Virus record (IMG/VR): IMGVR_UViG_3300037190_000626
Span: 13,960-77,959 of that record
DNA length: 64,000 bases
Strand: one strand, 5' to 3'
DNA from: a virus
In this document: piece after piece, positions 1 through 64,000 of the stretch
How the letters are laid out: each line of letters starts with the position of its first letter
Numbering within the stretch: position 1 is the stretch's first letter
Made by a program: the position numbers and the translations under genes
The notes under the pieces: generated by a model
Seen by the model: only the letters and a program-made list of their open reading frames with translations
Database searches by the model: none
What the model was told of the DNA's origin: nothing

Positions 1-1635
1 GGAAGACAAGGTCGTCCGGCGCAAGATTATGTGTTCAAGACTTACTCACGCCGTAATGCTCAGCACGCCTCGGTCGGATTTGCAGGTATAAACTCAGTTC
101 TTGATTATGATAGTGCCCACGTAATTTGCATGAGTGACGCACTAGCAATGTTGCGTATTCAAGTTCGCAATTTTAATACTTCGATGCAGCCGCTGCCTGT
201 CATTGCATGGCGTGCAGATGAGAAATATCGTCTTTCTCATAACTGGCACTTATTTAACGGTAAGAATCTAATCTTCTGGGAATGGGCTCCCAGTGCTGCT
301 GTACTGTACCAGTGCATGATTTCAGACGGTTCTTTGACTCTGAACGTAGGGCCTAGAAAATATGACTATCGTGGAATATCGCATTGGATTCGTGATTTTA
401 AGACGATGCACGACATCGAGCGAATGGTGCTTTCGGAGGCAAAGGAATGGAAGGCTGCCCTGTATGAGTGGTCGAAGGGTGTCGCAACAACAGACGGTCA
501 AATATCCGAACTGCTGGCTGCTTGCTCTAGATTAGACTATGGGCTTTTTAATGAGGTACAAGACGCCCTCAAACTTCCGAAGGATCGGTCTCAGCATTAC
601 ACACATACAACTACGATAGGTCGAGCGTCTTATACAGAACGTTCCGGGGTATGGTATCGCAGTAACAAAGAGAAACCCATATTGCCGGGCCATGTGGAAG
701 TGCAACAGATAGTTACTCGGGGAAAGAGGTTGCCTGAGTACATCGGTGAAGTTTGTATTCGGGATGACCGTATCCCGTTCCGTATATCCGGTAAAAGTCA
801 GCGATCGTTAAATAACAGTTTGTGGGCTTTGATCGAGGCAAACGGATATTTTTGTGAGAAAACGCTTCCTGCTAATTACGCAGGACTTATGCAGATAGCG
901 CTCGCGTTTCGGTTACCGCAGATTGTAAGAGGTAAAGATCGTCTTGGGTGGGACGGGGAAGGTTTTCAATTTGAGAACTTGCGTATCTCCGGTGGCGCGT
1001 ACAAAACGACGCAGTACTTGCTACCCCAAGACGTAGGAGGGCCGCCCGGCTGTCAATATCGCTGGCGTCCTGAGGTGATCAGTAACTTACGAGCCGCTAC
1101 GGGGCATGAGTCCGTGTGGGCGTGGAGTATTGTATTTAGTTTCGGCGCTCAGCTTGTAGCTTCTATGACAGGTCGAACTATCCCGTGGATTGCCTTCGAC
1201 CATCCCACTCACTGCGATACAGCCTTTATTGAAATACTGGATCGTCTGGACGTTTCTTTGACGGGTGAGTTTTGGGATCACTATTGGCCCGTGGTGTCGA
1301 CAGTTACACCTAACAGGCGTCAAAAATTTAGGGCTACAATTATTAACGAGGGGGAAACACCTAAGACAAATAGAGGGGTTTACCGTGTGGTCTCCCCCGA
1401 AGTAAACGCAGATTTTTCACCTAAAAATGTGCCCTTGTCCTTCAAGACCGTACTTCCTGATTTTTTGAAGTGGTCAACGGACAACGTAACTGCTTCTACT
1501 TTTTCAGACGAAATACACTGGCAGCTTCAGGTGTTAGCTCTGTTTAAAGCGTGGGCTAAGGACAGAAAAATAACTGGGCTGTACCCCGTGTTTAAAGAGG
1601 CAGCCCAGTGTCTTACATGTCTTCCCAGTCCTTAA
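1..1635 (+). CDS. Large hypothetical protein, 5'-truncated by the window edge
   Basis: Frame is open from base 1 into the 534-aa ORF. No motif confidently recognised; RLGWDGEGF is only weakly reminiscent of DUF927-type domains. Confidence 0.6.
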   Translation, partial: GRQGRPAQDYVFKTYSRRNAQHASVGFAGINSVLDYDSAHVICMSDALAMLRIQVRNFNTSMQPLPVIAWRADEKYRLSHNWHLFNGKNLIFWEWAPSAAVLYQCMISDGSLTLNVGPRKYDYRGISHWIRDFKTMHDIERMVLSEAKEWKAALYEWSKGVATTDGQISELLAACSRLDYGLFNEVQDALKLPKDRSQHYTHTTTIGRASYTERSGVWYRSNKEKPILPGHVEVQQIVTRGKRLPEYIGEVCIRDDRIPFRISGKSQRSLNNSLWALIEANGYFCEKTLPANYAGLMQIALAFRLPQIVRGKDRLGWDGEGFQFENLRISGGAYKTTQYLLPQDVGGPPGCQYRWRPEVISNLRAATGHESVWAWSIVFSFGAQLVASMTGRTIPWIAFDHPTHCDTAFIEILDRLDVSLTGEFWDHYWPVVSTVTPNRRQKFRATIINEGETPKTNRGVYRVVSPEVNADFSPKNVPLSFKTVLPDFLKWSTDNVTASTFSDEIHWQLQVLALFKAWAKDRKITGLYPVFKEAAQCLTCLPSP

Positions 1636-3595
1636 GGCTGCCCGGGGTAAGAGCGGAACCCAGCTCAGGTCCAACTTCCACGTCTTCGTACTGTGACAGA
1701 TCAGGCCATCTGCCGGTCATATGACATAACATCATTGTTCCCATATTGACGGCTTGCGCAAAATCGTCGGGACCTGCTGGATCTCTTAGGATCTTGTAGC
1801 TATCACGTCCGAATGCGCTTTCGGTTTTATCCTCGATTAGGTTGAGGAAATCGTGTAGCAGACCTTTTTCTCCGGACCCCTTATAGTCGTATTGGAACGT
1901 CCGGATAACTCCTGATTTAATAAACTGGCACGTGTAGTTTAATGACCGGGCTTTATCCATAGTAAAGTGATCCCGGGGGTGTAGATCTGTGGCGGGTTTG
2001 AAGTTGAGGACGTTTCCTCTCGCTGTTCCGACGTACGCAATAGGGATAATATTCTGTTGCGGCAGTCCCGCCTGACTCATGACAGTTTCACGGATGGTTC
2101 CTGCTCCCGTGTAATCATGCACTAAGTGTGAGCACTTGAAGTGATTCATGATACCTAGAATAATCTTAGCCTCCCGGACATGCGCGTGAGGATGCAGGCT
2201 TCGATACCCATAGAGAACATCTATTTTCCCGTCCGATGAGTAGCCCATGACGGCAATGGACGTGTAAGACTGGTAGGCCATATCGGATTTACCTTTACTG
2301 ACACCTCCTCCTCCCCAATCCACCGAACATACGCGGTAGTTATATTCGTCAATGTGCTTAACGGCGTCTTCTAGTTCTCTAGGCCACGGAAGTCTTGCGG
2401 CTTTTTTGAGGTCCGTAATGGTGACGAGTTTACTGCCGGAGTCGTAGGATTCACCGCAGACTTCGTTCATGAAGACATTGACAGGTGTATTGCCTTTACC
2501 TTGTTGCTTACCGACTAACACTTCCCATTTCTCTGCGTCGGCGTAATGCATCGGCATGATGATTTGCGGCACGTGATAACCTGCGAAGGACCAGCGTTTT
2601 TCTGGGTACCTGTGTACCCATCTACCTGTTCCTCCTTGATAGGGTGGTCTAGGGTTTATTGGTTTTCTACACTTAGCACACACTACGCCCGGGCAGTTCT
2701 CAGATATATCCTCGTGGTGAGGGCCAATCATCTTAACGAGGTCGTACTCTATTGAAGGGATATTCCAGTAAGAGCAATGAGGGCATTTGACCATCCATTC
2801 GGCCATTGAGCTGTCTAGCCACAATGTTTCGATTGTATTGTCAAGCGTCTTCGGAGTACCCGCATACTGGAGAAGACCCCAGTCACGAGATGCTGAAATG
2901 GTTTCATGAATAACGGGCAAGAAGGAGATGTCCATGTCCTGTACTTCGTCGATAACGTTTTTGTCGGCGGAGATACCGCGAGTACGCTCGGCGTCCATCG
3001 AGGCGAATGAGAAGATCATTTGCGATCGGTTTTTAAAACTACGCTGTAGTACAGAGTTAATTGTGGTGGTTCCTGAGAAGAGCTTCATCACAGGAGAAGT
3101 TTCAATAAAAGGACGCACGTAGTTCTGGGAGAAACGGCGAATCATTTCAAAGAGGGGAGTAATGTAGAGGGTGCTGAAATAGGGAATACAGTTACTAAAT
3201 AGAACACCCTGAGCTGCAAGTGAAGTAGATTTTGAAACCTGACGTCCGGTTTTCAGAAGAGTCTTACGGGGCATTCGTGTTCTAAAAAACGGTGAGAAGG
3301 GGAAGTGATCGTGTAAGTGATAAGGTTTTCCCCGAATTTGTAGCAGTAACGGAAGCAGTGGTTTCAGGGTAAGATGCCCTGTCTTTTTCATTAGATGGCT
3401 GGCAGCCAGAAGTCGTTTACTAACTTCGTCTTCGTGGCCTGTCAGCCGGATATCTTTTAGCAAGTCGGAGGACATCAAGGGACCGATATCAATCATCCCT
3501 TCTCTGTCTTCTTGCTGTATAACGTCGCGGGCCGTTCGTCGCCCCGGTTTACTTTGTTGATCTTCAAGATCGGAAGGAGTTGATGTATGTTTCAT
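1613..3595 (-). CDS. terL: Terminase large subunit (GpA-like)
   Basis: Walker A-like KTGRQVSKST, Walker B NVIDEVQD, coupling motif AGTPKT, CPHC/CAKC zinc insert, C-terminal nuclease region SVDWGG...DDFAQA. Start moved to ATG at 3595. Confidence 0.85.
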   Translation of the reverse strand: MKHTSTPSDLEDQQSKPGRRTARDVIQQEDREGMIDIGPLMSSDLLKDIRLTGHEDEVSKRLLAASHLMKKTGHLTLKPLLPLLLQIRGKPYHLHDHFPFSPFFRTRMPRKTLLKTGRQVSKSTSLAAQGVLFSNCIPYFSTLYITPLFEMIRRFSQNYVRPFIETSPVMKLFSGTTTINSVLQRSFKNRSQMIFSFASMDAERTRGISADKNVIDEVQDMDISFLPVIHETISASRDWGLLQYAGTPKTLDNTIETLWLDSSMAEWMVKCPHCSYWNIPSIEYDLVKMIGPHHEDISENCPGVVCAKCRKPINPRPPYQGGTGRWVHRYPEKRWSFAGYHVPQIIMPMHYADAEKWEVLVGKQQGKGNTPVNVFMNEVCGESYDSGSKLVTITDLKKAARLPWPRELEDAVKHIDEYNYRVCSVDWGGGGVSKGKSDMAYQSYTSIAVMGYSSDGKIDVLYGYRSLHPHAHVREAKIILGIMNHFKCSHLVHDYTGAGTIRETVMSQAGLPQQNIIPIAYVGTARGNVLNFKPATDLHPRDHFTMDKARSLNYTCQFIKSGVIRTFQYDYKGSGEKGLLHDFLNLIEDKTESAFGRDSYKILRDPAGPDDFAQAVNMGTMMLCHMTGRWPDLSQYEDVEVGPELGSALTPGSLKDWEDM

Positions 3596-4084
3596 ATAAT
3601 TGTGACACTTAATAAAAGTGGGAGGTGTATTCGTGATGTTTTCGCGTACAATAAACTTTCGCAAGTATAATTTCGTCTCTAAAGCATAACGTAGATAGGA
3701 GGAGTCATGCCATCTCGAAGCCCTTTTGCGTTCCAACGCAGAAAACAGCTCAGGTCACTTAACTGGCCCGCTTCAACTTTTTCGCCGGATGAACTGTTAG
3801 TTCATAAATATCCTTCAGGTAAGACGCTACAAAAACTTGTGGCTGCCGAGGGGGATTCACCGCCGTTACGTGCGAAGCTTGTCGAGTGGACACCTCCTGA
3901 TTCGGAGGAGTAAACACCATGGGAGATTTACTAAAAACATTCTCCACCATATTTGCAATCGCGGTAATATCGTGTGTAATTGTGGCTGGCGGTTTCCCCA
4001 TCTTAATCTTTGCGATTTTGGGGTATGCCGCCGGAATGTATTTTATAGATGATAAATTGAATAAATGAGAAAAAACGATAACGA

Positions 4085-4447
4085 ATGATAATTGAATTAA
4101 TTATTGCCGCCTTAGCGACATGGGAGATCATTGAGATATGGCATCATAGTCTCTTGTTCGCCCCACTGCGTGCCCGCACTGAGCTTTGGACAAATAAATT
4201 GGGAGAGCTTATTGGCTGCCCCTTTTGTCTGGCTCCGTGGGTAGCGCTGTTGTCTGTGATGGTACTTTTTTCGCCTGAATGGTTTGGTTGGTCAGTCTGG
4301 TCCGGTTTAAGAGTTATATGGTACTCTTTTGCGGTAGCTAGGTTGGCTAACCTAGGCAATGATTATTTTAAAGCAACGTGTCGTACGCCTACACCGTACG
4401 ATGGATTACTAGATTACCCTAATGAAGATGAAACAAGTGGTGATTAA
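4085..4447 (+). CDS. Small membrane protein, DUF1360-like
   Basis: Hydrophobic segments with the LIGCPFCLAPWVA (CPxC) motif. Confidence 0.6.
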   Translation: MIIELIIAALATWEIIEIWHHSLLFAPLRARTELWTNKLGELIGCPFCLAPWVALLSVMVLFSPEWFGWSVWSGLRVIWYSFAVARLANLGNDYFKATCRTPTPYDGLLDYPNEDETSGD

Positions 4448-4884
4448 TGGATGATATAAAGAAAGATAGCGATGTAAAACAAGCGGGCGTTATGTTCGAC
4501 TCTCAGTTAGTCGAATTTTTTATGCCTACTATTACCGAAGCGTTTGCGGAGCATGCAGACGTGTTGAGGTCGGTGATTGTGAGCTTTGATTTTTACGGTC
4601 CGTTTAATGACACCGAAGGTGTTAGTAAGGGGATATGGTTAGGATCAGAAGGTGCTCAGACCGACCCGTCGGGTATTATTGGTTCCGCAGGAGTTACTCT
4701 TCAGGCAGCCGCTACAATTATTGATAGGGGTTTTCAGCTCCTAGGTGGTGTGCGTGAAGAGCTAGAAAAAACTCTTCAGGAGCTTAAGGAAAGGAGAGAG
4801 GAGCTTGAACAAGTCAAAACAGAACTCGGAAGTATCCGAGACACTGGAGGAGCTTCTTCTTCGACTTCAGATCCAGCCAGCTGA
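4447..4884 (+). CDS. Hypothetical protein with C-terminal coiled coil
   Basis: 145-aa ORF, start overlaps the previous stop (TAATG). Confidence 0.6.
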   Translation: MDDIKKDSDVKQAGVMFDSQLVEFFMPTITEAFAEHADVLRSVIVSFDFYGPFNDTEGVSKGIWLGSEGAQTDPSGIIGSAGVTLQAAATIIDRGFQLLGGVREELEKTLQELKERREELEQVKTELGSIRDTGGASSSTSDPAS

Positions 4885-5398
4885 TTGGGACCTTCTCATA
4901 ATTGGCGACGGCTCAGGCAGCAATTGGAATTACCAAAGCGGTTGGGCCTCTGTTTCGATAGAGAAAGCGACCTTGGAGAGACGTGTTTGGTTCGGGGCGA
5001 TGAACTGTGGGACAGTTAATTTCTCGGAAATGATGGCTTACTTGCAGCCGCTTAATTGGTACGTTGCACAAGAGTTGTCACGACGAAGTAACCGGGGAAA
5101 AGTGCGTTTCCGTAATGTGCATATAATTACAGACAGTAAATACTGTACGGATATGGGGGAAAGAAAGAATCTTACCCCTAATAAAAATGGCTCTCTGTGG
5201 CGTATCTTTGACGATTTCCAACGTCATGGTTTGCTGCTACACTGGCACTGGATTCCACGCGCTAGTGTGGGATTAAATGTGTACGTAGATAAGCTGAGCA
5301 AGGAAGCTCGCTTAACGATTAAAAACTGTCAGGCACAAGAGCGAATAGAAGATTCAGGATTCGATGATTCTCGCACGGTGTATGACTTCAATCCTTAG
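4805..5398 (+). CDS. Ribonuclease HI-like protein
   Basis: IIGDGSG...TVNFSEMMA...IITDSKY...WHWIPR...NVYVDKLSK matches the RNase H D-E-D-D layout. Confidence 0.8.
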   Translation: MNKSKQNSEVSETLEELLLRLQIQPADWDLLIIGDGSGSNWNYQSGWASVSIEKATLERRVWFGAMNCGTVNFSEMMAYLQPLNWYVAQELSRRSNRGKVRFRNVHIITDSKYCTDMGERKNLTPNKNGSLWRIFDDFQRHGLLLHWHWIPRASVGLNVYVDKLSKEARLTIKNCQAQERIEDSGFDDSRTVYDFNP

Positions 5399-5408
5399 GA
5401 CGTGCGGA

Positions 5409-5996
5409 ATGAACCAGTGGTGGCAAATGTGGAATAGCTATTTCACGCCTGATGAGTGCAAAGAGATAATTTCTCTAGGCGCTGACTTGGGAAGTCGTGA
5501 GGGCACGATAGGCCACGGCAGTGGTAACAGTGTCAACAGTAAAATGCGACGATCAAAAGTCGGCTGGTTTGATCGAGGTGCTGAAAAATACCAGTGGTTA
5601 TTTAGGCGGCTTGAGAACTCTTTTCAGTTTGCCAATGTAAACGCCTTTAATTTTGAGCTGACGTACTTTCGTGAGATACAGTTCACAGAGTATGACGCGG
5701 ATTATGAAGGCAAGTACGACTGGCACGAGGATTGTACTTGGTGTATGAATCACCCGACCCGTAGGAAGCTGAGCATATGCGTTCAGTTGAGTAATTCTAG
5801 TGATTACGTAGGGGGCGACTTAGAGGTTGATGCTTCGCAGGTAGGCGGAGACGGTCAAGTTCCGGACGCTAAGAAGATACGAGAACGGGGTACGACTTTG
5901 GTGTTTCCGTCTTTTTTGAGGCACCGTGTGACTCCCGTGACGTCAGGAAAACGTTATTCGCTAGTGACGTGGTATGAAGGACCACCGTTTCGATAA
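5409..5996 (+). CDS. 2OG-Fe(II) oxygenase (PKHD-type)
   Basis: YDWHED (HxD), RKLSICVQLS, YVGGDL, FPSFLRHRVTPVTSGKRYSLVTW. Confidence 0.9.
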   Translation: MNQWWQMWNSYFTPDECKEIISLGADLGSREGTIGHGSGNSVNSKMRRSKVGWFDRGAEKYQWLFRRLENSFQFANVNAFNFELTYFREIQFTEYDADYEGKYDWHEDCTWCMNHPTRRKLSICVQLSNSSDYVGGDLEVDASQVGGDGQVPDAKKIRERGTTLVFPSFLRHRVTPVTSGKRYSLVTWYEGPPFR

Positions 5997-6011
5997 GGTA
6001 CTACAAATGAA

Positions 6012-6332
6012 ATGATAGACAATTTTGACGATTTAATAGTCGGCTTAAATGAGCCGATTAAATTACCAAAGAAGGAGCAGGAAACTGCTCCTTTTTCTAA
6101 TGACCCAGCTTACTACCACCAGAACTTACCCCCGGACGATGAACCGGAACCGAAAGAAAAATTACGGAAAGTGCGTCCTTCCAGCTGGAAGGATGTGGAT
6201 TCATTCGTCAAGACACGCAAGCTTACATGCGGAACGTGTCGAAAGTATTTGAATCCGGGGGACAAAGCGTGGCGCGTAGAGTACTACGACGGCGACGTGA
6301 TCTGGTGGTGTATAGCGTGTTATGAGGACTAA
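6012..6332 (+). CDS. Hypothetical protein with CxxC pairs (possible zinc finger)
   Basis: CGTC and CIAC in a 106-aa ORF within an operon-like run. Confidence 0.55.
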   Translation: MIDNFDDLIVGLNEPIKLPKKEQETAPFSNDPAYYHQNLPPDDEPEPKEKLRKVRPSSWKDVDSFVKTRKLTCGTCRKYLNPGDKAWRVEYYDGDVIWWCIACYED

Positions 6333-6334
6333 TT

Positions 6335-6904
6335 ATGAGTGAAGTTACAAGCGAAAGCGATTGGGTAAAAAAGTATAATATGGAGCGAGAAGCGAAGAAG
6401 AACGTATTCAAGGATAAAATGCCGTTATGGTGCAAGTTCTTCACGGAGAATGGAATTGCGCAAGTACTGTGTGAATACGAAGGTTCAGGGGACAATGGCT
6501 GTATCGATGCCGTTTATTTCTTCAAGGAATACAACGAGGATCGGTCAAGCTGCGGGTACCACACAGAAGACGATGAGATACCTAAGGACGAGATAGCCAA
6601 GATAAAACTCCCAGACCACTTGAAACAAGAGACGTGGATACCGCAAAAAGACCAAGAGGCGAAGTGGGGGATTCCTGAAAAAGACCAAGAGGTCACGGAT
6701 TCCTATGATTACTGGGCGTCGGAAGCTTTACCTGACGGGTTCGAGATAAACGACGGGGGTTTTGGAATTCTCAATCTCAATGTAGCCGAGTGTCGTATGA
6801 CTGTTGAAGCTAATACAAGAGTGACTCACTTTGAAACGGATACATACGAATTCAGCAAAGCGGAGGACGTCGATGGCACACCCCTTACATCACTCGATAA
6901 GTAG
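6335..6904 (+). CDS. Hypothetical protein, DUF6878-like
   Basis: EYEGSGDNGCID and GFEINDGGFG motifs. Short internal duplication IPQKDQE/IPEKDQE. Confidence 0.55.
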   Translation: MSEVTSESDWVKKYNMEREAKKNVFKDKMPLWCKFFTENGIAQVLCEYEGSGDNGCIDAVYFFKEYNEDRSSCGYHTEDDEIPKDEIAKIKLPDHLKQETWIPQKDQEAKWGIPEKDQEVTDSYDYWASEALPDGFEINDGGFGILNLNVAECRMTVEANTRVTHFETDTYEFSKAEDVDGTPLTSLDK

Positions 6905-7346
6905 CGTGAAGCGGTGGGGCGGTGAAGTAGAGGACTACTTGCCTATCCACAACTTCTTGGACAGCACTAAGGCGCACATGGGCGACATTCGTCACCGTGC
7001 GTTATTGCACAACACATGGGGGGTGTTCCTATGTGAGAAACTTTTTGGTATTTCTATTTGTAACAGTAATGGAAGGGATGTTCCCGTCCGGACAATTGCA
7101 GAAAAACATGTGGTGGAGGATTGTGGTTTCATTCCGTCTGTGTCAGACTGGCTGAAGAATTTACAGGCGTGCGAACCTTGGATGAAACGTGTCGGGATTA
7201 AAGATCCCCATCTTAACTCTGGAGAAGAAGAAAATGGCTACAACAAAATCAAAAACCGAGACGACAGTGACAGCGCAGAAAACGAAGGGGCAACGAAAGA
7301 AGACCAAGCAACAGAAAGTTGTAAGTTTTCGCACGAAGTACCCTAA
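6873..7346 (+). CDS. DUF6915-like protein
   Basis: MAHPLHHSISSVKRWGG...HRALLHNTWG...VPVRTIAEKHVVEDCG. RBS GGAGG upstream of ATG 6873. Confidence 0.65.
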   Translation: MAHPLHHSISSVKRWGGEVEDYLPIHNFLDSTKAHMGDIRHRALLHNTWGVFLCEKLFGISICNSNGRDVPVRTIAEKHVVEDCGFIPSVSDWLKNLQACEPWMKRVGIKDPHLNSGEEENGYNKIKNRDDSDSAENEGATKEDQATESCKFSHEVP

Positions 7347-7614
7347 CATGACGAATAAGGAAATCGCAGAAAAGGTCGGGTGTAATCCGACTTATGTTTC
7401 TCAGATTTTACGGGGGTCCTTACCTTCTACTAAGATGACGAGGACTTCGAACGTCGGGGCAACGACAACTGCCGCTAAACGTCGCACTGCGGTAACTTCG
7501 CCCACTACCGGAGCGCTTCTTGCCGCATATCACGAGATGGAATGTATTGTGAAGCGCGTCGGAACGTGCTCCGCTAAGACTATGCTGGAGGATATTTCGA
7601 ACGGAACCACCTGA
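7234..7614 (+). CDS. HTH DNA-binding protein
   Basis: MTNKEIAEKVGCNPTYVSQIL helix-turn-helix. Confidence 0.65.
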   Translation: MATTKSKTETTVTAQKTKGQRKKTKQQKVVSFRTKYPNMTNKEIAEKVGCNPTYVSQILRGSLPSTKMTRTSNVGATTTAAKRRTAVTSPTTGALLAAYHEMECIVKRVGTCSAKTMLEDISNGTT

Positions 7615-8144
7615 TGAAACTTAGCGGTAAAGAGATTCAACGCCGGGTCGAAGATAGTTCAATTGTAATTGAGCCCTTCGACCCGGCTTTTTTAAACCCC
7701 AATTCTTACGACCTGCGTCTTGGGGAGAAGCTTCTGGTTTATTCTGAAAAGTGCTTGGACGCAGCGAAAGACAACCAGACAGAAGAAATCGTGATCCCTA
7801 CTGAGGGGCTCATGCTACTGCCCGGAGAGTTATATCTGGGAGCAACGCAGGAATATACAGAAACCCCTAATCTTATCCCCTGCATTGAAGGCAGGAGTAG
7901 CATTGGACGATTAGGGATCAGCGTTCACACCACCGCTGGGTTCGGTGACGTAGGCTTCTGTGGGACGTGGACACTGGAGATCAGTGCCACCAAGCCCGTG
8001 TATGTCTACGCTGGGATGCGTGTCTGTCAGATCTATTACGAGCTCATAGAGGGCGAGTATGACAGCTACGACTCTGCGAAATATCAGGGTCAACGTGAAC
8101 CCCGACCGAGCGGAATATGGCGTGAAAAGGAGGAATGGAAATGA
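7614..8144 (+). CDS. dcd: dCTP deaminase
   Basis: NPNSYDLRL, EGRSSIGRLG, TAGFGDVGFCGTWTLE, KYQGQ. Confidence 0.92.
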   Translation: MKLSGKEIQRRVEDSSIVIEPFDPAFLNPNSYDLRLGEKLLVYSEKCLDAAKDNQTEEIVIPTEGLMLLPGELYLGATQEYTETPNLIPCIEGRSSIGRLGISVHTTAGFGDVGFCGTWTLEISATKPVYVYAGMRVCQIYYELIEGEYDSYDSAKYQGQREPRPSGIWREKEEWK

Positions 8145-8566
8145 AACTTAGTGAAAAAGACAAAGTGAATCTAATAGACGCACTTAAAGAATGGAAAGAA
8201 TGTATCGGTCCCAAAGAGATGGACGAGCAAGATGCTGGTTTAGACGATGACCGCTACATTGACATGATGGCCCGACTGGAAGGAACGGGAGAGAGTACGA
8301 TAACGACATTATTCAAAGGCGAGTACGTGCTGGTTGATTTGGTTGATGAAACCATAGAGCTAACAGTAGAGAACAATGTATATAGTCGCTCAGAATCCTT
8401 AGAGCTTCTAGAGGAACTAAAAAGGGCGTGTGCCGCAAGTAGATTTACAAAGAAGTCGGATGCGGACGACTATTTAAGCCGCTATCCCAATCACCTTCCA
8501 AGATTGCTGGAGGAGATTGAAGGCCGCGCCGAACGTAGAGAAAATCGTAAAGGAGATGAGCAATGA
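8141..8566 (+). CDS. Hypothetical protein
   Basis: ORF coupled to both neighbours by ATGA overlaps. Confidence 0.55.
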   Translation: MKLSEKDKVNLIDALKEWKECIGPKEMDEQDAGLDDDRYIDMMARLEGTGESTITTLFKGEYVLVDLVDETIELTVENNVYSRSESLELLEELKRACAASRFTKKSDADDYLSRYPNHLPRLLEEIEGRAERRENRKGDEQ

Positions 8567-8859
8567 GTAGAGATATTAATTACCTCCGGCTGCCTGTTTA
8601 TATGCAGGACTCAGTCCAGTGGTATATCGAGGCAGGGCAGCCATTTGGCCATTTCTTAACTGCGGTATTCAGTAATGATTTGTCCGGTGCTTTCGCGCAT
8701 GCTGATGATGCAAACCGGGAAGCTTTGCACGATTACGTTAAATTCCTTTACAACGAACCTATCCCCGGTGGCTGTAAAGGATCTAAAGAAAACGTTAAAG
8801 CTTGGATTAAATCAGGGGGATTAAAAGGACAAAGGAACGAACAAAATGTACGAACATGA
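8563..8859 (+). CDS. Phage hypothetical protein
   Basis: GHFLTAVFSNDLSGAFAHAD motif recalled from small phage proteins. RBS AAGGAG. Confidence 0.6.
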   Translation: MSRDINYLRLPVYMQDSVQWYIEAGQPFGHFLTAVFSNDLSGAFAHADDANREALHDYVKFLYNEPIPGGCKGSKENVKAWIKSGGLKGQRNEQNVRT

Positions 8860-9202
8860 TTTGAGAGATATGGCAAAGAACCTAGAGGAAGCAGGTTTGC
8901 TGATCCCGGTTCTTGAGCCAGAGATGGCTGTTAAACAGGCCGCTGAGTGCATGCAAAAGTCTTGGGAAGACAAGATTGCTATTGTGTGGTGTGTAGAGGA
9001 CGTTAAAAGCATGGCCACTATACGCGGACCGTTTCCTGCAAATTCCACGATCACTGACAGCTGGATGACAGACGAAGAGGCGATGGAAATTCTGCGTTAC
9101 ATGCGACGTAAACACGATGCGGAAATAGGTATTAATTGGACTGTCATTCAGCATTACGTGGATGAGCTTAAATACGAGAAGGAACAGAAGGGCAAAGAAT
9201 GA
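8846..9202 (+). CDS. Phage hypothetical protein
   Basis: IAIVWCVEDV...HDAEIGINWTVI motif; coupled to neighbours. Confidence 0.6.
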   Translation: MYEHDLRDMAKNLEEAGLLIPVLEPEMAVKQAAECMQKSWEDKIAIVWCVEDVKSMATIRGPFPANSTITDSWMTDEEAMEILRYMRRKHDAEIGINWTVIQHYVDELKYEKEQKGKE

Positions 9203-9346
9203 TGGAAGATACTAAGATACTAGATGCGGTTTTAGATATGGTAGACGTCAACGTCAATGGTGACTGGTGCGGCAATGACCCGGCACAAGAGTTCCAAGAA
9301 ATTGCCAATTTCATTAGAGACGAGCGTACTAAGAAGGAGCGTAACA

Positions 9347-9691
9347 ATGGCCAAGCTGAAGGAAATGAGACTGTATGACTACTTGTGTACAGTCGATAGA
9401 GTAATTGATGGCGACACTGTAGACGTTGTCATTGATATGGGCTTCTACTTGAAGCAGACGGTACGTATCCGCCTGCTGAACGTGGATACTCCCGAACGTG
9501 GCCACGACGAGTGGGGCACCGCTACGGAGGCGATTAAGGACTTGATTAAACAAGGGGAAAAAGTCGATAAGAGATTCTGGCTTAGCACCCATAAAACAGG
9601 CAAATTCGGAAGATGGTTAGGGACCTTGGTCTCTTACGATAAAGAGATTGCTATCAACGTGACTCTTTCTGAACGTTGGCCTGCCAAGTGA
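9347..9691 (+). CDS. Thermonuclease (SNase-like) family protein
   Basis: RVIDGDTVDV...RIRLLNVDTPE...GKFGRWLG. RBS AAGGAG before ATG 9347. Confidence 0.85.
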   Translation: MAKLKEMRLYDYLCTVDRVIDGDTVDVVIDMGFYLKQTVRIRLLNVDTPERGHDEWGTATEAIKDLIKQGEKVDKRFWLSTHKTGKFGRWLGTLVSYDKEIAINVTLSERWPAK

Positions 9692-9787
9692 TAATGGATT
9701 ATCAACATCAAATCTTTATACCGAAACTTTAAGGTTCATGAGGCAGCTAGGAGGCTGGCAATAAGTGATGCTTTACTTAAGCAATTA

Positions 9788-10429
9788 GTGGACACGGGAG
9801 TTATTAAAGGCTTCCGCGTAAACACACACCGGAGAATCCCCGATTGGGAAATTCGAAGGTACCTTAAGCAGCATGGAATGCCAGCACACTTCTTACTGGA
9901 ACCCCCGGAGCCAAACGAGATACTCACCACCGGCCAGATGGCTGCTGTGATGGGTTGCAGTGTTACGGTCGTTAAAAACCTGCTTAACGCAGGAAAACTG
10001 CGAAGCTGGAGAATAAAGAAAGATCGTCGAATATATGCGGCAGATCTTCTTGAGTATTTTCAAGAGCAGCAGATGACGGGAGCTTTGGCTAATCTTGAAA
10101 TACATTTAAACGGAGGAGGAAATATGAGTGAAGATAGAACATTAACAATTAGCAAACATGAAGTCGTGATTGACCGAATGTTTGCAGAAGATACGTGGGA
10201 GTTGGCATTTGGAGACGGTGCGTGGACAAATCAGCACACAGACGAGGATGTCTACCAAAAGCTAAAAGAGTACGAGCAAAAAGCTCTGGCATGGGACACC
10301 ATGTACGATGGACTCTTACCTCCTGACGGCAATGATGCCGACGATACAGAAGAGAACTACGAGCTAAGGGAAAAGATGGACAAACTCATAGCGACTTTGT
10401 TGTTCAACGGAATTGCGAACGGAGACTAA
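9788..10429 (+). CDS. Tandem excisionase-like HTH protein fused to an acidic domain
   Basis: LTTGQMAAVMGCSVTVVKNLLNAGKLRSWRIKKDRRI. A first HTH extends upstream of the GTG in the same frame, and there is an internal RBS plus ATG at 10124. Confidence 0.65.
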   Translation: MDTGVIKGFRVNTHRRIPDWEIRRYLKQHGMPAHFLLEPPEPNEILTTGQMAAVMGCSVTVVKNLLNAGKLRSWRIKKDRRIYAADLLEYFQEQQMTGALANLEIHLNGGGNMSEDRTLTISKHEVVIDRMFAEDTWELAFGDGAWTNQHTDEDVYQKLKEYEQKALAWDTMYDGLLPPDGNDADDTEENYELREKMDKLIATLLFNGIANGD

Positions 10430-10720
10430 GTGAATAAAAATCTATTAAAAATCGATCAGGTCGCGGAAATGCTCGCAACTCAACCTAAGACCGTCAAGAG
10501 CTGGACCAGCAAAGGATTACTGGGTGCCGTCAAATTTGGTCGGACCATTCGTTATCGACCTGAGGATGTGCAACATTTCATCGACAAGAAACTAGCGCGA
10601 CATATTGCAGCTTACATGAATCAAGCGTGGGAGCATCGTAAATATTATACTGGTCAGCATTCAATGGCAGACATAATACTAGAGGCTCTCGGAGCCTACG
10701 AAAGAGAGGAGAATAAGTAA
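10430..10720 (+). CDS. Excisionase-like HTH protein
   Basis: LLKIDQVAEMLATQPKTVKSWTSKGLLGAVKFGRTIRY. Confidence 0.8.
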   Translation: MNKNLLKIDQVAEMLATQPKTVKSWTSKGLLGAVKFGRTIRYRPEDVQHFIDKKLARHIAAYMNQAWEHRKYYTGQHSMADIILEALGAYEREENK

Positions 10721-11283
10721 TGGGTAACAGTCAGATATACGAGATCCCCGGGTTTGTCAGCAGTTCCACTTGTGGCGAGATCGTGGCGTGGCTCAAAAAT
10801 AGGAAAGAGTACGAACCAGAAAACGAAGGTAACGCCCACTTCGACGGGAGAACTGTACCTTTCAACAGAATACCTGATTTGCACATAAAGCAAATGGTGG
10901 GTGCTTTTCGTTTTGACATAACATCTAAGGTCCGGGGGTTATTTGAGGGAACGTTATATCCTGACTACACCGATCTGGTTTATTGGCCAGACGGTATGGA
11001 CATGGATGTACACGCAGATGCTGCTTGGCTGGACGGGACACCTAACTATTGTGCTTACCGAAACGTATCAGGAGTCACTTATCTAAACGATGACTACGAG
11101 GGCGGGGAAACTTATTTCCCGGCCCTTGAGTACGAGGTTAAGCCGGAGAAAGGCAAAGTAGTTTTATTCCCGTCCGATCTGCAACATAGACATGGTGTCA
11201 GGGAGGTAAAGGGAGAGAGGTATACTATGCCGATATGGTTTACTAAAGATATATCGCATCTAGAAGTGGAGGTAGGACCGTGA
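10720..11283 (+). CDS. 2OG-Fe(II) oxygenase (prolyl-4-hydroxylase-like)
   Basis: MDVHAD (HxD), YLNDDYEGGETYFP, HRHGVREVKGERYT. Confidence 0.9.
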   Translation: MGNSQIYEIPGFVSSSTCGEIVAWLKNRKEYEPENEGNAHFDGRTVPFNRIPDLHIKQMVGAFRFDITSKVRGLFEGTLYPDYTDLVYWPDGMDMDVHADAAWLDGTPNYCAYRNVSGVTYLNDDYEGGETYFPALEYEVKPEKGKVVLFPSDLQHRHGVREVKGERYTMPIWFTKDISHLEVEVGP

Positions 11284-11333
11284 GTAACGCGAAGGAGAAA
11301 AGTAAGTAAAAGTGTAATACAAGGAGGTGAAAA

Positions 11334-11681
11334 ATGTTAACGATTGAATCTGTTATAGGTTTCGCGGGATTAGTGATCGGTTTTGGGATCGTATTCCTGT
11401 GGGGCGTTCGAATTGGTCGTAACTTGCAGTACAAGGAAGTACAAAAGGTTACTCAGTTTCTGAGTATTTTGAAGGATCGTAAGATCTTCCAGTCAGAAGA
11501 ATCTATTATTGCTGCCTACACGGTGGCGGAATGGTTATCGGGAAGGCTGGAAGATATTCGTGAGACCGGGCCTTACGAGGTTTGGCCGAAAGAGGAAGTT
11601 TCTTATGAAGAGGAGAATGTAGATGAAGATTTGTGTGAGAGTAGGACTGTTATTGTTAGCGCTGACGGTGCTGGCATCTAG
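11334..11681 (+). CDS. Membrane-anchored hypothetical protein
   Basis: N-terminal transmembrane helix; strong RBS AAGGAGGTG. Confidence 0.55.
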   Translation: MLTIESVIGFAGLVIGFGIVFLWGVRIGRNLQYKEVQKVTQFLSILKDRKIFQSEESIIAAYTVAEWLSGRLEDIRETGPYEVWPKEEVSYEEENVDEDLCESRTVIVSADGAGI

Positions 11682-11751
11682 TGGGTGCTCGGCGCACCAT
11701 CATTTTGGCGTTCAAGGGGGTGTAGATATCCCTCCGCATGGGCATAAGTAG
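11623..11751 (+). CDS. Putative 42-aa lipoprotein (not in ORF track)
   Basis: MKICVRVGLLLLALTVLASSGCSAHHHFG...: signal peptide with lipobox-like SSGC. AGGAG upstream. Confidence 0.45.
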   Translation: MKICVRVGLLLLALTVLASSGCSAHHHFGVQGGVDIPPHGHK

Positions 11752-11903
11752 AATATAGGGGTATATAGTATGACATTCTTCGTATACCTAGATACACAAT
11801 TTGCCTCTGACGCCTCGTCGGCGGAAGAAGCAATCGAAGAAGCAACAACTCAATTAATTGAGCGACTACAGAGAGCGCAGGCCGGGGAGCGCGATCAAGT
11901 GGA

Positions 11904-12224
11904 ATGGCTCATAGAGGAGGAAGAATAATGGGTGCATGTACAGATTACAGGCGATATATGGTCGCCAATAAACAGGAAGCGGAAAAGCAATTTATGGCTG
12001 ACCAGTGTCAGTCGGCTTACGAAGATGGGAACAATTACTCTGGCTGCATTGGCGTGATGCCAAACGGAGTTAACTGGGTGTCAGAGGTATTTCCATCCGC
12101 GTTGGACGCAGAAAGACACATCACAACCAACCACGAGAAGTGGGAGCCAGCAATGGGTGCTGAGTTCGCAGACGATGCGGGGGATACCTGCGGGTTTTCG
12201 ATCGGTGGTTGGTGTTCAAGCTGA
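11904..12224 (+). CDS. Phage hypothetical protein
   Basis: MGAC...YEDGNNYSGCIG...IGGWCSS motif typical of small phage ORFs. Confidence 0.55.
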   Translation: MAHRGGRIMGACTDYRRYMVANKQEAEKQFMADQCQSAYEDGNNYSGCIGVMPNGVNWVSEVFPSALDAERHITTNHEKWEPAMGAEFADDAGDTCGFSIGGWCSS

Positions 12225-12236
12225 AAGGAAGTAAGA

Positions 12237-12689
12237 ATGAGTAGATATAAAGAACGAGAATCAGATGTAGTAGTGGAGGTACTTGATCTAGCGCCTGCCA
12301 TTGAGGAAGCGTATTCGCAGTTTGCGAAACCAAAAGACTGGAATGGTATAGGCTTTCACACCAACCTTGCGTGGGCACGTATAGTCACGTCAAAAGGTAT
12401 CTTTGTCTTGAACTCTGAGGGTGTGGGAGGTGAAGACCCCATCTCAGAAGACAAGCCGTTAGAAATTGGTCTTTACAAGACTTTCCCTAAAGAGGAAAAG
12501 AAGGTCCAAATCTTTCCTACTGTTTGGGCCGCGCTCAATTCGAAAGACGTTGAGGATCTTCCAGTAGTGGAAGAGGTCAGCTTGAAAGATTTCATCCGGG
12601 GCTTTGGTAGTCGGCTAGAGTGCAACTTCTGGGCGTGGGACGAGAAGTTGAAAGATAAGGAGACTGTCGATGTCAAATTGGAAAAATAG
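12237..12689 (+). CDS. Hypothetical protein
   Basis: 150-aa ORF with RBS, in a co-oriented gene run. Confidence 0.55.
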   Translation: MSRYKERESDVVVEVLDLAPAIEEAYSQFAKPKDWNGIGFHTNLAWARIVTSKGIFVLNSEGVGGEDPISEDKPLEIGLYKTFPKEEKKVQIFPTVWAALNSKDVEDLPVVEEVSLKDFIRGFGSRLECNFWAWDEKLKDKETVDVKLEK

Positions 12690-12821
12690 AAGGCATCACA
12701 GCGGCAAAAAAGCGAGGAATGATATTATGCCCGGCCATCCCCCTAAACTTTGGTATGAATTACGGGCGCAGGCAGGAAAGCTGGTGCGGAAAAAGAAGTT
12801 GACAGTAAAGGAGACTGTCTA

Positions 12822-12998
12822 ATGGCCATGGACCCTGAGTGGCATACCAAATCTCTACATGTACTCGAAGAGTTCGTGGAAGATGTGAGAGCCGCCAATG
12901 TCGAAGGAAAGATTGCGAAGGAGTGGCCTGACCTGTTTTTGACGTTTAAGAAAGCGTGCCACATTCTCGGAGAAGAAGCGGACGAGGGGGATGATTGA
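12822..12998 (+). CDS. Small hypothetical protein (58 aa, not in ORF track)
   Basis: AAGGAG RBS, then MAMDPEWHTK...EGDD stop. Confidence 0.45.
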   Translation: MAMDPEWHTKSLHVLEEFVEDVRAANVEGKIAKEWPDLFLTFKKACHILGEEADEGDD

Positions 12999-13027
12999 GT
13001 GAGTAGTGTTGTCAAGGAGGACTATCT

Positions 13028-13288
13028 ATGAAGTACATTCGAACGCAGTTTAGTGTGAACGGAGACGACAGGCTCGTAGCGCAGGAAATACGCGAGACGA
13101 AGAAGGAAACGATGGGCCAGCAAACAAAGGCGGATATCAACAGGGACGTACGGATCGCCCTGTATCGTAAGCGTTACGAGGAGGGACGAGACTTGATGAC
13201 AGGAAAGCCTATTCCCCCGGAAGATCGTGACGATATTATTTACATTAGCGAAATGAGAAGGAAAAGCGAAAATGGTCGACCCAACTGA
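13028..13288 (+). CDS. Hypothetical protein
   Basis: RBS AAGGAGG; RIALYRKRYEEGRDL motif. Confidence 0.55.
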   Translation: MKYIRTQFSVNGDDRLVAQEIRETKKETMGQQTKADINRDVRIALYRKRYEEGRDLMTGKPIPPEDRDDIIYISEMRRKSENGRPN

Positions 13289-13538
13289 AACCTTCCGCAG
13301 AGCGGAAGTTGCTAGAATTAACACAGAAGTAGAGAGTTCAGACAAGGATACTGAACGAGTACGATTGGAAGAAAAACACGGGCAAGTGTGGGATACCACA
13401 GAACTTCAGCAGGATTTTGAAGTGCACGGTTTTGGGGCTCCTTACATTAACGTGACACGTAAGGAAGATAATGCCAAAGGGTCGCTGGAGTTCCAGCATG
13501 CCCCGAGGTTTTATTACGGCTTCCAGTCACACCCGTAA
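13272..13538 (+). CDS. Phage hypothetical protein
   Basis: VWDTTELQQDFEVHGFGAPY...KGSLEFQHAPRFYY. Confidence 0.6.
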   Translation: MVDPTETFRRAEVARINTEVESSDKDTERVRLEEKHGQVWDTTELQQDFEVHGFGAPYINVTRKEDNAKGSLEFQHAPRFYYGFQSHP

Positions 13539-13573
13539 ATACTGGAATTTATTAGAAAGGATTCGAAAACCAG

Positions 13574-13882
13574 ATGGTAGAACGATTTGGGCCTAGCGTT
13601 AGGAGAACACGACGGCCCCCTGACCCTGAGTGGTTAAAGTTTATGTCCACAGACGAGAAAGAGGCTATGCGGTTAGAGGAGTGGATGCTGACTAGTTTAG
13701 CAGACACCGGCCTATCCGTACGTGCTGTCAATTGTCTGGAAGGAAAAGGTATTTTAACCGTGAGTCAGTTATCTCAGCAAACCAATGACGATTTGTTGGG
13801 TATCGTAAACTTTGGGGTACAAACATTGGAACAATGTAAAAGACTTCTGATGAACATAGGAGTTCCCCACAGTCTAAAGTAA
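13574..13882 (+). CDS. Stand-alone RNA polymerase alpha subunit C-terminal domain protein
   Basis: LADTGLSVRAVNCLEGKGILTVSQL...LLGIVNFGVQTLEQC matches the RpoA alpha-CTD consensus LSVRxxNCL...NFGxKSLxE. Confidence 0.85.
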   Translation: MVERFGPSVRRTRRPPDPEWLKFMSTDEKEAMRLEEWMLTSLADTGLSVRAVNCLEGKGILTVSQLSQQTNDDLLGIVNFGVQTLEQCKRLLMNIGVPHSLK

Positions 13883-13904
13883 GAGAAAATTTGTTTAGCA
13901 GATT

Positions 13905-13936
13905 AAGCCTAGGGTGTGTTGCCCTAGGCTTTTTTT
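13905..13936 (+). terminator. Rho-independent terminator
   Basis: AAGCCTAGGG-TGTGTTG-CCCTAGGCTT followed by a T run. Confidence 0.75.
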
Positions 13937-13965
13937 ATGCACATTTGAGACAAGGAAACGAAAAC

Positions 13966-14730
13966 ATGGCTACAGTTACGAAGACTAGCGCAAAGAAGCC
14001 TGCGGCTAACGACCCTTTCGCTAAGACGCGAATTGAGATTCCCGAAGTGAACATGGATATCTTCAAGTGTCGCCTTATTGGCGAGACCCCGTTGGTTATT
14101 CATGCGATGGGTGAAAAGAAGCGTAAGGAAATGCGCGATTTGATGGGCCCCAAGACGGCGGCCTCTAAGGTGCGACCCCCAAAGGATCAGGCGGGTGAGT
14201 ACTTTGACGCAATGTATATTTTGAACAATCAGATGGACAAGGACGGTAAACGCCCTAACCCACATCACAACGATCAGGAATACAGCTACGAAGGTATCTT
14301 CGTTCCGCTGGCCTTTGAAGACGCTACTGCGGTTCATGGTGTGCGTGCTTCCGGGTTCCGGCTCGGTATGGTTCGTGCCGCTAAGAGCTGCGGTGCTGTG
14401 ATGACGGACACTCGCTGTAACATGCGAGTTAGAAGTCCGTTTGGCTCGTTCGTCCCGTTGAGCTTTGAGACGGTTGTCTCCCGGGAAGACCCCGTGAAGT
14501 TGCAGGGCAACAAGACTGACCTGCGTTACCGCCCTGAGTACACGGGCTGGTCAGTTGACATCGAGATTGAGCACATGTCGGACATCATCGGACCAGAGCA
14601 GCTGATTCAGTTGCTGCGTATTTCTGGTCGTACGGTTGGTGTCGGCGAATGGCGTAATGAACGTGGCGGCGAGTTCGGCGCGTTCGATGTGGATCTGGAC
14701 AGCGTCGAGCTGGAAAAGAAAACTCTGTAA
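13966..14730 (+). CDS. RAMP/Cas7-like RNA-binding protein (candidate array-associated effector, Vipr-like)
   Basis: N-terminal strand CRLIGETPLVIH, GVRASGFRLGM helix motif, YRPEYTGWSVDIEIEH, and C-terminal glycine-rich loop GRTVGVGEWRNERGGEFGAFDV. Start moved to ATG 13966, downstream of the terminator and an AAGGA RBS. Confidence 0.75.
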   Translation: MATVTKTSAKKPAANDPFAKTRIEIPEVNMDIFKCRLIGETPLVIHAMGEKKRKEMRDLMGPKTAASKVRPPKDQAGEYFDAMYILNNQMDKDGKRPNPHHNDQEYSYEGIFVPLAFEDATAVHGVRASGFRLGMVRAAKSCGAVMTDTRCNMRVRSPFGSFVPLSFETVVSREDPVKLQGNKTDLRYRPEYTGWSVDIEIEHMSDIIGPEQLIQLLRISGRTVGVGEWRNERGGEFGAFDVDLDSVELEKKTL

Positions 14731-14912
14731 GTAAAGGGGTAAACTATGGAACAACAAGATCACTGGCAAGACAGTATACGCATCTTGTTCGCTTGCCCTT
14801 GGCATAAAAAGATGAGGGCGTGCCAATTGCTCTGCTTGCTTTTTGTAGTGGAGTGTCGGCTTGGTTTTTATGCTTGGAGCAGAAAACTATAACTCACGTT
14901 GAAAATGGTTGT

Positions 14913-14970
14913 CCGGGGGCAGTGGTGTACTAAGTCTTAGACTAAGTCCGAAGCTGCCCCCGGTTTTTAT
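14913..14970 (+). terminator. GC-rich stem-loop with T tail (terminator, attenuator or small structured RNA)
   Basis: CCGGGGGCAG (14913-14922) pairs with CTGCCCCCGG (14954-14963), followed by TTTTTAT. The 31-nt loop is long for a simple terminator. Confidence 0.5.
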
Positions 14971-14988
14971 CTAGAAAGAAGGTAAATT

Positions 14989-15531
14989 ATGAGTAGTGGT
15001 TACGATGTAACTGTTGAATTTAGTGCCAAGCCGACTCGTCCTCTTAGCAATAAGGTGGCTGAAGAGGTTGGTCCTGAGATTCACGCATTGATGCAGAAGA
15101 ACGAGGGGGACGAGCTTACCCCGCATGAGTACTTGGATTGGGTTAAGGCAAACCCAAACAGTAAGAGTTACAGTCAGTTTGAGTGGGAAGATACAATTGC
15201 TGCGAGAAAGTGGCGAGTTCATCAAGCTCGAAATATCATCAATTCGATTGATATTAAGGTGATTGACGAACGCGGCGACGCGGTGAGCGTTCCTGCGTTC
15301 ATTCATATTACGAGGGCAGACTCGGGTGAGGATGCTCGTCAGTTGTATACTTCTTACGAAAACGTTCTGAACGACGAGGAAAGCTCTTCACAGGTGGTAG
15401 CGAGAGCTTGCCGTGATTTCCTGTCGTGGCGTCGTCGTTACCTGCTGCTCCGGGGTAAGCTGCCACTGGCAGACATTTACGATGCGACGGACGTTCTGGC
15501 TCAAGAGCTGGAAGCACCGGAAGAAGATTAA
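14989..15531 (+). CDS. Phage protein, partner of the RAMP-like gene
   Basis: LTPHEYLDWVKANPNS...FEWEDTIAARKWRVHQARNIINSI motif. Lies between the RAMP-like gene and the array. Confidence 0.7.
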   Translation: MSSGYDVTVEFSAKPTRPLSNKVAEEVGPEIHALMQKNEGDELTPHEYLDWVKANPNSKSYSQFEWEDTIAARKWRVHQARNIINSIDIKVIDERGDAVSVPAFIHITRADSGEDARQLYTSYENVLNDEESSSQVVARACRDFLSWRRRYLLLRGKLPLADIYDATDVLAQELEAPEED

Positions 15532-15609
15532 TTTGGGAGCGAATAGTTAGTTTGGAAATCTCGTCAAACAGCGTCGTGGGGACGTAACGCTATTCGTGTG
15601 ACATGGCAT

Positions 15610-16353
15610 GGCAGTCATGGCGAGGTGTGACATGGTGAGCTGGGGCTTGTTAAGGTCTGGCGGGGTTAGGTCAGGTAAGGCAGTCTTGGCAGGGTAAGGT
15701 GTGTTAAGGCACTGCGAGGTGGGCCACGGTTAGGCGAGGAATGGCAGTCATGGTTAGGTTTAGCGAGGCGGGGAGAGGTGCGGCAGGGTGCGGCTGGGCA
15801 GTCATGGCATGGTGCGGTCGGTACCGGCGGGGTCAGGAGGGGTAAGGCTCGGAATGGCAGTCAAGGTGAGGTTAGGCATGGTCTGGAACGTTATGCGCTG
15901 GTTTGGAGTGGTAAGGCAGTCGTGGCGGGGTGGGGCCGGTCTGGGATAGGTCCGGTTGGGTGAGGCAGTCGAGGCGGGGTCTGGTAAGTTGCGTTAAGGC
16001 GGGGAAAGGTGGGGTGGGTTACGGCAGTCAAGGCTAGGTGTGGTGTAGTGTGTCGAGGCGGCGAAAGGTCGGGCAGGGCAGTCATGGTGAGGCGGGGTGT
16101 TGCTGGGTGTGTCTGGTTCGGGGCTGGCGAGGCAGTCATGGCAGGGGGTGGTGGGTAGCGGCGGGGTCAGGAGGGGCAAGGCAGTCATGGTGAGGTGTGA
16201 CACGATGAGGTGTGACATGGTTCGGCAGTCGAGGTCGGGTCTGGTTCGATCTGGCAAGCCGAGGCGTGGTGCGTTGAGGCAGGCATGGAATGGGTGGCAC
16301 GGCGCGGTCAGACCACGGTGAGTAATGGCAAGGCTAGGCAGCCATGGCGCGGA
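15610..16353 (+). repeat. GGCAGTC-delimited GGY/NN periodic array, block 1 (13 complete units; putative non-coding guide RNA array)
   Basis: Delimiters at 15610, 15679, 15743, 15797, 15856, 15915, 15964, 16023, 16077, 16131, 16180, 16224, 16278 (GGCAGGC) and 16337 (GGCAGCC). Spacings are 69,64,54,59,59,49,59,54,54,49,44,54,59, all equal to 9+5n. Confidence 0.92.
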
Positions 16354-16367
16354 TATTAACTTTACCC

Positions 16368-16739
16368 CTACTTTTCGCAGCTGCTGCAACGAGCACTCCA
16401 TCTTGATCTCATCTGAGAGCGAACCGGACGTTCTTGTGCCATAACACGTAGGGCCCGAAACGGCATAGTTGTAACTCTTACTGTGGTTCTCACAGTGGCT
16501 CTAACAAGCGTTCGAACTGGTTGTGCGTCACGGAGCCTCTTTGCGGCATTACGTAAGGGAGATCGGCAACTGCGGCCCTCTGCTGCGACGACAGGTTGCT
16601 TATCGGCTTCTTGCATACTGACAGCACTAACGTATGACACAGTTGACGCTTTGGATGCGTGATCACAATCTTGTGCGTTAACAGAGCTGAAAGAGAGAAC
16701 ACTTACGACAACGGCTGAAGCTAAACACTTTTTAAACAT
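16368..16739 (-). CDS. Secreted small protein between the two array blocks
   Basis: Signal peptide MFKKCLASAVVVSVLSFSSVNA and Arg-rich QPVR/RPVR segments. Confidence 0.65.
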   Translation of the reverse strand: MFKKCLASAVVVSVLSFSSVNAQDCDHASKASTVSYVSAVSMQEADKQPVVAAEGRSCRSPLRNAAKRLRDAQPVRTLVRATVRTTVRVTTMPFRALRVMAQERPVRSQMRSRWSARCSSCEK

Positions 16740-16872
16740 GTCTTTTCCTGTTATTTAAGTGGTAATACGTAATGCTCCTACAAGGGAGCGACAAAATTGT
16801 AAATCTTTAATTGCGACACGGCATCCCCAAACCAGAGGTATTTTTAAAAATACTCCAAAAAAGAAGTGACGA

Positions 16873-17058
16873 GGCAGTCATGGTTAGGTGCGTACTGGTG
16901 AGGTGGGTTCAGGTCAGGCAGGGTGTGGTATGGCAGTCAAGGCGAGGTATGGTCGGGTGAGACATGGTCGGGCTGGGCGAGGCGAGGAATGGCAGTCAGG
17001 GCAAGGTCTGGTTGGGTTTGATTCGGAGGGGCGAGGAGTGGCAGTCGTGGTGCGGTTG
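16873..17058 (+). repeat. GGCAGTC-delimited GGY/NN periodic array, block 2 (3 complete units plus 1 truncated)
   Basis: Delimiters at 16873, 16932, 16991 and 17040; spacings 59, 59, 49. Confidence 0.9.
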
Positions 17059-17062
17059 CTAG

Positions 17063-17428
17063 ACTTAAGCTTTTGACTTAAGCTTGTGAGTCCTTACGTT
17101 AAGTAATATATAAAACAAGGAGGAGTGATGAGACCTGAGTCATTTAGGTCAAAACCATTTATTGATTGTTCTAAGTGGGAATGTTGGAATTGCGGTGCAA
17201 TTCACCATTACATACCTGCTGATTGTCAAAAATGTCGGGTGAAATTTGTCTCCCGACCTCACTGGGGTGTTCCCGAGAAAAATTCGGAGATCTCTGAAGA
17301 GAAGAAAACATCAATATCTTTTGATGAGTTAATATCTGATTTACTGAAAGGACCAGAAGAAGAGTAACTGCTTGATGCCCTGTATATATTATCTATAGGA
17401 CTCACAAGCTTAAGTTAAAAGCTTAAGT
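17063..17428. repeat. 32-bp inverted repeat pair flanking a small ORF
   Basis: ACTTAAGCTTTTGACTTAAGCTTGTGAGTCCT (17063-17094) and AGGACTCACAAGCTTAAGTTAAAAGCTTAAGT (17397-17428), 1 mismatch. Confidence 0.88.
17125..17367 (+). CDS. Small zinc-ribbon protein
   Basis: CWNC...CQKC; RBS AAGGAGG. Confidence 0.6.
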   Translation: MMRPESFRSKPFIDCSKWECWNCGAIHHYIPADCQKCRVKFVSRPHWGVPEKNSEISEEKKTSISFDELISDLLKGPEEE

Positions 17429-17453
17429 AACTCTAAATTCTGGGATTGACGCT

Positions 17454-17843
17454 ATGGGAAAAAGTTACAGGTGGGCAGATGTGGCGGGACAGTTTGTTAC
17501 AGAACTGTATGCCCGGGATGGTGAGCTATATGACGCATATTCCGATAAGAATCTGGATGTGCAGATTGAAGCGGCACTGGAGCATGGTGAGAGCTACGAG
17601 CTTACGATTGAGTTTCGTAGCAGCGGGTACTATGACCCCGGAGTCCTATCAGGGCCCCCGGAGAAGTGTTACCCGCCTGAAGGTGATGATGATCGTGAAA
17701 TGGAAGGCGTGGCATTATCCGCAGAAAACAACAAGGAAGTAGAGCTGACGCATGCTGAACAGGAAGAAATGTTTGAGATTTACAGGGGCGGGATAGAGGA
17801 TGTAGAACTTGAAACGCAAGACGACGACGGGGGTAGATACTAA
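17454..17843 (+). CDS. Acidic phage hypothetical protein
   Basis: YYDPGVLSGPPEKCYPPEG motif recalled from phage ORFs. Confidence 0.6.
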   Translation: MGKSYRWADVAGQFVTELYARDGELYDAYSDKNLDVQIEAALEHGESYELTIEFRSSGYYDPGVLSGPPEKCYPPEGDDDREMEGVALSAENNKEVELTHAEQEEMFEIYRGGIEDVELETQDDDGGRY

Positions 17844-17844
17844 T

Positions 17845-18744
17845 ATGCCTCCGGATTTTGCGATAACGATGACGACCTCTAAACCCTCCTTCCAACGCAT
17901 TGCGGTGGCTAAGGCGTTACAGGAATTAGCGCCTAAGGTTTATATAAGCTCTACTAAAAACAGGGATATGGTTCCCTTTATTCGGCAAGTGCAGAAACGG
18001 TGGAGACATTTCACTGTGACGCTCAAGGAAGCTGATTACGCACCGTTTGACACTAAGAAGTTCGGGTACGCACGTAATTGTGTTCCTGTGCTGGTATCTA
18101 ACCGGTGTGATGCCGGGGAAATTGTACCGTGTCAAATTCCGGTGTGTCCGTTTTGCTGGAGCAGACGTGTAGTAATAAAGGCGTGTAAGTTGCTTGAGGG
18201 GCACAAAAACGACATTGCGAATTGGAAGTGGGGGCACGTGGATTTTGGGGGTGCCTTTAATGACGTGTCGGCATCTGTGAGAGCGGCACATCGGGCTATA
18301 CCTGACTACAGCGGGGTGATTGCGTACACGTACTTGTGGGGCAATTCAGATTCTGAGACTCCCAGCTTTAGTGGCCGGGTAAAGTATCTTGCTGTCGGTG
18401 AGGCTGACCATCCTATCTCGCGAGGGGTACATGAAGTACTTAGTCCGTTCACTAAGGCCAAAGATGCCCCGCGAGCAATTGGACAGGCCTTTGCTTATCC
18501 GGTGCATGTTATGCCGCCGGTAGCCTCTAAGGAGCAGGTAGATGCGAGTGTGTATTGGTGGAACCGATTACGGAAGGCAAGGTTTCGTGCGTTTAGAACG
18601 AGCGGTATTTTTTATCGTATGACGAAGCCAGCAGCGGGAAAGAGTAAGAGCAAGGAGGCCAAGTTTAATGATATTTACAAGAGACTTGAAGTACTTGAAA
18701 ACAAGTTAGGTGTAGCGCCTAACGGGAGGAAAGAAAATGAGTGA
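17845..18744 (+). CDS. Hypothetical protein with Cys motif
   Basis: About 300-aa ORF with CQIPVCPFCW. Confidence 0.55.
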   Translation: MPPDFAITMTTSKPSFQRIAVAKALQELAPKVYISSTKNRDMVPFIRQVQKRWRHFTVTLKEADYAPFDTKKFGYARNCVPVLVSNRCDAGEIVPCQIPVCPFCWSRRVVIKACKLLEGHKNDIANWKWGHVDFGGAFNDVSASVRAAHRAIPDYSGVIAYTYLWGNSDSETPSFSGRVKYLAVGEADHPISRGVHEVLSPFTKAKDAPRAIGQAFAYPVHVMPPVASKEQVDASVYWWNRLRKARFRAFRTSGIFYRMTKPAAGKSKSKEAKFNDIYKRLEVLENKLGVAPNGRKENE

Positions 18745-19294
18745 GCAAGAGATAACATCTCCTCCATTTGCGACGCAATTGTGTACACCTTTAGTGATAC
18801 ACAGACAGTTGCAACTGTTAGAGGGGTGGGTAGATTCTCTACGTTATTGGGCGAACGAAGAATCTCGTAGATTTGAAGCGCCAGAAGATCCGTTTATTCC
18901 AGACACGAGACCAGTGCCGGTTGATCCTGCGATATTGTCCAACATAGCGATTCCAAGTTTGTTTCGCACGTGGATGACGCTGCGGGCTATTCGTGAGCGC
19001 TGGGACTGGATTTACCGGAATTACGAGGAGAATTGGGATTGTGATAAGTGTATTTTTAGCCGGATTATGTGTGTGAAGATGGGGGCACTTATCCTCCTAA
19101 ACGCATTCCTTGATCCGGAAACCCACGAAGCGAAGCAGGAAGAAGAGCGTAAGGCCCAGCAAGAGCAGCTGGCTGAGACGCTTAAACAAATTGGTATTCC
19201 TGACACGCTTCTACAAGCAATGGGAGTAATATCCGGAGATGACGATAAAGAAGAAATCGACTTCGACAAGCTGTTCCACCCCGACGATAACTGA
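18737..19294 (+). CDS. Hypothetical protein
   Basis: 185-aa ORF overlapping the previous stop. Confidence 0.55.
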   Translation: MSEQEITSPPFATQLCTPLVIHRQLQLLEGWVDSLRYWANEESRRFEAPEDPFIPDTRPVPVDPAILSNIAIPSLFRTWMTLRAIRERWDWIYRNYEENWDCDKCIFSRIMCVKMGALILLNAFLDPETHEAKQEEERKAQQEQLAETLKQIGIPDTLLQAMGVISGDDDKEEIDFDKLFHPDDN

Positions 19295-19583
19295 GGTGGG
19301 GCGGCGCTCGGTTCTTGCTGGTAAACGAGGCGTGAAAAGGATTCACGTTAACCAACACATGATTCGAGCAAACACTAAGGACGATGAAGATCGCCCTATT
19401 TTTACATGTAAAGCGGGTAAAGCGAATTACCGAGGGCACGAGATTCAAATTCACGGGCCTTCGGTTCTTGTGTATCCGGAGAGGCCGCTCGGTTGCGGCG
19501 CACGTGTGTGGATTGAAACACTTTCACCCGTGTCTATTCTTGAATACACGGAGGAAATTACAACAGTAACAGAGGTGACGTGA
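19239..19583 (+). CDS. Phage hypothetical protein
   Basis: RIHVNQHMIRAN...PLGCGARVWIET motif. Start uncertain. Confidence 0.65.
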   Translation: MTIKKKSTSTSCSTPTITEVGRRSVLAGKRGVKRIHVNQHMIRANTKDDEDRPIFTCKAGKANYRGHEIQIHGPSVLVYPERPLGCGARVWIETLSPVSILEYTEEITTVTEVT

Positions 19584-20161
19584 TGATGGAGTTGATAATT
19601 CAAAACGTTAGTGATGCTGAGAGTCCTTTGGAGTATTCTCCTTGGACTCTTATTTCGTTTAATGGCAAACACGTTAACTACGATAAGGACTTCGACCTTA
19701 AGGCTGCGGGCATTCGGCAGAAGGTAAAGGGTGCGACGGCATTTTTCCTCGACTATTTCGAGCATGGCCAGTGTAGCTGGTCGTTGCGAGGAGAGGGCAT
19801 GCAGTGTCGTTGGGATACAGCAACGTGTGCCGGGATCATTCTCGGGGACTACGAAGAATTAAAGCACCTTAGCCACGAGAGTCGATGTCAGCTCGCTAGA
19901 GACATGATGCGAAGGTACACGGATTGGTGTAACGGAAGTATTTACGAGTATGCGTTTGTTGCCAAACATGTGTGTTCTCAGTGCAACCACACCAAGCTGG
20001 ACTGGGACTGTACCGACTGGAACGGCACTTGGTATGACACCGAGGGCATGTTTGCAGACATTCAGACGGAGATGAAACGTGAGAAGTATGAAGTAAATAA
20101 AATCAGTGGTGGTGCGGCTTGGTTGGCGGATCATCACGAATTAGAAGGGATAAAGATATGA
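19580..20161 (+). CDS. Phage hypothetical protein
   Basis: YFEHG...RWDT...YTDWCNGSIYEY motif. Confidence 0.6.
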   Translation: MMMELIIQNVSDAESPLEYSPWTLISFNGKHVNYDKDFDLKAAGIRQKVKGATAFFLDYFEHGQCSWSLRGEGMQCRWDTATCAGIILGDYEELKHLSHESRCQLARDMMRRYTDWCNGSIYEYAFVAKHVCSQCNHTKLDWDCTDWNGTWYDTEGMFADIQTEMKREKYEVNKISGGAAWLADHHELEGIKI

Positions 20162-20361
20162 AATGTTGCATATGCGACGGAGAGATTGATAAACACTACA
20201 CGCCGGAAGGCAAGATGTACTGGGACAAGGGACATAACCCGGCCCCGGTTAAAACAGGTGAGGATGACAGGTGCTGTGACAACTGTAACGCCACCGTTGT
20301 GCTTACTGCACGGCTAGGCGCCGTGGTACGTGGGTCGTATCCGGGGAAACTGAAGCTATAG
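20158..20361 (+). CDS. Small Cys-rich protein
   Basis: MKCCICD...GHNPAPV...RCCDNCNATVV. Confidence 0.6.
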   Translation: MKCCICDGEIDKHYTPEGKMYWDKGHNPAPVKTGEDDRCCDNCNATVVLTARLGAVVRGSYPGKLKL

Positions 20362-20372
20362 AGGGGACAATA

Positions 20373-20693
20373 ATGATTAACGCCGTAGAAACTTTCAAAG
20401 AGCCTTTCTTGGGTGAGGTTGAAGCCACCTTGGAGAAGGCTATCAGTATTACGTGGGAGGGATGCCACAAAATCTATATCGCACTGGATGTGGAAAGTCA
20501 CAAGCGACTGCTCGAATATGGCTATGAGATGGTACTCGTCAAAGACAAGGCTGAAGCCCTGAACCAATTGTACGAGTGGTTCGATGTTTCATGCGGTCTT
20601 AGGTTTATCAACGCCTGTGAGGGTGAAAGTACGTTTCATGACGTGATACGTCAGTTCGACTATGACGAAGACGAAGACGAGGAGGATGAGTGA
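20373..20693 (+). CDS. Phage hypothetical protein
   Basis: WEGCHKIY...SCGLRFI motif. Confidence 0.6.
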   Translation: MINAVETFKEPFLGEVEATLEKAISITWEGCHKIYIALDVESHKRLLEYGYEMVLVKDKAEALNQLYEWFDVSCGLRFINACEGESTFHDVIRQFDYDEDEDEEDE

Positions 20694-20825
20694 TGACACA
20701 AGAGTTTTTTCAAATACTGATAAGTGTAGAGACAGAAGCACAACGAGAAAAGATTCTCGCACACCTTAGGGAAGGGGAAGAGGAGAACACCCTAGATTTT
20801 GGTTTTAATGCAAAGTTGAAGGAGA

Positions 20826-21083
20826 GTGACAATGTCTACAGTTAAAGAATATACGCTTCACGGTACGAAATACCGTTTTGCAGTACGAGAGCGGACTGAC
20901 ACGGATCTCAACGAGGTTGGGAAAGCAAGAAAGTTTTCCGCTGTATGCTCAGCTTCCTACGTGGCCCTTGAGGAAACCCATACGTTTTCTTGGCACCCGA
21001 CATTCGAAGAGGCTAACGAGGCCGCTATCGCTGCTGAGAAGCAGTTTGTGGTTAAACATGGAGAGGAGTTAGAGTATGATTGA
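20826..21083 (+). CDS. Hypothetical protein
   Basis: ORF with RBS in a co-oriented run. Confidence 0.5.
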   Translation: MTMSTVKEYTLHGTKYRFAVRERTDTDLNEVGKARKFSAVCSASYVALEETHTFSWHPTFEEANEAAIAAEKQFVVKHGEELEYD

Positions 21084-21312
21084 ACTAACAGACGGCAGTG
21101 TAAGTTTGCTGATCGGTGTTCTTCGAGAACACATTTTCGTCCACACGGGTGATAGGCATTCGGATAAGGCTACGCACCCTATTGAGGTGAACTTACTGGA
21201 TCAGCTAATTGAGAAACGGGAGGCATTTCGTAAGTGCTATTACCCCGGATATGCGGAAGGGAAGTCGCATGTTAAGCCCGATGGATGGGTAGACGATAAC
21301 GAGGAGGAGTGA
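21076..21312 (+). CDS. Hypothetical protein
   Basis: GAGGAG RBS; overlaps neighbours. Confidence 0.5.
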   Translation: MIELTDGSVSLLIGVLREHIFVHTGDRHSDKATHPIEVNLLDQLIEKREAFRKCYYPGYAEGKSHVKPDGWVDDNEEE

Positions 21313-21314
21313 GT

Positions 21315-21767
21315 ATGTACAAGTTTTTGATGGTATGGGTGCTTCTAGTACCTTCTGCATTTGCACAGGAAAGTCCGATTGCATTAGATATGCACGCGGA
21401 AGCGATGAAGCATCGTAAGCAGTATAATTTGAAGCCTCAGGTCTTGGATGAGGAGTGTTGCCAAATAGCTCAGAAGTGGGCGGAACAGATGGCATCACAG
21501 CATTCCATGTATCACGGCGGAGGTGAGAATATTATTGCGGTGGGTTACACCACACCAGCGAGTGCGCTCAGAGGTTGGATGGGATCATCAGGACATCGCT
21601 ATTGGGTGTTGAGTAGTGTAGATAAGTGTGGGTGGGGAGCCGCCCAATCAAGCACTGGCAGGTGGTACTGGGCTGGGGCTTTTCGGAGTTCCAAGCCCGT
21701 GGTCAGGAAGGCAGCCACCACGACTTACTACACTCCTAGGCGAAGATTTAGAATATTTAGGAGGTAA
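21315..21767 (+). CDS. Secreted CAP (SCP/PR-1) domain protein
   Basis: Signal peptide, then AQKWAEQMA...MYHGGGENII...WMGSSGHR...GWGAA. Confidence 0.85.
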   Translation: MYKFLMVWVLLVPSAFAQESPIALDMHAEAMKHRKQYNLKPQVLDEECCQIAQKWAEQMASQHSMYHGGGENIIAVGYTTPASALRGWMGSSGHRYWVLSSVDKCGWGAAQSSTGRWYWAGAFRSSKPVVRKAATTTYYTPRRRFRIFRR

Positions 21768-21770
21768 AGA

Positions 21771-21983
21771 GTGAGTAAAGAAACAGAAAAACCAGCGACA
21801 ACTTATATAGTTGACATTGCCAGCGTCTACAGTGTCGACGAGAAAACCGCAGACGAAATTAAAGAACGTCAAGATTCCCAAAATCAAGCGTGGCTAATCG
21901 ACCAAGTAAAAAAGGGTATGGTCTATGTGTGTGATGTCATAGAAGAAGATGGCTTTAAACACACGGGAGAAGCAAATGACTGA
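21771..21983 (+). CDS. Hypothetical protein
   Basis: 70-aa ORF with RBS AGGAGG. Confidence 0.45.
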   Translation: MSKETEKPATTYIVDIASVYSVDEKTADEIKERQDSQNQAWLIDQVKKGMVYVCDVIEEDGFKHTGEAND

Positions 21984-22344
21984 GAGAAATCACGGCGCAG
22001 GTCCTAACAAGATCCATACCTCCCTCAAGGAGCAGAGCCCGGAATACGCGAACAAGGCCCCAAGGCCTTGGGATAACGTTCAAATACGTATGGAGTATGG
22101 CGAATACGGGGGGCAGTTATGGGTGGACATGGACGATGAGAGGTTTACATGGGGACAAGGAGTCCTACTAGAAATATGGGAAGGTGAATTGCGTGTTGTT
22201 GTGTGGGCTGATCCTGAGAGTGAAGATCCTACGCACACGATTCCTATTTCGCAGATGAGTTATGAGTTTAGAAAAGAATATGAAAGGGACTTTGAAGATG
22301 GCAGACAGACAAACCCAGCTAAGCCCGGAGTGGCAGGAGTATGA
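21976..22344 (+). CDS. Hypothetical protein
   Basis: LLEIWEGELRVVVWADPESEDPTHTI motif. Confidence 0.5.
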   Translation: MTERNHGAGPNKIHTSLKEQSPEYANKAPRPWDNVQIRMEYGEYGGQLWVDMDDERFTWGQGVLLEIWEGELRVVVWADPESEDPTHTIPISQMSYEFRKEYERDFEDGRQTNPAKPGVAGV

Positions 22345-22660
22345 TCGTAGAGTACAATCTCTTGAAGACGAGGGACTTACACGCAGCGATGCCCAAGGCT
22401 GCATAGATGCCGAAGATAGGCTATTGGTAGAGCCTACCACCCCAAACTTAAAGGTAGAGGCCGAGCCTAGTGCTTGGAAACGGTTTTCAATCTTAGTCGA
22501 TATCCACGACGACGCTCATAATCGCAGTCAACGCAGCGGTGCGGAAGATTGGCTACTGACTGAGCTTACCAACGGGATACTCGCTGACGGGGTGGTTTAT
22601 CTAGCAGAGTGCAAAGAAGTACCACACGCGACCGAGGAAGAACTAAGGAAGTACGACTAG
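22298..22660 (+). CDS. Hypothetical protein
   Basis: RVQSLEDEGLTRSDAQG motif; contains one copy of a 31-bp dispersed repeat. Confidence 0.5.
   Translation: MADRQTQLSPEWQEYDRRVQSLEDEGLTRSDAQGCIDAEDRLLVEPTTPNLKVEAEPSAWKRFSILVDIHDDAHNRSQRSGAEDWLLTELTNGILADGVVYLAECKEVPHATEEELRKYD
22416..22446 (+). repeat. 31-bp exact dispersed repeat, copy 1
   Basis: ATAGGCTATTGGTAGAGCCTACCACCCCAAA is identical to 28822-28852. Confidence 0.85.
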
Positions 22661-22680
22661 AAGCGGGAAGGACCTTAAAG

Positions 22681-23046
22681 ATGACAGAAAGCGAAACGAA
22701 GCCGAGCCGCGTACGTAGACTAGTAGACGCTACCATCATTACGACGGTAAGCACTGCTGTAGCGTCCATAGTGGCCGGTGTGGCGCTCGTTGTTTATCAG
22801 CAGGTAGATTCGGCTAATAGGGCGTTAAGGGATCAGCAGGCCACGCTGGAGAGCCTCCGGCGTGATGTAGTCAAGACGCAAGAGCTTCTAACTGAGGAGC
22901 TTGCGCCCTTGAAGGCTCATCTTCGTCAATTGGATTCTAATCACAATGTAACAATTGACGAGATTAGGAAGCAGGAAGATCGCCTCGAAGACAAGTTCAA
23001 GGGTGAAGCTAGGAACGCACAGCAACAGCAGCAGCGTATTCCGTGA
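22681..23046 (+). CDS. Membrane-anchored coiled-coil protein
   Basis: One transmembrane helix followed by a heptad-rich region. Confidence 0.55.
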   Translation: MTESETKPSRVRRLVDATIITTVSTAVASIVAGVALVVYQQVDSANRALRDQQATLESLRRDVVKTQELLTEELAPLKAHLRQLDSNHNVTIDEIRKQEDRLEDKFKGEARNAQQQQQRIP

Positions 23047-23424
23047 TTACTTTGCGTAATTCATCTTCGCATCCTTGAAGCCATCGCCTGTTAGGTCGAT
23101 GATATCGTTCTTGATCTTCATACGATCTCGGTTGAGGTCACGGATATGGATAGCGCGTGTGCCTATTTCCTCTAGGCCAAGACCTTCGTCTTGACCTTTG
23201 CGAATAGCGTGCTCTGCGTCCCACATAAGACCGTTTACATGGTAAAGTTTATCAACGAGGTCGGCCAGATCTGGGTTGTCCAGATCGAGGCCTTCCTTGT
23301 AATAGTTAATCTGTTGCTGCATTTCATCCACGTCGATTTCGGAAGCATCTAGCCGCTGAATTTTCAGCAGTGCAATGGTGTAGCGATCTGCGACCTCTGG
23401 GATGGGTGTAATGATAGGTTTCAT
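23047..23424 (-). CDS. DUF6165/DUF4254-like helical protein
   Basis: EVADRYTIALLK...VNGLMWDAEHAIR...LNRDRMKIKNDI. Confidence 0.6.
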   Translation of the reverse strand: MKPIITPIPEVADRYTIALLKIQRLDASEIDVDEMQQQINYYKEGLDLDNPDLADLVDKLYHVNGLMWDAEHAIRKGQDEGLGLEEIGTRAIHIRDLNRDRMKIKNDIIDLTGDGFKDAKMNYAK

Positions 23425-23448
23425 ATAGGTTAAATTCCGGTATTTAAA

Positions 23449-24585
23449 ATGAATAAACCATTAGCATTAGTCGCTTCGGATTTGCATTTGAAGCCAAAGA
23501 CGTGGCGACACAGACCCATTGTAGGCGATTCCTACTACGCTTGGGAACAGATTCAGGAAGAAGCTATCCGATCCGGGGTGAATTTTGTCATCCTTGCGGG
23601 AGATCTTCTTGACCGTCAGATTAACGGCTCGGAGCCCATAATCAAGTTGCAGCAGGGAATTGAGAAGCTTGGATTTGCAGGCATAAAGACGTTGTTCATA
23701 CAGGGGCAGCATGAATATCAAGAATTTCCGTGGGCATCGTTAAGCAAGCATGCTCATCACCTAGCCTTTGCAGGCGTAGATATTGGACCTTTTTGGGTGG
23801 AAGGAATTGATTATCAATCCAAGGAGACGTTTCGACGGGAACTGGAAGAGTGCTCTGAGATGGGTGACCAAGATATTCTGGTGATGCATCAGGTGTGGTT
23901 GGATTGGATGGGAGAGCGGGCGTTGCCTCAGGGATCTTTCTCAGACGTTCGCGAGATTGCCCCTAAACTTAAGACACTCATCACGGGTGATTTGCATGAG
24001 AGCCGTCTAGAGTGGTTTGACGATAAGAGTCTTCAAATTCTTTCACCCGGCAGTACGTGCATGCAGTCCGTGGCTGAGCCTCTCCAGAAGTACATGTATT
24101 ATCTGTCTGAGGGGGATGACGGGCTCCCGGAGTTCGAGCCAGTTGAGCTGAAGTCTCGACCGGTTGTTCGGTTGGAAAAGAAGCTTGAAACCCCGGAAGA
24201 TGTTAATGACGTAATGGGGAAGATCGAGGACGAGTTTGCTCGTGTGTTTGATTACGCAGATGCAAACAAGCTCCCGGAGGAGATATGTACTCCCATCTTT
24301 CACTTTACCTATTCGCATAATATTGCGGATGAGGTTCGTCGTATTGAGAATTTTCTCGATGGCAGGGCACATCTATTTTGGAAAGAGATACCCACCATGA
24401 CAGCAGACGATGTCTATTCGGAGGAGTTTAAAGCGGGCGACGCGGCTACAATGGCCGATATGTTACGGGACGAAGTGGATGACGAGAAGGTTCGTAATCT
24501 GTCCGAACGATTGCTTGCATCTCCTAACATAGTCGAAGAATTAGTTCGGTGGCAGAAGGAGCAGCTGACGAATGAAAGTAGTTGA
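23449..24585 (+). CDS. SbcD/Mre11-like metallophosphoesterase nuclease
   Basis: SDLH, AGDLLD, QGQHE, VMHQ, TGDLH and SPGS motifs. Confidence 0.88.
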   Translation: MNKPLALVASDLHLKPKTWRHRPIVGDSYYAWEQIQEEAIRSGVNFVILAGDLLDRQINGSEPIIKLQQGIEKLGFAGIKTLFIQGQHEYQEFPWASLSKHAHHLAFAGVDIGPFWVEGIDYQSKETFRRELEECSEMGDQDILVMHQVWLDWMGERALPQGSFSDVREIAPKLKTLITGDLHESRLEWFDDKSLQILSPGSTCMQSVAEPLQKYMYYLSEGDDGLPEFEPVELKSRPVVRLEKKLETPEDVNDVMGKIEDEFARVFDYADANKLPEEICTPIFHFTYSHNIADEVRRIENFLDGRAHLFWKEIPTMTADDVYSEEFKAGDAATMADMLRDEVDDEKVRNLSERLLASPNIVEELVRWQKEQLTNESS

Positions 24586-25219
24586 CTTAGGTACACGCAT
24601 TGGCACTACGTTGTTTTCGTTTTTACAGCGTGGAGGTAGGTTTTTCCCGTCTCGCCGGGACTTCATTTCCAAAATTCAACCTTCGGAATGTCTCGGGGTA
24701 GATAGGGAAGAAGTGTGTCGTGATGACTTGGAAAGTTTTGGCGCGTCTTTTGAGTGTTGGGATTTGTCTAAGGCGGCTTCGTTAGAAGAGCTGCCGGAAG
24801 CCGATTTCTATCTCGCGTCAAAGTTTCTGCATCATTTACCTACCGCCGAGGCAATGGACAATTTAGTTCGTGCCGTGTTGTCCAAGTCGCGTCAAGGTGT
24901 TTGGTTCCGTTTGCTGAGTTTTGAAGATGACTCTCAAACAGGGGAAGGCGTTCTTCTCGACGAAGACTTGCGTTTTGGATGGAGTAAGAAATATCTTCCT
25001 TACTTGTGTAAGGACGTTGTTTCGCTAGTACCTAGGGACTCATTTAACTTATCGCTCAATCCCGCTAGGCGTATTAGGCATACGAATGACTTTCGTGTGC
25101 TGCCTGTGTCGGCGGATGACGGCAAGGAGGAGTATGAGAATGTCATGGGACATAAACCACAAATTAAGTTGGTTCCTCCTGTCGTGGTTGAGTGGGATTT
25201 ATTTATAGAAAGAAAATAA
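24572..25219 (+). CDS. Class I SAM-dependent methyltransferase-like protein
   Basis: VVDLGTRIG, LGVDR, ADFYLASKFLHHLP. Confidence 0.55.
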   Translation: MKVVDLGTRIGTTLFSFLQRGGRFFPSRRDFISKIQPSECLGVDREEVCRDDLESFGASFECWDLSKAASLEELPEADFYLASKFLHHLPTAEAMDNLVRAVLSKSRQGVWFRLLSFEDDSQTGEGVLLDEDLRFGWSKKYLPYLCKDVVSLVPRDSFNLSLNPARRIRHTNDFRVLPVSADDGKEEYENVMGHKPQIKLVPPVVVEWDLFIERK

Positions 25220-25220
25220 T

Positions 25221-27149
25221 ATGCGGATTAATACGGTTCGCCTTAAGAACTTTGGGCCGTACGAGGACGCGACATTTAACCTAAATCATGGATTGATTGG
25301 AATAGTAGGTCCCAATGGATGTGGGAAGTCGACCCTTGTAAACGGCATTTACGCCTGTCTGACGAATGATTTCTCTCGCTTTCACGGTGTGAAGGCGGAC
25401 ATTATTCGTGACACGGCTCCGGCAGATGCTGCCAGCTTCATTGAAGTGAATGGTGAGCATCAATCTGTAGAGTTCATACTGCGTCGTAATCTTCGTCCTA
25501 ATAGTGCGAAGTTGATTATCGCAGGCGAACGTGAATACAAGAAAGCCGTAGATATCGAGGAACGCTTGGTCAAGGATATCGGACTACACAAGAGATTGAT
25601 TGACACATATGTGTTTGTGAATCAGTGGAGTATGTTCGAGTTCCTGTCTCAGACAGACAGCAAGCGTGCTGAGTCTTTCCGCCACCTGTGCGGTACGGAG
25701 AAGTCAGCCGATATATATGATGCCTGTACGAAGTTCATGGCAAGTAGTGAATTGAATGTGGAGATCGTTGATAACAGCGATACTCTGGTAACTAATATCG
25801 CAGCTCTATCGAAGGAGATTGCGGAGGAAGAAGAAAAGCTCAAGGGGTTACAGGACCGACGATTGTCGGAGAATAGCCGTAACGGTGCTTTAGCAGTGGT
25901 TCAGAATCATGAGCGTCGAACGTCTCTGGTAAAGAAAATTGCTGAGTCTGAAGAGAATATACTGAGTTTCGAGAGTAGCTGGCATCTGCGAGAAGAGGAG
26001 CGCGTTGTCAGCGATAAAGCAATGTCTGCTGCCTGTCTGCGGACGGCTCAGACTCTAAAGAGTGTGGGTGCGGCGAATGCCTCCAAGGAGTTGTGGAATG
26101 TGTATAACGCTGCTGTGGCTGCGTGTGTGGCGTCTGTTCATCGCTTAGATACACACGAAAGCAAGAAGCCGGTTTTAGATTTGTCGCCCGAGGTTTGTCC
26201 CACGTGTTTGCAGGAGGTGAAGGGGGAGCATTTGGAAGCTGCACTTCGCAAGGACTTCGAGGAGAAGCTCGCCTCTTATGAGAAGACTCATTTGATTCTG
26301 ACAGAGCGGTGCACTCCCCCCGACTCCCCGACGTGTCCTTCCGAGGAGGAACTGGACATGATGCTGGAGTCGGCAAGTTACGACGAGAGAGTGCTCAAGG
26401 AGTGTGAGGCAGACTACAAGGAAAAGATGGATGCTGTTTCTTCGGTGTATTCGCGGTGGGAGCTAGAAAAGGAAGTAGAAGCTGCCGCTCACTTAGAACT
26501 CGAACAACTTCTTCCGACAACGGATGATCTTTATGACCGTGCGGTGGCTCGTCTTGCAGAGCACGAAGGACTGGCTACGGAGATAAGCGGCATAGAGGGA
26601 CGCATCAGCGCTAAGCAGGAGTCCCTCAGTGACTACCAGTCACTCTTAGACGAGCTTCGTGAGAAGATTGAGCGTCATAAGACTATGGGTGCGTTACGGG
26701 AGGTTGTGGGCGATGTCCGGGACGTGTTCCACTGGCAGAACCTACCGAAGAAGGTAGCGCAGGCAAATCTGATGGGTATTACTGGAGAGATCAACGAGGC
26801 TTTAGAGATTTTCGGCAGCCCTTTCTGGGTGGAGGCGGATGTAAACTTGTCATTCAAGGTGCATTTTCCTAATTCGCCTGCCCGGTCTGCCGGGTCTTTA
26901 AGTGGCGGCCAAAAGGCAGTTCTAGCTATCTGCTTTAGAGTAGCGGTTAATCGTTTGTTTGGTATGGATACTGGCATGATGTTTCTCGACGAACCTACTG
27001 CTGGTTTGGATAATGATAACGTCGAATATTTCCAAGGAGCGTTATCTGTTCTGGCGGCTGAGGTGCGTGATAAGCGACAATTAGTAATAATTACGCACGC
27101 TGCGGAATTGCGAGGAACGTTTGATCAGGTAATTGAGATGGGTGTATGA
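25221..27149 (+). CDS. SbcC/Rad50-like SMC ATPase
   Basis: GPNGCGKST, coiled coils, zinc hook CPTC, signature LSGGQ, Walker B FLDEPT, IITH. Confidence 0.92.
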   Translation: MRINTVRLKNFGPYEDATFNLNHGLIGIVGPNGCGKSTLVNGIYACLTNDFSRFHGVKADIIRDTAPADAASFIEVNGEHQSVEFILRRNLRPNSAKLIIAGEREYKKAVDIEERLVKDIGLHKRLIDTYVFVNQWSMFEFLSQTDSKRAESFRHLCGTEKSADIYDACTKFMASSELNVEIVDNSDTLVTNIAALSKEIAEEEEKLKGLQDRRLSENSRNGALAVVQNHERRTSLVKKIAESEENILSFESSWHLREEERVVSDKAMSAACLRTAQTLKSVGAANASKELWNVYNAAVAACVASVHRLDTHESKKPVLDLSPEVCPTCLQEVKGEHLEAALRKDFEEKLASYEKTHLILTERCTPPDSPTCPSEEELDMMLESASYDERVLKECEADYKEKMDAVSSVYSRWELEKEVEAAAHLELEQLLPTTDDLYDRAVARLAEHEGLATEISGIEGRISAKQESLSDYQSLLDELREKIERHKTMGALREVVGDVRDVFHWQNLPKKVAQANLMGITGEINEALEIFGSPFWVEADVNLSFKVHFPNSPARSAGSLSGGQKAVLAICFRVAVNRLFGMDTGMMFLDEPTAGLDNDNVEYFQGALSVLAAEVRDKRQLVIITHAAELRGTFDQVIEMGV

Positions 27150-28069
27150 ATGATGACCTCAGGGTACATACCGACGCCGATGGCATCGTGTGGTGCGGAC
27201 AACACGGAGTAGGGGCATATTGCACAGGCGATTCTCCGGATGAGTTTGTGACAAAGAATGTGTTCAAGACTGCGCCAGTTGTCCGTGCCATGGGCTCTTC
27301 GGAGAATAGCAAGTTGCTGTTGGCTATGTATGAACGACATAAAAAAGCACCTGTGCTGGCGAAGCGGCAGGTATTGTTGGCGAGTCCTATGATTTGTCAT
27401 ACGGAGAAAGTACGCGCCGATCCGGAAGAAGTTCTTTACCGTCTATGGCAGTCGGACACTACGGCGAGGGTTTCGGCAAATTGGCACCTTATGCGGTCTG
27501 TAGATTTTAATGCGTATTTGCTTCACCTTGCGGTGCTAGACAGTAAATACGCTGAAGGCGTCACCGACAAAGCAAAGATAATTTTTCAGTATCACCCCGC
27601 GTTTAATGCGATTTCATTCTTTGAGAATGTGGATGTAGATTCTGTAGTTTCTTTGTTGTCGTCAATTTTAGACCCCCGTTGGTATGTACACGCAGAGCGA
27701 CCAAATAGGTTGTCAAAGTTGTTATGTTTCTTAGGGCTGACGATTAGAAATTTTGATGAGTCTTCTGCGACCTTGGGAGGGTACAATTATGATAGAGCTT
27801 GTATGGTACATTCTAGCTGGAGCGGATTAGACAGACGTCCAGTGGATTACACGTCCCCGCGTAGTTTTTTGTGGCGGATTTATCGTCATCACGGAGGGGG
27901 CGATAAGGGCAGCTTACGGGCTTCTGAGGCGTTTATGCGTTTTGTTACTTTACACTGGCTTCAAGGGTTGAGTGGTTCTTCACGTAGACTATTTGACCCT
28001 TCGCTGTTTTTTAAGACGAATGATGAGGTCGTGGCGTATAACACGCACATGACCGGTATACGGAGTTAG
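27146..28069 (+). CDS. Hypothetical protein with an IS110-transposase/Nop-like helical segment
   Basis: AISFFENVDVDSVVSLLSSILDPRWY...LSKLLCFLGL resembles the IS110 consensus SIPGIGxxxAxxLLAEIGDxxRF...LxxYxGL. Confidence 0.45.
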   Translation: MNDDLRVHTDADGIVWCGQHGVGAYCTGDSPDEFVTKNVFKTAPVVRAMGSSENSKLLLAMYERHKKAPVLAKRQVLLASPMICHTEKVRADPEEVLYRLWQSDTTARVSANWHLMRSVDFNAYLLHLAVLDSKYAEGVTDKAKIIFQYHPAFNAISFFENVDVDSVVSLLSSILDPRWYVHAERPNRLSKLLCFLGLTIRNFDESSATLGGYNYDRACMVHSSWSGLDRRPVDYTSPRSFLWRIYRHHGGGDKGSLRASEAFMRFVTLHWLQGLSGSSRRLFDPSLFFKTNDEVVAYNTHMTGIRS

Positions 28070-28074
28070 CTTTA

Positions 28075-28650
28075 ATGACTATGCGGGAGTTGACAGTGCG
28101 TATTCGTTTTGTGTCGCCTTCTCTGGGAAACCAGAAAATGGGAGACGGCTCAGGACGATTTGTTTTTCAAAGAAGCCCCACTGGCGGGATTATATTTTTA
28201 CCCAGCTGGCACAACGCGAATATGCGTATGGCGGCCCAACTTTTAAATAGACACCAAAAAGCAGTACAGGACATACACTGGGATATAAATGTGGACGGAC
28301 TGCTACACAGCAATCCGTGGCATAAGAATCATTACCGTTCCGCCAAAAGTCAGAAGCTGCGGTATTCTCTTCATGAGGCGTTTAACGTAGGACAAATCAT
28401 AGGTTTAAACTGCATCGTACCTTCGGTGATAAAAGAAGAAGACTTTTGGCAGTTGATGGGTAAAGCAGGCCAGTACAAGGGCCTCTCTCCGTGGAAGCCG
28501 GGAGAGCATGGATTTTATGAAGTGGTCTCTATTCGACCACGACGAATGAATCGTTCTACGGATGACGATGCGCAATTGTCAGTTACGGATGACCAAGAAG
28601 CTGGTACTGCGAATACTAAAATAGAAAGAGCCGATCAGTCTGATGACTGA
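28075..28650 (+). CDS. Second RAMP/Cas7-like protein
   Basis: N-terminal LTVRIRFVSPSLG, IIFLPSWHNANMRMA, HEAFNVG, and C-terminal G-loop AGQYKGLSPWKPGEHGFYEV. Confidence 0.55.
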   Translation: MTMRELTVRIRFVSPSLGNQKMGDGSGRFVFQRSPTGGIIFLPSWHNANMRMAAQLLNRHQKAVQDIHWDINVDGLLHSNPWHKNHYRSAKSQKLRYSLHEAFNVGQIIGLNCIVPSVIKEEDFWQLMGKAGQYKGLSPWKPGEHGFYEVVSIRPRRMNRSTDDDAQLSVTDDQEAGTANTKIERADQSDD

Positions 28651-28772
28651 CCGGCTCTCTCGTGGCGGATGGTTGGTTCCGGTGTGTTCTAGGGAGGTGG
28701 CAATTCCCCGAGGGACCCAACTACTTATATATTTTAAGCATAAAAGAGAGGGTGTGCAACATAAGGTATAGT

Positions 28773-30281
28773 ATGTCAAGATCAAAAAATGAAAAAATTG
28801 TGACGCTATTGAAGCATGGAAATAGGCTATTGGTAGAGCCTACCACCCCAAAAATACTGGATATTTTGTCATCAGAGCTTACTTTTACAGAGACAAGCAT
28901 GGTGCGGGGATGGGAAGCTAAACAACGTAGAAGAGAAGGTAGGTCCGTTATGGACTATATCGATCACCCGTTGTTTGTATTGGACCATAAGTCGAGAATT
29001 GCCTGTCCTTATGGGTTTTGGAAGCGTATTAAGGTGGCTTTGTCTGGTGCGGGTTATTCCGTGCGATTCAAAGATTTGGCTCCGCACAGTAACCCGGCGG
29101 TGTTTGAGCCTTACTGGCAAAACATTAAAGGTATTGAACTTCGGGAAGGGCAGGACGAGTTTTTATTACAAGTTTTATCTAATCGGTGTGGACGCTTTGA
29201 TTGTCCTCCGGGTTACGGCAAGTCTTTTTTAATTGGACTTGTAGGTTGCTTGTTACCTAAGGCTCGTATCGATGTAGTTACTACCCGGGTCTCTGTGCTG
29301 CGTGATCGTATATTTCCTGAGCTTTCTCAGTTGTGCGGTGACGTGGGTATTGTGGGTGGCGGTAAGAGACGTATCGGCAGGCGTATTATGTGCTACACGG
29401 CGGCGTCTATGCACCACGCCACTGGCGACGCAGACATTCTGTTTGGAGACGAATGCCACGAGCTGGGAGCTGACAGGGCATCTCAGAATCTCATGCGATG
29501 GGATACGAGTAGAAACTTCGGGTTGTCTGCCAGCCACGATAAGCGAATCGACGGAAAGGATCTTCGAGTTGAGGGTATCTTTGGACCCGTGGTGCACAAG
29601 GTAGATTACGAGACTGCGAAACAGAACGGACTGGTCCTACCTATTCATGTTAACTGGTCTAACGTTGTCATGGATTACGATCCTTGCGGCGGCAGACACG
29701 ATGTGGAGAAGAAGCGGCGAGGCATATGGTGCAACCAAGTTCGAAATAGTATCATCGCAGAGGACGCGCAAAGATACTCGGACGATCAGCAAGTTTTAAT
29801 CACTTGTGAGACTATCCAGCACGCAATGAACTTGAAATCCCTGTTGCCGGAGTTTACTCTTGTATACAGGGAGGGATCGTTAACCTATGCAGATAGAGCT
29901 CGTTACGCACGTCAAGGACTTATCGAGCCGGACGAGCGCTTAATGGATCTTAAGCGTAGAATTTGGCTTACCAAAAGTTTTGAGCGTGGTGAGCTTAAGA
30001 AAGTTATTTGTACAACTGTGTGGAACGTGGGTGTATCTTTTAACTCTCTTGAAGTGCTTATCCGAGCTGACGCTGGCGGTAGTCCTATTAACGATGTACA
30101 GATTCCCGGCAGGGTTTCTCGTATAAGTGAAGGGAAGGAAGTCGGTACTGTGCACGATTATCTGGACCAGTTTAATTCTGGTTTCAAACGTCGAGCCAAG
30201 AACCGCAGTAAGACGTATAAAGAGAATAACTGGGAGCAAAGCTTCCCCCGAGAAGGTTTAATTGAGGAGTACTTAGCATGA
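28773..30281 (+). CDS. Superfamily 2 helicase (UvsW/XPB-like)
   Basis: PPGYGKS, DECH, GLSAS, QIPGRVSR motifs. Start moved to ATG 28773. Confidence 0.88.
   Translation: MSRSKNEKIVTLLKHGNRLLVEPTTPKILDILSSELTFTETSMVRGWEAKQRRREGRSVMDYIDHPLFVLDHKSRIACPYGFWKRIKVALSGAGYSVRFKDLAPHSNPAVFEPYWQNIKGIELREGQDEFLLQVLSNRCGRFDCPPGYGKSFLIGLVGCLLPKARIDVVTTRVSVLRDRIFPELSQLCGDVGIVGGGKRRIGRRIMCYTAASMHHATGDADILFGDECHELGADRASQNLMRWDTSRNFGLSASHDKRIDGKDLRVEGIFGPVVHKVDYETAKQNGLVLPIHVNWSNVVMDYDPCGGRHDVEKKRRGIWCNQVRNSIIAEDAQRYSDDQQVLITCETIQHAMNLKSLLPEFTLVYREGSLTYADRARYARQGLIEPDERLMDLKRRIWLTKSFERGELKKVICTTVWNVGVSFNSLEVLIRADAGGSPINDVQIPGRVSRISEGKEVGTVHDYLDQFNSGFKRRAKNRSKTYKENNWEQSFPREGLIEEYLA
28822..28852 (+). repeat. 31-bp exact dispersed repeat, copy 2
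   Basis: Identical to 22416-22446. Confidence 0.85.
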
Positions 30282-31114
30282 TCAATGCTCGTACACACCG
30301 AAAGCAGCCAATGCCGGGGACGGAGTCCAAGTCAGTTCGATTGTCTAATCAACTGGCGCCAGCCGAGGAGCGGCTAAGCGACGACTTAAAGAAAACGTAC
30401 ACGCTGGAACGTCGTCTTTTGGACGAGCGGTGTGGTCGTAGTCGTGGTCGTCCTTACAGTCCGTCCCCACGATACGATGGGGAGGATACAAGGGCAACGA
30501 TTGAGGATATTCAACGAAAGCCGGAGAACACGTGGGTGAAAGTGGTGCGGGAACTTTGGCCCGCGAATGTTCACCCGTGTATTTATGTCCGGACTATTTT
30601 TCGCGGTATAGGCGGGACTGCTATGGCACCGCCGTATCCTCATCAACTTTTGAGTAAGAAGTGGAAAGAATTTTTCCACGCGGAGAGCGCCAGATTAATT
30701 GATGAAATTCCTGCGGGGTTTTCCCGGCAATCAGAATTTTCTGCCTCCTCCATCTTGCGAAGTCAGCGTATATTGGGGTATGACTTACAACAGTCTGTGT
30801 ACTATTTGTTGACGGACCGGCTGGCTCCTTTGACTTCGCTTTACCGCCATAGTTTAGCGAAGTCAATGTTACGGGAGCCAAACTTGTCGAAGATTGATCG
30901 TCCTGCATTGTTCGAGGGTGTGGCAGCCAGAACAGAGCGGCAGGCAGTCATTCAGTACACGCAATTCAGTGCTCAATACGCAGAGCACTGGAGGTTGATT
31001 CTTCCGGATGGCTTCCGGGAGACGGCGGAAAGGATTTACGGCGGATTATTGACGGTGTGTTTAAATGAGGGAGAGTTCGATGTCAAAACAGCGGTCACGG
31101 TTGACCGCTCGTGA
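30278..31114 (+). CDS. Hypothetical protein in the replication operon
   Basis: 278-aa ORF with an ATGA overlap. Confidence 0.6.
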   Translation: MINARTHRKQPMPGTESKSVRLSNQLAPAEERLSDDLKKTYTLERRLLDERCGRSRGRPYSPSPRYDGEDTRATIEDIQRKPENTWVKVVRELWPANVHPCIYVRTIFRGIGGTAMAPPYPHQLLSKKWKEFFHAESARLIDEIPAGFSRQSEFSASSILRSQRILGYDLQQSVYYLLTDRLAPLTSLYRHSLAKSMLREPNLSKIDRPALFEGVAARTERQAVIQYTQFSAQYAEHWRLILPDGFRETAERIYGGLLTVCLNEGEFDVKTAVTVDRS

Positions 31115-32768
31115 AATCAGACAATGCTTAAAGGTATTGTGTAGAAGTACGGAGCTATTTTCGTTATTTCACGAGCAACTTGAAGTTAACCACTTCAAAG
31201 GTTTTGAGATCTATCAGCTCGTATACCGTGTGCTAACTAATTTTTATGGGGAGCATACTGAGCTACCCGGTCCCGGTGTCGTGTGGACCGAGTGTGACTC
31301 TATCCTTGAACAAATGCCAGAGCATTTTACAGGGGGAGAGCTTGAGGATCTTGAAGAATTTTTAAATGACACATACGAATCTGAAGAGTGGACTGGCGTT
31401 GTTGAGGATAAACAGCAAGTCCGCTGGGCGCTTAATAAGGTTCGTGATTTTATTGAAGAGCGCGTAATTACGGACTGTGTGGCTCCCTTATTGGGTGGCC
31501 CTACGGTTCCGATAGACTTACCTGACTTTTTGGTTCAGATGGGTGACCGTGTCACACAGATACAATCCATCGAGGAGCAGGAAGAAGGTAATTTAACATT
31601 CGGCAGTGACTGGGATAAGCGGGCTGGACTTCCTATACGTTCTACAGGCTTGTCGTATCTCGATGAGTTCATGTCTGGCGGTCACTGTGTTGGGGAAGTG
31701 TATGGCATTTTAGCGCCATACGGTACTTGTAAGACCACGTTGGCTACTATGCTGGCGTGTAATGAAGCGAGACATGCGCAGCAGGAGTATGACCCAACAC
31801 GTCCAGATCGGTGCGGTATTTCGGTGATTGTTTCTTATGAGGCTCCTAAGCAGCCTGAGTTACATCACCGTTTTTTAATGTACCTTGCACAGATACGCCG
31901 AGATTCTTTGGAGGCTATGGGTGCTGATGGACTTAGCAGCCTAGGCGGTGACGTGGATAACCCGTTACCTTACGAGAAAGAATTATTTTATCAGCATATT
32001 CAAGATCAGATGTTTATACCGGAAGCCACACGAGCACTTCAGTGTGTGGACTTACTAAATAAACATTGTCTTGTGTTGGATATGACTGGTAATGATCCCA
32101 CTTACCCCGGTGCGGGCGGTGGGGGGCTTAAGGAAATAAGTCGACGGATTCGACTTGAGCTTGCAAGGCGAGGCCCTGAGTACTATCTCACTTCAGTGGT
32201 GATTGACTACGTAGGAGCTTTGGTTAAGCGAGCGATGGCTGTATCTAATGAGGATAGCAACGAGCTTCGCCATCACATTACTAAAGTTCCGTTACTCGCG
32301 AGGAACGAGATTGCGACGGAATTTAAATGTCCGGTGTGGTTAGTACACCAGCTTTCTGGTCAAGCAAATTCAGTGCTTAAACCGGGGGCTTCGTTGCACC
32401 ATACCGATTCTGCGGAGTCTAAGAGCTTCGCGGAAAACTTAGATTTTGCCTTCGTGATAGGTAATCTTAACGCGGATAATATGGGACAGATAGCTTGCAC
32501 TAAGCACCGACGCGCAGCGAACGCACCACCTAAAGTGATTCAGGTGGATGGTATGTTCAATACTGTGTTGGCGCGAGATGACATGTTTGTCGATTCTCAT
32601 ACACGTGCCATTTTGGATAAAGATACTGCTAGCACTGCGGGTGTCGTTTCGTCACCCAGCTCAGTAGATTATTCCGCAAATGACTTAATGATGGATGACA
32701 ATGAAATGACATGGGAACAAGAAAATGAGTCAAATGACCCCGGAGGCGACGAATTCAGTTTTGAATAG
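31080..32768 (+). CDS. DnaB-like replicative helicase
   Basis: STGLSYLDEFMSGG, Walker A APYGTCKTT, VVIDY, VWLVHQL, KHR; adjacent to the primase. Confidence 0.8.
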   Translation: MSKQRSRLTAREIRQCLKVLCRSTELFSLFHEQLEVNHFKGFEIYQLVYRVLTNFYGEHTELPGPGVVWTECDSILEQMPEHFTGGELEDLEEFLNDTYESEEWTGVVEDKQQVRWALNKVRDFIEERVITDCVAPLLGGPTVPIDLPDFLVQMGDRVTQIQSIEEQEEGNLTFGSDWDKRAGLPIRSTGLSYLDEFMSGGHCVGEVYGILAPYGTCKTTLATMLACNEARHAQQEYDPTRPDRCGISVIVSYEAPKQPELHHRFLMYLAQIRRDSLEAMGADGLSSLGGDVDNPLPYEKELFYQHIQDQMFIPEATRALQCVDLLNKHCLVLDMTGNDPTYPGAGGGGLKEISRRIRLELARRGPEYYLTSVVIDYVGALVKRAMAVSNEDSNELRHHITKVPLLARNEIATEFKCPVWLVHQLSGQANSVLKPGASLHHTDSAESKSFAENLDFAFVIGNLNADNMGQIACTKHRRAANAPPKVIQVDGMFNTVLARDDMFVDSHTRAILDKDTASTAGVVSSPSSVDYSANDLMMDDNEMTWEQENESNDPGGDEFSFE

Positions 32769-33819
32769 TCAGTTGTATCTTGCTTGTAAGCAAGTTTTCA
32801 GCCACGTCAAAGTTCAAAATCAAGGACAATCACAGCAGCGGTCCTTAACGTACGATCTTGTGACTAATAAGCACAAGCCGTCCGTAGAATACTCAGGAGA
32901 GTATTATATTGTTAGCTGTCCATTCTGTGCAGATACCCGTTTTAGACTTTACATAAACCACCGGTTCGGCGTTAAAGACGAATTCGGTCGTGAGGAGCTT
33001 CATCTCGCTCATTGCTTTAATGACGATTGCTTGAGCGTTTATGATAACCGAGTCAAGCTGCACGATATGGTGAAAGGGCGTTATCGTTTCGCACCCGTGG
33101 TGAGACCCGGAGTCGAAATAGACGTTTCCGATTTTGTGGCTAAGTGGCCCGGCACTGTGAAGCGTGTGGATGCTTTGGAAGACAACCACCCTGCTCGTGC
33201 TTACCTGCGGTCGAGAAGTTTTGACCCAGATAGAATTGCGCGTTTTTACAATGTGCACTTCTGTGAGCAGAGCGACCGATGGTTGTGCAATAATCGGCTG
33301 ATTATCCCCATCTATCACGACCGTGAGATGCGTGGATGGCAGGCGAGATACGTGGGTGAACTCAATTGGAAAGATCCTGAGACTCCGCCCAAGTACTATA
33401 CGTGTCCCGGCACTAAACGTAGCCAGATGTTGTACAACCTTGCGAACGCCTCCCGCTATGAGACAGGCGTAATCGTGGAGGGCGTAACAGACGTGTGGGC
33501 GTTTGGACCGATGTCGGTATGCACATTGGGGGCGAGCATGACAGCTCGTCAGCAGAGCTTGTTTGTTTCTGCCTTTGAGAGGCATACAGGCGTTTTATTG
33601 TATGACCCGGAAGAGATGGAAAAGCCTGCTATTCAGAAATTGATTTCTGATTTGAAAGGTAAGTGTGGTGGTGGTTTTGCCGCTGTAACGCTTCCGGCAG
33701 GTGTTGACCCGGGTCAAATGGATAGGCAGCTTATGCGTGATTTCGTATCGCAGGAAGCTGCGAAACAGGGCTGCACAGTTAGTTGGGCTAAACGAAGTGA
33801 GGAGAATAAAGATGGCTAG
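32725..33819 (+). CDS. DNA primase (zinc finger + TOPRIM)
   Basis: CPFC...HCFNDDC, RLIIPI...GWQAR, PKYY, IVEGVTDV, DPG. Confidence 0.88.
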   Translation: MSQMTPEATNSVLNSQLYLACKQVFSHVKVQNQGQSQQRSLTYDLVTNKHKPSVEYSGEYYIVSCPFCADTRFRLYINHRFGVKDEFGREELHLAHCFNDDCLSVYDNRVKLHDMVKGRYRFAPVVRPGVEIDVSDFVAKWPGTVKRVDALEDNHPARAYLRSRSFDPDRIARFYNVHFCEQSDRWLCNNRLIIPIYHDREMRGWQARYVGELNWKDPETPPKYYTCPGTKRSQMLYNLANASRYETGVIVEGVTDVWAFGPMSVCTLGASMTARQQSLFVSAFERHTGVLLYDPEEMEKPAIQKLISDLKGKCGGGFAAVTLPAGVDPGQMDRQLMRDFVSQEAAKQGCTVSWAKRSEENKDG

Positions 33820-36800
33820 ATTGAGACGTAAGATAAGTATGGATGCGTCTGGCCCTCCTCAACTGGGGACAGCCAGAACGTTGTCTAAGGCCGCTGATGC
33901 CGACAGGAAATTTGATCGTCAGCGAAAAGATGTTGAGGGGGTAGGTATGTATCCTTTGAATGCTCCCGGCATGCCTCTTCCACCGCCTATCGGCGGCTTT
34001 GTGAAAATGGCTGAGTATATGGGAGACAAGGAAACTGTCATCAGCCAGAAAACTAGGAAGGGTGTCAAGATCACGGAGTTCGATCCTAGCGATATGCTTA
34101 AGGAGTTGTACGCGGAGGCCCTACGTAACCCCAATTTCCAGTGCAAAGTGTCGGTGGGACCGCACAGGGAAAAGCTGGCACAGTTTGTACCGGGTCACAT
34201 CTGGGGCCAGCATATTATCGACGAAGGTAAGGGCGTAGACGGTCCTCATCCTGCGAAGGTGATGATTATCGGCAAGATGCCGTGGAAAGAGGAGGTGTCT
34301 AATCAGCGCAATATGACCGGTGAGTCGGGTCAGCTGTTGACAGACATTCTCAGCGAGTTGCGTGTTCGTGGTTGGGGTAAGTGGTATGTAACTAACGTTC
34401 TTAAGTTTATGCCGCCAGACCTATCTACACGGATTAAAAGTCTGTGGTTGAAGGATTGCCTTCCGTTGCTACATCAGGAATTGCGGATTGTAAAGCCGGA
34501 TTTTATCCTGTGCCTAGGGACAGACGCGAGTAAGTCTCTTCTAGGTCCGAAGCACACTGTTTCGTACATGGATGGGCGTGTAGAGGAGATCACATTTCCT
34601 ACAGCCTTCGATTCTTCTGATCCTGAGGGACTGCGGGAACACACAGCTAAAGTGATGGGTGTAGTTCATCCGGCGCAGGTTATGCGTGATCCGTCTTCCC
34701 GTCGTCAATTGGAAAAAGGACTTTCTCGGTTCAGTATGCTGGTACGAGGTAGGGATTTGTCCGAGGGCGAAGATGATATAGATCACCGGACCATCGATCA
34801 TAGCGACGCTTTATTGTCTTTACTTCTGGAGATAGAAGATAACGAAGAGTTTAGTAAGACAAACGTTGTTGCTGTTGATGCAGAGTGGCATGGAGACCAC
34901 CCTGTGAATGCTGGTAGCTACATGCGGACTATTCAGTTTGCGTGGCTACCTAAGTGTGCTGCGGGCATTAAGCTCACTGGCCCCGGGGGTGCGGAGGTCT
35001 TCAGGGACAGCGATGGTAATGTCAACGTAGACGACGCTATTAGTTTGTTAAACGCATTCTTCCGTGGCGGAACATACGGGGAACATAAGTTCCGGGCTAA
35101 AAGAGTAGTTGGGCACTTTTTTAATGCGGACCTTGAGTGGCTTGTCCATTACGGTTTAGACCTGCGGAAGTCTTTCTCTACCCCGTTGTACGATTTAAAA
35201 ATAGAAGACGAGACATCTCCATATCTTAAATTAGGGTTTTCGGTTGGTGACGTAGTTCCCGCATGGTACCGCTCAAAATACGAGGGCGGAGCTGATACGG
35301 GATTGATGGTGCACGCCATTGAAGAAACGGCACAGTACAAGTTGGAATCTCTCGCTATTCGCTACACCATGGCTCCTAGATATGACGCCGCTTTGGGGGA
35401 GTGGAAAACACAGCACTGCAAGGAGAAGGGTTTTTCCTCGAAGGGTTTGGAGGGGTACGGGGAGTGCCCTGACGACGTATTGTTACCTTATGGAATTTAC
35501 GATGCGGATGTCACTCTTCGGCTTTTCTATCAGTTTGATGTTCTTTTGGATGAGGATTATGACGGTAACTGTTGTAGAGAGGCTTTTTGGGAATCGCAAG
35601 TAGCTACTCCCGCTGTGTTGGAGATCCACCAGACCGGGGTTCTTCTTAACATGGAAAGAGTTACTACACTCACACAGGCATTCTTGGGTGCCCGCGACGA
35701 AAAGATAGAGAAGCTCAGAGAATTGATGAAGTGGCCGGAGTTTAATCCCCGGTCATTGCAGCACGTTCGTGAGTTCCTCTTTGGGGTGCCGCTGAGCGGC
35801 AAGAGGGACGCGGACGGCAATCCTGTGCGTCTTGGACCCTCAGACGCGTTACGGCTGAATTTGGAGCCTTTGTTTGATACTTCTAAGCCGCCCAAGGCGT
35901 GGGTAGATATTAAAGCAATAGGCAAAGAGGACGAGCATAATCCCAGCACCGGAAAGCAGGCTTTGTCTATTATTGCGCAAGAAGCTGGTGATCTGTTCCT
36001 TCTTGGTCCGGATTTCCCGTCGGCTGGGGATTATGTGAACCTCTTGCGAGACCACAGATTTTTGGATCAGGTACTCAAGACTGTTTTACGCCCGCCGGAG
36101 ATGGATGAGGACGGTAATTTTGTACGTGATGAGAATGGCGATCTAGACTACAGGGAGGGTCTGGCTGGTCATACTTGTGACGATGGTCGTGTACGGACTC
36201 ACATCTATCAGACTTTGGAAACTGGCAGATGGGCATCGGCCCGGCCAAACTTGCAAAATATCTCGAAGAGCCGGGATAACGATTACAAACGGCTACTCGG
36301 GGACGGTTATAAGCATAAGCTTAGGTCTATGTTTACGGCTTCTACTGGTACTGTTTTTGTAGAGGCTGATTATGTGGGTGCTGAGTTGTTTGGAATGGCC
36401 ATTATGTCGGGTGACACGCGTATGATCGACCATGCTAAACGTAACCAACTAGGTGAGTCAGATCCGGATTTCTATGATATTCACAGCAATGTTGCGAAGT
36501 TCGCATTTGGTTTAGATTGTGCCCCTACGAAATCAGGCCTTGTCGCTATAAATGCGTCTCATTTGCGAATTGTCGCTAAGAGTGTAATATTTGGGATAGC
36601 TTACGGTCGTGGGGCCAAGGCTATCGCAGTAGCGGCAAAGGAACAAGGAATAGATATTAGTGTGGGGGATGCGCAACGTATCATTGACGCTATATTTTCT
36701 ATGTACCCGGGTTTAAAACCGTTTTTTGCGGAGTGTCAGGCACGCGCAGTTCGCGATGAGATCCCGGGGTCTCCCGGGGGTGCTTGTTATGAGGGCTGGC

Positions 36801-37267
36801 TATGTAATTGTTTTGGGCGTCACCGCCGCTTTCCTGAGGTCAATAGAAACGACCGAGGGGTTCGCGGGGAATTTGGACGTCAGGCAATGAATTTTCCTAT
36901 TCAGTCGATGATCGCAAGTGTAGTGAGCCGGGCAATGGGTCATCTATACCAAGCTAGAGAGGATACAGGAGACCCCGATTTGTTCCGTATTTTCTTGCAG
37001 ATTCATGACGCCATTCTTCTGGAGGTTCCTTATGCGAACGTGAAGTATGTGTGCGAGGAAGTTCTACCGTTCGCAATGCGTGATTGTGTTCCTATATACC
37101 CATCTGACTTGGAGGGCAATTCTTTCTCTGATGATCCGTATTACCTAGGAATTGAAGCCGAGGTAATGGAGCATTGGGGCGAGCCAATCACCGAGGAACG
37201 GGCTGTAGACTTGGGACTCCCTACGGGAGTGCACGTTGGTAGCGGGAATGTGGTTAATTACACCTAA
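33812..37267 (+). CDS. Family A DNA polymerase with N-terminal uracil-DNA-glycosylase-like domain
   Basis: UDG4-like region (VMIIGKMP...GESGQLL...TNVLK...VHPA), 3'-5' exonuclease (VDAEW, YDAD), motif A EADYVGAEL, motif B RIVAKSVIFGIAYG, motif C QIHDA. Confidence 0.92.
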   Translation: MARLRRKISMDASGPPQLGTARTLSKAADADRKFDRQRKDVEGVGMYPLNAPGMPLPPPIGGFVKMAEYMGDKETVISQKTRKGVKITEFDPSDMLKELYAEALRNPNFQCKVSVGPHREKLAQFVPGHIWGQHIIDEGKGVDGPHPAKVMIIGKMPWKEEVSNQRNMTGESGQLLTDILSELRVRGWGKWYVTNVLKFMPPDLSTRIKSLWLKDCLPLLHQELRIVKPDFILCLGTDASKSLLGPKHTVSYMDGRVEEITFPTAFDSSDPEGLREHTAKVMGVVHPAQVMRDPSSRRQLEKGLSRFSMLVRGRDLSEGEDDIDHRTIDHSDALLSLLLEIEDNEEFSKTNVVAVDAEWHGDHPVNAGSYMRTIQFAWLPKCAAGIKLTGPGGAEVFRDSDGNVNVDDAISLLNAFFRGGTYGEHKFRAKRVVGHFFNADLEWLVHYGLDLRKSFSTPLYDLKIEDETSPYLKLGFSVGDVVPAWYRSKYEGGADTGLMVHAIEETAQYKLESLAIRYTMAPRYDAALGEWKTQHCKEKGFSSKGLEGYGECPDDVLLPYGIYDADVTLRLFYQFDVLLDEDYDGNCCREAFWESQVATPAVLEIHQTGVLLNMERVTTLTQAFLGARDEKIEKLRELMKWPEFNPRSLQHVREFLFGVPLSGKRDADGNPVRLGPSDALRLNLEPLFDTSKPPKAWVDIKAIGKEDEHNPSTGKQALSIIAQEAGDLFLLGPDFPSAGDYVNLLRDHRFLDQVLKTVLRPPEMDEDGNFVRDENGDLDYREGLAGHTCDDGRVRTHIYQTLETGRWASARPNLQNISKSRDNDYKRLLGDGYKHKLRSMFTASTGTVFVEADYVGAELFGMAIMSGDTRMIDHAKRNQLGESDPDFYDIHSNVAKFAFGLDCAPTKSGLVAINASHLRIVAKSVIFGIAYGRGAKAIAVAAKEQGIDISVGDAQRIIDAIFSMYPGLKPFFAECQARAVRDEIPGSPGGACYEGWLCNCFGRHRRFPEVNRNDRGVRGEFGRQAMNFPIQSMIASVVSRAMGHLYQAREDTGDPDLFRIFLQIHDAILLEVPYANVKYVCEEVLPFAMRDCVPIYPSDLEGNSFSDDPYYLGIEAEVMEHWGEPITEERAVDLGLPTGVHVGSGNVVNYT

Positions 37268-37275
37268 CAGGGAGG

Positions 37276-37965
37276 TTGAAACTTGTTGTGTTTGTTGTAA
37301 TCGAAGGTATAGATGGTGCCGGTAAAGGTACACACACGAGGCGACTGGAAGAGGAATTGACGGGGGCAGGTTTAGACGCCTGTTCCTTCAGTTTCCCCGG
37401 ATACGAGTTTACTAAGTTTGGAAAACTTGTAGGGGAGTATCTGGACGGTAAGTATGGAGAGGCGTTAGAGAAGTTTCCTGAGCTGATCGCCACTTTGTTT
37501 GCGGTCGATCGTTTTGAGAGGAAAGAGGACTTGGAAGCTAATATCAAGTCACGAGACATCGTTCTTTGTGACAGGTATTGTTCCAGCAATGTGGGGTATG
37601 GATGCGCCAAGATTGCGAAAGAGGAGAGGGATTCATTTGCAAAATTCCTCACGTGGTTGGATTACGACTTGTTTGGGATGCCTATTCCAGACGTGGTAAT
37701 CTATTTGGATATTCCCGTAAAATTTTCTGCTCAGCTCGTAGCAAAGAAGCAAGCACGCAGCTATACTGACAAAGCTGAAGATTTGCATGAGGCAGATCAC
37801 GAATTCCTCGGAAGAGTTGCTAGTAATTATCGCTCACTGGTCCAAGACCAAACACGTTACCGTAATTGGGTAACGATTAACTTAGAGCGAAACGGGCACC
37901 TCCGAAAAGAAGACGACGTCTTCGAGGACATCTTGACTACCGTGCGAAACTTTTTGCATGAGTAA
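37276..37965 (+). CDS. tmk: Thymidylate kinase
   Basis: IEGIDGAGKGT, FSFPGY, LCDRY, PDVVIYLD. Confidence 0.9.
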   Translation: MKLVVFVVIEGIDGAGKGTHTRRLEEELTGAGLDACSFSFPGYEFTKFGKLVGEYLDGKYGEALEKFPELIATLFAVDRFERKEDLEANIKSRDIVLCDRYCSSNVGYGCAKIAKEERDSFAKFLTWLDYDLFGMPIPDVVIYLDIPVKFSAQLVAKKQARSYTDKAEDLHEADHEFLGRVASNYRSLVQDQTRYRNWVTINLERNGHLRKEDDVFEDILTTVRNFLHE

Positions 37966-37999
37966 AATGAGTAAAAAATGAGAAAAAAAGGAGAAAGAA

Positions 38000-39691
38000 A
38001 TGGCGAAGAAATTATCTCGCAACATCAAGCCTCGCGAAAAGGCTACGGCAGCCGAGCGTCAGCTCAGGCAGCCTCAGGAAGACGGACCTTCCACATTTAT
38101 CCCAAGTGGTGATTACACGATTAATCCTACGCTGTCGGGAGTGCGTTTGGAACGCTTTTCGTCTATCTGGAGCAAGGAAGGTTCGAGTGCTTCGTTTCGA
38201 GTCTGGAATCATCTAGACGAGAAAGACCCAGAGAATAATCTATACCGAGGCCGTCTTGGTCCCCGCATGGATGAACTTGGTGGGATGAGTATGTTCGGGC
38301 CCGTCGTAGTGGCCCCGTTTGTAGGTCTTGGACCTAAGGATGTTCCTAATGGACAGGGACAGAAGTCTACATTTATTGTCACAAAAGATGCACCTCGTGT
38401 GCGGTCTTTGAAGTGGAAGAAAAATGTGACAGACGTCCTTAAGGAAAATGTACCGTTTTGGGAGCTTCCTTACCCGTCGTTCTACGATGCGTGTAAGAAC
38501 GCTTTTAAGGCAGGTAAATTTGCTTCCGGCGGTCCACGCTGGGATTCTGAGTGGAATTCCCTAATGGACAACTCCGACGGTAAAGCCCCCATCGTGGATA
38601 TGAAAACACGATATTTTGTAGTAGGGCATTTCTATGAGCTTGGTCCCGATTTCAATACCCAACACCAGACGATTAGACGGTGGGACGGTCAGAAAGAAAC
38701 GACCAGTATTCTAGATCGAAAGGGCGTTCCTTACGGGCTCGGTGACAATGATCCTTTGGTTGTTGCATGGATGTCCGGTAATGCCGGTGAAAAAGTCTTG
38801 GATTTGTGTAAGACTTTGAAAGATGAGTGGAGTGGTGATGAGGAGGCTAACCCTGCGCTTCCCTACAAGTACGGTGATCCTTGTGGTACTTACAATAAGG
38901 AAACCGGCGGTGTGGACGGCGGGTTGATTTTCACCATGTTTAATCCGGAAATGTATCAACCGGAGAACCACGACCATTCTACTTGGGATGGGCGGATTCC
39001 TTCTCCCTCTGACTTCTCCAGCTACCAAGTTTCAGTTAGTCGTTCTTACACGGCAGCAGATGGAACGAAGTTCACCGGAGATATGGCACCTGAAGCAGCC
39101 CAGAAGATTTTCGATAAGAATCTTTATCCGTGGGCACAAGAGGGTGACGAGTCGGACAGCACACTTCTTCACGAGGCTACGGTCGAGGAAGAAGCGGTTC
39201 TGGTTGCCAAGGGTTTCGCGGATGTTCCTAAGCTTGTCGAGTTCGCTTGGACGAGTCACCCGGAATATCTGGAGTTTGACGAGGTGCAATCTGTTCTTCG
39301 CAAGCGTACGTCCGTCAGTATGCCGGAATCTGCGTTTGAAGATGACGGTCCCGGAACTGGAATGTTTGAAACGCTTGAGGAAGTTCCCGTTCCCAGTGCC
39401 CCTGCCGAGACGCCTACCGCAGTCGACGAGTTCGACGAAGAGACTGGTGGTGAACTAGAGGCTGAAGCACCGTCCGCAGCGGACGATACTGAGTTTGACG
39501 AGTTTGCACAGTCGTTTGTGTCCGACGGTTCATTTGAAGAAGACGAGGGTGCTTCCGCTGAGTTTGACCCAGAAAAGGAAGCCGACGAGCTTTCCGAATC
39601 CATGGGGGAAAGTTTGTCCAAGGCTAGTAAAGCGTTAGCCAAATCAGCTAAGCGATCTAGTCCGAAACGCAAGCTAAACCCGCGCAGTTAG
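38000..39691 (+). CDS. Hypothetical protein with long acidic tail (possible ssDNA-binding protein)
   Basis: Position between tmk and the RecA-like gene, plus a D/E-rich C-terminus. Function is inferred only. Confidence 0.45.
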   Translation: MAKKLSRNIKPREKATAAERQLRQPQEDGPSTFIPSGDYTINPTLSGVRLERFSSIWSKEGSSASFRVWNHLDEKDPENNLYRGRLGPRMDELGGMSMFGPVVVAPFVGLGPKDVPNGQGQKSTFIVTKDAPRVRSLKWKKNVTDVLKENVPFWELPYPSFYDACKNAFKAGKFASGGPRWDSEWNSLMDNSDGKAPIVDMKTRYFVVGHFYELGPDFNTQHQTIRRWDGQKETTSILDRKGVPYGLGDNDPLVVAWMSGNAGEKVLDLCKTLKDEWSGDEEANPALPYKYGDPCGTYNKETGGVDGGLIFTMFNPEMYQPENHDHSTWDGRIPSPSDFSSYQVSVSRSYTAADGTKFTGDMAPEAAQKIFDKNLYPWAQEGDESDSTLLHEATVEEEAVLVAKGFADVPKLVEFAWTSHPEYLEFDEVQSVLRKRTSVSMPESAFEDDGPGTGMFETLEEVPVPSAPAETPTAVDEFDEETGGELEAEAPSAADDTEFDEFAQSFVSDGSFEEDEGASAEFDPEKEADELSESMGESLSKASKALAKSAKRSSPKRKLNPRS

Positions 39692-39710
39692 TAATAGTTC
39701 CTTTCAGTAG

Positions 39711-39750
39711 AGCAGGGAGGCTCCGTAGGCGGAGTCTCCCTGCTTTTTGT
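39711..39750 (+). terminator. Rho-independent terminator
   Basis: AGCAGGGAGGCTCCG-TAGG-CGGAGTCTCCCTGCT followed by TTTT. Confidence 0.8.
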
Positions 39751-39772
39751 TAGGGGATAGGAGTGATTAGTT

Positions 39773-41221
39773 ATGGGTAAGAAGAAGAAAAAAGAAGATA
39801 ACTCTTTTGAAGCGCAGTTGGAGGGGTTATTGCCTGCTTCCGAGGAGAAGGAGGAGGCACCGGAAGTTACTGCGAAAGAAACTACTAATATCCCTCCAGC
39901 GCAGTCCGAGCATAGTTACGCCGGTAAAGGTCCTGTGATCTCTAAGAAGAGGAAAGAGGACCTTCGTGCGAAGTGGAACGTTGTTAATCGTACCGACCAG
40001 CTGGATGCGATGATGGACGGGATGATGGAGACCGCCAAGAATAAATTCAACGCCGAGTCGGTGTACGGCAGTAGTGAGGATTTCTCCGCTGTTGTGGTGG
40101 GTATCCCTCTTCCTAGTCTTTCTTTGGAGTATGTCACGGGAAATACTGTTTGGCCGTTGTCTTCGGTAGCTCAGATTGCAGGACGGTGGGGGACGTGTAA
40201 GTCTTCTCTGGCGTACGACATCTTTCGTTGGTTTTACGAGTATGGGGGCCGCAGCATCTGCTTAGACACGGAATCTAAGTTTAATCCTGAACTGTGTCGC
40301 AGCATTATGCGATCAGGTGATGACAGTCGTGCGTTCCATTACAACCGGTGTAAGTCGGTCGAGGACTGGCAAGACCGCATGACTTTTTATGTGCGGGAAT
40401 GGAAGAAGACGCTGCTCGGCACGAAGGAGAAGCCGGGACCCGGAAAAGTTGTTCCCGTGGTGTTTTCTCTCGATAGTCTGGCAGGAGCCAGTAGCGACGA
40501 GGTGCAGGAGAAGATCCTCAAAGAGGGGCATGCGAGTCGTATGCATCCCGTAAATGCCTTGAAGAATAGCATTTACTTATCCGGAATTCGCGGCGAGTTT
40601 GATTACTGGCCTTTCAGTCTCCTGATTGTTAATCACCTGAAGGAACGGACGGACGACACTGGTCGACAGTCTGATTATACTCCCGGCGGCGAGCGATTTA
40701 ACTTTATCGAGACTTACGAGCTTAGAACCAGTGTTTGGTCTAAGAGAATCGCCAATACGAAGTTTGAGGGTGTGGGTATTCGTATCACGTGCTCTAAGAA
40801 TTCATTGGCCCCTACCAATCGCAGAATACGCACCAGATTGTTGTGGTGGACAGAGTTCAGCGATGCGGGCGAGAAGACGGGTGATTTCAGGGTGTGGGAT
40901 TGGAATTGGAGTACTGTTGCCATGCTTTATGACTTGCAGACAAACGGGCGAGGCCCTGAGGGTGCAAGGCTGAAGAAGCTTGGCTGGAAAATGGATTTCA
41001 AATCTCCAGCCGCAGACATTGAATGTTTGGCCAGTTCTCCTCTGCTGGGCATGAAGAAGGGGGAATTCCTCCCGTGGCCGGAAGTGGGAGAGATGATTCA
41101 CAATAATCCCGAGGTGATGCAGCTTCTGCGCACAGCACTGGGAATTGAAGATAGACGTAATATGTCACTTGGAGAAGATTATGAAGAGCAAGTAAGAACT
41201 GAGAAGAGTAAATTACGATGA
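39773..41221 (+). CDS. RecA/UvsX-like recombinase
   Basis: QIAGRWGTCKSS Walker A, LDTES, SLDSLAG, IVNHLK, TPGG, SKNSLAP. Confidence 0.8.
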   Translation: MGKKKKKEDNSFEAQLEGLLPASEEKEEAPEVTAKETTNIPPAQSEHSYAGKGPVISKKRKEDLRAKWNVVNRTDQLDAMMDGMMETAKNKFNAESVYGSSEDFSAVVVGIPLPSLSLEYVTGNTVWPLSSVAQIAGRWGTCKSSLAYDIFRWFYEYGGRSICLDTESKFNPELCRSIMRSGDDSRAFHYNRCKSVEDWQDRMTFYVREWKKTLLGTKEKPGPGKVVPVVFSLDSLAGASSDEVQEKILKEGHASRMHPVNALKNSIYLSGIRGEFDYWPFSLLIVNHLKERTDDTGRQSDYTPGGERFNFIETYELRTSVWSKRIANTKFEGVGIRITCSKNSLAPTNRRIRTRLLWWTEFSDAGEKTGDFRVWDWNWSTVAMLYDLQTNGRGPEGARLKKLGWKMDFKSPAADIECLASSPLLGMKKGEFLPWPEVGEMIHNNPEVMQLLRTALGIEDRRNMSLGEDYEEQVRTEKSKLR

Positions 41222-41799
41222 ATAATGAGCAACACCCGCTCTCGCCCCTTTCTATCCCGGATTACGATGATTCGGCAGTTAAGGTTGAGAAGTGGGAATC
41301 CGCCCGTGTGGAGTACACGATCAGGAGATTAAAGCTTGGGAATCATGTTCTCAAGGAGTTGCGATCACGCGTAGCCGGAGGGAGACTGTCATTCGATGAT
41401 TTCAATAACAGATTTCCCACGTTTCCTATGCTTTTGAGCGCTAGCTCACTGCCCGACGAACAACCACTGCACAGGCACCCGAAGGGTATTCACCCTATGT
41501 GGTTTAAGTCGTTTACCGGGCTTCCGTTCATCCGTTTCTACGAGGAGGAGTTAGCAAGATACAAAGACGATATTTTTGGAGACGAGCCGAGGATACTAGG
41601 GATGGTTTTCCCGCGAAAAGGATTCGCACACGGTTTGATCGTTCACAACGGAGAGTGGCAAGCGTACCTGCCTAAAAATTCAGGTTGCCATTTGTATCAA
41701 GGAGGGAAAGTTAAAGCCATGACGTTGGTAGTTCAACCTTTTACCGCGTTATTGGATCACATTCGGGAAGGGCTCCATTGGGAGCCTGCTAACCCGTAA
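41218..41799 (+). CDS. Hypothetical protein
   Basis: 193-aa ORF with an ATGA overlap. Confidence 0.55.
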   Translation: MNNEQHPLSPLSIPDYDDSAVKVEKWESARVEYTIRRLKLGNHVLKELRSRVAGGRLSFDDFNNRFPTFPMLLSASSLPDEQPLHRHPKGIHPMWFKSFTGLPFIRFYEEELARYKDDIFGDEPRILGMVFPRKGFAHGLIVHNGEWQAYLPKNSGCHLYQGGKVKAMTLVVQPFTALLDHIREGLHWEPANP

Positions 41800-41822
41800 A
41801 TTCTGGAATTTAGGAGTGTTTA

Positions 41823-42866
41823 TTGATGACTACTTTAATATTGGCAACCACCGACAAAGCCCGCGAGAATATTCTTGAGAGCATGGAAGAGAAGACTCGC
41901 CACTTGGCAGTTGAAGGTGGTAGTAAACTGAAAAACCTGCATACCGCAGGCATTTTGCTGTATTACGAATTGGGCGAAATGATTAACGATCTCTCTACGG
42001 ATGAGACGATTGATGGCGATGGTGAGATTACTAAGCTCGCGCAGTACTGGGGTATTGATAATACCAATAAGCTGTACGAGTGGCGTAATACTGCCATGAC
42101 TTTTGATAAAGCATTTCTGGCTGCGCAGGCACGTGTGCCGTTGCCCAACGGTCGGGAAATTACTTTCGAGCATTTTAAAGCGCTCCGCAGGGTTGAGGAC
42201 CCCAGTACCCGCGAGAAGCTTCTGAAGCAAGTCCGCAAAGACAGTTGGTCTGCATCCGATCTGGCCTCGGAAATTCGGGCTACTGGAAGTGTTAAGACGA
42301 AGCGACAGGGTGGGCGGAATCCGTCGATTCCTACCACGGCAGCGTCTATGGTGCAGAAGTGTTTCACACAGGCTCAGCAACTTCAGCGTTATTTGGTTGC
42401 TGTGTCGCCTGAGGTGGATCAGAAGTTCGAGGAAATTCCCGCTGACGAAGCTACGGAGAAGTTGCTCGAAACCATTGACAGCACGTCTGCCGTGTTAGAT
42501 ACCGTGAAGGAATACATTGCTGATTTCCACGAGTCACTCGATACGGCCAGAGAGCGTGTGGTTACGATTATGGATAATACGGAAAATCAAGCAGCAACTG
42601 CTGTGGAAACTACATCGTCGACTAACATGTACGAAGATGCGGAGGCGATTTATTCAACTGCTGTACGTGCTGAACGTGAAGCGATGGATAGTCCTTCGCC
42701 TAGCGTCGAGGAATTGCGAGCGAGGACTGTTAAGACTGTAGTTAAGAAGAAGCGTGGTCGTCCCAAGGGGAGCACTAATAATGCTTCCGAAGGCGGGGCC
42801 ACCTTAGTTAAGAAGAAGCGTGGTCGTCCTCGCGGAAGTAAAAACAAAAATACTTCTACTGACTGA
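41823..42866 (+). CDS. DNA-binding protein with two C-terminal AT-hooks
   Basis: KKKRGRPKGS and KKKRGRPRGS, encoded by a 24-bp direct repeat (42740-42763, 42806-42829). Confidence 0.65.
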   Translation: MMTTLILATTDKARENILESMEEKTRHLAVEGGSKLKNLHTAGILLYYELGEMINDLSTDETIDGDGEITKLAQYWGIDNTNKLYEWRNTAMTFDKAFLAAQARVPLPNGREITFEHFKALRRVEDPSTREKLLKQVRKDSWSASDLASEIRATGSVKTKRQGGRNPSIPTTAASMVQKCFTQAQQLQRYLVAVSPEVDQKFEEIPADEATEKLLETIDSTSAVLDTVKEYIADFHESLDTARERVVTIMDNTENQAATAVETTSSTNMYEDAEAIYSTAVRAEREAMDSPSPSVEELRARTVKTVVKKKRGRPKGSTNNASEGGATLVKKKRGRPRGSKNKNTSTD

Positions 42867-42892
42867 GGGTGACAAGGATTGATGGAGTTTAT

Positions 42893-42999
42893 GTATCGAC
42901 GGGGATGGGGTTACCTTAGCGGTTGTCGTCGACCCGTTTTATGGGTGTGTGGATACCGGGCTAAAACGTTCGTTACCGCCCCCCATTCCCCGCCGGTAC
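42893..42999 (+). ncRNA. Putative structured intergenic RNA
   Basis: Long imperfect closing stem GTATCGACGGGGATGGGG / CCCCATTCCCCGCCGGTAC enclosing inner helices. Confidence 0.35.
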
Positions 43000-43024
43000 T
43001 TTTCTTCACGGATGGAGAGTAACC

Positions 43025-43861
43025 ATGTGGTCAATTTGTACAGTAACGTACGGTGATTATCCCGAGCTTATCGGCAAGACGTTGGATTCTATCCACGATC
43101 AGTATAATGCCCGAGTGCAGGATATACGTATCGGGCTTAACGCTGTTTCCGAGGCTTCCTTTGACCGGGTTATGCGTTGGTGTGAGGGTTTCCGACTGTG
43201 TCCTGTTTATGTCTATCAGGAGGTGGACAATAGGAATGTCGGTAAATATCCTCTGATGCGTCGTATGTTTTATGAACGTCCTTCTCCGCTTAAGGAGGCA
43301 GAGGGGATCATGTGGTTTGACGACGACAGTTATCTGGATGACAGCGTTACGGATGCGTGGTGGGATAAAGTAGAAAATGTTAGTCGCACCTCTACGGTAG
43401 TTGGGTTACGGCATTTCATCGGTACCCGTGGTAACCAGTGGCAAGGCATTATGGAGCAGCCGTGGTATCGAGGGCAGAAGATACAGAAACGCCATCGCTT
43501 CACGTTCATTACGGGGGGTTGGTGGCTGGCCAAGGCGGAATTTCTTGAAGAGTGGGATTACCCTTTTCCTGAAATTTACCACAATGGGGGCGACTCCATA
43601 TTGGGCGAGTTATGCAGACAACAGCGTGCGTCTATTTTAGATTTTAAGGAAGGCGCACAGTGCCACGCCGATTGTTGCTATAAGAAAGTGGATAGTCGCG
43701 GGGTTGTTCATGTTAACGTTGGAGGACGAAAAGGAAGACGTGGCATAGGTAAGAAGGTCGCTGACGAGGTGTACCCTTGGCAATTTCACGGAGAACGGCC
43801 TGAGACTTATGACCACCATCAATTCGACATAAGGATATACAAATACGATGGAGTTCATTAA
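43025..43861 (+). CDS. GT-A fold (GT2-like) glycosyltransferase
   Basis: SICTVTY, WFDDDSY (DxD), FITGGWW, NGGDS. Confidence 0.7.
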   Translation: MWSICTVTYGDYPELIGKTLDSIHDQYNARVQDIRIGLNAVSEASFDRVMRWCEGFRLCPVYVYQEVDNRNVGKYPLMRRMFYERPSPLKEAEGIMWFDDDSYLDDSVTDAWWDKVENVSRTSTVVGLRHFIGTRGNQWQGIMEQPWYRGQKIQKRHRFTFITGGWWLAKAEFLEEWDYPFPEIYHNGGDSILGELCRQQRASILDFKEGAQCHADCCYKKVDSRGVVHVNVGGRKGRRGIGKKVADEVYPWQFHGERPETYDHHQFDIRIYKYDGVH

Positions 43862-44240
43862 CAAATTTATATCGGTAGAGCAGCATGTACGTTCGGGAAT
43901 ACGTCCAGTTTATCTTATGGACTATGACCCTAAGTATGTGTACCGCACTTTGACATCTTCGCTGGGGTCGTCTGACGAGCCTGAGTGGGCTATTACCGAG
44001 GACAGCGAGAAAGTTCGTATTCCGGTGTTTGCCTATAGGACGGGTAAAGAACCTGAGTCCGGTCTTTTTGGTTACGGCATGCAGATGGGCATGCAGGCAC
44101 TTCATATCAACGAGCACCCGTACGATTGCGTGGTATTAGTGTTGGGAGTAGAGCGCCACGACCTGTCGGACGAAGAGGATGAGGATATAACGGATGCGTA
44201 TAGAGTTTATGTGGGCATTTCATTTGCGAGGGAGAAATAA
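43848..44240 (+). CDS. Hypothetical protein
   Basis: 130-aa ORF in an operon run. Confidence 0.5.
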   Translation: MEFINKFISVEQHVRSGIRPVYLMDYDPKYVYRTLTSSLGSSDEPEWAITEDSEKVRIPVFAYRTGKEPESGLFGYGMQMGMQALHINEHPYDCVVLVLGVERHDLSDEEDEDITDAYRVYVGISFAREK

Positions 44241-44242
44241 TT

Positions 44243-44623
44243 GTGGACGAAATTACTAAACGTGTAGCAAGAATTGAAGATGAAGTTTTGATGCTTAAAA
44301 GGAATCTAGCATCGTGGATGACATTTGCTGATGAGAGCAGGGTTCTTCCTATTGTGTCGTACCGTAGTTCTTATAACGGCAAAGACACACTGGAAACAGT
44401 GTCTGATCTTTCTCAGCTAGTTCCGGAGGCGCAAGAAGTTATATCTGATGCCTTGGAGGAGTGGCACGGTGCTGCGGTCATTAAATGCTTGGGTGAGCTG
44501 GGAAAAACCATTAAGCAATTGGAGCGGGAACTTTTAGGTAGCCCCGCTATAGCGGCAGCAGTGACAGGCCCCCTAGGAGCTGCTGCTTTAGTCGAGGAGT
44601 CCGATGATGAGTTTAGTAGCTAG
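44243..44623 (+). CDS. Hypothetical protein
   Basis: 126-aa ORF with RBS GGGAG. Confidence 0.5.
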   Translation: MDEITKRVARIEDEVLMLKRNLASWMTFADESRVLPIVSYRSSYNGKDTLETVSDLSQLVPEAQEVISDALEEWHGAAVIKCLGELGKTIKQLERELLGSPAIAAAVTGPLGAAALVEESDDEFSS

Positions 44624-45512
44624 TGAGCGATATGTGGTTGGTCAAATTTTGCAGCGGCGGGATCGTTTGTTTTCACAGTTGAAAGGTTTTGCGGATAAGC
44701 GTATTACGGACGACGTTCTTCTGGAGCTCGTGGCTGGTGTGTGTCGGGGGATGCCTGTTTCGGTTCGCAAGCACTTTGTTTCCCAGTCGCTTTTTGAGTT
44801 GATAGGGGAAGTCCCTAACCGAGAGACTTTGTTTAACACGTTTTGGCGGTTGTCAGGTAACTTACCGAAGTTGATGTCGGGAGCCCCTAGTCACCCTTGG
44901 AACGGGCAGAAAGGTTCTGAACTTGTTCCGGCCCAGATATTGGAGGTTAACCTTGTTCGCCGTTTTGGTGAGCTTGCCTACAGTATTTTATTTCAGTTTC
45001 TTGCAGGTTCTGCGTGCCCCCTTAGATCGCATCAGTATTGGTCTCCTAAGAAGGTGTCCTTTTTGGCTTCCCGGAAAGACGACAGCGGCTACGGGTTCAT
45101 GTTTTCTAGGCGTACTGGGAGTCGCTCGAAACGCGTGTCAAAGTATCCGTATTCTGACGCCAGACAGCTTGTTGGAATGCGTTGTCTGGCGCTTCTAGAC
45201 CCTGAAAAATCAGAAGACGGTCCTGATTTTCAGGAGATTAGATTTTCGTCTAGTGTTTCTCTCCATAACCGGGAACTCCTTAAGAAACGTGCGAGGTTAG
45301 ACGAAGGGTATTCGTGTCCGGAGAGCTTTCCTCCCACACAAACGTGTCACACATGCTACATTGGACAGGATAAGTGTAGTGCCGCATGTCATCGCAAAAC
45401 TTACGACATTGATTTTTGTGATAAATGTGACCAGCAAGCTTATTTTGATACAGAAGATTTAAGTAGTTACTGTGTTAACTGCGCGGCAGAAGTTAGAAAA
45501 AAGAAGAAATGA
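44604..45512 (+). CDS. Hypothetical protein with Cys-rich C-terminal zinc-binding region
   Basis: CHTC, CSAAC, CDKC, CVNC. Confidence 0.6.
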   Translation: MMSLVASERYVVGQILQRRDRLFSQLKGFADKRITDDVLLELVAGVCRGMPVSVRKHFVSQSLFELIGEVPNRETLFNTFWRLSGNLPKLMSGAPSHPWNGQKGSELVPAQILEVNLVRRFGELAYSILFQFLAGSACPLRSHQYWSPKKVSFLASRKDDSGYGFMFSRRTGSRSKRVSKYPYSDARQLVGMRCLALLDPEKSEDGPDFQEIRFSSSVSLHNRELLKKRARLDEGYSCPESFPPTQTCHTCYIGQDKCSAACHRKTYDIDFCDKCDQQAYFDTEDLSSYCVNCAAEVRKKKK

Positions 45513-45521
45513 GAGGTCAAT

Positions 45522-46049
45522 ATGAGTGGTGCATCACTACAGGCGAGGATGACGGAGAACGATCCTCGCCTGTATAACGTTAATCGCGATTTAGCGCACA
45601 ACTACAAGCAAATTTTAGAGATGGTTGCTGCTAGGCTGGAAGATGGCACGTGGCCGGAGCTAGACTCGCTGCTTAAAGAAAATGATGTCACGATGGATGA
45701 CTTGGGGGAGGCATGTGCGGCCTTCTGCCGGTATGTGGCATCAGCGACGACGGAGAAGAAAGCGACTATGCTTGAAGGTCTTGATAGTTCAGGATGGTTT
45801 GAGTGTAAACCGTTTGCGCAAGCTGCTTACTTAGCTGTAATGGGAACTGTTGTTGCTGGGATAGCCCATCGCGGGATACGCGAGGCTACGCTGGGTGAGG
45901 ACGGCCCCGCGTTGCGGGTAGGAGAGCTTCTGGAGTCGGGTGACCGGTGCCTTAAGGCGTTACGCGTTCCGCGATGGAGGCGGAGGGTAAACGGTATTAC
46001 CTCACGATTTAAGGGGGCTTTTTCTGCTCTTTTCGGAGGTACGCCTTAA
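45522..46049 (+). CDS. Hypothetical protein
   Basis: 175-aa ORF with GAGG RBS. Confidence 0.55.
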   Translation: MSGASLQARMTENDPRLYNVNRDLAHNYKQILEMVAARLEDGTWPELDSLLKENDVTMDDLGEACAAFCRYVASATTEKKATMLEGLDSSGWFECKPFAQAAYLAVMGTVVAGIAHRGIREATLGEDGPALRVGELLESGDRCLKALRVPRWRRRVNGITSRFKGAFSALFGGTP

Positions 46050-46573
46050 TGGCCAGACCGCGATATGAGAATTCTTCCACCTTACAGGAGGAAGTTAAAT
46101 TCTTCAGTGATCTTCGACGCCTAGACGATTACGCGGAGTACAGGTTTCAAAAACTACCACTTAGCTACCGATTGGAATGCGCCATCGAAGATAAGTCGAA
46201 CGGTGATATCATCGGCTTCTGTGAGTTTAAGCGGCGAACTAATCGCCGTGGCCAGTACCCGACGCTTTTGCTTAGCTTACATAAATATGCGGATCTTTGT
46301 GACTATGCCAAGTTCGGTGAGTCTTTCTTGTTTGTTCGCTGGGAAGACTTTGACGGGGTCTACCACGTCAACGAGCATGCAGATTCTGTTACGGATTACA
46401 AAATTGCGTGGGGTGGCCGTCGAGACCGCGATGACTGGCAAGATATGGAACCGACTATACACCTTCCGATAGAGCATTTTGAGGTAGTGAACACCGAACG
46501 TACCCCTTTGTCTCCTCAGCAGATTAAATCTGTTAACGATAAGTGGAAGTCCGGAGAGGGGTGGAGGGTATAA
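46049..46573 (+). CDS. PD-(D/E)xK-like nuclease family protein
   Basis: SYRLECAI...FCEFKRR...WGGRRDRDDWQDMEP. Confidence 0.6.
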   Translation: MARPRYENSSTLQEEVKFFSDLRRLDDYAEYRFQKLPLSYRLECAIEDKSNGDIIGFCEFKRRTNRRGQYPTLLLSLHKYADLCDYAKFGESFLFVRWEDFDGVYHVNEHADSVTDYKIAWGGRRDRDDWQDMEPTIHLPIEHFEVVNTERTPLSPQQIKSVNDKWKSGEGWRV

Positions 46574-46605
46574 CTGAGGAGTCTAATAGACTCGAAGGAA
46601 CGAGT

Positions 46606-47616
46606 ATGATAATTAACGAATGGGAGTCATCTTTTACGAAAAAATACGGCCACATCTTTCCTGACACGTACCTGTGTATTGATACAGAGTACACGGGAGG
46701 GAACGAGCGAGAAGATTTAATCGTAGAAATTGGCCACGTGATGGTACAGGACGGCAACGTTATTGACCGTATGAATATTGTGCTGGATTGGACTACGCAC
46801 AAGGATGTCAGCTCTGCGTTCTTACGTTATAAATTAGATAACATTCGATCGCATATGGGGAGTGACTGGCGTGTTACGTGGGAAGTTATGCAGGAAGAAG
46901 GGGTATCACCCGTTAAAGCTTTCAGATTTTATGACAAGTTGTTTAGTACGTGGCACGCAAGGGATTTGCCTTACGTGGCACACAACGGGAGGTCGGCAGA
47001 AGAACGGATGTTGCGGGGAAACTTTAACCGCTTCATCAATAAACCGTTTGTCATGCAAGCTAACCAGCTGTGGGATACGGGGGCTATTTTTAAAGCAACC
47101 CAGTTGTTTGAATCTTCAAGTGAGTCGCACCGGTGGAAAGCAATTCCCGATAGTTCTGACAGTCTCAAGTCTTATTTTGATCGCGTTATAGGTGCGAGAA
47201 TTAAAGGACTTCGTTGGAATTTAAAGTATTGCCTTGAGCACTACAGTTTAATGGGTAAATTGGAGGATACGCACCGTTTCCATCAGGCGGATTATGATGC
47301 ATACTGTTCTCACTTGTTGATGCAAGAATATAAGTCAAGAATTACACGGAATAATTCAGGAGAAAACGCGGTTGAAAGTTCGGAGACTTTTGAGCGCATG
47401 TTCGAGGAGGAGATGGCAGAGGTAATAGTTTCTGAGGAAGAGGATATCCTGTCTAAGATAGTGGAAGAGGCCCCCAGACAGCCCTTACCTTCTTCCCCTA
47501 AGCCGGTAAAAGTAGAGGTACCTATACCGGCGGCGGTAAACGTGGAACCAGAGACACTGAAGCAATCGCGACCTCAGCCCCGTCGGGGCAGAAAAAGAGG
47601 ACAAAGAGTAATATGA
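46606..47616 (+). CDS. DEDDh 3'-5' exonuclease (DnaQ-like)
   Basis: IDTEYTG, VAHNG, WDTG, HQADYDA. Confidence 0.82.
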   Translation: MIINEWESSFTKKYGHIFPDTYLCIDTEYTGGNEREDLIVEIGHVMVQDGNVIDRMNIVLDWTTHKDVSSAFLRYKLDNIRSHMGSDWRVTWEVMQEEGVSPVKAFRFYDKLFSTWHARDLPYVAHNGRSAEERMLRGNFNRFINKPFVMQANQLWDTGAIFKATQLFESSSESHRWKAIPDSSDSLKSYFDRVIGARIKGLRWNLKYCLEHYSLMGKLEDTHRFHQADYDAYCSHLLMQEYKSRITRNNSGENAVESSETFERMFEEEMAEVIVSEEEDILSKIVEEAPRQPLPSSPKPVKVEVPIPAAVNVEPETLKQSRPQPRRGRKRGQRVI

Positions 47617-48185
47617 GTCATGACGACGTACTAGAAGAAGTAAGTAATTTTATGGGTAGCATTCCCCCACGGGGGAATGGCGCCTCTATTTTTTTAGGTA
47701 TTGACCCCGGGGCTACGGGAGCCATTGCTTTTTTGCACCCTACGGGGAATGAGAAAGCAATTGCGATAGACATCCCCACGACGAAGGTGGTCACTAAGAA
47801 GAAAGGCAAACCGAGTTATCGCACCCAGACGGACTTGGGTGCGTTGTGGGATATTTTTAAGTCGTTCGAGAGCAATTTTGGCCGATTACATGTGGTGATC
47901 GAACAGCAACAGCCTATCCCCCGTGACACTGCCTTAACGGGTTTCACCGTGGGCCGTAATTTTGGGATGTGGCCTCTGTTCTTGTATAGTCACGGTATTT
48001 CGCATGAGACTGTTCGCCCAGTAGCTTGGAAAAAGCAAATGGGTTTGATACGTAAGGATAAGGAGGCGGCTAGGCTTAAGGCCCAGAAGATGTTTCCGGG
48101 CGCCTCCTTGAGTCGTAAGAAAGATCATAACCGGGCGGAAGCTTTGCTTATTGCAGAGTGCGTACGTTCAAGGAGTATAGAGTAA
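47613..48185 (+). CDS. RuvC-like Holliday junction resolvase
   Basis: GIDPGATGAIA, VVIEQ, PVAWKK, DHNRAEALLIA. Confidence 0.88.
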   Translation: MSHDDVLEEVSNFMGSIPPRGNGASIFLGIDPGATGAIAFLHPTGNEKAIAIDIPTTKVVTKKKGKPSYRTQTDLGALWDIFKSFESNFGRLHVVIEQQQPIPRDTALTGFTVGRNFGMWPLFLYSHGISHETVRPVAWKKQMGLIRKDKEAARLKAQKMFPGASLSRKKDHNRAEALLIAECVRSRSIE

Positions 48186-49327
48186 TGGTTGAACACCCGC
48201 AGGACGATGAGTCCACCGAAGACATCGTCGAGCAGGCGAAGCAAGATTCAGTTGTGAATTCAGAAATCACGAAGGAACAACAAGAACATATGGATCGCTG
48301 GCAGGCCTTGTCAGAGAAGGCACAAGAGTTGCTTATCTCCGAGGAGGGTTTACGGCAGGTGGTGGGGGCGATGCTGGCTTCCCGCCAGTTGTATGCCATG
48401 GCACTGACCGATATGGATGTTCGTGTAGATGGATTGGAGGTAGACGACGAGGATAAAGATCAGCTGCGGGAGATTTTTATATCTGCTTCGGCTACGCAGG
48501 CGGCTAATCCGTTTGACGAGAATGAGCTTTTCCGGGGCATGGAAGAAACAGTGATGCCTTGGATGAAAAGTGTAGCCAAGGAGCACACACTTCTGGAAGA
48601 GCGTACTAGGCGAGAAGAAATTCAGAACGCGGAACAGGAGCGACGCGGGAAAAATGTCAAGGTAGGCGTGGAATATACACAACCTGATGAGGCACAGGCG
48701 ACGTTGTCCGACGAACTTAATCGAACGCGGACGTTGGTATTGGTTGGGTGGCGTCCTGCTGTCTTGTGGGTCATTAATCATATGTTGGAGTACGTGACTT
48801 CTCAGGAGGCCTTTGCGACTTCGCTGGCTCCCAAGCAGACCGTTGTTTTGACTAGGAGAGGCGGCGGACACAGCGATCCCCGTATTATGACTATCGGGGA
48901 AAAAGGCTGGGAGAATTGCGCTAAGAGTAATGACGGGTGGAAGCGTACTTTTCAGGAGATGTATCTGGACAAGTTGAAAGACCCTGTGGACTTGTTTGTT
49001 GTTACTGATCTAGCGCATGCCCGTGAGGGTCACAGTTTCCAGTCACCCACGGCAAAAGCGTCAGAAGCACAAAAGAAGTTACGGAAGTGGGCAACGGTTA
49101 TGGGCGCTGCTTTTGTGGGGGCCGTCTTATTGGACGGGGAGAAGCTTCCGGATTTTAATACTCCTATCTGGGAGCAGCTTCGTTTGTTCACATATTTACG
49201 CGGAGTGGGTGTGGAAGTGCGAGAGGATGGCGATTATGACATCATCGTCGGCAGACATACTCGCATCGAGGGGGTTTCAAAAGAGGAAGTTGATGCCTTT
49301 TCGTCTAGCGACATTATCACACCGTAA
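48185..49327 (+). CDS. Hypothetical protein
   Basis: About 380-aa ORF; C-terminal half may be a degenerate P-loop fold (unverified). Confidence 0.55.
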   Translation: MVEHPQDDESTEDIVEQAKQDSVVNSEITKEQQEHMDRWQALSEKAQELLISEEGLRQVVGAMLASRQLYAMALTDMDVRVDGLEVDDEDKDQLREIFISASATQAANPFDENELFRGMEETVMPWMKSVAKEHTLLEERTRREEIQNAEQERRGKNVKVGVEYTQPDEAQATLSDELNRTRTLVLVGWRPAVLWVINHMLEYVTSQEAFATSLAPKQTVVLTRRGGGHSDPRIMTIGEKGWENCAKSNDGWKRTFQEMYLDKLKDPVDLFVVTDLAHAREGHSFQSPTAKASEAQKKLRKWATVMGAAFVGAVLLDGEKLPDFNTPIWEQLRLFTYLRGVGVEVREDGDYDIIVGRHTRIEGVSKEEVDAFSSSDIITP

Positions 49328-49342
49328 AGAAGGATATAATTT

Positions 49343-49927
49343 ATGAAATCTAGTATTGAGATTGTGGTTGGTTATTCGCTGGCACCGAGGGAGGTGAAGC
49401 CGGGGTCGACGGCGAAGAAGACGGCGGGGGAGAAATCTTTAGGTTTATCTCCTTACGTTAGTCAAGTGGCAGATGTCCATATGATCATCCCGGCGATTGA
49501 GAAAGCTATAACTTATCGTACAGCTAGTCGCGGGGAGGAAAGTGGCAAGTTGAGCGCACTGGGGGCCACGGCTTCTTTTATTAAGAAGCATTCCTACGAC
49601 GTGGGTTTATCGCCCGTCTTCGTGGGCTTTGATATAAATGCTTTTCTGCGGTTTGTCGGTTTTGATTGCAGTTTGTCACATACATTTTTCCCGCACACCT
49701 ACTGGGGAAGTACGGATCACTCCGCTGAACTTCACGATTATTTGGGTGTACGATCGGCGACGGATGTGAAATCTGCTTTAAGCTACTTCTCTAGTGGGTT
49801 TAGCGGTGAAGACCTAGAGAAGTACATTGAGCTAGTGAAGGGGTGGGAGAGTCATACAGACGCTGAGCGGGATGCCCAGTTGGCGTTTTTGTTCGGCTCG
49901 ATTTTTTGGTTATGGTCTACTCCTTAG
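49343..49927 (+). CDS. Hypothetical protein
   Basis: 194-aa ORF with RBS. Confidence 0.55.
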   Translation: MKSSIEIVVGYSLAPREVKPGSTAKKTAGEKSLGLSPYVSQVADVHMIIPAIEKAITYRTASRGEESGKLSALGATASFIKKHSYDVGLSPVFVGFDINAFLRFVGFDCSLSHTFFPHTYWGSTDHSAELHDYLGVRSATDVKSALSYFSSGFSGEDLEKYIELVKGWESHTDAERDAQLAFLFGSIFWLWSTP

Positions 49928-49937
49928 AGGTTGCAGT

Positions 49938-50615
49938 ATGGCGGATCATGTAGGTGGACCACCGGAAAGTAAATTTGTAAAGTTTACGCCTTACAAGGTC
50001 AATGTACGTCCAGTGGAGTTTGGAGGGACGCCCCCTTCGTTGGCTGTTTTTCCTGAGTGGGTGTGGTATACCCCGGCCCCTGCCTTTTTATGGGGAGGGT
50101 TGGGACATGCTATCCTTTCGGAACTACAACATGAATTAGGGTTTGAGTACTATCAGGCCACGTTTAGAGTCAGTTTATTTTCCGGGTTTGATGTGCAGGG
50201 GGATGCCTTCTGGAATAATACTTTGTGGGCCTGTAAGCAGACGGAGTGGGAGCCTTTCAAGGAAGCTTTGCTGGGCGTTATGAACGTAGATATGGAGAAC
50301 GGGTTGATTGTTAAATACGGACTACAGGAGCTCAGCGTGTACGACCCTGTTGCTGTGCAGAATAATTCGGTGATAACTCCGGACACGCCGACGCTTGATG
50401 TTGTCGCGTTTGGAGTGATGTCCAACAAATCAACAATTGCCTTTGATGTTACTAGCGGGGCAGTTGAGCGTCCGCATGTTTACACAGTTACTCCTGATCC
50501 GGCATTTGTAGAGATGGCTGACATGCTTCTTTCAGGTCAACAGGAGTTAGGCGGAGTGGTTGATAACTTTAAGAATGTAAAGATAGATGGCTCGAAGTAT
50601 CCGGGTCAGAATTAG
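49938..50615 (+). CDS. Hypothetical protein
   Basis: ORF with likely ATG at 49938. Confidence 0.55.
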   Translation: MADHVGGPPESKFVKFTPYKVNVRPVEFGGTPPSLAVFPEWVWYTPAPAFLWGGLGHAILSELQHELGFEYYQATFRVSLFSGFDVQGDAFWNNTLWACKQTEWEPFKEALLGVMNVDMENGLIVKYGLQELSVYDPVAVQNNSVITPDTPTLDVVAFGVMSNKSTIAFDVTSGAVERPHVYTVTPDPAFVEMADMLLSGQQELGGVVDNFKNVKIDGSKYPGQN

Positions 50616-50645
50616 TAACTTTAAGTACAGGACACGGGCAGCCTA

Positions 50646-50963
50646 ATGGAACATCCAATTTTTAGTGTGAGAGAAGAATTGGTACCTCAAGCTGTAGTGA
50701 GTGTTAAGGTATTTGAAGGAGAGACCTCTGCCGCAGTAGAGGAGGCGATTAACAAGTGGATTTCTGAAACACAAAACTTAGTGGTATGTCCGGGCCCCGT
50801 TTCTGCGGGCGAGGGTTCGGCGCGTATAGCTATTACTTACGTGAAAGCGAATATTAATAATGACCCCGAAAGAAGACGGAAAATGGCCGAAGCTCCTGAG
50901 CTCGATGCCGCATCAGGTCGTAAACGCACTAGAGGCGAAAGCGACGGCGGCAGAATCGCTTGA
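50646..50963 (+). CDS. Hypothetical protein
   Basis: VKVFEG...VEEAINKWI small alpha/beta motif. Confidence 0.5.
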   Translation: MEHPIFSVREELVPQAVVSVKVFEGETSAAVEEAINKWISETQNLVVCPGPVSAGEGSARIAITYVKANINNDPERRRKMAEAPELDAASGRKRTRGESDGGRIA

Positions 50964-51459
50964 TGAGGCTGAGTATAATTACCGGGCAACTGTGGGCGCT
51001 ATGCCGGGAGCGGTACAGGAACGCTTGGCCAGTCCTGCGAAAGAGGTGCGTGTTGAGGTTAGTACGCAACCCGCGTGGTGCTTATGTGAGATGCCCGAGG
51101 GGGACTATTCCCGAGTACGTGTTTTCTCTGATTTAGAAAATTTAGTAAATCATATCGGACGCCTTGAAGGGGAGGAAGTTTCTGTTTGGGCTTTTTATGG
51201 TACCCCCCTTCGACTTACACGTCCGGATGGCACTGGTCAGCGCTACTTGTTGGTGTCGGATCAGGAGGTAGTTATCGTACCCAAGGGAAGTGATTCTATG
51301 CTTCAGTTTGCAGAAAACCCAACACTGCCGGAGGTGCAAGAGGATGGTTGGCTGGGGGATGAGGCATTTACACAAGGCAATGCCGAGAATTACTACGCTT
51401 ACGGAGCCCCTAAGGATGACCAATTTGATGACGCAGGGGATGCGGAAGAAGAGGATTAG
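50860..51459 (+). CDS. Hypothetical protein
   Basis: 199-aa acidic ORF. Confidence 0.5.
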   Translation: MTPKEDGKWPKLLSSMPHQVVNALEAKATAAESLDEAEYNYRATVGAMPGAVQERLASPAKEVRVEVSTQPAWCLCEMPEGDYSRVRVFSDLENLVNHIGRLEGEEVSVWAFYGTPLRLTRPDGTGQRYLLVSDQEVVIVPKGSDSMLQFAENPTLPEVQEDGWLGDEAFTQGNAENYYAYGAPKDDQFDDAGDAEEED

Positions 51460-51507
51460 TATGTTACACTAAGTGTGACTTTTTTTTAGCCATCAAGAGA
51501 AAATACC

Positions 51508-52485
51508 ATGCCGGATAACAAGACAGGACTTGTAACTGCACACACTCCGGACGACACCGCCTACCATCCGGGATTAAACGCATATGGCACCACGATTCCG
51601 CGATCGGCAAAAGACGGTGTGTCTCTTGGGTTTGATCCACATAAGCCCGGCAAGATAATCATCGATCCCGATATGGACGATGGAAATTTAGAAGTAGATT
51701 TCTCAAAGTTTGTTGAAGTAGACGATTTAAATAATAAAATTCAACAAGCTGTGGGGGCCTCTCCTGATGGGGACGGGGCTTTTCGGGCGTTTAGTAACAT
51801 TGCCGCCGAGCTGGCGGATGGCGGGAAAAAGGCATCTCCCTCCACTCCGCAGCAGGTTTTAAAGAAGGAGCCGGTTAACATGAATAAGCCTAGGTTGAAA
51901 AAACCACAACCACAAGTGAATCCCGTTGTGGCGGATAATCCGTCTGCGGTTGGTGCGGACCAAGCTAATGATATGCTTCATGCTATGTTAGCGCAGCAAT
52001 CAACTTTACTTGGTCAGCTCACATCGCAGGTGGCTGACCTTCACAAGGAGCGGGAGTCTCCCGTACAATTGACGGAAGACGAAGCGAGCACACCAGAAGC
52101 CGAGGATGAGGTACAGGAAGAAATGCCGGATACGATAACATCACCCAACGAATGTTTGGAAATGCCTTTCTTAGGTATCCCAGCTCCGATAAAGCCGACA
52201 AAGGAAATCTATTTTGAAATGCCGCAAGCGGGTACAATGGGGGCTCGGTATCATGAGGTGATTGAAGGCGGTAGCTGTATAGCCCTCGTATATGACACTC
52301 GTTACGAGGAGGGCTATCAGTGGATTCCTCCATCGCTTGGTGATGCAAAGATTAAGATGACGATTCCTAAGGATAAAAAGACGTACACTTGTTCGAGCCT
52401 TGGGATTCATTTTCATATTGGAGTTTTAGACGTGGTTGTGTTGTTTAAGCACGACGACGATGACGCAATTAAGGAGAATTACTAA
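51508..52485 (+). CDS. Hypothetical protein
   Basis: 325-aa ORF following a T-rich intergenic gap. Confidence 0.55.
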   Translation: MPDNKTGLVTAHTPDDTAYHPGLNAYGTTIPRSAKDGVSLGFDPHKPGKIIIDPDMDDGNLEVDFSKFVEVDDLNNKIQQAVGASPDGDGAFRAFSNIAAELADGGKKASPSTPQQVLKKEPVNMNKPRLKKPQPQVNPVVADNPSAVGADQANDMLHAMLAQQSTLLGQLTSQVADLHKERESPVQLTEDEASTPEAEDEVQEEMPDTITSPNECLEMPFLGIPAPIKPTKEIYFEMPQAGTMGARYHEVIEGGSCIALVYDTRYEEGYQWIPPSLGDAKIKMTIPKDKKTYTCSSLGIHFHIGVLDVVVLFKHDDDDAIKENY

Positions 52486-52718
52486 TGTCAATGGAAAAAC
52501 GTGGTGTTATTAACGGGGATACTCCTCTGGGGACTTGTTGTGGTGGTGGTTGCAAAGGCCCCAAAGGCGAAGCGGGGGTTGATGGCGATCAGTTACTGCT
52601 AAAGTTCGGGGAAGCGTCGCAGCCGGAGACAGAGAAAGAAGCAGATGACATGGCAGATAGTACCGTATCACGGGCTGTCGATGCTGTAGCAGAGGAGACA
52701 CAACAGGATGGCGAATAG
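52485..52718 (+). CDS. Small hypothetical protein
   Basis: MEKRGVI motif; TAATG coupling. Confidence 0.5.
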   Translation: MSMEKRGVINGDTPLGTCCGGGCKGPKGEAGVDGDQLLLKFGEASQPETEKEADDMADSTVSRAVDAVAEETQQDGE

Positions 52719-52956
52719 TCGACGCGAGTTAGCTTACGAGGCGTTGTCCGATAATTACACGGCTCAACGTTCTGAAGCGCTCCATAATTTATTGGTTTAT
52801 TTTGAAAACCCGGCGGGCATTGGCGAGCACCCTGAGTTACAAGAAGAGATGCGGGGCCAACTTGAAAAATTAGCTAATGCCGAAGACGCACTTTCGTGCC
52901 TTAAAGCACACGAAAATTTGTTTAAGGGGTTGGGTAGCGGACATCACGGAGGATAG
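52708..52956 (+). CDS. Small phage protein
   Basis: YFENPAGIGEHPEL motif recalled from marine phage proteins. Confidence 0.65.
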   Translation: MANSRRELAYEALSDNYTAQRSEALHNLLVYFENPAGIGEHPELQEEMRGQLEKLANAEDALSCLKAHENLFKGLGSGHHGG

Positions 52957-52958
52957 TC

Positions 52959-54899
52959 ATGTCAGGGTCTAATTTTTGGAAGCATTCTGTACCCGGGGGA
53001 TCGGAAGTATTTCCGGACCCCTTCTTGGACGTTGCGTCTCAGAACATGCCGGATACCATCCGGAATGCTCTTTCGTGGTCTGAGTATATCTGGAATGTTT
53101 TCGGCACATACCGGATGTCTATGGAGCGAGTTGTTTCGTATTTTCTCACGGACATCGAGATAGCGGGGGACGTTTCCGATGACGAGAAAAGCAAGTACAC
53201 CGAATTCTTAGATGATTCTTTGCACGCAATGGATTTCCTCCAGAACATGATGCGTGACCGCATGTGTTACGGGAACGCCTTCGGTAGTATTCTGGTTCCT
53301 TTCCGACGTTACCTCATGTCACCTAAGACAGGAGACATGTACCCACTTCATGTGGTGTACAAAAACGCACAATTTGATTTCAAGTGGTCACCCGAGTTTG
53401 AGTTTATTGCTACATGCCCCAAGACAAAGTGGCGTGGTGCGTGGAAGGTTGTGGATAAGCCTGAGGACGAAGAAGAGCACATCTCTTTAAAGCGATGGAG
53501 TCCCCACGAAATAGAGATACTTCACGACCCGTATACAGACGAAATGTCTTACTTGTGGCGTATCCCAGAAGACTACAAGCGTCTTGTTCGAAAAGGTCAC
53601 TTGTTTCATTTAGAGCGTGCGAGTGAGGAAGTTCTTAAGGCGATTAAGAATAACCATATGTTCCGGTTTAACGAGGACGCTATTTTTCACATGAAGGAGC
53701 CTACGCTTGCTGGTATTCGAAACCGTGGGTGGGGCCTTCCTCGTAGCTTGGTGAATTTCCGTCAGATTTACTACGTGCAGGTTCTTCGCAGATATAACGA
53801 AGCGATTGCTCTGGACTATGTTATCCCTTTCCGTCTGATTACGCCTGCTCCTCGGGGCGGCGGAAACGCGGGAGGCATGGCATCCCAAGACCCTATGATG
53901 TTTTATAATTCCGGGGATTTCAAGTCACAAGTTAAGGGGATGATGAACAGACGTCGCCAAGACCCGGCCAGCTGGCAGATTCTTCCATTCCCGGTGAATT
54001 ATCAGATGCTAGGAGGCGATGCGAATCAGTTAGCGCCTAAGGACTTGATGGATCAGGGGATGGAGACTCTTTTGAATGAGTCTGGCACGCCTGTGGAGTT
54101 GTACAAGGGTACGCTTTCTTTGCAGGCTGCGCCGGTGGCGTTACGTTTGTTTGAGAGTACGTGGCGTAACATGGTGCAGGAAGCTAACAGCCTTATTCAA
54201 TGGATACTTAAGGGTATTTCTCAGTTGATGAGTTGGGAACCTGTTGACGGTTCTCTAACCCGCGTGACGATTGCTGACGACATGAACAAGCAGATGGCTG
54301 CTCTCCAGTTGATGATGGGTCAGCAGGTATCCGGCACTACGGGACTCAAGGCCATTGGCTACGATTGGGATACCGAGCAACGTCTCTTATCCGAAGAAGC
54401 CCAAAAGCAGCAAGAGCTGCAAGCTCGAACTCAGGAGGAGATGGAGCAGGCAGGATTTGCTGCTGAAGTTGCTAAGGGTATGAATCCGATGGCTCCACAG
54501 CCTCAGGGCGGTCAACAAGGTGCTATGGGTGCTCCTGCTTCTATGGCTGGGGCTGTTGCTGGCGGCCAAGGCGGTGGCGGTAATCCTGTCGGTCCTGATG
54601 GGCAATCTGCTCTGGATGCGGGTATGACTCCTGTGAGTGCGTACATTGGCACGATGGGCCCAGATGTGCCGATAACGCCGAATGACTTGCAGGCAGCGGC
54701 AGAGTCGTTAGCTCAGCAGTTGTTGGGTCTACCTGAGGGTCAGAAAGATTCTCAGCTCAGGGAGCTTAAGCAATTTAATCCTACGCTTCACGCTTTGGTG
54801 CGTGAAAAGATGGACGACATACGTAGGAGTGCCAGAATGCAGGGAGGCGCAATGCTGATGGGTCAGCAAGGACAGGGCGGCGGTGCAGCTCCTATGTAA
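52959..54899 (+). CDS. Probable portal protein
   Basis: 646 aa with RDRMCYGNAF, FHMKEPTLAG...WGLP, PVNYQMLGG layout and a Q/G/A-rich tail, typical of large-phage portals. Confidence 0.65.
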   Translation: MSGSNFWKHSVPGGSEVFPDPFLDVASQNMPDTIRNALSWSEYIWNVFGTYRMSMERVVSYFLTDIEIAGDVSDDEKSKYTEFLDDSLHAMDFLQNMMRDRMCYGNAFGSILVPFRRYLMSPKTGDMYPLHVVYKNAQFDFKWSPEFEFIATCPKTKWRGAWKVVDKPEDEEEHISLKRWSPHEIEILHDPYTDEMSYLWRIPEDYKRLVRKGHLFHLERASEEVLKAIKNNHMFRFNEDAIFHMKEPTLAGIRNRGWGLPRSLVNFRQIYYVQVLRRYNEAIALDYVIPFRLITPAPRGGGNAGGMASQDPMMFYNSGDFKSQVKGMMNRRRQDPASWQILPFPVNYQMLGGDANQLAPKDLMDQGMETLLNESGTPVELYKGTLSLQAAPVALRLFESTWRNMVQEANSLIQWILKGISQLMSWEPVDGSLTRVTIADDMNKQMAALQLMMGQQVSGTTGLKAIGYDWDTEQRLLSEEAQKQQELQARTQEEMEQAGFAAEVAKGMNPMAPQPQGGQQGAMGAPASMAGAVAGGQGGGGNPVGPDGQSALDAGMTPVSAYIGTMGPDVPITPNDLQAAAESLAQQLLGLPEGQKDSQLRELKQFNPTLHALVREKMDDIRRSARMQGGAMLMGQQGQGGGAAPM

Positions 54900-54908
54900 G
54901 GGCGCTTT

Positions 54909-55709
54909 ATGACTCGTATAGGCTTCATATGTCCCACTCACCGTGAGGGCGAATTACACGAATACACGGTTGCAGCTCTCCGGTCGTTTTTTCAGACAAC
55001 GGCGGACGGGGTAGCTATTGTCGTGGATGACGCCTCCCCGGGTTGGGAGCCGATCCACGAGAGCCACCTGAAAATGCAGGCCGAGTATAAAGGTCAGGAG
55101 TGTTTTGTTTACAGGTTTGACGAGTGGGGCGGTCTTACACGCAGTTGGAATCAAGGTCTTAAGATTGCCCGCGATTTTGGATGTGATTATGTTATTTGCG
55201 GTAACAACGACATAATCTTTCCCAGCCTGTGGTATCAGGGTCTTTTACACGCATTAACGCACGGTTATTCGATGGTTGGCCCTGTATCTAACGCTCCGGG
55301 CGTTACTGCAAAACACCATCAGGAAGTGTGGCGTTATTTCCCCGACTACCAGCTAGATGATTCGGATATATACATTAACCGAGTTCAAGCGTACCTCTTA
55401 GAGAAACATCTCGGGGCTGTTTTAGACTGCCCGGTTAACGGATTTTTTCAGATGGCCGCACTGGATACGTGGTGGAAGGGACGTTATGACGATAATGACG
55501 TTTATCGACCTCGCAACGATCTAACGAGTCGAGGACATAAAAATGCTACTCCTCTTATGACGTTGAACGAGGATGAATTACAAGGTAGGTGGAGGAAGTT
55601 GGGATTTCGTATGGGGATAGTGCCTAGTAGTTTTATTTTCCACTATCGGGCCGTGACTCGTGGCAATAAATTTCGCAAGGGAAGATGGTACAGGAAGACA
55701 TCCACATAA
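54909..55709 (+). CDS. GT2-family glycosyltransferase
   Basis: IVVDDAS, GLTRSWNQG, NNDII, VGPVSN, FIFHY. Confidence 0.85.
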   Translation: MTRIGFICPTHREGELHEYTVAALRSFFQTTADGVAIVVDDASPGWEPIHESHLKMQAEYKGQECFVYRFDEWGGLTRSWNQGLKIARDFGCDYVICGNNDIIFPSLWYQGLLHALTHGYSMVGPVSNAPGVTAKHHQEVWRYFPDYQLDDSDIYINRVQAYLLEKHLGAVLDCPVNGFFQMAALDTWWKGRYDDNDVYRPRNDLTSRGHKNATPLMTLNEDELQGRWRKLGFRMGIVPSSFIFHYRAVTRGNKFRKGRWYRKTST

Positions 55710-56392
55710 TGACACCGCAGGTAATTGTTTATAGTTGTGTAACAGCTGGTTATGATGATTTAGCTGGCACGTTGTTTAAAGGGGCACCTATCCCCGAAGA
55801 CAATGTGAAGTTTGTGTTATTCACAGATAGATCTCCGTCGGGTGATACGGGAGTGTGGGAGGTGGGGCCATTAAAATGGCATCATGCCACTTGTCCCCGT
55901 CGTAGCGCCCGTTACCACAAATGTATGTCGCAGCGTGTTTTGCCTTCTCATGACTATAGTGTGTGGGTAGACGGCAGCCAGATTTTTAAAGGCGTGAAGG
56001 TGTGGGAGGACATAGTAAAACCGCAGGTGATATCGGGCTACGATGTCGCTACTTTTAAGCATCCCTTACGTCAGTGTGCTTATCAGGAGGAGAGAGCTTG
56101 CGAGAGGCATAGAAAAGATAATGTCAGTGTTATGCGTTCTCAGATGGATAGATATCGGGCAGAGGGCTATCCGCCCTACAATGGCATGGTAGAGACAGCG
56201 TGCGTCATACGAGCAAACACAGACCCTGTTCACGAGTTTAACGCTGCGTGGTGGGATGAACTTACAAAGGATAGTTTTCGCGATCAGTTGAGCTTCAACT
56301 ACGTTTGCTGGCGATTAGGGTTTCAGTACGGTCATATCCCCGGACACCGGGAGGAGTCATGCTTTTTCAATTTTGTCTCACATAAGCGATGA
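55709..56392 (+). CDS. DUF616-like (TOD1/MUCI70) glycosyltransferase-like protein
   Basis: VYSCVTAGYD, FTD, SVWVDGS, HPLRQCAYQE, RDQLSFNYV. Confidence 0.8.
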   Translation: MTPQVIVYSCVTAGYDDLAGTLFKGAPIPEDNVKFVLFTDRSPSGDTGVWEVGPLKWHHATCPRRSARYHKCMSQRVLPSHDYSVWVDGSQIFKGVKVWEDIVKPQVISGYDVATFKHPLRQCAYQEERACERHRKDNVSVMRSQMDRYRAEGYPPYNGMVETACVIRANTDPVHEFNAAWWDELTKDSFRDQLSFNYVCWRLGFQYGHIPGHREESCFFNFVSHKR

Positions 56393-56401
56393 TTTATTTA
56401 T

Positions 56402-57472
56402 ATGTACACTTTAGGTATTTGTGCCCCTTATCGTCGCTGCGAGGCTACTTTGTCAGCCATACGTTTGGCGGATTTAGGTCGAGAACTGGCTATGAGTGTC
56501 AAGTTCTTAGCTGCTGGTCCGGTCCAGAAGGGTGTGGATCATTACTGGGATAAGTATGTACGCAGAGATCAAGGGGACCGACCTTACCGCTGGGCTAGTG
56601 GGTGCACCCACATAGTTTGGTTTTCTAGCGGGGAGTCTACTTACCAGAAGTCTTTTTTGGTGTCCCCGGGTGCGAGGCACTGGTACGTTCCCCTATGTCA
56701 TGACATGGAGAAGTCTGATCCGTTTTCTCCGCAGTCCTCCGGTCGTATCGTGTGCCCGTCAAAGCAAGCTAGGGACGAACTTCTGTCGCGTACTTACGGT
56801 GACGCCCCATCGCAACACAAGAAAATTAGTTGGTGTCTGTGGGACAGCGGGCTAGATGCCGTAGAAAGCGCATACGGGGCAGAGACGGATGATTTATCCA
56901 TTTATGTTCCTGTGTCTCCTCACGTTATAGACGAGACTGGTCTTTTAGTTCTTAAGGCTATATTGGACCTTTTAAAACTGTTTCCCCGTGTGAAGTTTAC
57001 AGTTGATTGCGGTAAGTCGTGGTCCAAGAAGTCTAGGCGGTTTATTCGTGACCTGTTAAAGAACCACGGAGATCGGCTGACTTTTAATTACTCTCTTTCC
57101 CCTTTGTCACATGTTCGTCACATGCACAATAATGACTGGACATGGATACCGAGTACCCGCGTAGACACGGGCATCGTGGCACAACGTAGTCTTGCATGTG
57201 GGACTCCCGTTATCGTTTACGATATAAGCCCGTATTCGGAATTTATTACTAACGAAGTGAATGGTCTACTCGTGGAATGTGATATATACTCTAACTGGGT
57301 GGGAGCGCCTGTGGCGGGACCCCGTTTCGTATCGGTGGTGAGTACTTTGGCGAGGGCTATCACTGGAGAAAGGGAGCTGTATTCGAGATGCCAGAAGAAG
57401 ACTACGACCCGAGAGAAGAACCACTCGAAACAATTTCGTCTCTTTTGGGCGAAAGAGTGGGACGTCGTGTGA
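56402..57472 (+). CDS. GT-B (GT4-like) glycosyltransferase
   Basis: IPSTRVDTGIVAQRSLACGTPVI...EFITNEVNGLLV, a degenerate EX7E motif. Confidence 0.65.
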   Translation: MYTLGICAPYRRCEATLSAIRLADLGRELAMSVKFLAAGPVQKGVDHYWDKYVRRDQGDRPYRWASGCTHIVWFSSGESTYQKSFLVSPGARHWYVPLCHDMEKSDPFSPQSSGRIVCPSKQARDELLSRTYGDAPSQHKKISWCLWDSGLDAVESAYGAETDDLSIYVPVSPHVIDETGLLVLKAILDLLKLFPRVKFTVDCGKSWSKKSRRFIRDLLKNHGDRLTFNYSLSPLSHVRHMHNNDWTWIPSTRVDTGIVAQRSLACGTPVIVYDISPYSEFITNEVNGLLVECDIYSNWVGAPVAGPRFVSVVSTLARAITGERELYSRCQKKTTTREKNHSKQFRLFWAKEWDVV

Positions 57473-58059
57473 TTGGCGTGACCGGGCTATTTGGGGCTTG
57501 GTTAAATCAGGTATCTTACAGGCTGGAAGAGGCAGGAGGGTTTGTTTTGTGGCCTGCACAGGATTTGCGGTTACACGGGGCCGAGCATAAATACGTACAT
57601 AACGGGGAAAATTGCGAGCTTCTGCGCATGCACGATTCTATCATGGATGAATGTGGTTTGGATTGGTTTTCTACACGCCGTCCGAGGTTTTACAGTACAC
57701 CTTTTCCGGGGCCCGAAGAGTACTTGTCTAAATTTCCTGAGGACGGGGATGTGATTTTAGCGGATAATAAACTTTGCTTTTTCTTACCTTTATGGCAGAA
57801 TTACATAACAGATTTGGTAGTGGTTAGAATAACAGAGAAGGATTGCGGGGATATTTTGAAGGGGTGGGTTCCGCATACCGAGCGTAAGGACCGTGAAGCG
57901 GTTGTAGCTAACTACCGCCAATCTTTGGAAGGTGATCTCGGTTTGGTCGATAAAGTCTGGTACATTGATAATGATGAATTAAAGGTGAAAGCCACGTATA
58001 GTTTTACGCGGTCTTCTGTTGTCGGCAAGGAGGATCACCTAGCAGTTACGTGGGATTAA
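57388..58059 (+). CDS. Hypothetical protein, possibly sulfotransferase-like
   Basis: GENCELLRMHDSIM...LADNKLCFFLPLW resembles degenerate sulfotransferase-family segments. Confidence 0.4.
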   Translation: MPEEDYDPREEPLETISSLLGERVGRRVIGVTGLFGAWLNQVSYRLEEAGGFVLWPAQDLRLHGAEHKYVHNGENCELLRMHDSIMDECGLDWFSTRRPRFYSTPFPGPEEYLSKFPEDGDVILADNKLCFFLPLWQNYITDLVVVRITEKDCGDILKGWVPHTERKDREAVVANYRQSLEGDLGLVDKVWYIDNDELKVKATYSFTRSSVVGKEDHLAVTWD

Positions 58060-58301
58060 ATACAGGCTATGGAAGGCATGTTATGTACGAAAAGATCGCA
58101 CTTTTAGGTAAGTTGGCCGCTCGTAAAAAGTATCATCGGCCCTCGATGGTACCACCACGACCGTCCTCCCATTCGCGCACGTTCAAAGTTAAAGACAAGA
58201 AGGAAAAGAAGAAGTCCCGGAAGGCGTTGCATGAGGCAAGTGGCAATGTGCAGTCACCGCACCGATATGGTCGGAAGGTGAGTAAACGCAAGGCAAGTTA
58301 A

Positions 58302-59750
58302 ATGGCAAAAAGAATCCGCGTCACCAGAAACGTCCAAGGCGAATTTGGTCCTCGCGACTTTTACACTAGGTCAAGGAGTCCCGAAGAAATGAATGACAGT
58401 GAAAATAAACCTCGTCCAACAGACGATGAATTACGAAAATCAATTGAAGCAGCAGCCGGAAACGTCGAGGAGGCGGGAGAAACCCCTGAGCCAGTGGTAA
58501 ACACTGTAGCAGCCCCTGTTCCTCCAACACCAGCGGCTGCTCCTACGTCGTCTGCCGCTCCTACGGTTCCGCCTGACGTGACTGTTGTAGACGTTTCCAA
58601 TGTGGCGTCTGTAGTTTCGCCGCAGGCTCACCAACAAGCGGCTAAGCAGGTCGTTATTAACGACGCCCACGGTTATGACGTAGCGTTTAATATGGCTTTT
58701 TTAGGGGCCGGACAAGGTGGCGGTCGCTTAGCTGCTGCATTTCATACTTTGGGTTACCGTCGTGTTAGTTGCATTAATACTACGGATACAGACTTTGAGG
58801 GATTACCCGAGGAGATTCATCGTCACAGCTTAGATGTCGGCGGTGCGGCTAAAGATGCTCAGTTTGCTGCCGACAGTCTGGATGGCCGCGAAGAAGAGGT
58901 CTGGGATCTCCTTCAACGCTCTTGGGGTAATGACGTAGAGTACGGGTTGATTTGTGCTGGACTTGGGGGCGGAACTGGGAGTGGGTTGTCTCCGCAGCTT
59001 GTCGAGATTGCACGTAAATATATGGAAAGCAAAGGACACGCCCCGAGGGTTGGTGTCATCCTCTCGCTGCCGGAAACCGGGGAGGGTCAGCAGGTTTGTC
59101 GTAATGCGCTCCAGAGTCTTAAGAAGCTGCTAGATCTTAAGGTAAGTCCGGTTGTTCTGGTGGACAATTTTCAAGTTCGTCAGTTGTACCAGCCCGGCTT
59201 TCTCTCGGTGCATTCGACTATTAACAATACCGTCTCTCAGCTGTTTCATATTTTTAATCAGCTGGCGGCAGTCCATAGTCCGTTTGTCACTTTTGACCGC
59301 AGCGAGCTCGCGCAGCTGTTGGATCACGGAATTGTGGTTATGGGAGCTTCGTCGTTGGAGCCGACGCAAATCAATAGTCCGGCGGATATTTCACAAGCTA
59401 TCAGAGATCAGCTGTCGAGTAGTATTTTAGCAGAGGTTGACCTCCGCAAGGGTAAGAAGGGGGCTGTGCTGTTCGTAGGTGATTTACAGACGCTCGATCA
59501 GCTCAGCATGGACTTTTTCGATGCCGGATTTACTCAGATGAGTCGTACGTTAGGTAGTGCATTGCAAGGGGCTAACACTGTTGTTCATCGGGGTGTTTAT
59601 CCCGGTAGCGCTCCCGGGTTACAGATGTACGCGATGATTTCTGAGCTGGAAGCACCCGTCAAGAAGCTCGCGGAGATGGCGAAAGAAGCGGCTATGGATA
59701 AGTCGGTTCTTGAGTCTACTGTCGCTAAGTTTTTGGGTGTAGATGGTTAA
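58302..59750 (+). CDS. Tubulin/FtsZ-family GTPase (PhuZ/TubZ-like)
   Basis: GAGQGGGRL, CINTT, GGAAKD, signature GLGGGTGSG, VDN, FDRSEL. Long P/A/V-rich N-terminal extension. Confidence 0.9.
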   Translation: MAKRIRVTRNVQGEFGPRDFYTRSRSPEEMNDSENKPRPTDDELRKSIEAAAGNVEEAGETPEPVVNTVAAPVPPTPAAAPTSSAAPTVPPDVTVVDVSNVASVVSPQAHQQAAKQVVINDAHGYDVAFNMAFLGAGQGGGRLAAAFHTLGYRRVSCINTTDTDFEGLPEEIHRHSLDVGGAAKDAQFAADSLDGREEEVWDLLQRSWGNDVEYGLICAGLGGGTGSGLSPQLVEIARKYMESKGHAPRVGVILSLPETGEGQQVCRNALQSLKKLLDLKVSPVVLVDNFQVRQLYQPGFLSVHSTINNTVSQLFHIFNQLAAVHSPFVTFDRSELAQLLDHGIVVMGASSLEPTQINSPADISQAIRDQLSSSILAEVDLRKGKKGAVLFVGDLQTLDQLSMDFFDAGFTQMSRTLGSALQGANTVVHRGVYPGSAPGLQMYAMISELEAPVKKLAEMAKEAAMDKSVLESTVAKFLGVDG

Positions 59751-60209
59751 GTGGTAAAGATACCTATCAAATTCCCCCCTGAGTTACTTGCGGCAATGGG
59801 GGGAGGGTCTTCCGTAGCCACTATACTCCCCACGACGAAAACGAAAATTTTATTCGTCGACGGGGAGATGTATGGATCATTAGAATTCCCACGTTCTTTT
59901 AATTTAGGACGTGGACAACTTTTAAAACTTGCCGGATACGGTGAGCTGCAAGTTTTAGAAGCGACAATTGACACGCTCACCTGCACGAAGGAAATTAGCA
60001 AGGAGTTAAACGATGAGTACAGACGAAACCCGCCCGACCCCGACCCCGTCCCTGAGCCGATTGTCCCCGTTACCGGGGGAAGATCTTCATGTGGCACCAG
60101 ACCTGTTTCAGGTGTTAACTGCGAGGTACCAACAGGAAAACGCACCGAAACAGGACACCCAACACTTGGAGACGCTGAAAGCCGCGCAACCCCTTCTCGA
60201 TTTCTTTAA
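59751..60209 (+). CDS. Hypothetical protein
   Basis: 152-aa ORF directly after the tubulin gene. Confidence 0.45.
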   Translation: MVKIPIKFPPELLAAMGGGSSVATILPTTKTKILFVDGEMYGSLEFPRSFNLGRGQLLKLAGYGELQVLEATIDTLTCTKEISKELNDEYRRNPPDPDPVPEPIVPVTGGRSSCGTRPVSGVNCEVPTGKRTETGHPTLGDAESRATPSRFL

Positions 60210-60366
60210 GGAAGAGTTGAAGAGGAACGTGCCGACTACGGCCAGTGCCTTTAACGGATACGTAGTGCTTACCTTGGCTGACGGCACAAGGACACAATTA
60301 GGAGAAGGTGAGGAAGGTGCCCTGCAACCCGGAGCAATCGAGCCCACCAACAGTATTCAGATATGA
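60013..60366 (+). CDS. Hypothetical protein
   Basis: AAGGAG RBS before ATG 60013; overlaps the previous ORF. Confidence 0.45.
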   Translation: MSTDETRPTPTPSLSRLSPLPGEDLHVAPDLFQVLTARYQQENAPKQDTQHLETLKAAQPLLDFFKEELKRNVPTTASAFNGYVVLTLADGTRTQLGEGEEGALQPGAIEPTNSIQI

Positions 60367-61124
60367 GCCCTGACGATGTATTTTTTCCTTACTTGCTCAA
60401 GCTGTTTGCCGAGTACCTCGAAGATATGGAATTTTCGACGGAGGAGGCGAGGCTTCGAGGGTCTGAAGCTTTCGCAGGTTGGCTGAAGGAACTATTTCCA
60501 GAGGTCTCACCCGCCGAGACGTATGGTGACGAGGAAGAGGAAGAAGAGGAAACAACAGAGCGCACGCCGGAAGGCGATGCGCTTTTTGTTTTGTTAAGTT
60601 TTTTGCAGGCTGATCCGTCTGGTGCGTGGGTACAGGAATTTTGGGGTTCTTTACTTATCACGCAACGTAATGCGCCCAGACATAGCGTGGCGGAAGTTAA
60701 TATATCTTATCTTATACGGTGGGCCGACGACCGTTTGTTCTCGTTCGTCTGCGTTCTTCCCCCGCACATGATAAAACCCAAGGGAGTTTTATCTGATTAT
60801 CTAGTGACGAAAATTGGCAGTTTAAGTGCTATGCAATTTCACGACATGATCGCGGAGAGACCCTTAGATCTTTTGCACGATGTTCAGCAGCTGAAGATAC
60901 CTAAAGGGGATATTGAGGAGGTGCTTAGGCGAACCGTGTCAGTTGTGAGCGAGGAGCCTAACGCTCGCAGACGAGAAGATTTACAAAATGCCATTCATCT
61001 TATGCGATCTATGATCCTCCCCCCGCTGCCACCAGAGGCTGAGTTAGAGGCAAGGCAAGCTATGACGGGTAATAGCTTAACAGGCGGTAGCTGGGAGATA
61101 TTTCCGTCGGAGGAAGCAGAATGA
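60363..61124 (+). CDS. Hypothetical protein
   Basis: 253-aa acidic ORF with ATGA coupling. Confidence 0.55.
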   Translation: MSPDDVFFPYLLKLFAEYLEDMEFSTEEARLRGSEAFAGWLKELFPEVSPAETYGDEEEEEEETTERTPEGDALFVLLSFLQADPSGAWVQEFWGSLLITQRNAPRHSVAEVNISYLIRWADDRLFSFVCVLPPHMIKPKGVLSDYLVTKIGSLSAMQFHDMIAERPLDLLHDVQQLKIPKGDIEEVLRRTVSVVSEEPNARRREDLQNAIHLMRSMILPPLPPEAELEARQAMTGNSLTGGSWEIFPSEEAE

Positions 61125-61759
61125 CGTTAGAAACTTTAAACGAAAAATACCCGTGGCCTGAGGTCATCCCGGCTGTACCTGCGGACAGACACTGTTGGTT
61201 CAATCGCAAGGAGCATATGCGTGTTTTTGGTGCCTTGCTGGGTGGGTGCCCTTCCCACCGAACAACGTATTTGGAGATAGGTACTTGGACAGGGGGAGGC
61301 AGTACGGCGTGGGTTTTAACGCATACGAAGATGGACGTTATTTGTGTAGATACTTGGGAGGGCGGTAAAGAGCACTACAAGAAGGAAGAATACAAACAGC
61401 GACTACCTTCGCTGTATGATACTTTTTGTCGCAATCTATGGTCGGAGCGAAGCCGTATCACTCCCGTACGGGAGAACTCACGTGAGGGTTTGGTTATTGT
61501 TAAGGAGCACGGGGTTTCTCCTGATTTTATTTATATCGACGGAAGCCACGAAGAAGACGATGTTTATATGGATATCTCGGATTGCCTACGGCTTTTTCCC
61601 GGGGCAATTATATTCGGGGATGATTTTGTAAATGGAAGTGGACAACTGACGTCTATCGCAGCAGCTATCGAGCGATGCCATAAAGACGAGTTGTTTTCGC
61701 CTAAAGAGTTGGCCCGCATCGGTAGATGTTGGTGGTTGACAAGGAACCTAGAATGGTAA
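61121..61759 (+). CDS. Class I SAM methyltransferase (Methyltransf_24-like)
   Basis: LEIGTWTGGGST, CVDTW, DFIYIDGSH, FGDDF. Confidence 0.85.
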   Translation: MTLETLNEKYPWPEVIPAVPADRHCWFNRKEHMRVFGALLGGCPSHRTTYLEIGTWTGGGSTAWVLTHTKMDVICVDTWEGGKEHYKKEEYKQRLPSLYDTFCRNLWSERSRITPVRENSREGLVIVKEHGVSPDFIYIDGSHEEDDVYMDISDCLRLFPGAIIFGDDFVNGSGQLTSIAAAIERCHKDELFSPKELARIGRCWWLTRNLEW

Positions 61760-62526
61760 AAAGAAAAGTACTGCAATTGGATGATGTGTTATCAAGGATA
61801 GAAGATCCCGACGATTCTTTTACCTTTAGTAGGTGGGGTGACGGGGAGTGGCGTGCTGTGTTTGGGCAGTACACCGGCAAATCTAATTGCGACAGGCATA
61901 AGTATTTTCCTGAGATGGGGAGAGAGCTTTTTAACGTATTGGCGGATAAGCCTGAATACATCATGGGGATGCAGGGTCTTGCTCTTCGTATTTTTGAGAA
62001 CCGGATACTGGAGCAGATAGGGAAAGCCGGAATTGAAGACATGGAATGGGTAGACTCAGATGTCTTACATCAGGGCTCACTGCACGGCCATTTACATCGG
62101 ATTGTAGCGTCGGTAAACACACGTCGCGTGTTGATGATTGGTCCTCCTCACTTGGGAGCTGTAAACAATAATTCTTCGTTACCTTTGCACTATTGGAAAT
62201 TCGTGGACGTCCCTCCTCGTAATGCTTATTTACAGAAGGACGCTATCACCGCAAAAATCAAAGCTATCCTCACTTCCTATCAGGAAGATGAGGTGCCTCT
62301 CCTTATCTCCATCTGTGCTAGTATGCCTGCTGAAATCATACTCCACGAGATTTACCCTTTAACAAAGGGAAGACATACGGCTATTGATTTTGGCAGTCTA
62401 TGGGACCCCTTGGTGGGGATTGCTAGTCGTGGGTATCACCGGGATAAAGGACCTGAGACTTTGGTAAACGCTAGGTCTTTTAGTGCACATATGACGGAGG
62501 CGATGGAAGAGGAAAATGACTCGTGA
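61753..62526 (+). CDS. GT-D fold (DUF1792-like) glycosyltransferase
   Basis: FSRWGDGEW and IDFGSLWD motifs. Confidence 0.7.
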   Translation: MVKRKVLQLDDVLSRIEDPDDSFTFSRWGDGEWRAVFGQYTGKSNCDRHKYFPEMGRELFNVLADKPEYIMGMQGLALRIFENRILEQIGKAGIEDMEWVDSDVLHQGSLHGHLHRIVASVNTRRVLMIGPPHLGAVNNNSSLPLHYWKFVDVPPRNAYLQKDAITAKIKAILTSYQEDEVPLLISICASMPAEIILHEIYPLTKGRHTAIDFGSLWDPLVGIASRGYHRDKGPETLVNARSFSAHMTEAMEEENDS

Positions 62527-63358
62527 TGTTAACACGCTTTTTCTGAGAGCTGTCGGGGGAATGGGTAACCGCCTATTGCCTCTGCTTGCCAGCCTTGATG
62601 GCATAAAGGGTAGTGGACACGCTTTTGCGTTAAACTGGCCTACGTCCTATCGTGGTACGTCTTCGCATGCTTTGAAGGAATCTAATTTTCCTCTTTGTGT
62701 GTCTGAACTTTATAACGTTAATTTCCCTATGCTCACGGAGGGAGAGTGGCGTGCTGTGAATCACGAAGGTCTACCGGCTTACGGTCTTAGACACACACAG
62801 CTGGGTGTAGCTCAGATGCAGGCATCTGCGCGTCCCGTACCCTTTGCGGATTACAAGGATTCGTCTTTAGTGGTGGAAGCGCATGGTTGGTTAAACGTTG
62901 ACGGTAACGGCTGGCAGCTTGTTCAACGTATGGCCGAGCTTTATGACGAACATCTAAAATTACATGACGAGCAACAGGAAGTGCGGGATCAGGTTTTGAA
63001 ATCGTTTGGAGGGCGTCCTACGGTTGGAGTCTATATGCGACAATTACACCCGAAATTAAAAAGCTGGGATGCTTATGGGCGTATTGTTCCCCAAATGAGG
63101 CAGCACATAAAAAAAGATCCCGCTACGCTGTTTTTTGTTATTTCAGAGTGCCCCCGCACTGTTCAGCAATTAAAAGAGGAGTTTGGAGACAGAAATATCG
63201 TTACTACGCCGAAGCCGGGGGTGATGAATCACCCAGAAGAGATGAAGGGAGTAGTAGTTGATATCGAAGTTATGAGGCATGTTGGTGTATACTATCCAAC
63301 GTATGGAAGTGGAATGGCGCGGCTGATGTCAGCTATGCGTGGTGAGGAGATTATTTAG
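62516..63358 (+). CDS. Fucosyltransferase-like (NodZ/GT11-type) protein
   Basis: GGMGNRL, VGVYMR, FFVISE, GSGMARL. Confidence 0.6.
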   Translation: MTRDVNTLFLRAVGGMGNRLLPLLASLDGIKGSGHAFALNWPTSYRGTSSHALKESNFPLCVSELYNVNFPMLTEGEWRAVNHEGLPAYGLRHTQLGVAQMQASARPVPFADYKDSSLVVEAHGWLNVDGNGWQLVQRMAELYDEHLKLHDEQQEVRDQVLKSFGGRPTVGVYMRQLHPKLKSWDAYGRIVPQMRQHIKKDPATLFFVISECPRTVQQLKEEFGDRNIVTTPKPGVMNHPEEMKGVVVDIEVMRHVGVYYPTYGSGMARLMSAMRGEEII

Positions 63359-63437
63359 GGTAATCCCTATTGGTCGTGGCCGCTGTAACAGGCTAGAATT
63401 ACAAGATGCAAACGGTCTTTTTTCCCGGAGCGCACGG

Positions 63438-64000
63438 ATGCCCTTCAAAAGCAAATCACAACAGAAGTGGATGTACGCCAATGAGCCTGAGATGGCTGAG
63501 CGGTGGTCCGACCACACTCTGGATCACAAGTCTTTACCGGATAAGGTAAAGAAGAATAAGCGCAAAAAGAAAGCGGCTGATGCTCTTGCCACCGCTTGGG
63601 AAGCCATTAAGGCTCCCGTCGCCGCTGCCTCAGACGCCATTACCTCTCAAGAAGATGTGCGTCGTAAAGAGGAAGATAAACTCCAGCGGGCCGTAGACAG
63701 ACATACTCGTGAGCGAATGGCGAGACGTATCGCCGCAGCACGTGTCCCTAAAATGGGTGCTTACGACCCCCCTTCACCCCCCTCAAATCGGCACTATGAG
63801 ATGAGAGAAACTGTACACAAAGCGTTGCGAAAGCACGCAATGGCTAAAAAAATATGTGACTTGTTCAGTGATTCTGACCCCAAGTCGCATCCCAAAGGGG
63901 TCAAAGTTGTCAAAAGTACGGTCAAAATGACTCCTTTGGCCACTGTTAAGGTCAAAGGGAAGCGAGAGAAGAAAGCTTATCTTGAGCTGAGGTTCTGTAA
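63438..64000 (+). CDS. Phage protein, 3'-truncated (not in ORF track)
   Basis: MPFKSKSQQKWMYANEPEMAERW...; frame is open to the window end. Confidence 0.6.
   Translation, partial: MPFKSKSQQKWMYANEPEMAERWSDHTLDHKSLPDKVKKNKRKKKAADALATAWEAIKAPVAAASDAITSQEDVRRKEEDKLQRAVDRHTRERMARRIAAARVPKMGAYDPPSPPSNRHYEMRETVHKALRKHAMAKKICDLFSDSDPKSHPKGVKVVKSTVKMTPLATVKVKGKREKKAYLELRFC

Follow-up and report, generated by a model that had tools for sequence, protein, structure and literature searches.

A Cas7-like gene, a partner gene and a G-rich array in a virus genome

The stretch of DNA analyzed here (the window, 64,000 nt, in which all coordinates are given) is part of the 77,959-nt virus genome IMGVR_UViG_3300037190_000626, a record that holds a terminase, a DNA polymerase and helicases. 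Two ORFs of 254 and 180 aa followed by two G-rich, strand-biased blocks, which an initial annotation had pointed out, are all present, and the locus displays the following features.

13905..13931, + strand: terminator-like hairpin (12-pair stem) followed by a T run, with a T-rich tail; closes an alpha-CTD-like gene
13966..14730, + strand: vipr gene, encoding a Cas7-like RAMP protein of 254 aa; G-loop GRTVGVGEWRNERGGEFG; thumb hairpin at approximately residues 169-193, carrying LRYRP
14721..14904, + strand: 184-nt strain-variable segment, holding a 48-aa Cys-rich ORF (14746-14892)
14913..14969, + strand: GC-rich hairpin in the vipr-partner spacer, with an 11-bp stem and a U run behind it
14989..15531, + strand: vap-like accessory gene, 180 aa; winged-helix-like core at approximately residues 20-128 and C-terminal helices
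15532..15609, + strand: leader, from the vap stop codon to the first delimiter; its last ~14 nt are already in pentamer register
15610..16230, + strand: array block 1, 12 exact GGCAGTC copies bounding 11 complete predicted guides of 8-13 YNNGG pentamers (15616-16225)
16231..16345, + strand: decayed end of block 1, in which delimiters have changed to GGCAAGC (16253), GGCAGGC (16278) and GGCAGCC (16337)
16346..16865, - strand: inserted cassette that splits the array; minus-strand ORF 16368-16739, 123 aa, with a signal-peptide-like N terminus
16866..17058, + strand: array block 2, four GGCAGTC copies, three complete predicted guides (16879-17041), then a final unit that is cut short

The 254 residues of the first protein are counted from an ATG (the mechanical ORF begins at TTG 13891) and include GVGEWRNERGGEFGAF. 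The gene is separated by the hairpin at 13905..13931 from the upstream alpha-CTD-like gene, for which a search for cellular relatives found none. Between the two genes of the locus, contigs from three of four metagenome runs connect 14720 to 14905 via 21 different letters, and the segment 14721..14904 is probably outside the Viral Interference Programmable Repeat (VIPR) system described below. The whole 258-nt spacer between vipr and its partner has a folding z of -2.68, and the hairpin at 14913..14969 is possibly an attenuator or terminator; in one relative (L085), a different hairpin and T run occupy the equivalent place. The hairpin (14913-14963) and the delimiter's complement have CUGCC in common, but we rejected a tracrRNA-like role since no more than 5 bp would pair and this word is missing from the L085 hairpin. 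An Rfam scan of 13000-18000 revealed no ribozyme or other RNA family (one chance-level row only), no promoter consensus was recognized at the locus, leader included, and there are no tRNA genes in the 64-kb window that might point to the planctomycete host put forward in the initial annotation.

The initial annotation had noted the absence of cas1/cas2, a nuclease and CRISPR repeats nearby, and we likewise found neither cas genes nor CRISPR repeats. When PADLOC was run on 30 neighboring ORFs, none matched Cas1, Cas2 or Cas effector models, the sole Cas-labeled row being a generic 2OG-oxygenase "associated" domain. Within 5000-27000, no repeat family other than those of the array exceeds two copies. 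The locus thus displays the minimal VIPR layout, that is, vipr and an accessory gene in a virus record, free of cas genes and of a CRISPR array.

The 254-aa protein is a homologue of SUSP1 Vipr

The 254-aa protein matches, by phmmer, PDB entry 36pp_D ("SUSP1 Vipr protein") with an E of 1.4e-4 over the thumb and G-loop, and a pairwise comparison with SUSP1 Vipr gives an E of 2e-9. With the C-terminal 85 aa of the protein as query, tblastn reaches phiSUSP1 and SUSP2 at an E of 1e-3. A Pfam search with the Vipr and Vap proteins found no family match, and a search of the ESM Atlas found unnamed viral clusters only. Comparison of the predicted structure with Cas7, Csm3 and Cmr4, which the initial annotation had proposed as a check, bears out the expected fold: the model aligns to Csm3/Cas7 RAMPs, the nearest solved folds being Csm3, Cmr4 and Cas7-11.

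The residues reported to hold the GGY triplet in SUSP1 Vipr (H17, R138, D177, W178 and R179, holding G1, G2 and Y3) align here to H46, R189, E228 (a D to E change), W229 and R230. In an alignment of 34 homologues, R189 and R230 are invariant, while W229 is at least 90% conserved. Both the vipr and the vap-like gene are under purifying selection.

As for the partner, its winged-helix likeness is only middling. Profile comparison with SUSP1 vap1 by hhalign detects no sequence relation (probability 0.15%), and a PDB profile search with Vap returned nothing below an E of 0.27.

The array is written in five-base steps punctuated by a seven-letter word

The word GGCAGTC is found 22 times in the window, compared with 6.1 +/- 2.6 expected, a count reached in none of 100 shuffles. 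Of these, 16 are on the + strand within 15610-17046 (12 belonging to block 1 and four to block 2), with successive spacings of 69, 64, 54, 59, 59, 49, 59, 54, 54, 49 and 44 nt in the former and 59, 59 and 49 nt in the latter. All 14 of these close spacings equal 5k-1. Across the 14 complete units (145 pentamers), the five phases consist of G (96%), G (82%), C or T (86%), N and N, and both blocks show a strong strand bias (48% G, 13-15% C). Imperfect pentamers are many, with 5-10 canonical ones among the 8-13 of each predicted guide. The tandem YNNGG units nevertheless lie beside vipr on the same strand and far exceed the four that VIPR arrays have as a minimum.

This pattern is confined to the locus. 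None of 20 window shuffles produced period-5 GGY runs, and in the full 77,959-nt genome such runs are found here only, on the + strand. The array is non-coding because its + strand ORFs are no longer than 74 aa and a period of five is not a coding period. Tandem Repeats Finder detects fragments of it only, at period 10, because the NN positions vary. Indeed, all 16 dinucleotides are used at these positions, and the 14 predicted guides are mutually unrelated, the longest common run (four NN) being matched by 27 of 200 shuffles. Together with the replacement guides seen in metagenome variants (see below), this amounts to the NN hypervariability expected of VIPR. The first and last NN, which flank the delimiter, are semi-conserved.

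The initial annotation had taken each GGCAGTC-bounded unit for one guide RNA. Such units fit the 5k-1 rule and also the legend of fig. S18 of a 2026 preprint (10.64898/2026.04.26.720920), which describes a "staggered" array as one in which adjacent vrRNAs overlap by 1 nt, the end of one marking the start of the next. The units are thus predicted guides.

Arrays and delimiters accompany Vipr homologues in related loci

The initial annotation had also suggested examining the neighborhoods of homologues for period-5 arrays, and these do co-occur. In 89 related loci, a vap homologue follows the vipr homologue in 77. Forty-one loci carry period-5 GG arrays, in 69 regions that without exception follow the strand of the gene (zero on the opposite strand, zero in shuffles), and in 45 loci the delimiter GGCAG[GT]C is common. 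Either an array or a delimiter is present in 59 of the 89, on the gene strand in every case, the arrays being at a median distance of 35-480 nt from the gene pair. Of 195 close GGCAG[GT]C spacings on the gene strand, 148 are 4 mod 5 (5k-1), with none on the other strand, and both delimiter and rule are kept in relatives whose Vipr is only ~30% identical.

This linkage bears on whether the G-rich blocks might simply be a DNA-level element, such as a G-quadruplex-prone repeat, a recombination hot spot or an origin, unrelated to the adjoining genes. A strand that is 48% G with GG every 5 nt, and strong rearrangement between strains, would suit such an element. However, the arrays keep company with Vipr homologues, on their strand and next to the gene pair, in two-thirds of the related loci, they are found nowhere else in this genome, and they follow the same YNNGG grammar as vrRNAs shown by experiment, which makes this explanation hardly credible.

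The RAMP/Cas7-like gene, partner gene and non-CRISPR GGY/NN array that had been proposed are therefore supported by homology, contact residues and clade-wide linkage, all of which, like the fold and the array grammar, are established in the present analysis. The VIPR-type identity suggested in the initial annotation was likewise correct, since the ORF matches SUSP1 Vipr and the residues and linkage agree. We conclude that this is, very probably, a phage-borne VIPR system with a staggered guide array. It comprises a Cas7-like protein and a conserved helper gene, together with at least 14 short predicted guide RNAs written in five-base steps. It genuinely belongs to a kind of system that was introduced by 2026 preprints, and is not a new kind. 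The suggestion that this version may be undescribed finds no support in the sense of a new kind, because the staggered layout is named in 10.64898/2026.04.26.720920 and GGCAG[GT]C is common in 45 of the 89 related loci; the delimiter word itself is absent from the text of that preprint.

Metagenome contigs suggest guide turnover at the delimiter

The cassette at 16346..16865 is not part of the VIPR system. Its 123-aa ORF has one homologue (65% identity) on another contig, and it is bypassed in some X2 and X4 metagenome contigs and contained in X1-X3 contigs. Within the array itself, metagenome contigs show a deletion that removes precisely unit 1 (69 nt) with seven shared letters, a reordering joint at two delimiters with eight shared letters, and different guides standing behind delimiters. 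These short assembled contigs suggest that the delimiter is where loss, replacement or reordering of entire guides takes place.

The same observations lend themselves to a different account of GGCAGTC, within a VIPR locus, in which the word is not a guide boundary: the array would yield a few long RNAs or be cut elsewhere, and the slip would be a by-product of growth by unequal recombination. With deletion and reordering sitting at the delimiter, and 7-8 shared letters at the joints, the word is a site of rearrangement and its conservation could therefore reflect recombination; in addition, the staggered layout is not among the architectures confirmed by sRNA-seq in the text of 10.64898/2026.04.26.720920. 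We nevertheless find this account improbable. The units, at 9-14 pentamers when CAGTC is counted as the last, fall within the published 9-16 repeats per vrRNA; the delimiter and its 5k-1 spacing outlast divergence of Vipr to ~30% identity; and the semi-conserved NN on either side of the delimiter are what a functional boundary would be expected to display. We retain GGCAGTC as the predicted boundary between guides.

Target searches and the nature of the substrate

We searched for targets by applying the 1-nt-skip rule of 10.64898/2026.04.26.720920, in which a natural target matches at least 80% of NN. In the virus's own 78-kb genome, the best matches (65-81% of NN) were no better than those of 100 shuffled guides; according to the text of the preprint, its own systems are likewise without a self-target. 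In the 89 related loci (0.70 Mb), the best matches were equal to those of 30 shuffles. Exact patterns from six guide stretches (five guides) had 0 matches each in IMG/VR. One guide pattern, searched exactly in 596 Gb of genome contigs, had a single match in Streptomyces, which we set aside as a target since approximately one chance match is expected for 20 fixed bases in 596 Gb. The IMG/VR and genome-contig scans cover exact patterns only, which targets at 80-95% NN match would escape. The 11 listed runs holding this DNA are marine or seawater metagenomes, and none of the 11 is on record as RNA.

We counted several points against the VIPR reading: that no target was found in these searches, that none of the 11 runs is an RNA record, the imperfect pentamers, the partner's lack of relation to vap1 and its middling winged-helix likeness. 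To these we added the terminator-like hairpin that separates vipr from the remainder of the locus, the fact that no promoter was recognized and the place of the staggered layout outside the architectures confirmed by sRNA-seq in the preprint.

A relative of Vipr could in principle act on RNA, as do the Csm3/Cmr4 backbones of type III CRISPR, rather than on dsDNA. The nearest solved folds are indeed those of RNA-targeting proteins (Csm3, Cmr4 and Cas7-11), no DNA target was seen in the own genome, in the 89 loci or among the exact patterns in IMG/VR, and the NN fit sense-strand codon positions 1-2 best (-3.874 bits per NN, vs. -4.058 to -4.268 for the five other coding phases). That compositional signal, however, is barely above plain genome dinucleotides (-3.913 bits per NN), and the ranking of CRISPR RAMP folds is uninformative on substrate because the structure library is without any Vipr structure. 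Since the sole experimentally studied relatives bind dsDNA and the GGY-contact residues are retained, we consider action on RNA very unlikely, and dsDNA the probable substrate of this Vipr.

A model for guide production and turnover

By analogy with the systems of the 2026 preprints, from which we infer transcription, cutting at the delimiter, filament formation, DNA binding, silencing and the nature of the targets, the array would be transcribed on the gene strand and coated by one Vipr protomer per YNNGG pentamer, with GGY gripped and both N bases exposed. Every GGCAGTC would shift the register by one base, the four-letter CAGT occupying a pentamer's place, so that the filament would stop there and the following guide begin on the shared C. 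The product would be at least 14 guides of 8-13 pentamers (45-70 nt). A Vipr-guide filament would then bind dsDNA, reading NNxNNx... with one base skipped per step, and silence transcription, while the winged-helix-like partner protein would help at the DNA. The targets would probably be satellites or competing phages that share its marine host.

We also put forward, tentatively and as less likely than not, that guides in this widespread Vipr clade dispense with a structured tail, a ribozyme or a dedicated nuclease, the one-base slip (CAGK in GGCAG[GT]C) alone ending and starting filaments, and that the same 7-nt word serves as the homology for deletion, swapping and reordering of guides between co-circulating phages. 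If so, Vipr's own 5-nt ruler would punctuate the array, since the slip would end one filament and start the next, and guide repertoires would turn over free of Cas1/Cas2. The unit-1 deletion, the reordering joint at two delimiters and the alternative guides in metagenome contigs are hints of such turnover at the 7-nt word.

VIPR was described only in 2026, and staggered arrays are without experimental confirmation in the text of 10.64898/2026.04.26.720920. While knowledge of VIPR as a kind is unchanged by the present locus, this uncultured marine phage supplies a clean example from nature, with at least 14 distinct predicted guides and an exact 7-nt delimiter. Related loci put a number on the grammar (148/195 delimiter spacings of 5k-1), and metagenome contigs suggest cassette-wise exchange of guides at the delimiter. 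The locus is a handy template for studying the measuring and cutting of tailless guides and the changes in their repertoire.

Comparison with known systems

The Cas7 backbones of class 1 CRISPR systems (Csm3, Cmr4, type VII Cas7 and Cas7-11) share 9-16% identity with this Vipr. In contrast to those systems, cas1, cas2, cas10, cas6 and a repeat-spacer array are absent near the present locus, as is a multi-subunit effector. Moreover, the guide period here is 5 nt with two read bases, whereas class 1 CRISPR uses a contiguous spacer in which a base is flipped at every sixth position.

Much closer is the type II VIPR of Escherichia phage SUSP1 (Vipr YP_009199429.1, vap1 and four vrRNAs; PDB 36pp). 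The two Vipr proteins are homologous, with a G-loop GVGDWR in SUSP1 and GVGEWR here, a YRP thumb and a GxxPxxxHA first strand, and in both loci the accessory gene comes after vipr and the GGY/NN guides share their strand. However, SUSP1 Vipr has 195 aa vs. 254 aa here, with detectable identity over 66 C-terminal residues only, and its vap1 is unrelated to the present partner by profile comparison. In SUSP1, every vrRNA stands by itself and carries a long, structured 3' tail (a hairpin), a conserved feature of type II, whereas the guides here abut, with a 4-nt slip and no tail between units. The locus is thus distinct from type II VIPR (SUSP1/P. fulva clade).

The closest likeness is to the staggered VIPR of 10.64898/2026.04.26.720920, as described in its text: in each, a phage carries a single Vipr RAMP together with a vap gene and YNNGG repeats. 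By its figure legend, one base is common to adjacent guides, which gives the 5k-1 spacing that we find in 14 of 14 cases here and in 148 of 195 among the relatives.

The Locus Pairs a RAMP Gene with a Delimited G-Rich Array

The window covers bases 13960-77959 of the virus record, a single contig of 77,959 nt. Among its gene products are a large terminase, a DNA polymerase, helicases, a UvsX-like recombinase, and an SbcC-like protein. A greedy longest-ORF parse places 93 of 103 ORFs on the plus strand, although the large terminase gene (window positions 1613-3736) lies on the minus strand. The initial annotation had described two ORFs followed by a GGCAGTC-delimited, G-rich GGY/NN array, an observation that our analysis confirms, and the locus is laid out as follows.

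13966-14730, plus strand: vipr ORF, 254 aa
Between vipr and the partner gene: structured spacer, 258 nt
14989-15531, plus strand: partner ORF, 180 aa
~15596-16345: G-rich block 1
16866-17058: G-rich block 2

As also annotated initially, cas1, cas2, and CRISPR repeats are missing from the vicinity: none of 30 neighboring ORFs matches Cas1, Cas2, or Cas effector models, and there is no CRISPR-type repeat near the locus.

The array has a strict grammar. The window contains 22 copies of the delimiter GGCAGTC vs. 6.1 ± 2.6 expected, a count reached in 0 of 100 shuffles, and 16 of the copies are on the plus strand within the two blocks. All 14 close delimiter spacings (69, 64, 54, 59, 59, 49, 59, 54, 54, 49, 44; 59, 59, 49) obey a 5k-1 rule. 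Each unit, written as YNNGG pentamers, begins at the last C of GGCAGTC, runs for 8-13 pentamers, and is followed by CAGT, and because these four letters come after each unit, the register slips by one base per boundary. The five phases inside the units are G (96%), G (82%), pyrimidine (86%), N, and N; such period-5 runs are found neither in shuffles nor in the rest of the genome. The 14 putative guides, that is, the stretches between delimiters, are mutually unrelated.

The 254-aa Protein Belongs to the Vipr Family

VIPR systems, found mostly in phages, are described as consisting of a lone RAMP protein (Vipr), an accessory gene (vap), and guide RNAs (vrRNAs) of 9-16 YNNGG repeats, in which one Vipr protomer per repeat sequesters GGY while the NN bases pair with dsDNA reading NNx, with a one-base skip, thereby silencing transcription (bioRxiv 10.64898/2026.04.26.720920, 10.64898/2026.04.26.720927, 10.64898/2026.10.15.759431). 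The 254-aa protein matches PDB chain 36pp_D, "SUSP1 Vipr protein" from an Escherichia phage, across the thumb and G-loop (E 1.4e-4), with a pairwise E of 2e-9 against the SUSP1 gene product in GenBank. In SUSP1 Vipr, GGY is reported to be held by H17, R138, D177, W178, and R179 (bioRxiv 10.64898/2026.04.26.720927), with which H46, R189, E228, W229, and R230 align here, R189 and R230 being invariant among 34 homologues. Judged from its sequence, the 254-aa protein is thus a Vipr protein. The family comprises 2182 cluster representatives at E <= 1e-3, including annotated "hypothetical proteins" from Gordonia, Mycobacterium, and Pseudomonas phages.

Arrays and Partner Gene Are Linked to vipr Across Related Loci

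The initial annotation had pointed to homologue neighborhoods as the place to look for period-5 arrays, and these bear it out. Among 89 loci encoding relatives (80 from IMG/VR and 9 from metagenomes), 41 have period-5 GG arrays, 45 have closely spaced GGCAG[GT]C words, and 59 have at least one of these signs; of the 30 loci with neither, 8 are metagenome contigs so short that hardly any sequence, if any, remains beyond the genes. All 69 period-5 regions are on the gene strand, vs. none on the other strand or in shuffles, and the 195 close GGCAG[GT]C spacings, 148 of which are 4 mod 5, are likewise confined to the gene strand (other strand, 0). That the blocks act as a DNA-level element, a reading to set beside this strand bias, is extremely improbable. 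Thirty array regions lie downstream of the partner gene, 16 between both genes, 15 downstream of vipr without a partner match, and 8 upstream of vipr. In 77 of 89 loci, the next gene after vipr on its strand encodes a homologue of the 180-aa protein (median gap, 120 nt); the partner gene is therefore the accessory gene of the clade.

Genes Are Conserved, and Guides May Turn Over as Cassettes

Parts of the locus are present in 11 DNA runs from marine or seawater metagenomes, none of which is recorded as RNA. Variation was read from short assembled contigs of 4 of the 11 runs, aligned at >= 85% likeness. Among the differences listed, 10 of 14 in vipr and 15 of 18 in the partner gene are synonymous (a further 83 differences lie outside this listing); both genes are conserved between strains and under selection.

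As for the array, one contig is devoid of exactly unit 1 (15609 joined to 15679; 69 nt; 7 shared letters), contigs from two runs jump from 17038 back to 15855, a joint of one delimiter with another that has 8 shared letters, and others have 192 nt or 889 nt swapped for 30-34 different pentamer-like letters. Loose contig ends behind delimiters bear different guides. This hints at a turnover of whole guide cassettes at delimiters, a hint rather than proof because the contigs are short and repeats can mislead assemblers. The alternative that guides do not begin and end at the delimiter is unlikely.

Two further segments also vary. A minus-strand cassette (16346-16865) splitting the array is contained in some metagenome contigs and joined across in others; its 123-aa ORF (16368-16739, minus) has a signal-peptide-like start, an Arg-rich body, and one homologue (65% identity) on another contig. 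A 184-nt segment in the vipr/partner gap (14721-14904), with a 48-aa Cys-rich hydrophobic ORF (14746-14892, plus), is absent from contigs of 3 of the 4 runs compared, and relatives have only 35-85 nt there.

Guide Targets

Targets were sought by the published rule, with GGY converted to one wildcard, both strands searched, and shuffled guides as null (bioRxiv 10.64898/2026.04.26.720920, 10.64898/2026.10.15.759431). Compared with shuffled guides, there were no targets above chance in the phage's own genome or in the 89 related loci. The absence of self-targets agrees with published VIPR systems, as the control described in bioRxiv 10.64898/2026.04.26.720920 was likewise without them. Exact matches of six guide stretches (five guides) in IMG/VR numbered zero, and a single Streptomyces match in one genome_contigs scan was rejected, being about the chance expectation. 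Of the six coding phases compared, sense-strand codon positions 1-2 agree best with the NN composition, but plain genome dinucleotides agree almost as well, so that this is no more than a weak hint.

Neighboring Genes

Directly 5' of vipr, a 102-aa ORF (13574-13882, plus) matches the RNA polymerase alpha C-terminal domain (PF03118, E 2.7e-13) and is conserved in position in five metagenome contigs of close relatives (86-100% identity); a phage alpha-CTD look-alike adjoining a transcription-silencing system may merit attention. Straight after the last guide unit is a 13-nt tandem repeat (17062-17089; 2.2 copies, 93% match), and just 3' of the array an 80-aa ORF (17125-17367, plus) has two CxxC pairs and is zinc-ribbon-like, with weak Pfam matches (E 0.035-0.14). 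Farther 5' are two separate 2OG-Fe(II) oxygenase-like genes (phrog_61; 5364-5996 and 10720-11283, plus; E 1.8e-30 and 1.5e-23), the second of which also matches the PADLOC "2OG, CAS-associated" model, which we take to be a generic domain match, and two adjoining ORFs (9788-10720, plus) with weak PADLOC mad1 matches (E 3.9e-5 and 3.2e-7).

Mechanism and Comparison with Known VIPR Systems

The VIPR-type reading of the initial annotation was correct. The analysis directly shows the homology and fold of the protein, its GGY-contact residues, the array grammar, the linkage of array and accessory gene to vipr across related loci, and selection on the genes. The locus is very probably a functional, or recently functional, VIPR system working like the published ones. 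The array would be transcribed into guides bounded at the delimiter, Vipr and guide would form a filament binding DNA and silencing competitors, and the partner protein may play a DNA-side role. RNA as the substrate, instead of the dsDNA of published systems, is highly unlikely. A terminator-like hairpin lies between vipr and the partner gene, and a relative (locus L085) has a different hairpin in the same place; speculatively, this hairpin may control how much of the abundant Vipr is made relative to the other products of the locus.

The locus is a real VIPR example of an already described kind, seven types being listed in bioRxiv 10.64898/2026.04.26.720920. In contrast to SUSP1, whose vrRNAs are separate units with a long hairpin tail, the guides here abut. 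The Results and fig. S18 legend of the same preprint name "staggered arrays" with 1-nt overlaps, which would give the 5k-1 spacing seen here; the word GGCAG does not appear in the preprint text searched. Its sRNA-seq confirmation covered ribozyme-interspersed and single-vrRNA layouts, not staggered ones. The present locus offers a clean, guide-rich example of the unconfirmed staggered layout; it also lets the delimiter rule be quantified across the clade and hints that guides are exchanged as cassettes.

Follow-up and report, generated by a model that had tools for sequence, protein, structure and literature searches.

Next to the early and replication genes of an uncultured 78-kb marine phage, on their upstream side, lies a tandem array whose units follow the pattern GGCAGTC-NN-(GGYNN)n, raising the question of what a repeat might do when it keeps a five-nucleotide phase and leaves two bases of every five free to vary. 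A sequence-only reading of this DNA had proposed that selection acts on a code held in the NN dinucleotides. Such a code is the published mechanism of VIPR. First described in 2026, VIPR is a CRISPR-like system by which phages silence genes under the guidance of RNA (10.64898/2026.04.26.720920). It combines a phage-borne Vipr protein, a Cas7-related minimal RAMP with an RRM core, a glycine-rich loop and a thumb, with guide RNAs, the vrRNAs, built of GGY triplets and NN dinucleotides (10.64898/2026.04.26.720920, 10.64898/2026.04.26.720927, 10.64898/2026.10.15.759431). The NN bases of a vrRNA pair with double-stranded DNA, skipping every third target base (10.64898/2026.04.26.720920, 10.64898/2026.04.26.720927). 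Here, we find that a Vipr gene adjoins the array and that the array is very probably the vrRNA guide array of a VIPR system. The proposed code is real but already published, and the locus adds a further example of VIPR.

All coordinates are positions in the window, the 64-kb stretch of DNA that was analysed, which is the 3' 64 kb of a virus contig of 77,959 bp with a GC content of 48.5%. Judged by its sequence, the phage is without a close cultured relative, and blastn of window positions 15400-17500 against 50,697 phage records returned no match. The phage DNA polymerase has less than 30% identity to that of any cultured phage, and the majority of ORFs in the last 15 kb (49343-63998) have no PHROG or close phage match. 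Six genes of nucleotide- or DNA-modification type are spread along the genome (5364-5996, 7614-8144, 10720-11283, 37276-37965, 55685-56392 and 61121-61759), namely two 2OG-Fe(II) oxygenase-like genes, a dCTP deaminase, a thymidylate kinase-like gene, a glycosyltransferase and a DNA methyltransferase-like gene, which together hint at modified DNA bases.

The array occupies 15610-16353 and 16873-17060 (Table 1). We counted 16 GGCAGTC heads on the plus strand between 15610 and 17040 (12 in 15610-16224 and four in 16873-17040), against five on the plus strand and one on the minus strand in the remainder of the window, and block 1 holds two further, degenerate heads, GGCAGGC at 16278 and GGCAGCC at 16337. 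Head-to-head spacings are 69, 64, 54, 59, 59, 49, 59, 54, 54, 49, 44, 54 and 59 nt in block 1 (13 spacings, degenerate heads included) and 59, 59 and 49 nt in block 2. All 16 fit the 9+5n rule put forward in the sequence-only reading, for which chance would be 0.2^16. Information content over 131 pentamers, taken from the 14 closed units whose heads read exactly GGCAGTC, came to 1.71, 1.10, 0.49, 0.14 and 0.08 bits at pentamer positions 1 to 5, placing the variation in the NN dinucleotides as that reading had predicted. Triplets are, as it had also observed, chiefly GGT (57 of 131) and GGC (32), with GGA (12), GTT (8) and others as variants; 28 of the 131 pentamers begin with neither GGY nor GGA. 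Unit 13 (16278-16336) had been described as carrying an internal -1/+1 slip that leaves the total length unchanged. The slips do cancel and the length is kept, but they amount to +1, -2 and +1, and there is no single -1/+1 pair.

Across the whole 77,959-bp genome, 5-periodic GG is confined to the array and to the plus strand. The sole invariant element is the 7-nt head (9 nt with the NN that follows), and unit lengths step by five. This is not the form of a CRISPR array, that is, identical direct repeats of 23-50 bp separated by unique spacers with cas genes alongside. Tandem Repeats Finder caught only 10-nt fragments of the array, with no CRISPR-like repeat in its output, so that standard repeat tools miss such a locus. 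The string GTGTGACA(T/C)GG occurs in the leader (15593-15609), in guide g01 (15625-15640) and twice in guide g11 (16194-16222), a recurrence which suggests that units arise by copying parts of other units. Directly after the array, the two copies of a 32-bp imperfect inverted repeat (GACTTAAGCTT.., doubled; 17062-17093 and 17398-17429) flank a small Cys-rich ORF (17125-17367). Opposite-strand joints at 17063-17094 looked like an inversion but are explained by the second copy of this inverted repeat, and give no evidence of one.

Table 1. Features of the putative VIPR locus, in window coordinates.
Feature	Position	Strand	Description or basis
vipr, 254 aa, RAMP/Cas7-like, candidate GGY-binding protein	13966..14730	+	phmmer, profile, AF2/Foldseek
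vap candidate, 180 aa	14989..15531	+	phrog_15946; tblastn homologues; predicted winged-helix-like core
Leader, vap candidate to first head	15532..15609	+	3' end is a partial unit (..GTGT GACAT GGCAT)
Probable vrRNA array, block 1	15610..16353	+	12 GGCAGTC heads and 2 degenerate heads; 13 guides, 9-14 pentamers
Guide g04	15801..15860	+	NN reads [IM][IM]ARPG[HQ]G[NK]S[IM]; candidate target, DnaB-like helicase Walker A
Guide g10	16135..16184	+	NN reads ..VGAG[HQ]G[NK][SR], second P-loop-like string
Non-repeat segment splitting the array	16354..16872	.	contains minus-strand ORF 16368-16739
ORF in array interruption	16368..16739	-	123 aa, signal-peptide-like start
Probable vrRNA array, block 2	16873..17060	+	4 heads; 3 closed guides and a truncated last unit
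Guide g16	16936..16995	+	candidate target, podovirus-like tail gene; 21/22 positions under 1-nt skip

We examined the co-oriented gene 880 bp upstream of the array. A phmmer comparison of its product with the SUSP1 Vipr protein (PDB 36pp_D) gave E 1.8e-4, and a profile built from 37 homologues, found in a search of 5.8 billion proteins, matched the same chain at E 3.8e-13, with the sequence alignment limited to the C-terminal 60-100 residues. SUSP1 Vipr residues R138, D177, W178 and R179 hold two guanines and a pyrimidine (10.64898/2026.04.26.720927). In the alignment, the thumb residue R138 falls on R189 (within YRP) and the G-loop residues D177/W178/R179 fall on E228/W229/R230 (within GVGEWR); R189, E228 and R230 are invariant across the 37-homologue family and W229 is almost so. 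The AF2 model of the protein has a pLDDT of 87.7, and the top Foldseek matches to it are Csm3, type VII Cas7, Cmr4 and Cas7-11 chains (best 6xn3_F, 3.6e-6). Alignment and model together identify the product of 13966-14730 as a Vipr-family protein with a predicted Cas7/Csm3 fold in which the predicted GGY-contact residues are kept. Searches of Pfam and NCBIfam gave no family for either this protein or the vap candidate.

The vipr start codon (ATG at 13966) comes after a terminator-like hairpin at 13905-13931. Directly upstream of vipr, a plus-strand gene for a 102-aa protein (13574-13882) encodes a bacterial RNA polymerase alpha C-terminal domain (PF03118, E 2.7e-13, and NCBIfam rpoA models), which is kept in five close marine relatives and absent from wider Vipr loci. 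This protein could serve the phage by acting as a decoy in host transcription or by modulating it.

Next to vipr lies a candidate accessory (vap) gene. Homologues of its 180-aa product were found by tblastn in 30 loci (5 metagenome, 25 IMG/VR), adjoining vipr in those checked. Foldseek returned nothing below 1e-3 for its AF2 model (pLDDT 82.7), while VIA-align matched residues ~20-128 to winged-helix proteins such as PadR, Fur, Fox and MecI at a middling Z of 6-7. The winged-helix-like prediction fits the vap genes of VIPR types II, VI and VII, which are predicted DNA binders (10.64898/2026.04.26.720920). The locus has the minimal VIPR composition of vipr and one vap without a CRISPR array or other cas genes, and no PHROG match to other cas or adaptation genes appeared among the 61 ORFs scanned. 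It also has what is expected of vrRNA genes, which are intergenic tandem GGY/NN pentamers beside vipr, four units or more and typically 9-16; here, 16 units of 9-14 pentamers lie on the vipr strand. We found no sigma-70-like promoter in the leader (15532-15609); a sigma-70 scan of 13400-17600 gave one weak minus-strand site, below the shuffle count.

The boundaries between guides follow from how the head is read. Taken as GGCA[G]TCNN, GGCAG closes one tract and its last G opens the next pentamer, GTCNN, a 1-nt overlap under which the tracts on either side keep a perfect 5-nt register in 16 of 16 units. With the head read as an overlap, no pentamer is left incomplete in any unit, and the array resolves into 16 guides of 9-14 repeats in two blocks; published vrRNAs have 9-16 (10.64898/2026.04.26.720920). 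The commonest junction among relatives, GGCA[G]GCNN, likewise has a 1-nt overlap. Staggered arrays, in which vrRNAs come from 1-nt overlapping positions, are described in the legend to fig. S18 of the first VIPR report (10.64898/2026.04.26.720920), and we infer that the array has this published architecture, the match of the junction motif (GGCAG followed by TC or GC) being judged by the text of that legend. The available text of the report gives small-RNA sequencing confirmation for the hammerhead and single-guide forms and states none for the staggered form (10.64898/2026.04.26.720920).

Other vrRNA layouts are not what we see here. The invariant ~40-nt 3' tail of type II, with its hairpin/pseudoknot, is absent, and just GGCAGTC and 2 nt stand between tracts. 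An Rfam search of 13000-18000 at E up to 1 found no hammerhead ribozymes between vrRNAs, and no match above threshold at all, its lone row being a chance-level flavivirus hairpin on the minus strand. Folding of the array RNA revealed no structure beyond shuffled sequences (z -0.20). An unstructured RNA without an Rfam match fits an extended, protein-bound guide.

To place the locus among relatives, we scanned IMG/VR with the DNA pattern GGCAGTCNNGG(N3GG)3 alone and obtained at least 119 loci, 80 of them with full flanks. A Vipr-family gene is present in 36 of the 119 among the matches listed, and gene and array are on the same strand in all 19 listed loci that have a Vipr match and three or more heads. 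The 76 guides of 27 listed IMG/VR loci follow the same grammar, with 1.56, 1.35, 0.69, 0.04 and 0.01 bits at the five positions and 8-17 repeats. Only two NN strings among 92 guides are common to loci, both within one near-identical locus pair. A search for Vipr-based related loci in viral contigs gave no relative, and Vipr relatives (64-100% identity) were found on nine short marine metagenome contigs, most of which end at or before the array. On one of these marine contigs the first guide is identical and the sequence breaks off at the second head; another runs through vipr and the 180-aa gene to a GGCAGTC at the extreme end. The locus occurred in marine/seawater DNA runs only, and all 11 runs listed are DNA.

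Contigs from four of these runs, belonging to three studies, have vipr and vap genes 95-99% identical to those here and arrays that differ. One variant drops exactly the 69-nt unit 1, others swap units for other pentamer-phased sequence, and some put g17 ahead of g05. All joints between array variants on the marine contigs fall at heads, and guides turn over between strains at these points. In contigs of two runs, g08 leads to g17 through one different guide and the 519-bp segment 16354-16872 is missing, so that this segment is a strain-specific interruption of one array. The 123-aa ORF within it has no family in PHROGs, Pfam, NCBIfam or the protein atlas, where its best feature score was 0.75, and may not be a real gene.

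We searched for targets by the published rule, joining the NN dinucleotides by one wildcard base and scanning both strands. In the phage's own genome, the best matches equalled those of shuffled guides at all gap lengths; according to the available text on published VIPR systems, these also have no self-target (10.64898/2026.04.26.720920). The sequence-only reading had looked to gapped matches in excess of shuffled controls as a mark of the code. There was no such excess in the phage genome, where no guide rose above shuffles, nor in 1.1 Mb of locus sequence, where the 92 guides gave nothing above shuffles at gaps of 0, 1 and 2 and only the trivial array self-match at gap 3, so that a 1-nt skip did no better there than other gap lengths. 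Exact 1-nt-skip searches with the guide bodies of g16, g04, g05 and g15 found no match in viral contigs, and those with the bodies of g01 and g02 found none in 185,579 species genomes.

Two guides nonetheless gave partial matches in coding sequence. A 16-base core of g04 occurs in 78 loci; at 64 of these it falls within a frame-0 ORF that stays open for 130 aa or more, versus 16 and 13 in the other frames, and 32 of the 32 scanned are DnaB-like helicases of phrog_19. Translated, the matched codons read ARPG[HQ]GKS, which is the Walker A motif. At 19 loci the match extends over the two dinucleotides upstream and so reaches 20 of 22 positions, the maximum. Guide g10 has a segment in common with g04. 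Among the 76 guides of the other listed loci, we found no P-loop reading (shuffling mean 0.1). The phage's own DnaB-like helicase (phrog_19; 31065-32768, plus strand) has an unusual Walker A, APYGTCKT, where the g04-matched helicases have ARPGxGK[ST], and is not matched by g04. A helicase or Walker target is not mentioned in the available text of two of the VIPR reports (10.64898/2026.04.26.720920, 10.64898/2026.10.15.759431).

For g16, a 16-base core occurs in 17 loci with nine distinct sequences. One of these sequences, present on three contigs, matches at 21 of 22 informative positions, in frame (KVIREMRWEEI), within a tail protein gene of phrog_376; the extension of the match has a marginal p of ~0.04 after allowing for the nine distinct core sequences. 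The virus concerned is podovirus-like, with Pelagibacter phage EXVC031P as its nearest cultured relative (44.9% protein identity), and at the homologous site EXVC031P has a different sequence from which the target is absent. No other guides converged on the five candidate target viruses scanned. We regard the Walker A region of DnaB-like helicases, for g04, and the podovirus-like tail gene, for g16, as candidate targets, that is, as leads drawn from sequence matches. In both, the base skipped is the wobble base of the codon, a point that the sequence-only reading had proposed to check.

With these data in hand, the vrRNA reading can be weighed against a role of the array as DNA, be it as binding sites for the winged-helix protein or another, as an origin built on a G-rich R-loop or G-quadruplex, or as repeats flanking the genome ends. 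Phage T7 has short-repeat arrays beside its terminal repeat. The array studied here is strongly strand-asymmetric and G-rich, stands just upstream of early/replication genes and forms two blocks around a unique segment, and arrays of this kind mark the ends of many contigs, both IMG/VR and marine. Assembly, however, is expected to break off at repeats, and guides that are almost wholly different between loci (two shared strings among 92) are unlike binding sites. The tight, co-oriented linkage to Vipr, seen in 36 listed loci, and the exact published GGY/NN grammar explain the array fully, making it extremely improbable that it functions as DNA. T7-like terminal repeat arrays, an R-loop origin, G-quadruplex DNA and a Rho-loading C-rich minus strand were each dropped on the Vipr linkage.

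A VIPR array might also be partly or wholly decayed, with many units no longer working. The degenerate heads at 16278 and 16337, the slips within unit 13 and the pentamers lacking both GGY and GGA starts would agree with this, as would the split of the array by an inserted segment, with block 2 behind a convergent ORF, and the lack of an exact target for six guide bodies (g01, g02, g04, g05, g15 and g16). Against it, vipr is intact with its contact residues conserved, the phase is held in 16 of 16 spacings, the heads are where units turn over from strain to strain, and two guides have in-frame coding matches; working vrRNAs, moreover, are often internally degenerate (10.64898/2026.04.26.720920). 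We hold a decayed array to be very unlikely, and partial decay of some units to be possible.

As a vrRNA array, the locus would operate as follows. The plus strand of the array would be transcribed in the direction of vipr and vap. In the sequence, the units are delimited by the one-base frame slip, with no long structured tail. By analogy with SUSP1, where both steps are known, one Vipr protomer would bind each GGY triplet and present the neighbouring NN, and the NN string would pair with double-stranded DNA reading NNxNNx, silencing transcription at the target. Each guide may target a coding sequence in some competing virus, setting the skipped base at the codon wobble position, and because of that placement synonymous changes would presumably give no escape.

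A more speculative extension, which we think rather unlikely, is that VIPR guides are aimed at protein motifs and not at the sequence of one rival. Because the code would read the first two positions of a codon and ignore the third, g04 could silence the Walker A regions of DnaB-like helicase genes in many unrelated competitors at once, as perhaps could its paralogue g10, with the phage's own helicase escaping through its divergent APYGTCKT. In the same proposal, the 1-nt slip at GGCA[G]TC, without tail or ribozyme, may be enough to terminate a Vipr filament and begin another, perhaps with no cutting of the RNA.

The discovery of VIPR is only months old (2026). The experiments described in the available text worked with type II systems of E. 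coli and Pseudomonas and with expressed loci of types III and V (10.64898/2026.04.26.720920). The staggered form is described in the same report, the available text of which gives no RNA-sequencing confirmation of it, and the locus is a well-delimited natural example of this form, from a marine phage that lacks close relatives in culture. It offers 16 guides, two target leads and a set of guides that visibly changes from one ocean sample to another. Should the helicase-motif guide prove real, the wobble-skipping code would be usable for broad, motif-level targeting of essential genes, and such guides would bear on how VIPR targets are chosen and on the use of VIPR as a programmable repressor.

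The closest known counterparts of the locus are the published staggered VIPR arrays (10.64898/2026.04.26.720920). Both have a Vipr RAMP gene with an adjacent accessory gene in a viral genome, and both have GGY/NN guides (9-16 repeats in the published ones) in which a 1-nt overlap marks the next start; here, the 16 guides stand in two blocks parted by an insertion. With the type II VIPR of SUSP1, which consists of Vipr, vap1 and four vrRNAs (PDB 36pp), the locus shares a homologous Vipr, the GGY-contact residues and the NN code, as well as a downstream accessory gene, predicted to be DNA-binding in SUSP1 and modelled as winged-helix-like here. The two differ in the length of Vipr (254 aa here, 202 aa in SUSP1) and in the form of the guide: SUSP1 vrRNAs are ~100 nt long with an invariant ~40-nt 3' pseudoknot tail, whereas the invariant part here is 9 nt and unstructured. 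More distantly, the model of Vipr has the protein fold of the Cas7 backbone of Class 1 CRISPR systems (Csm3, Cmr4, type VII Cas7), and VIPR and the Cas7 backbone both place a protomer at each fixed step along the guide RNA, whose bases are flipped periodically (10.64898/2026.04.26.720927). In contrast to Class 1 CRISPR, the locus has no CRISPR repeats, and where a CRISPR guide is a continuous spacer, a VIPR guide is a string of gapped dinucleotides.
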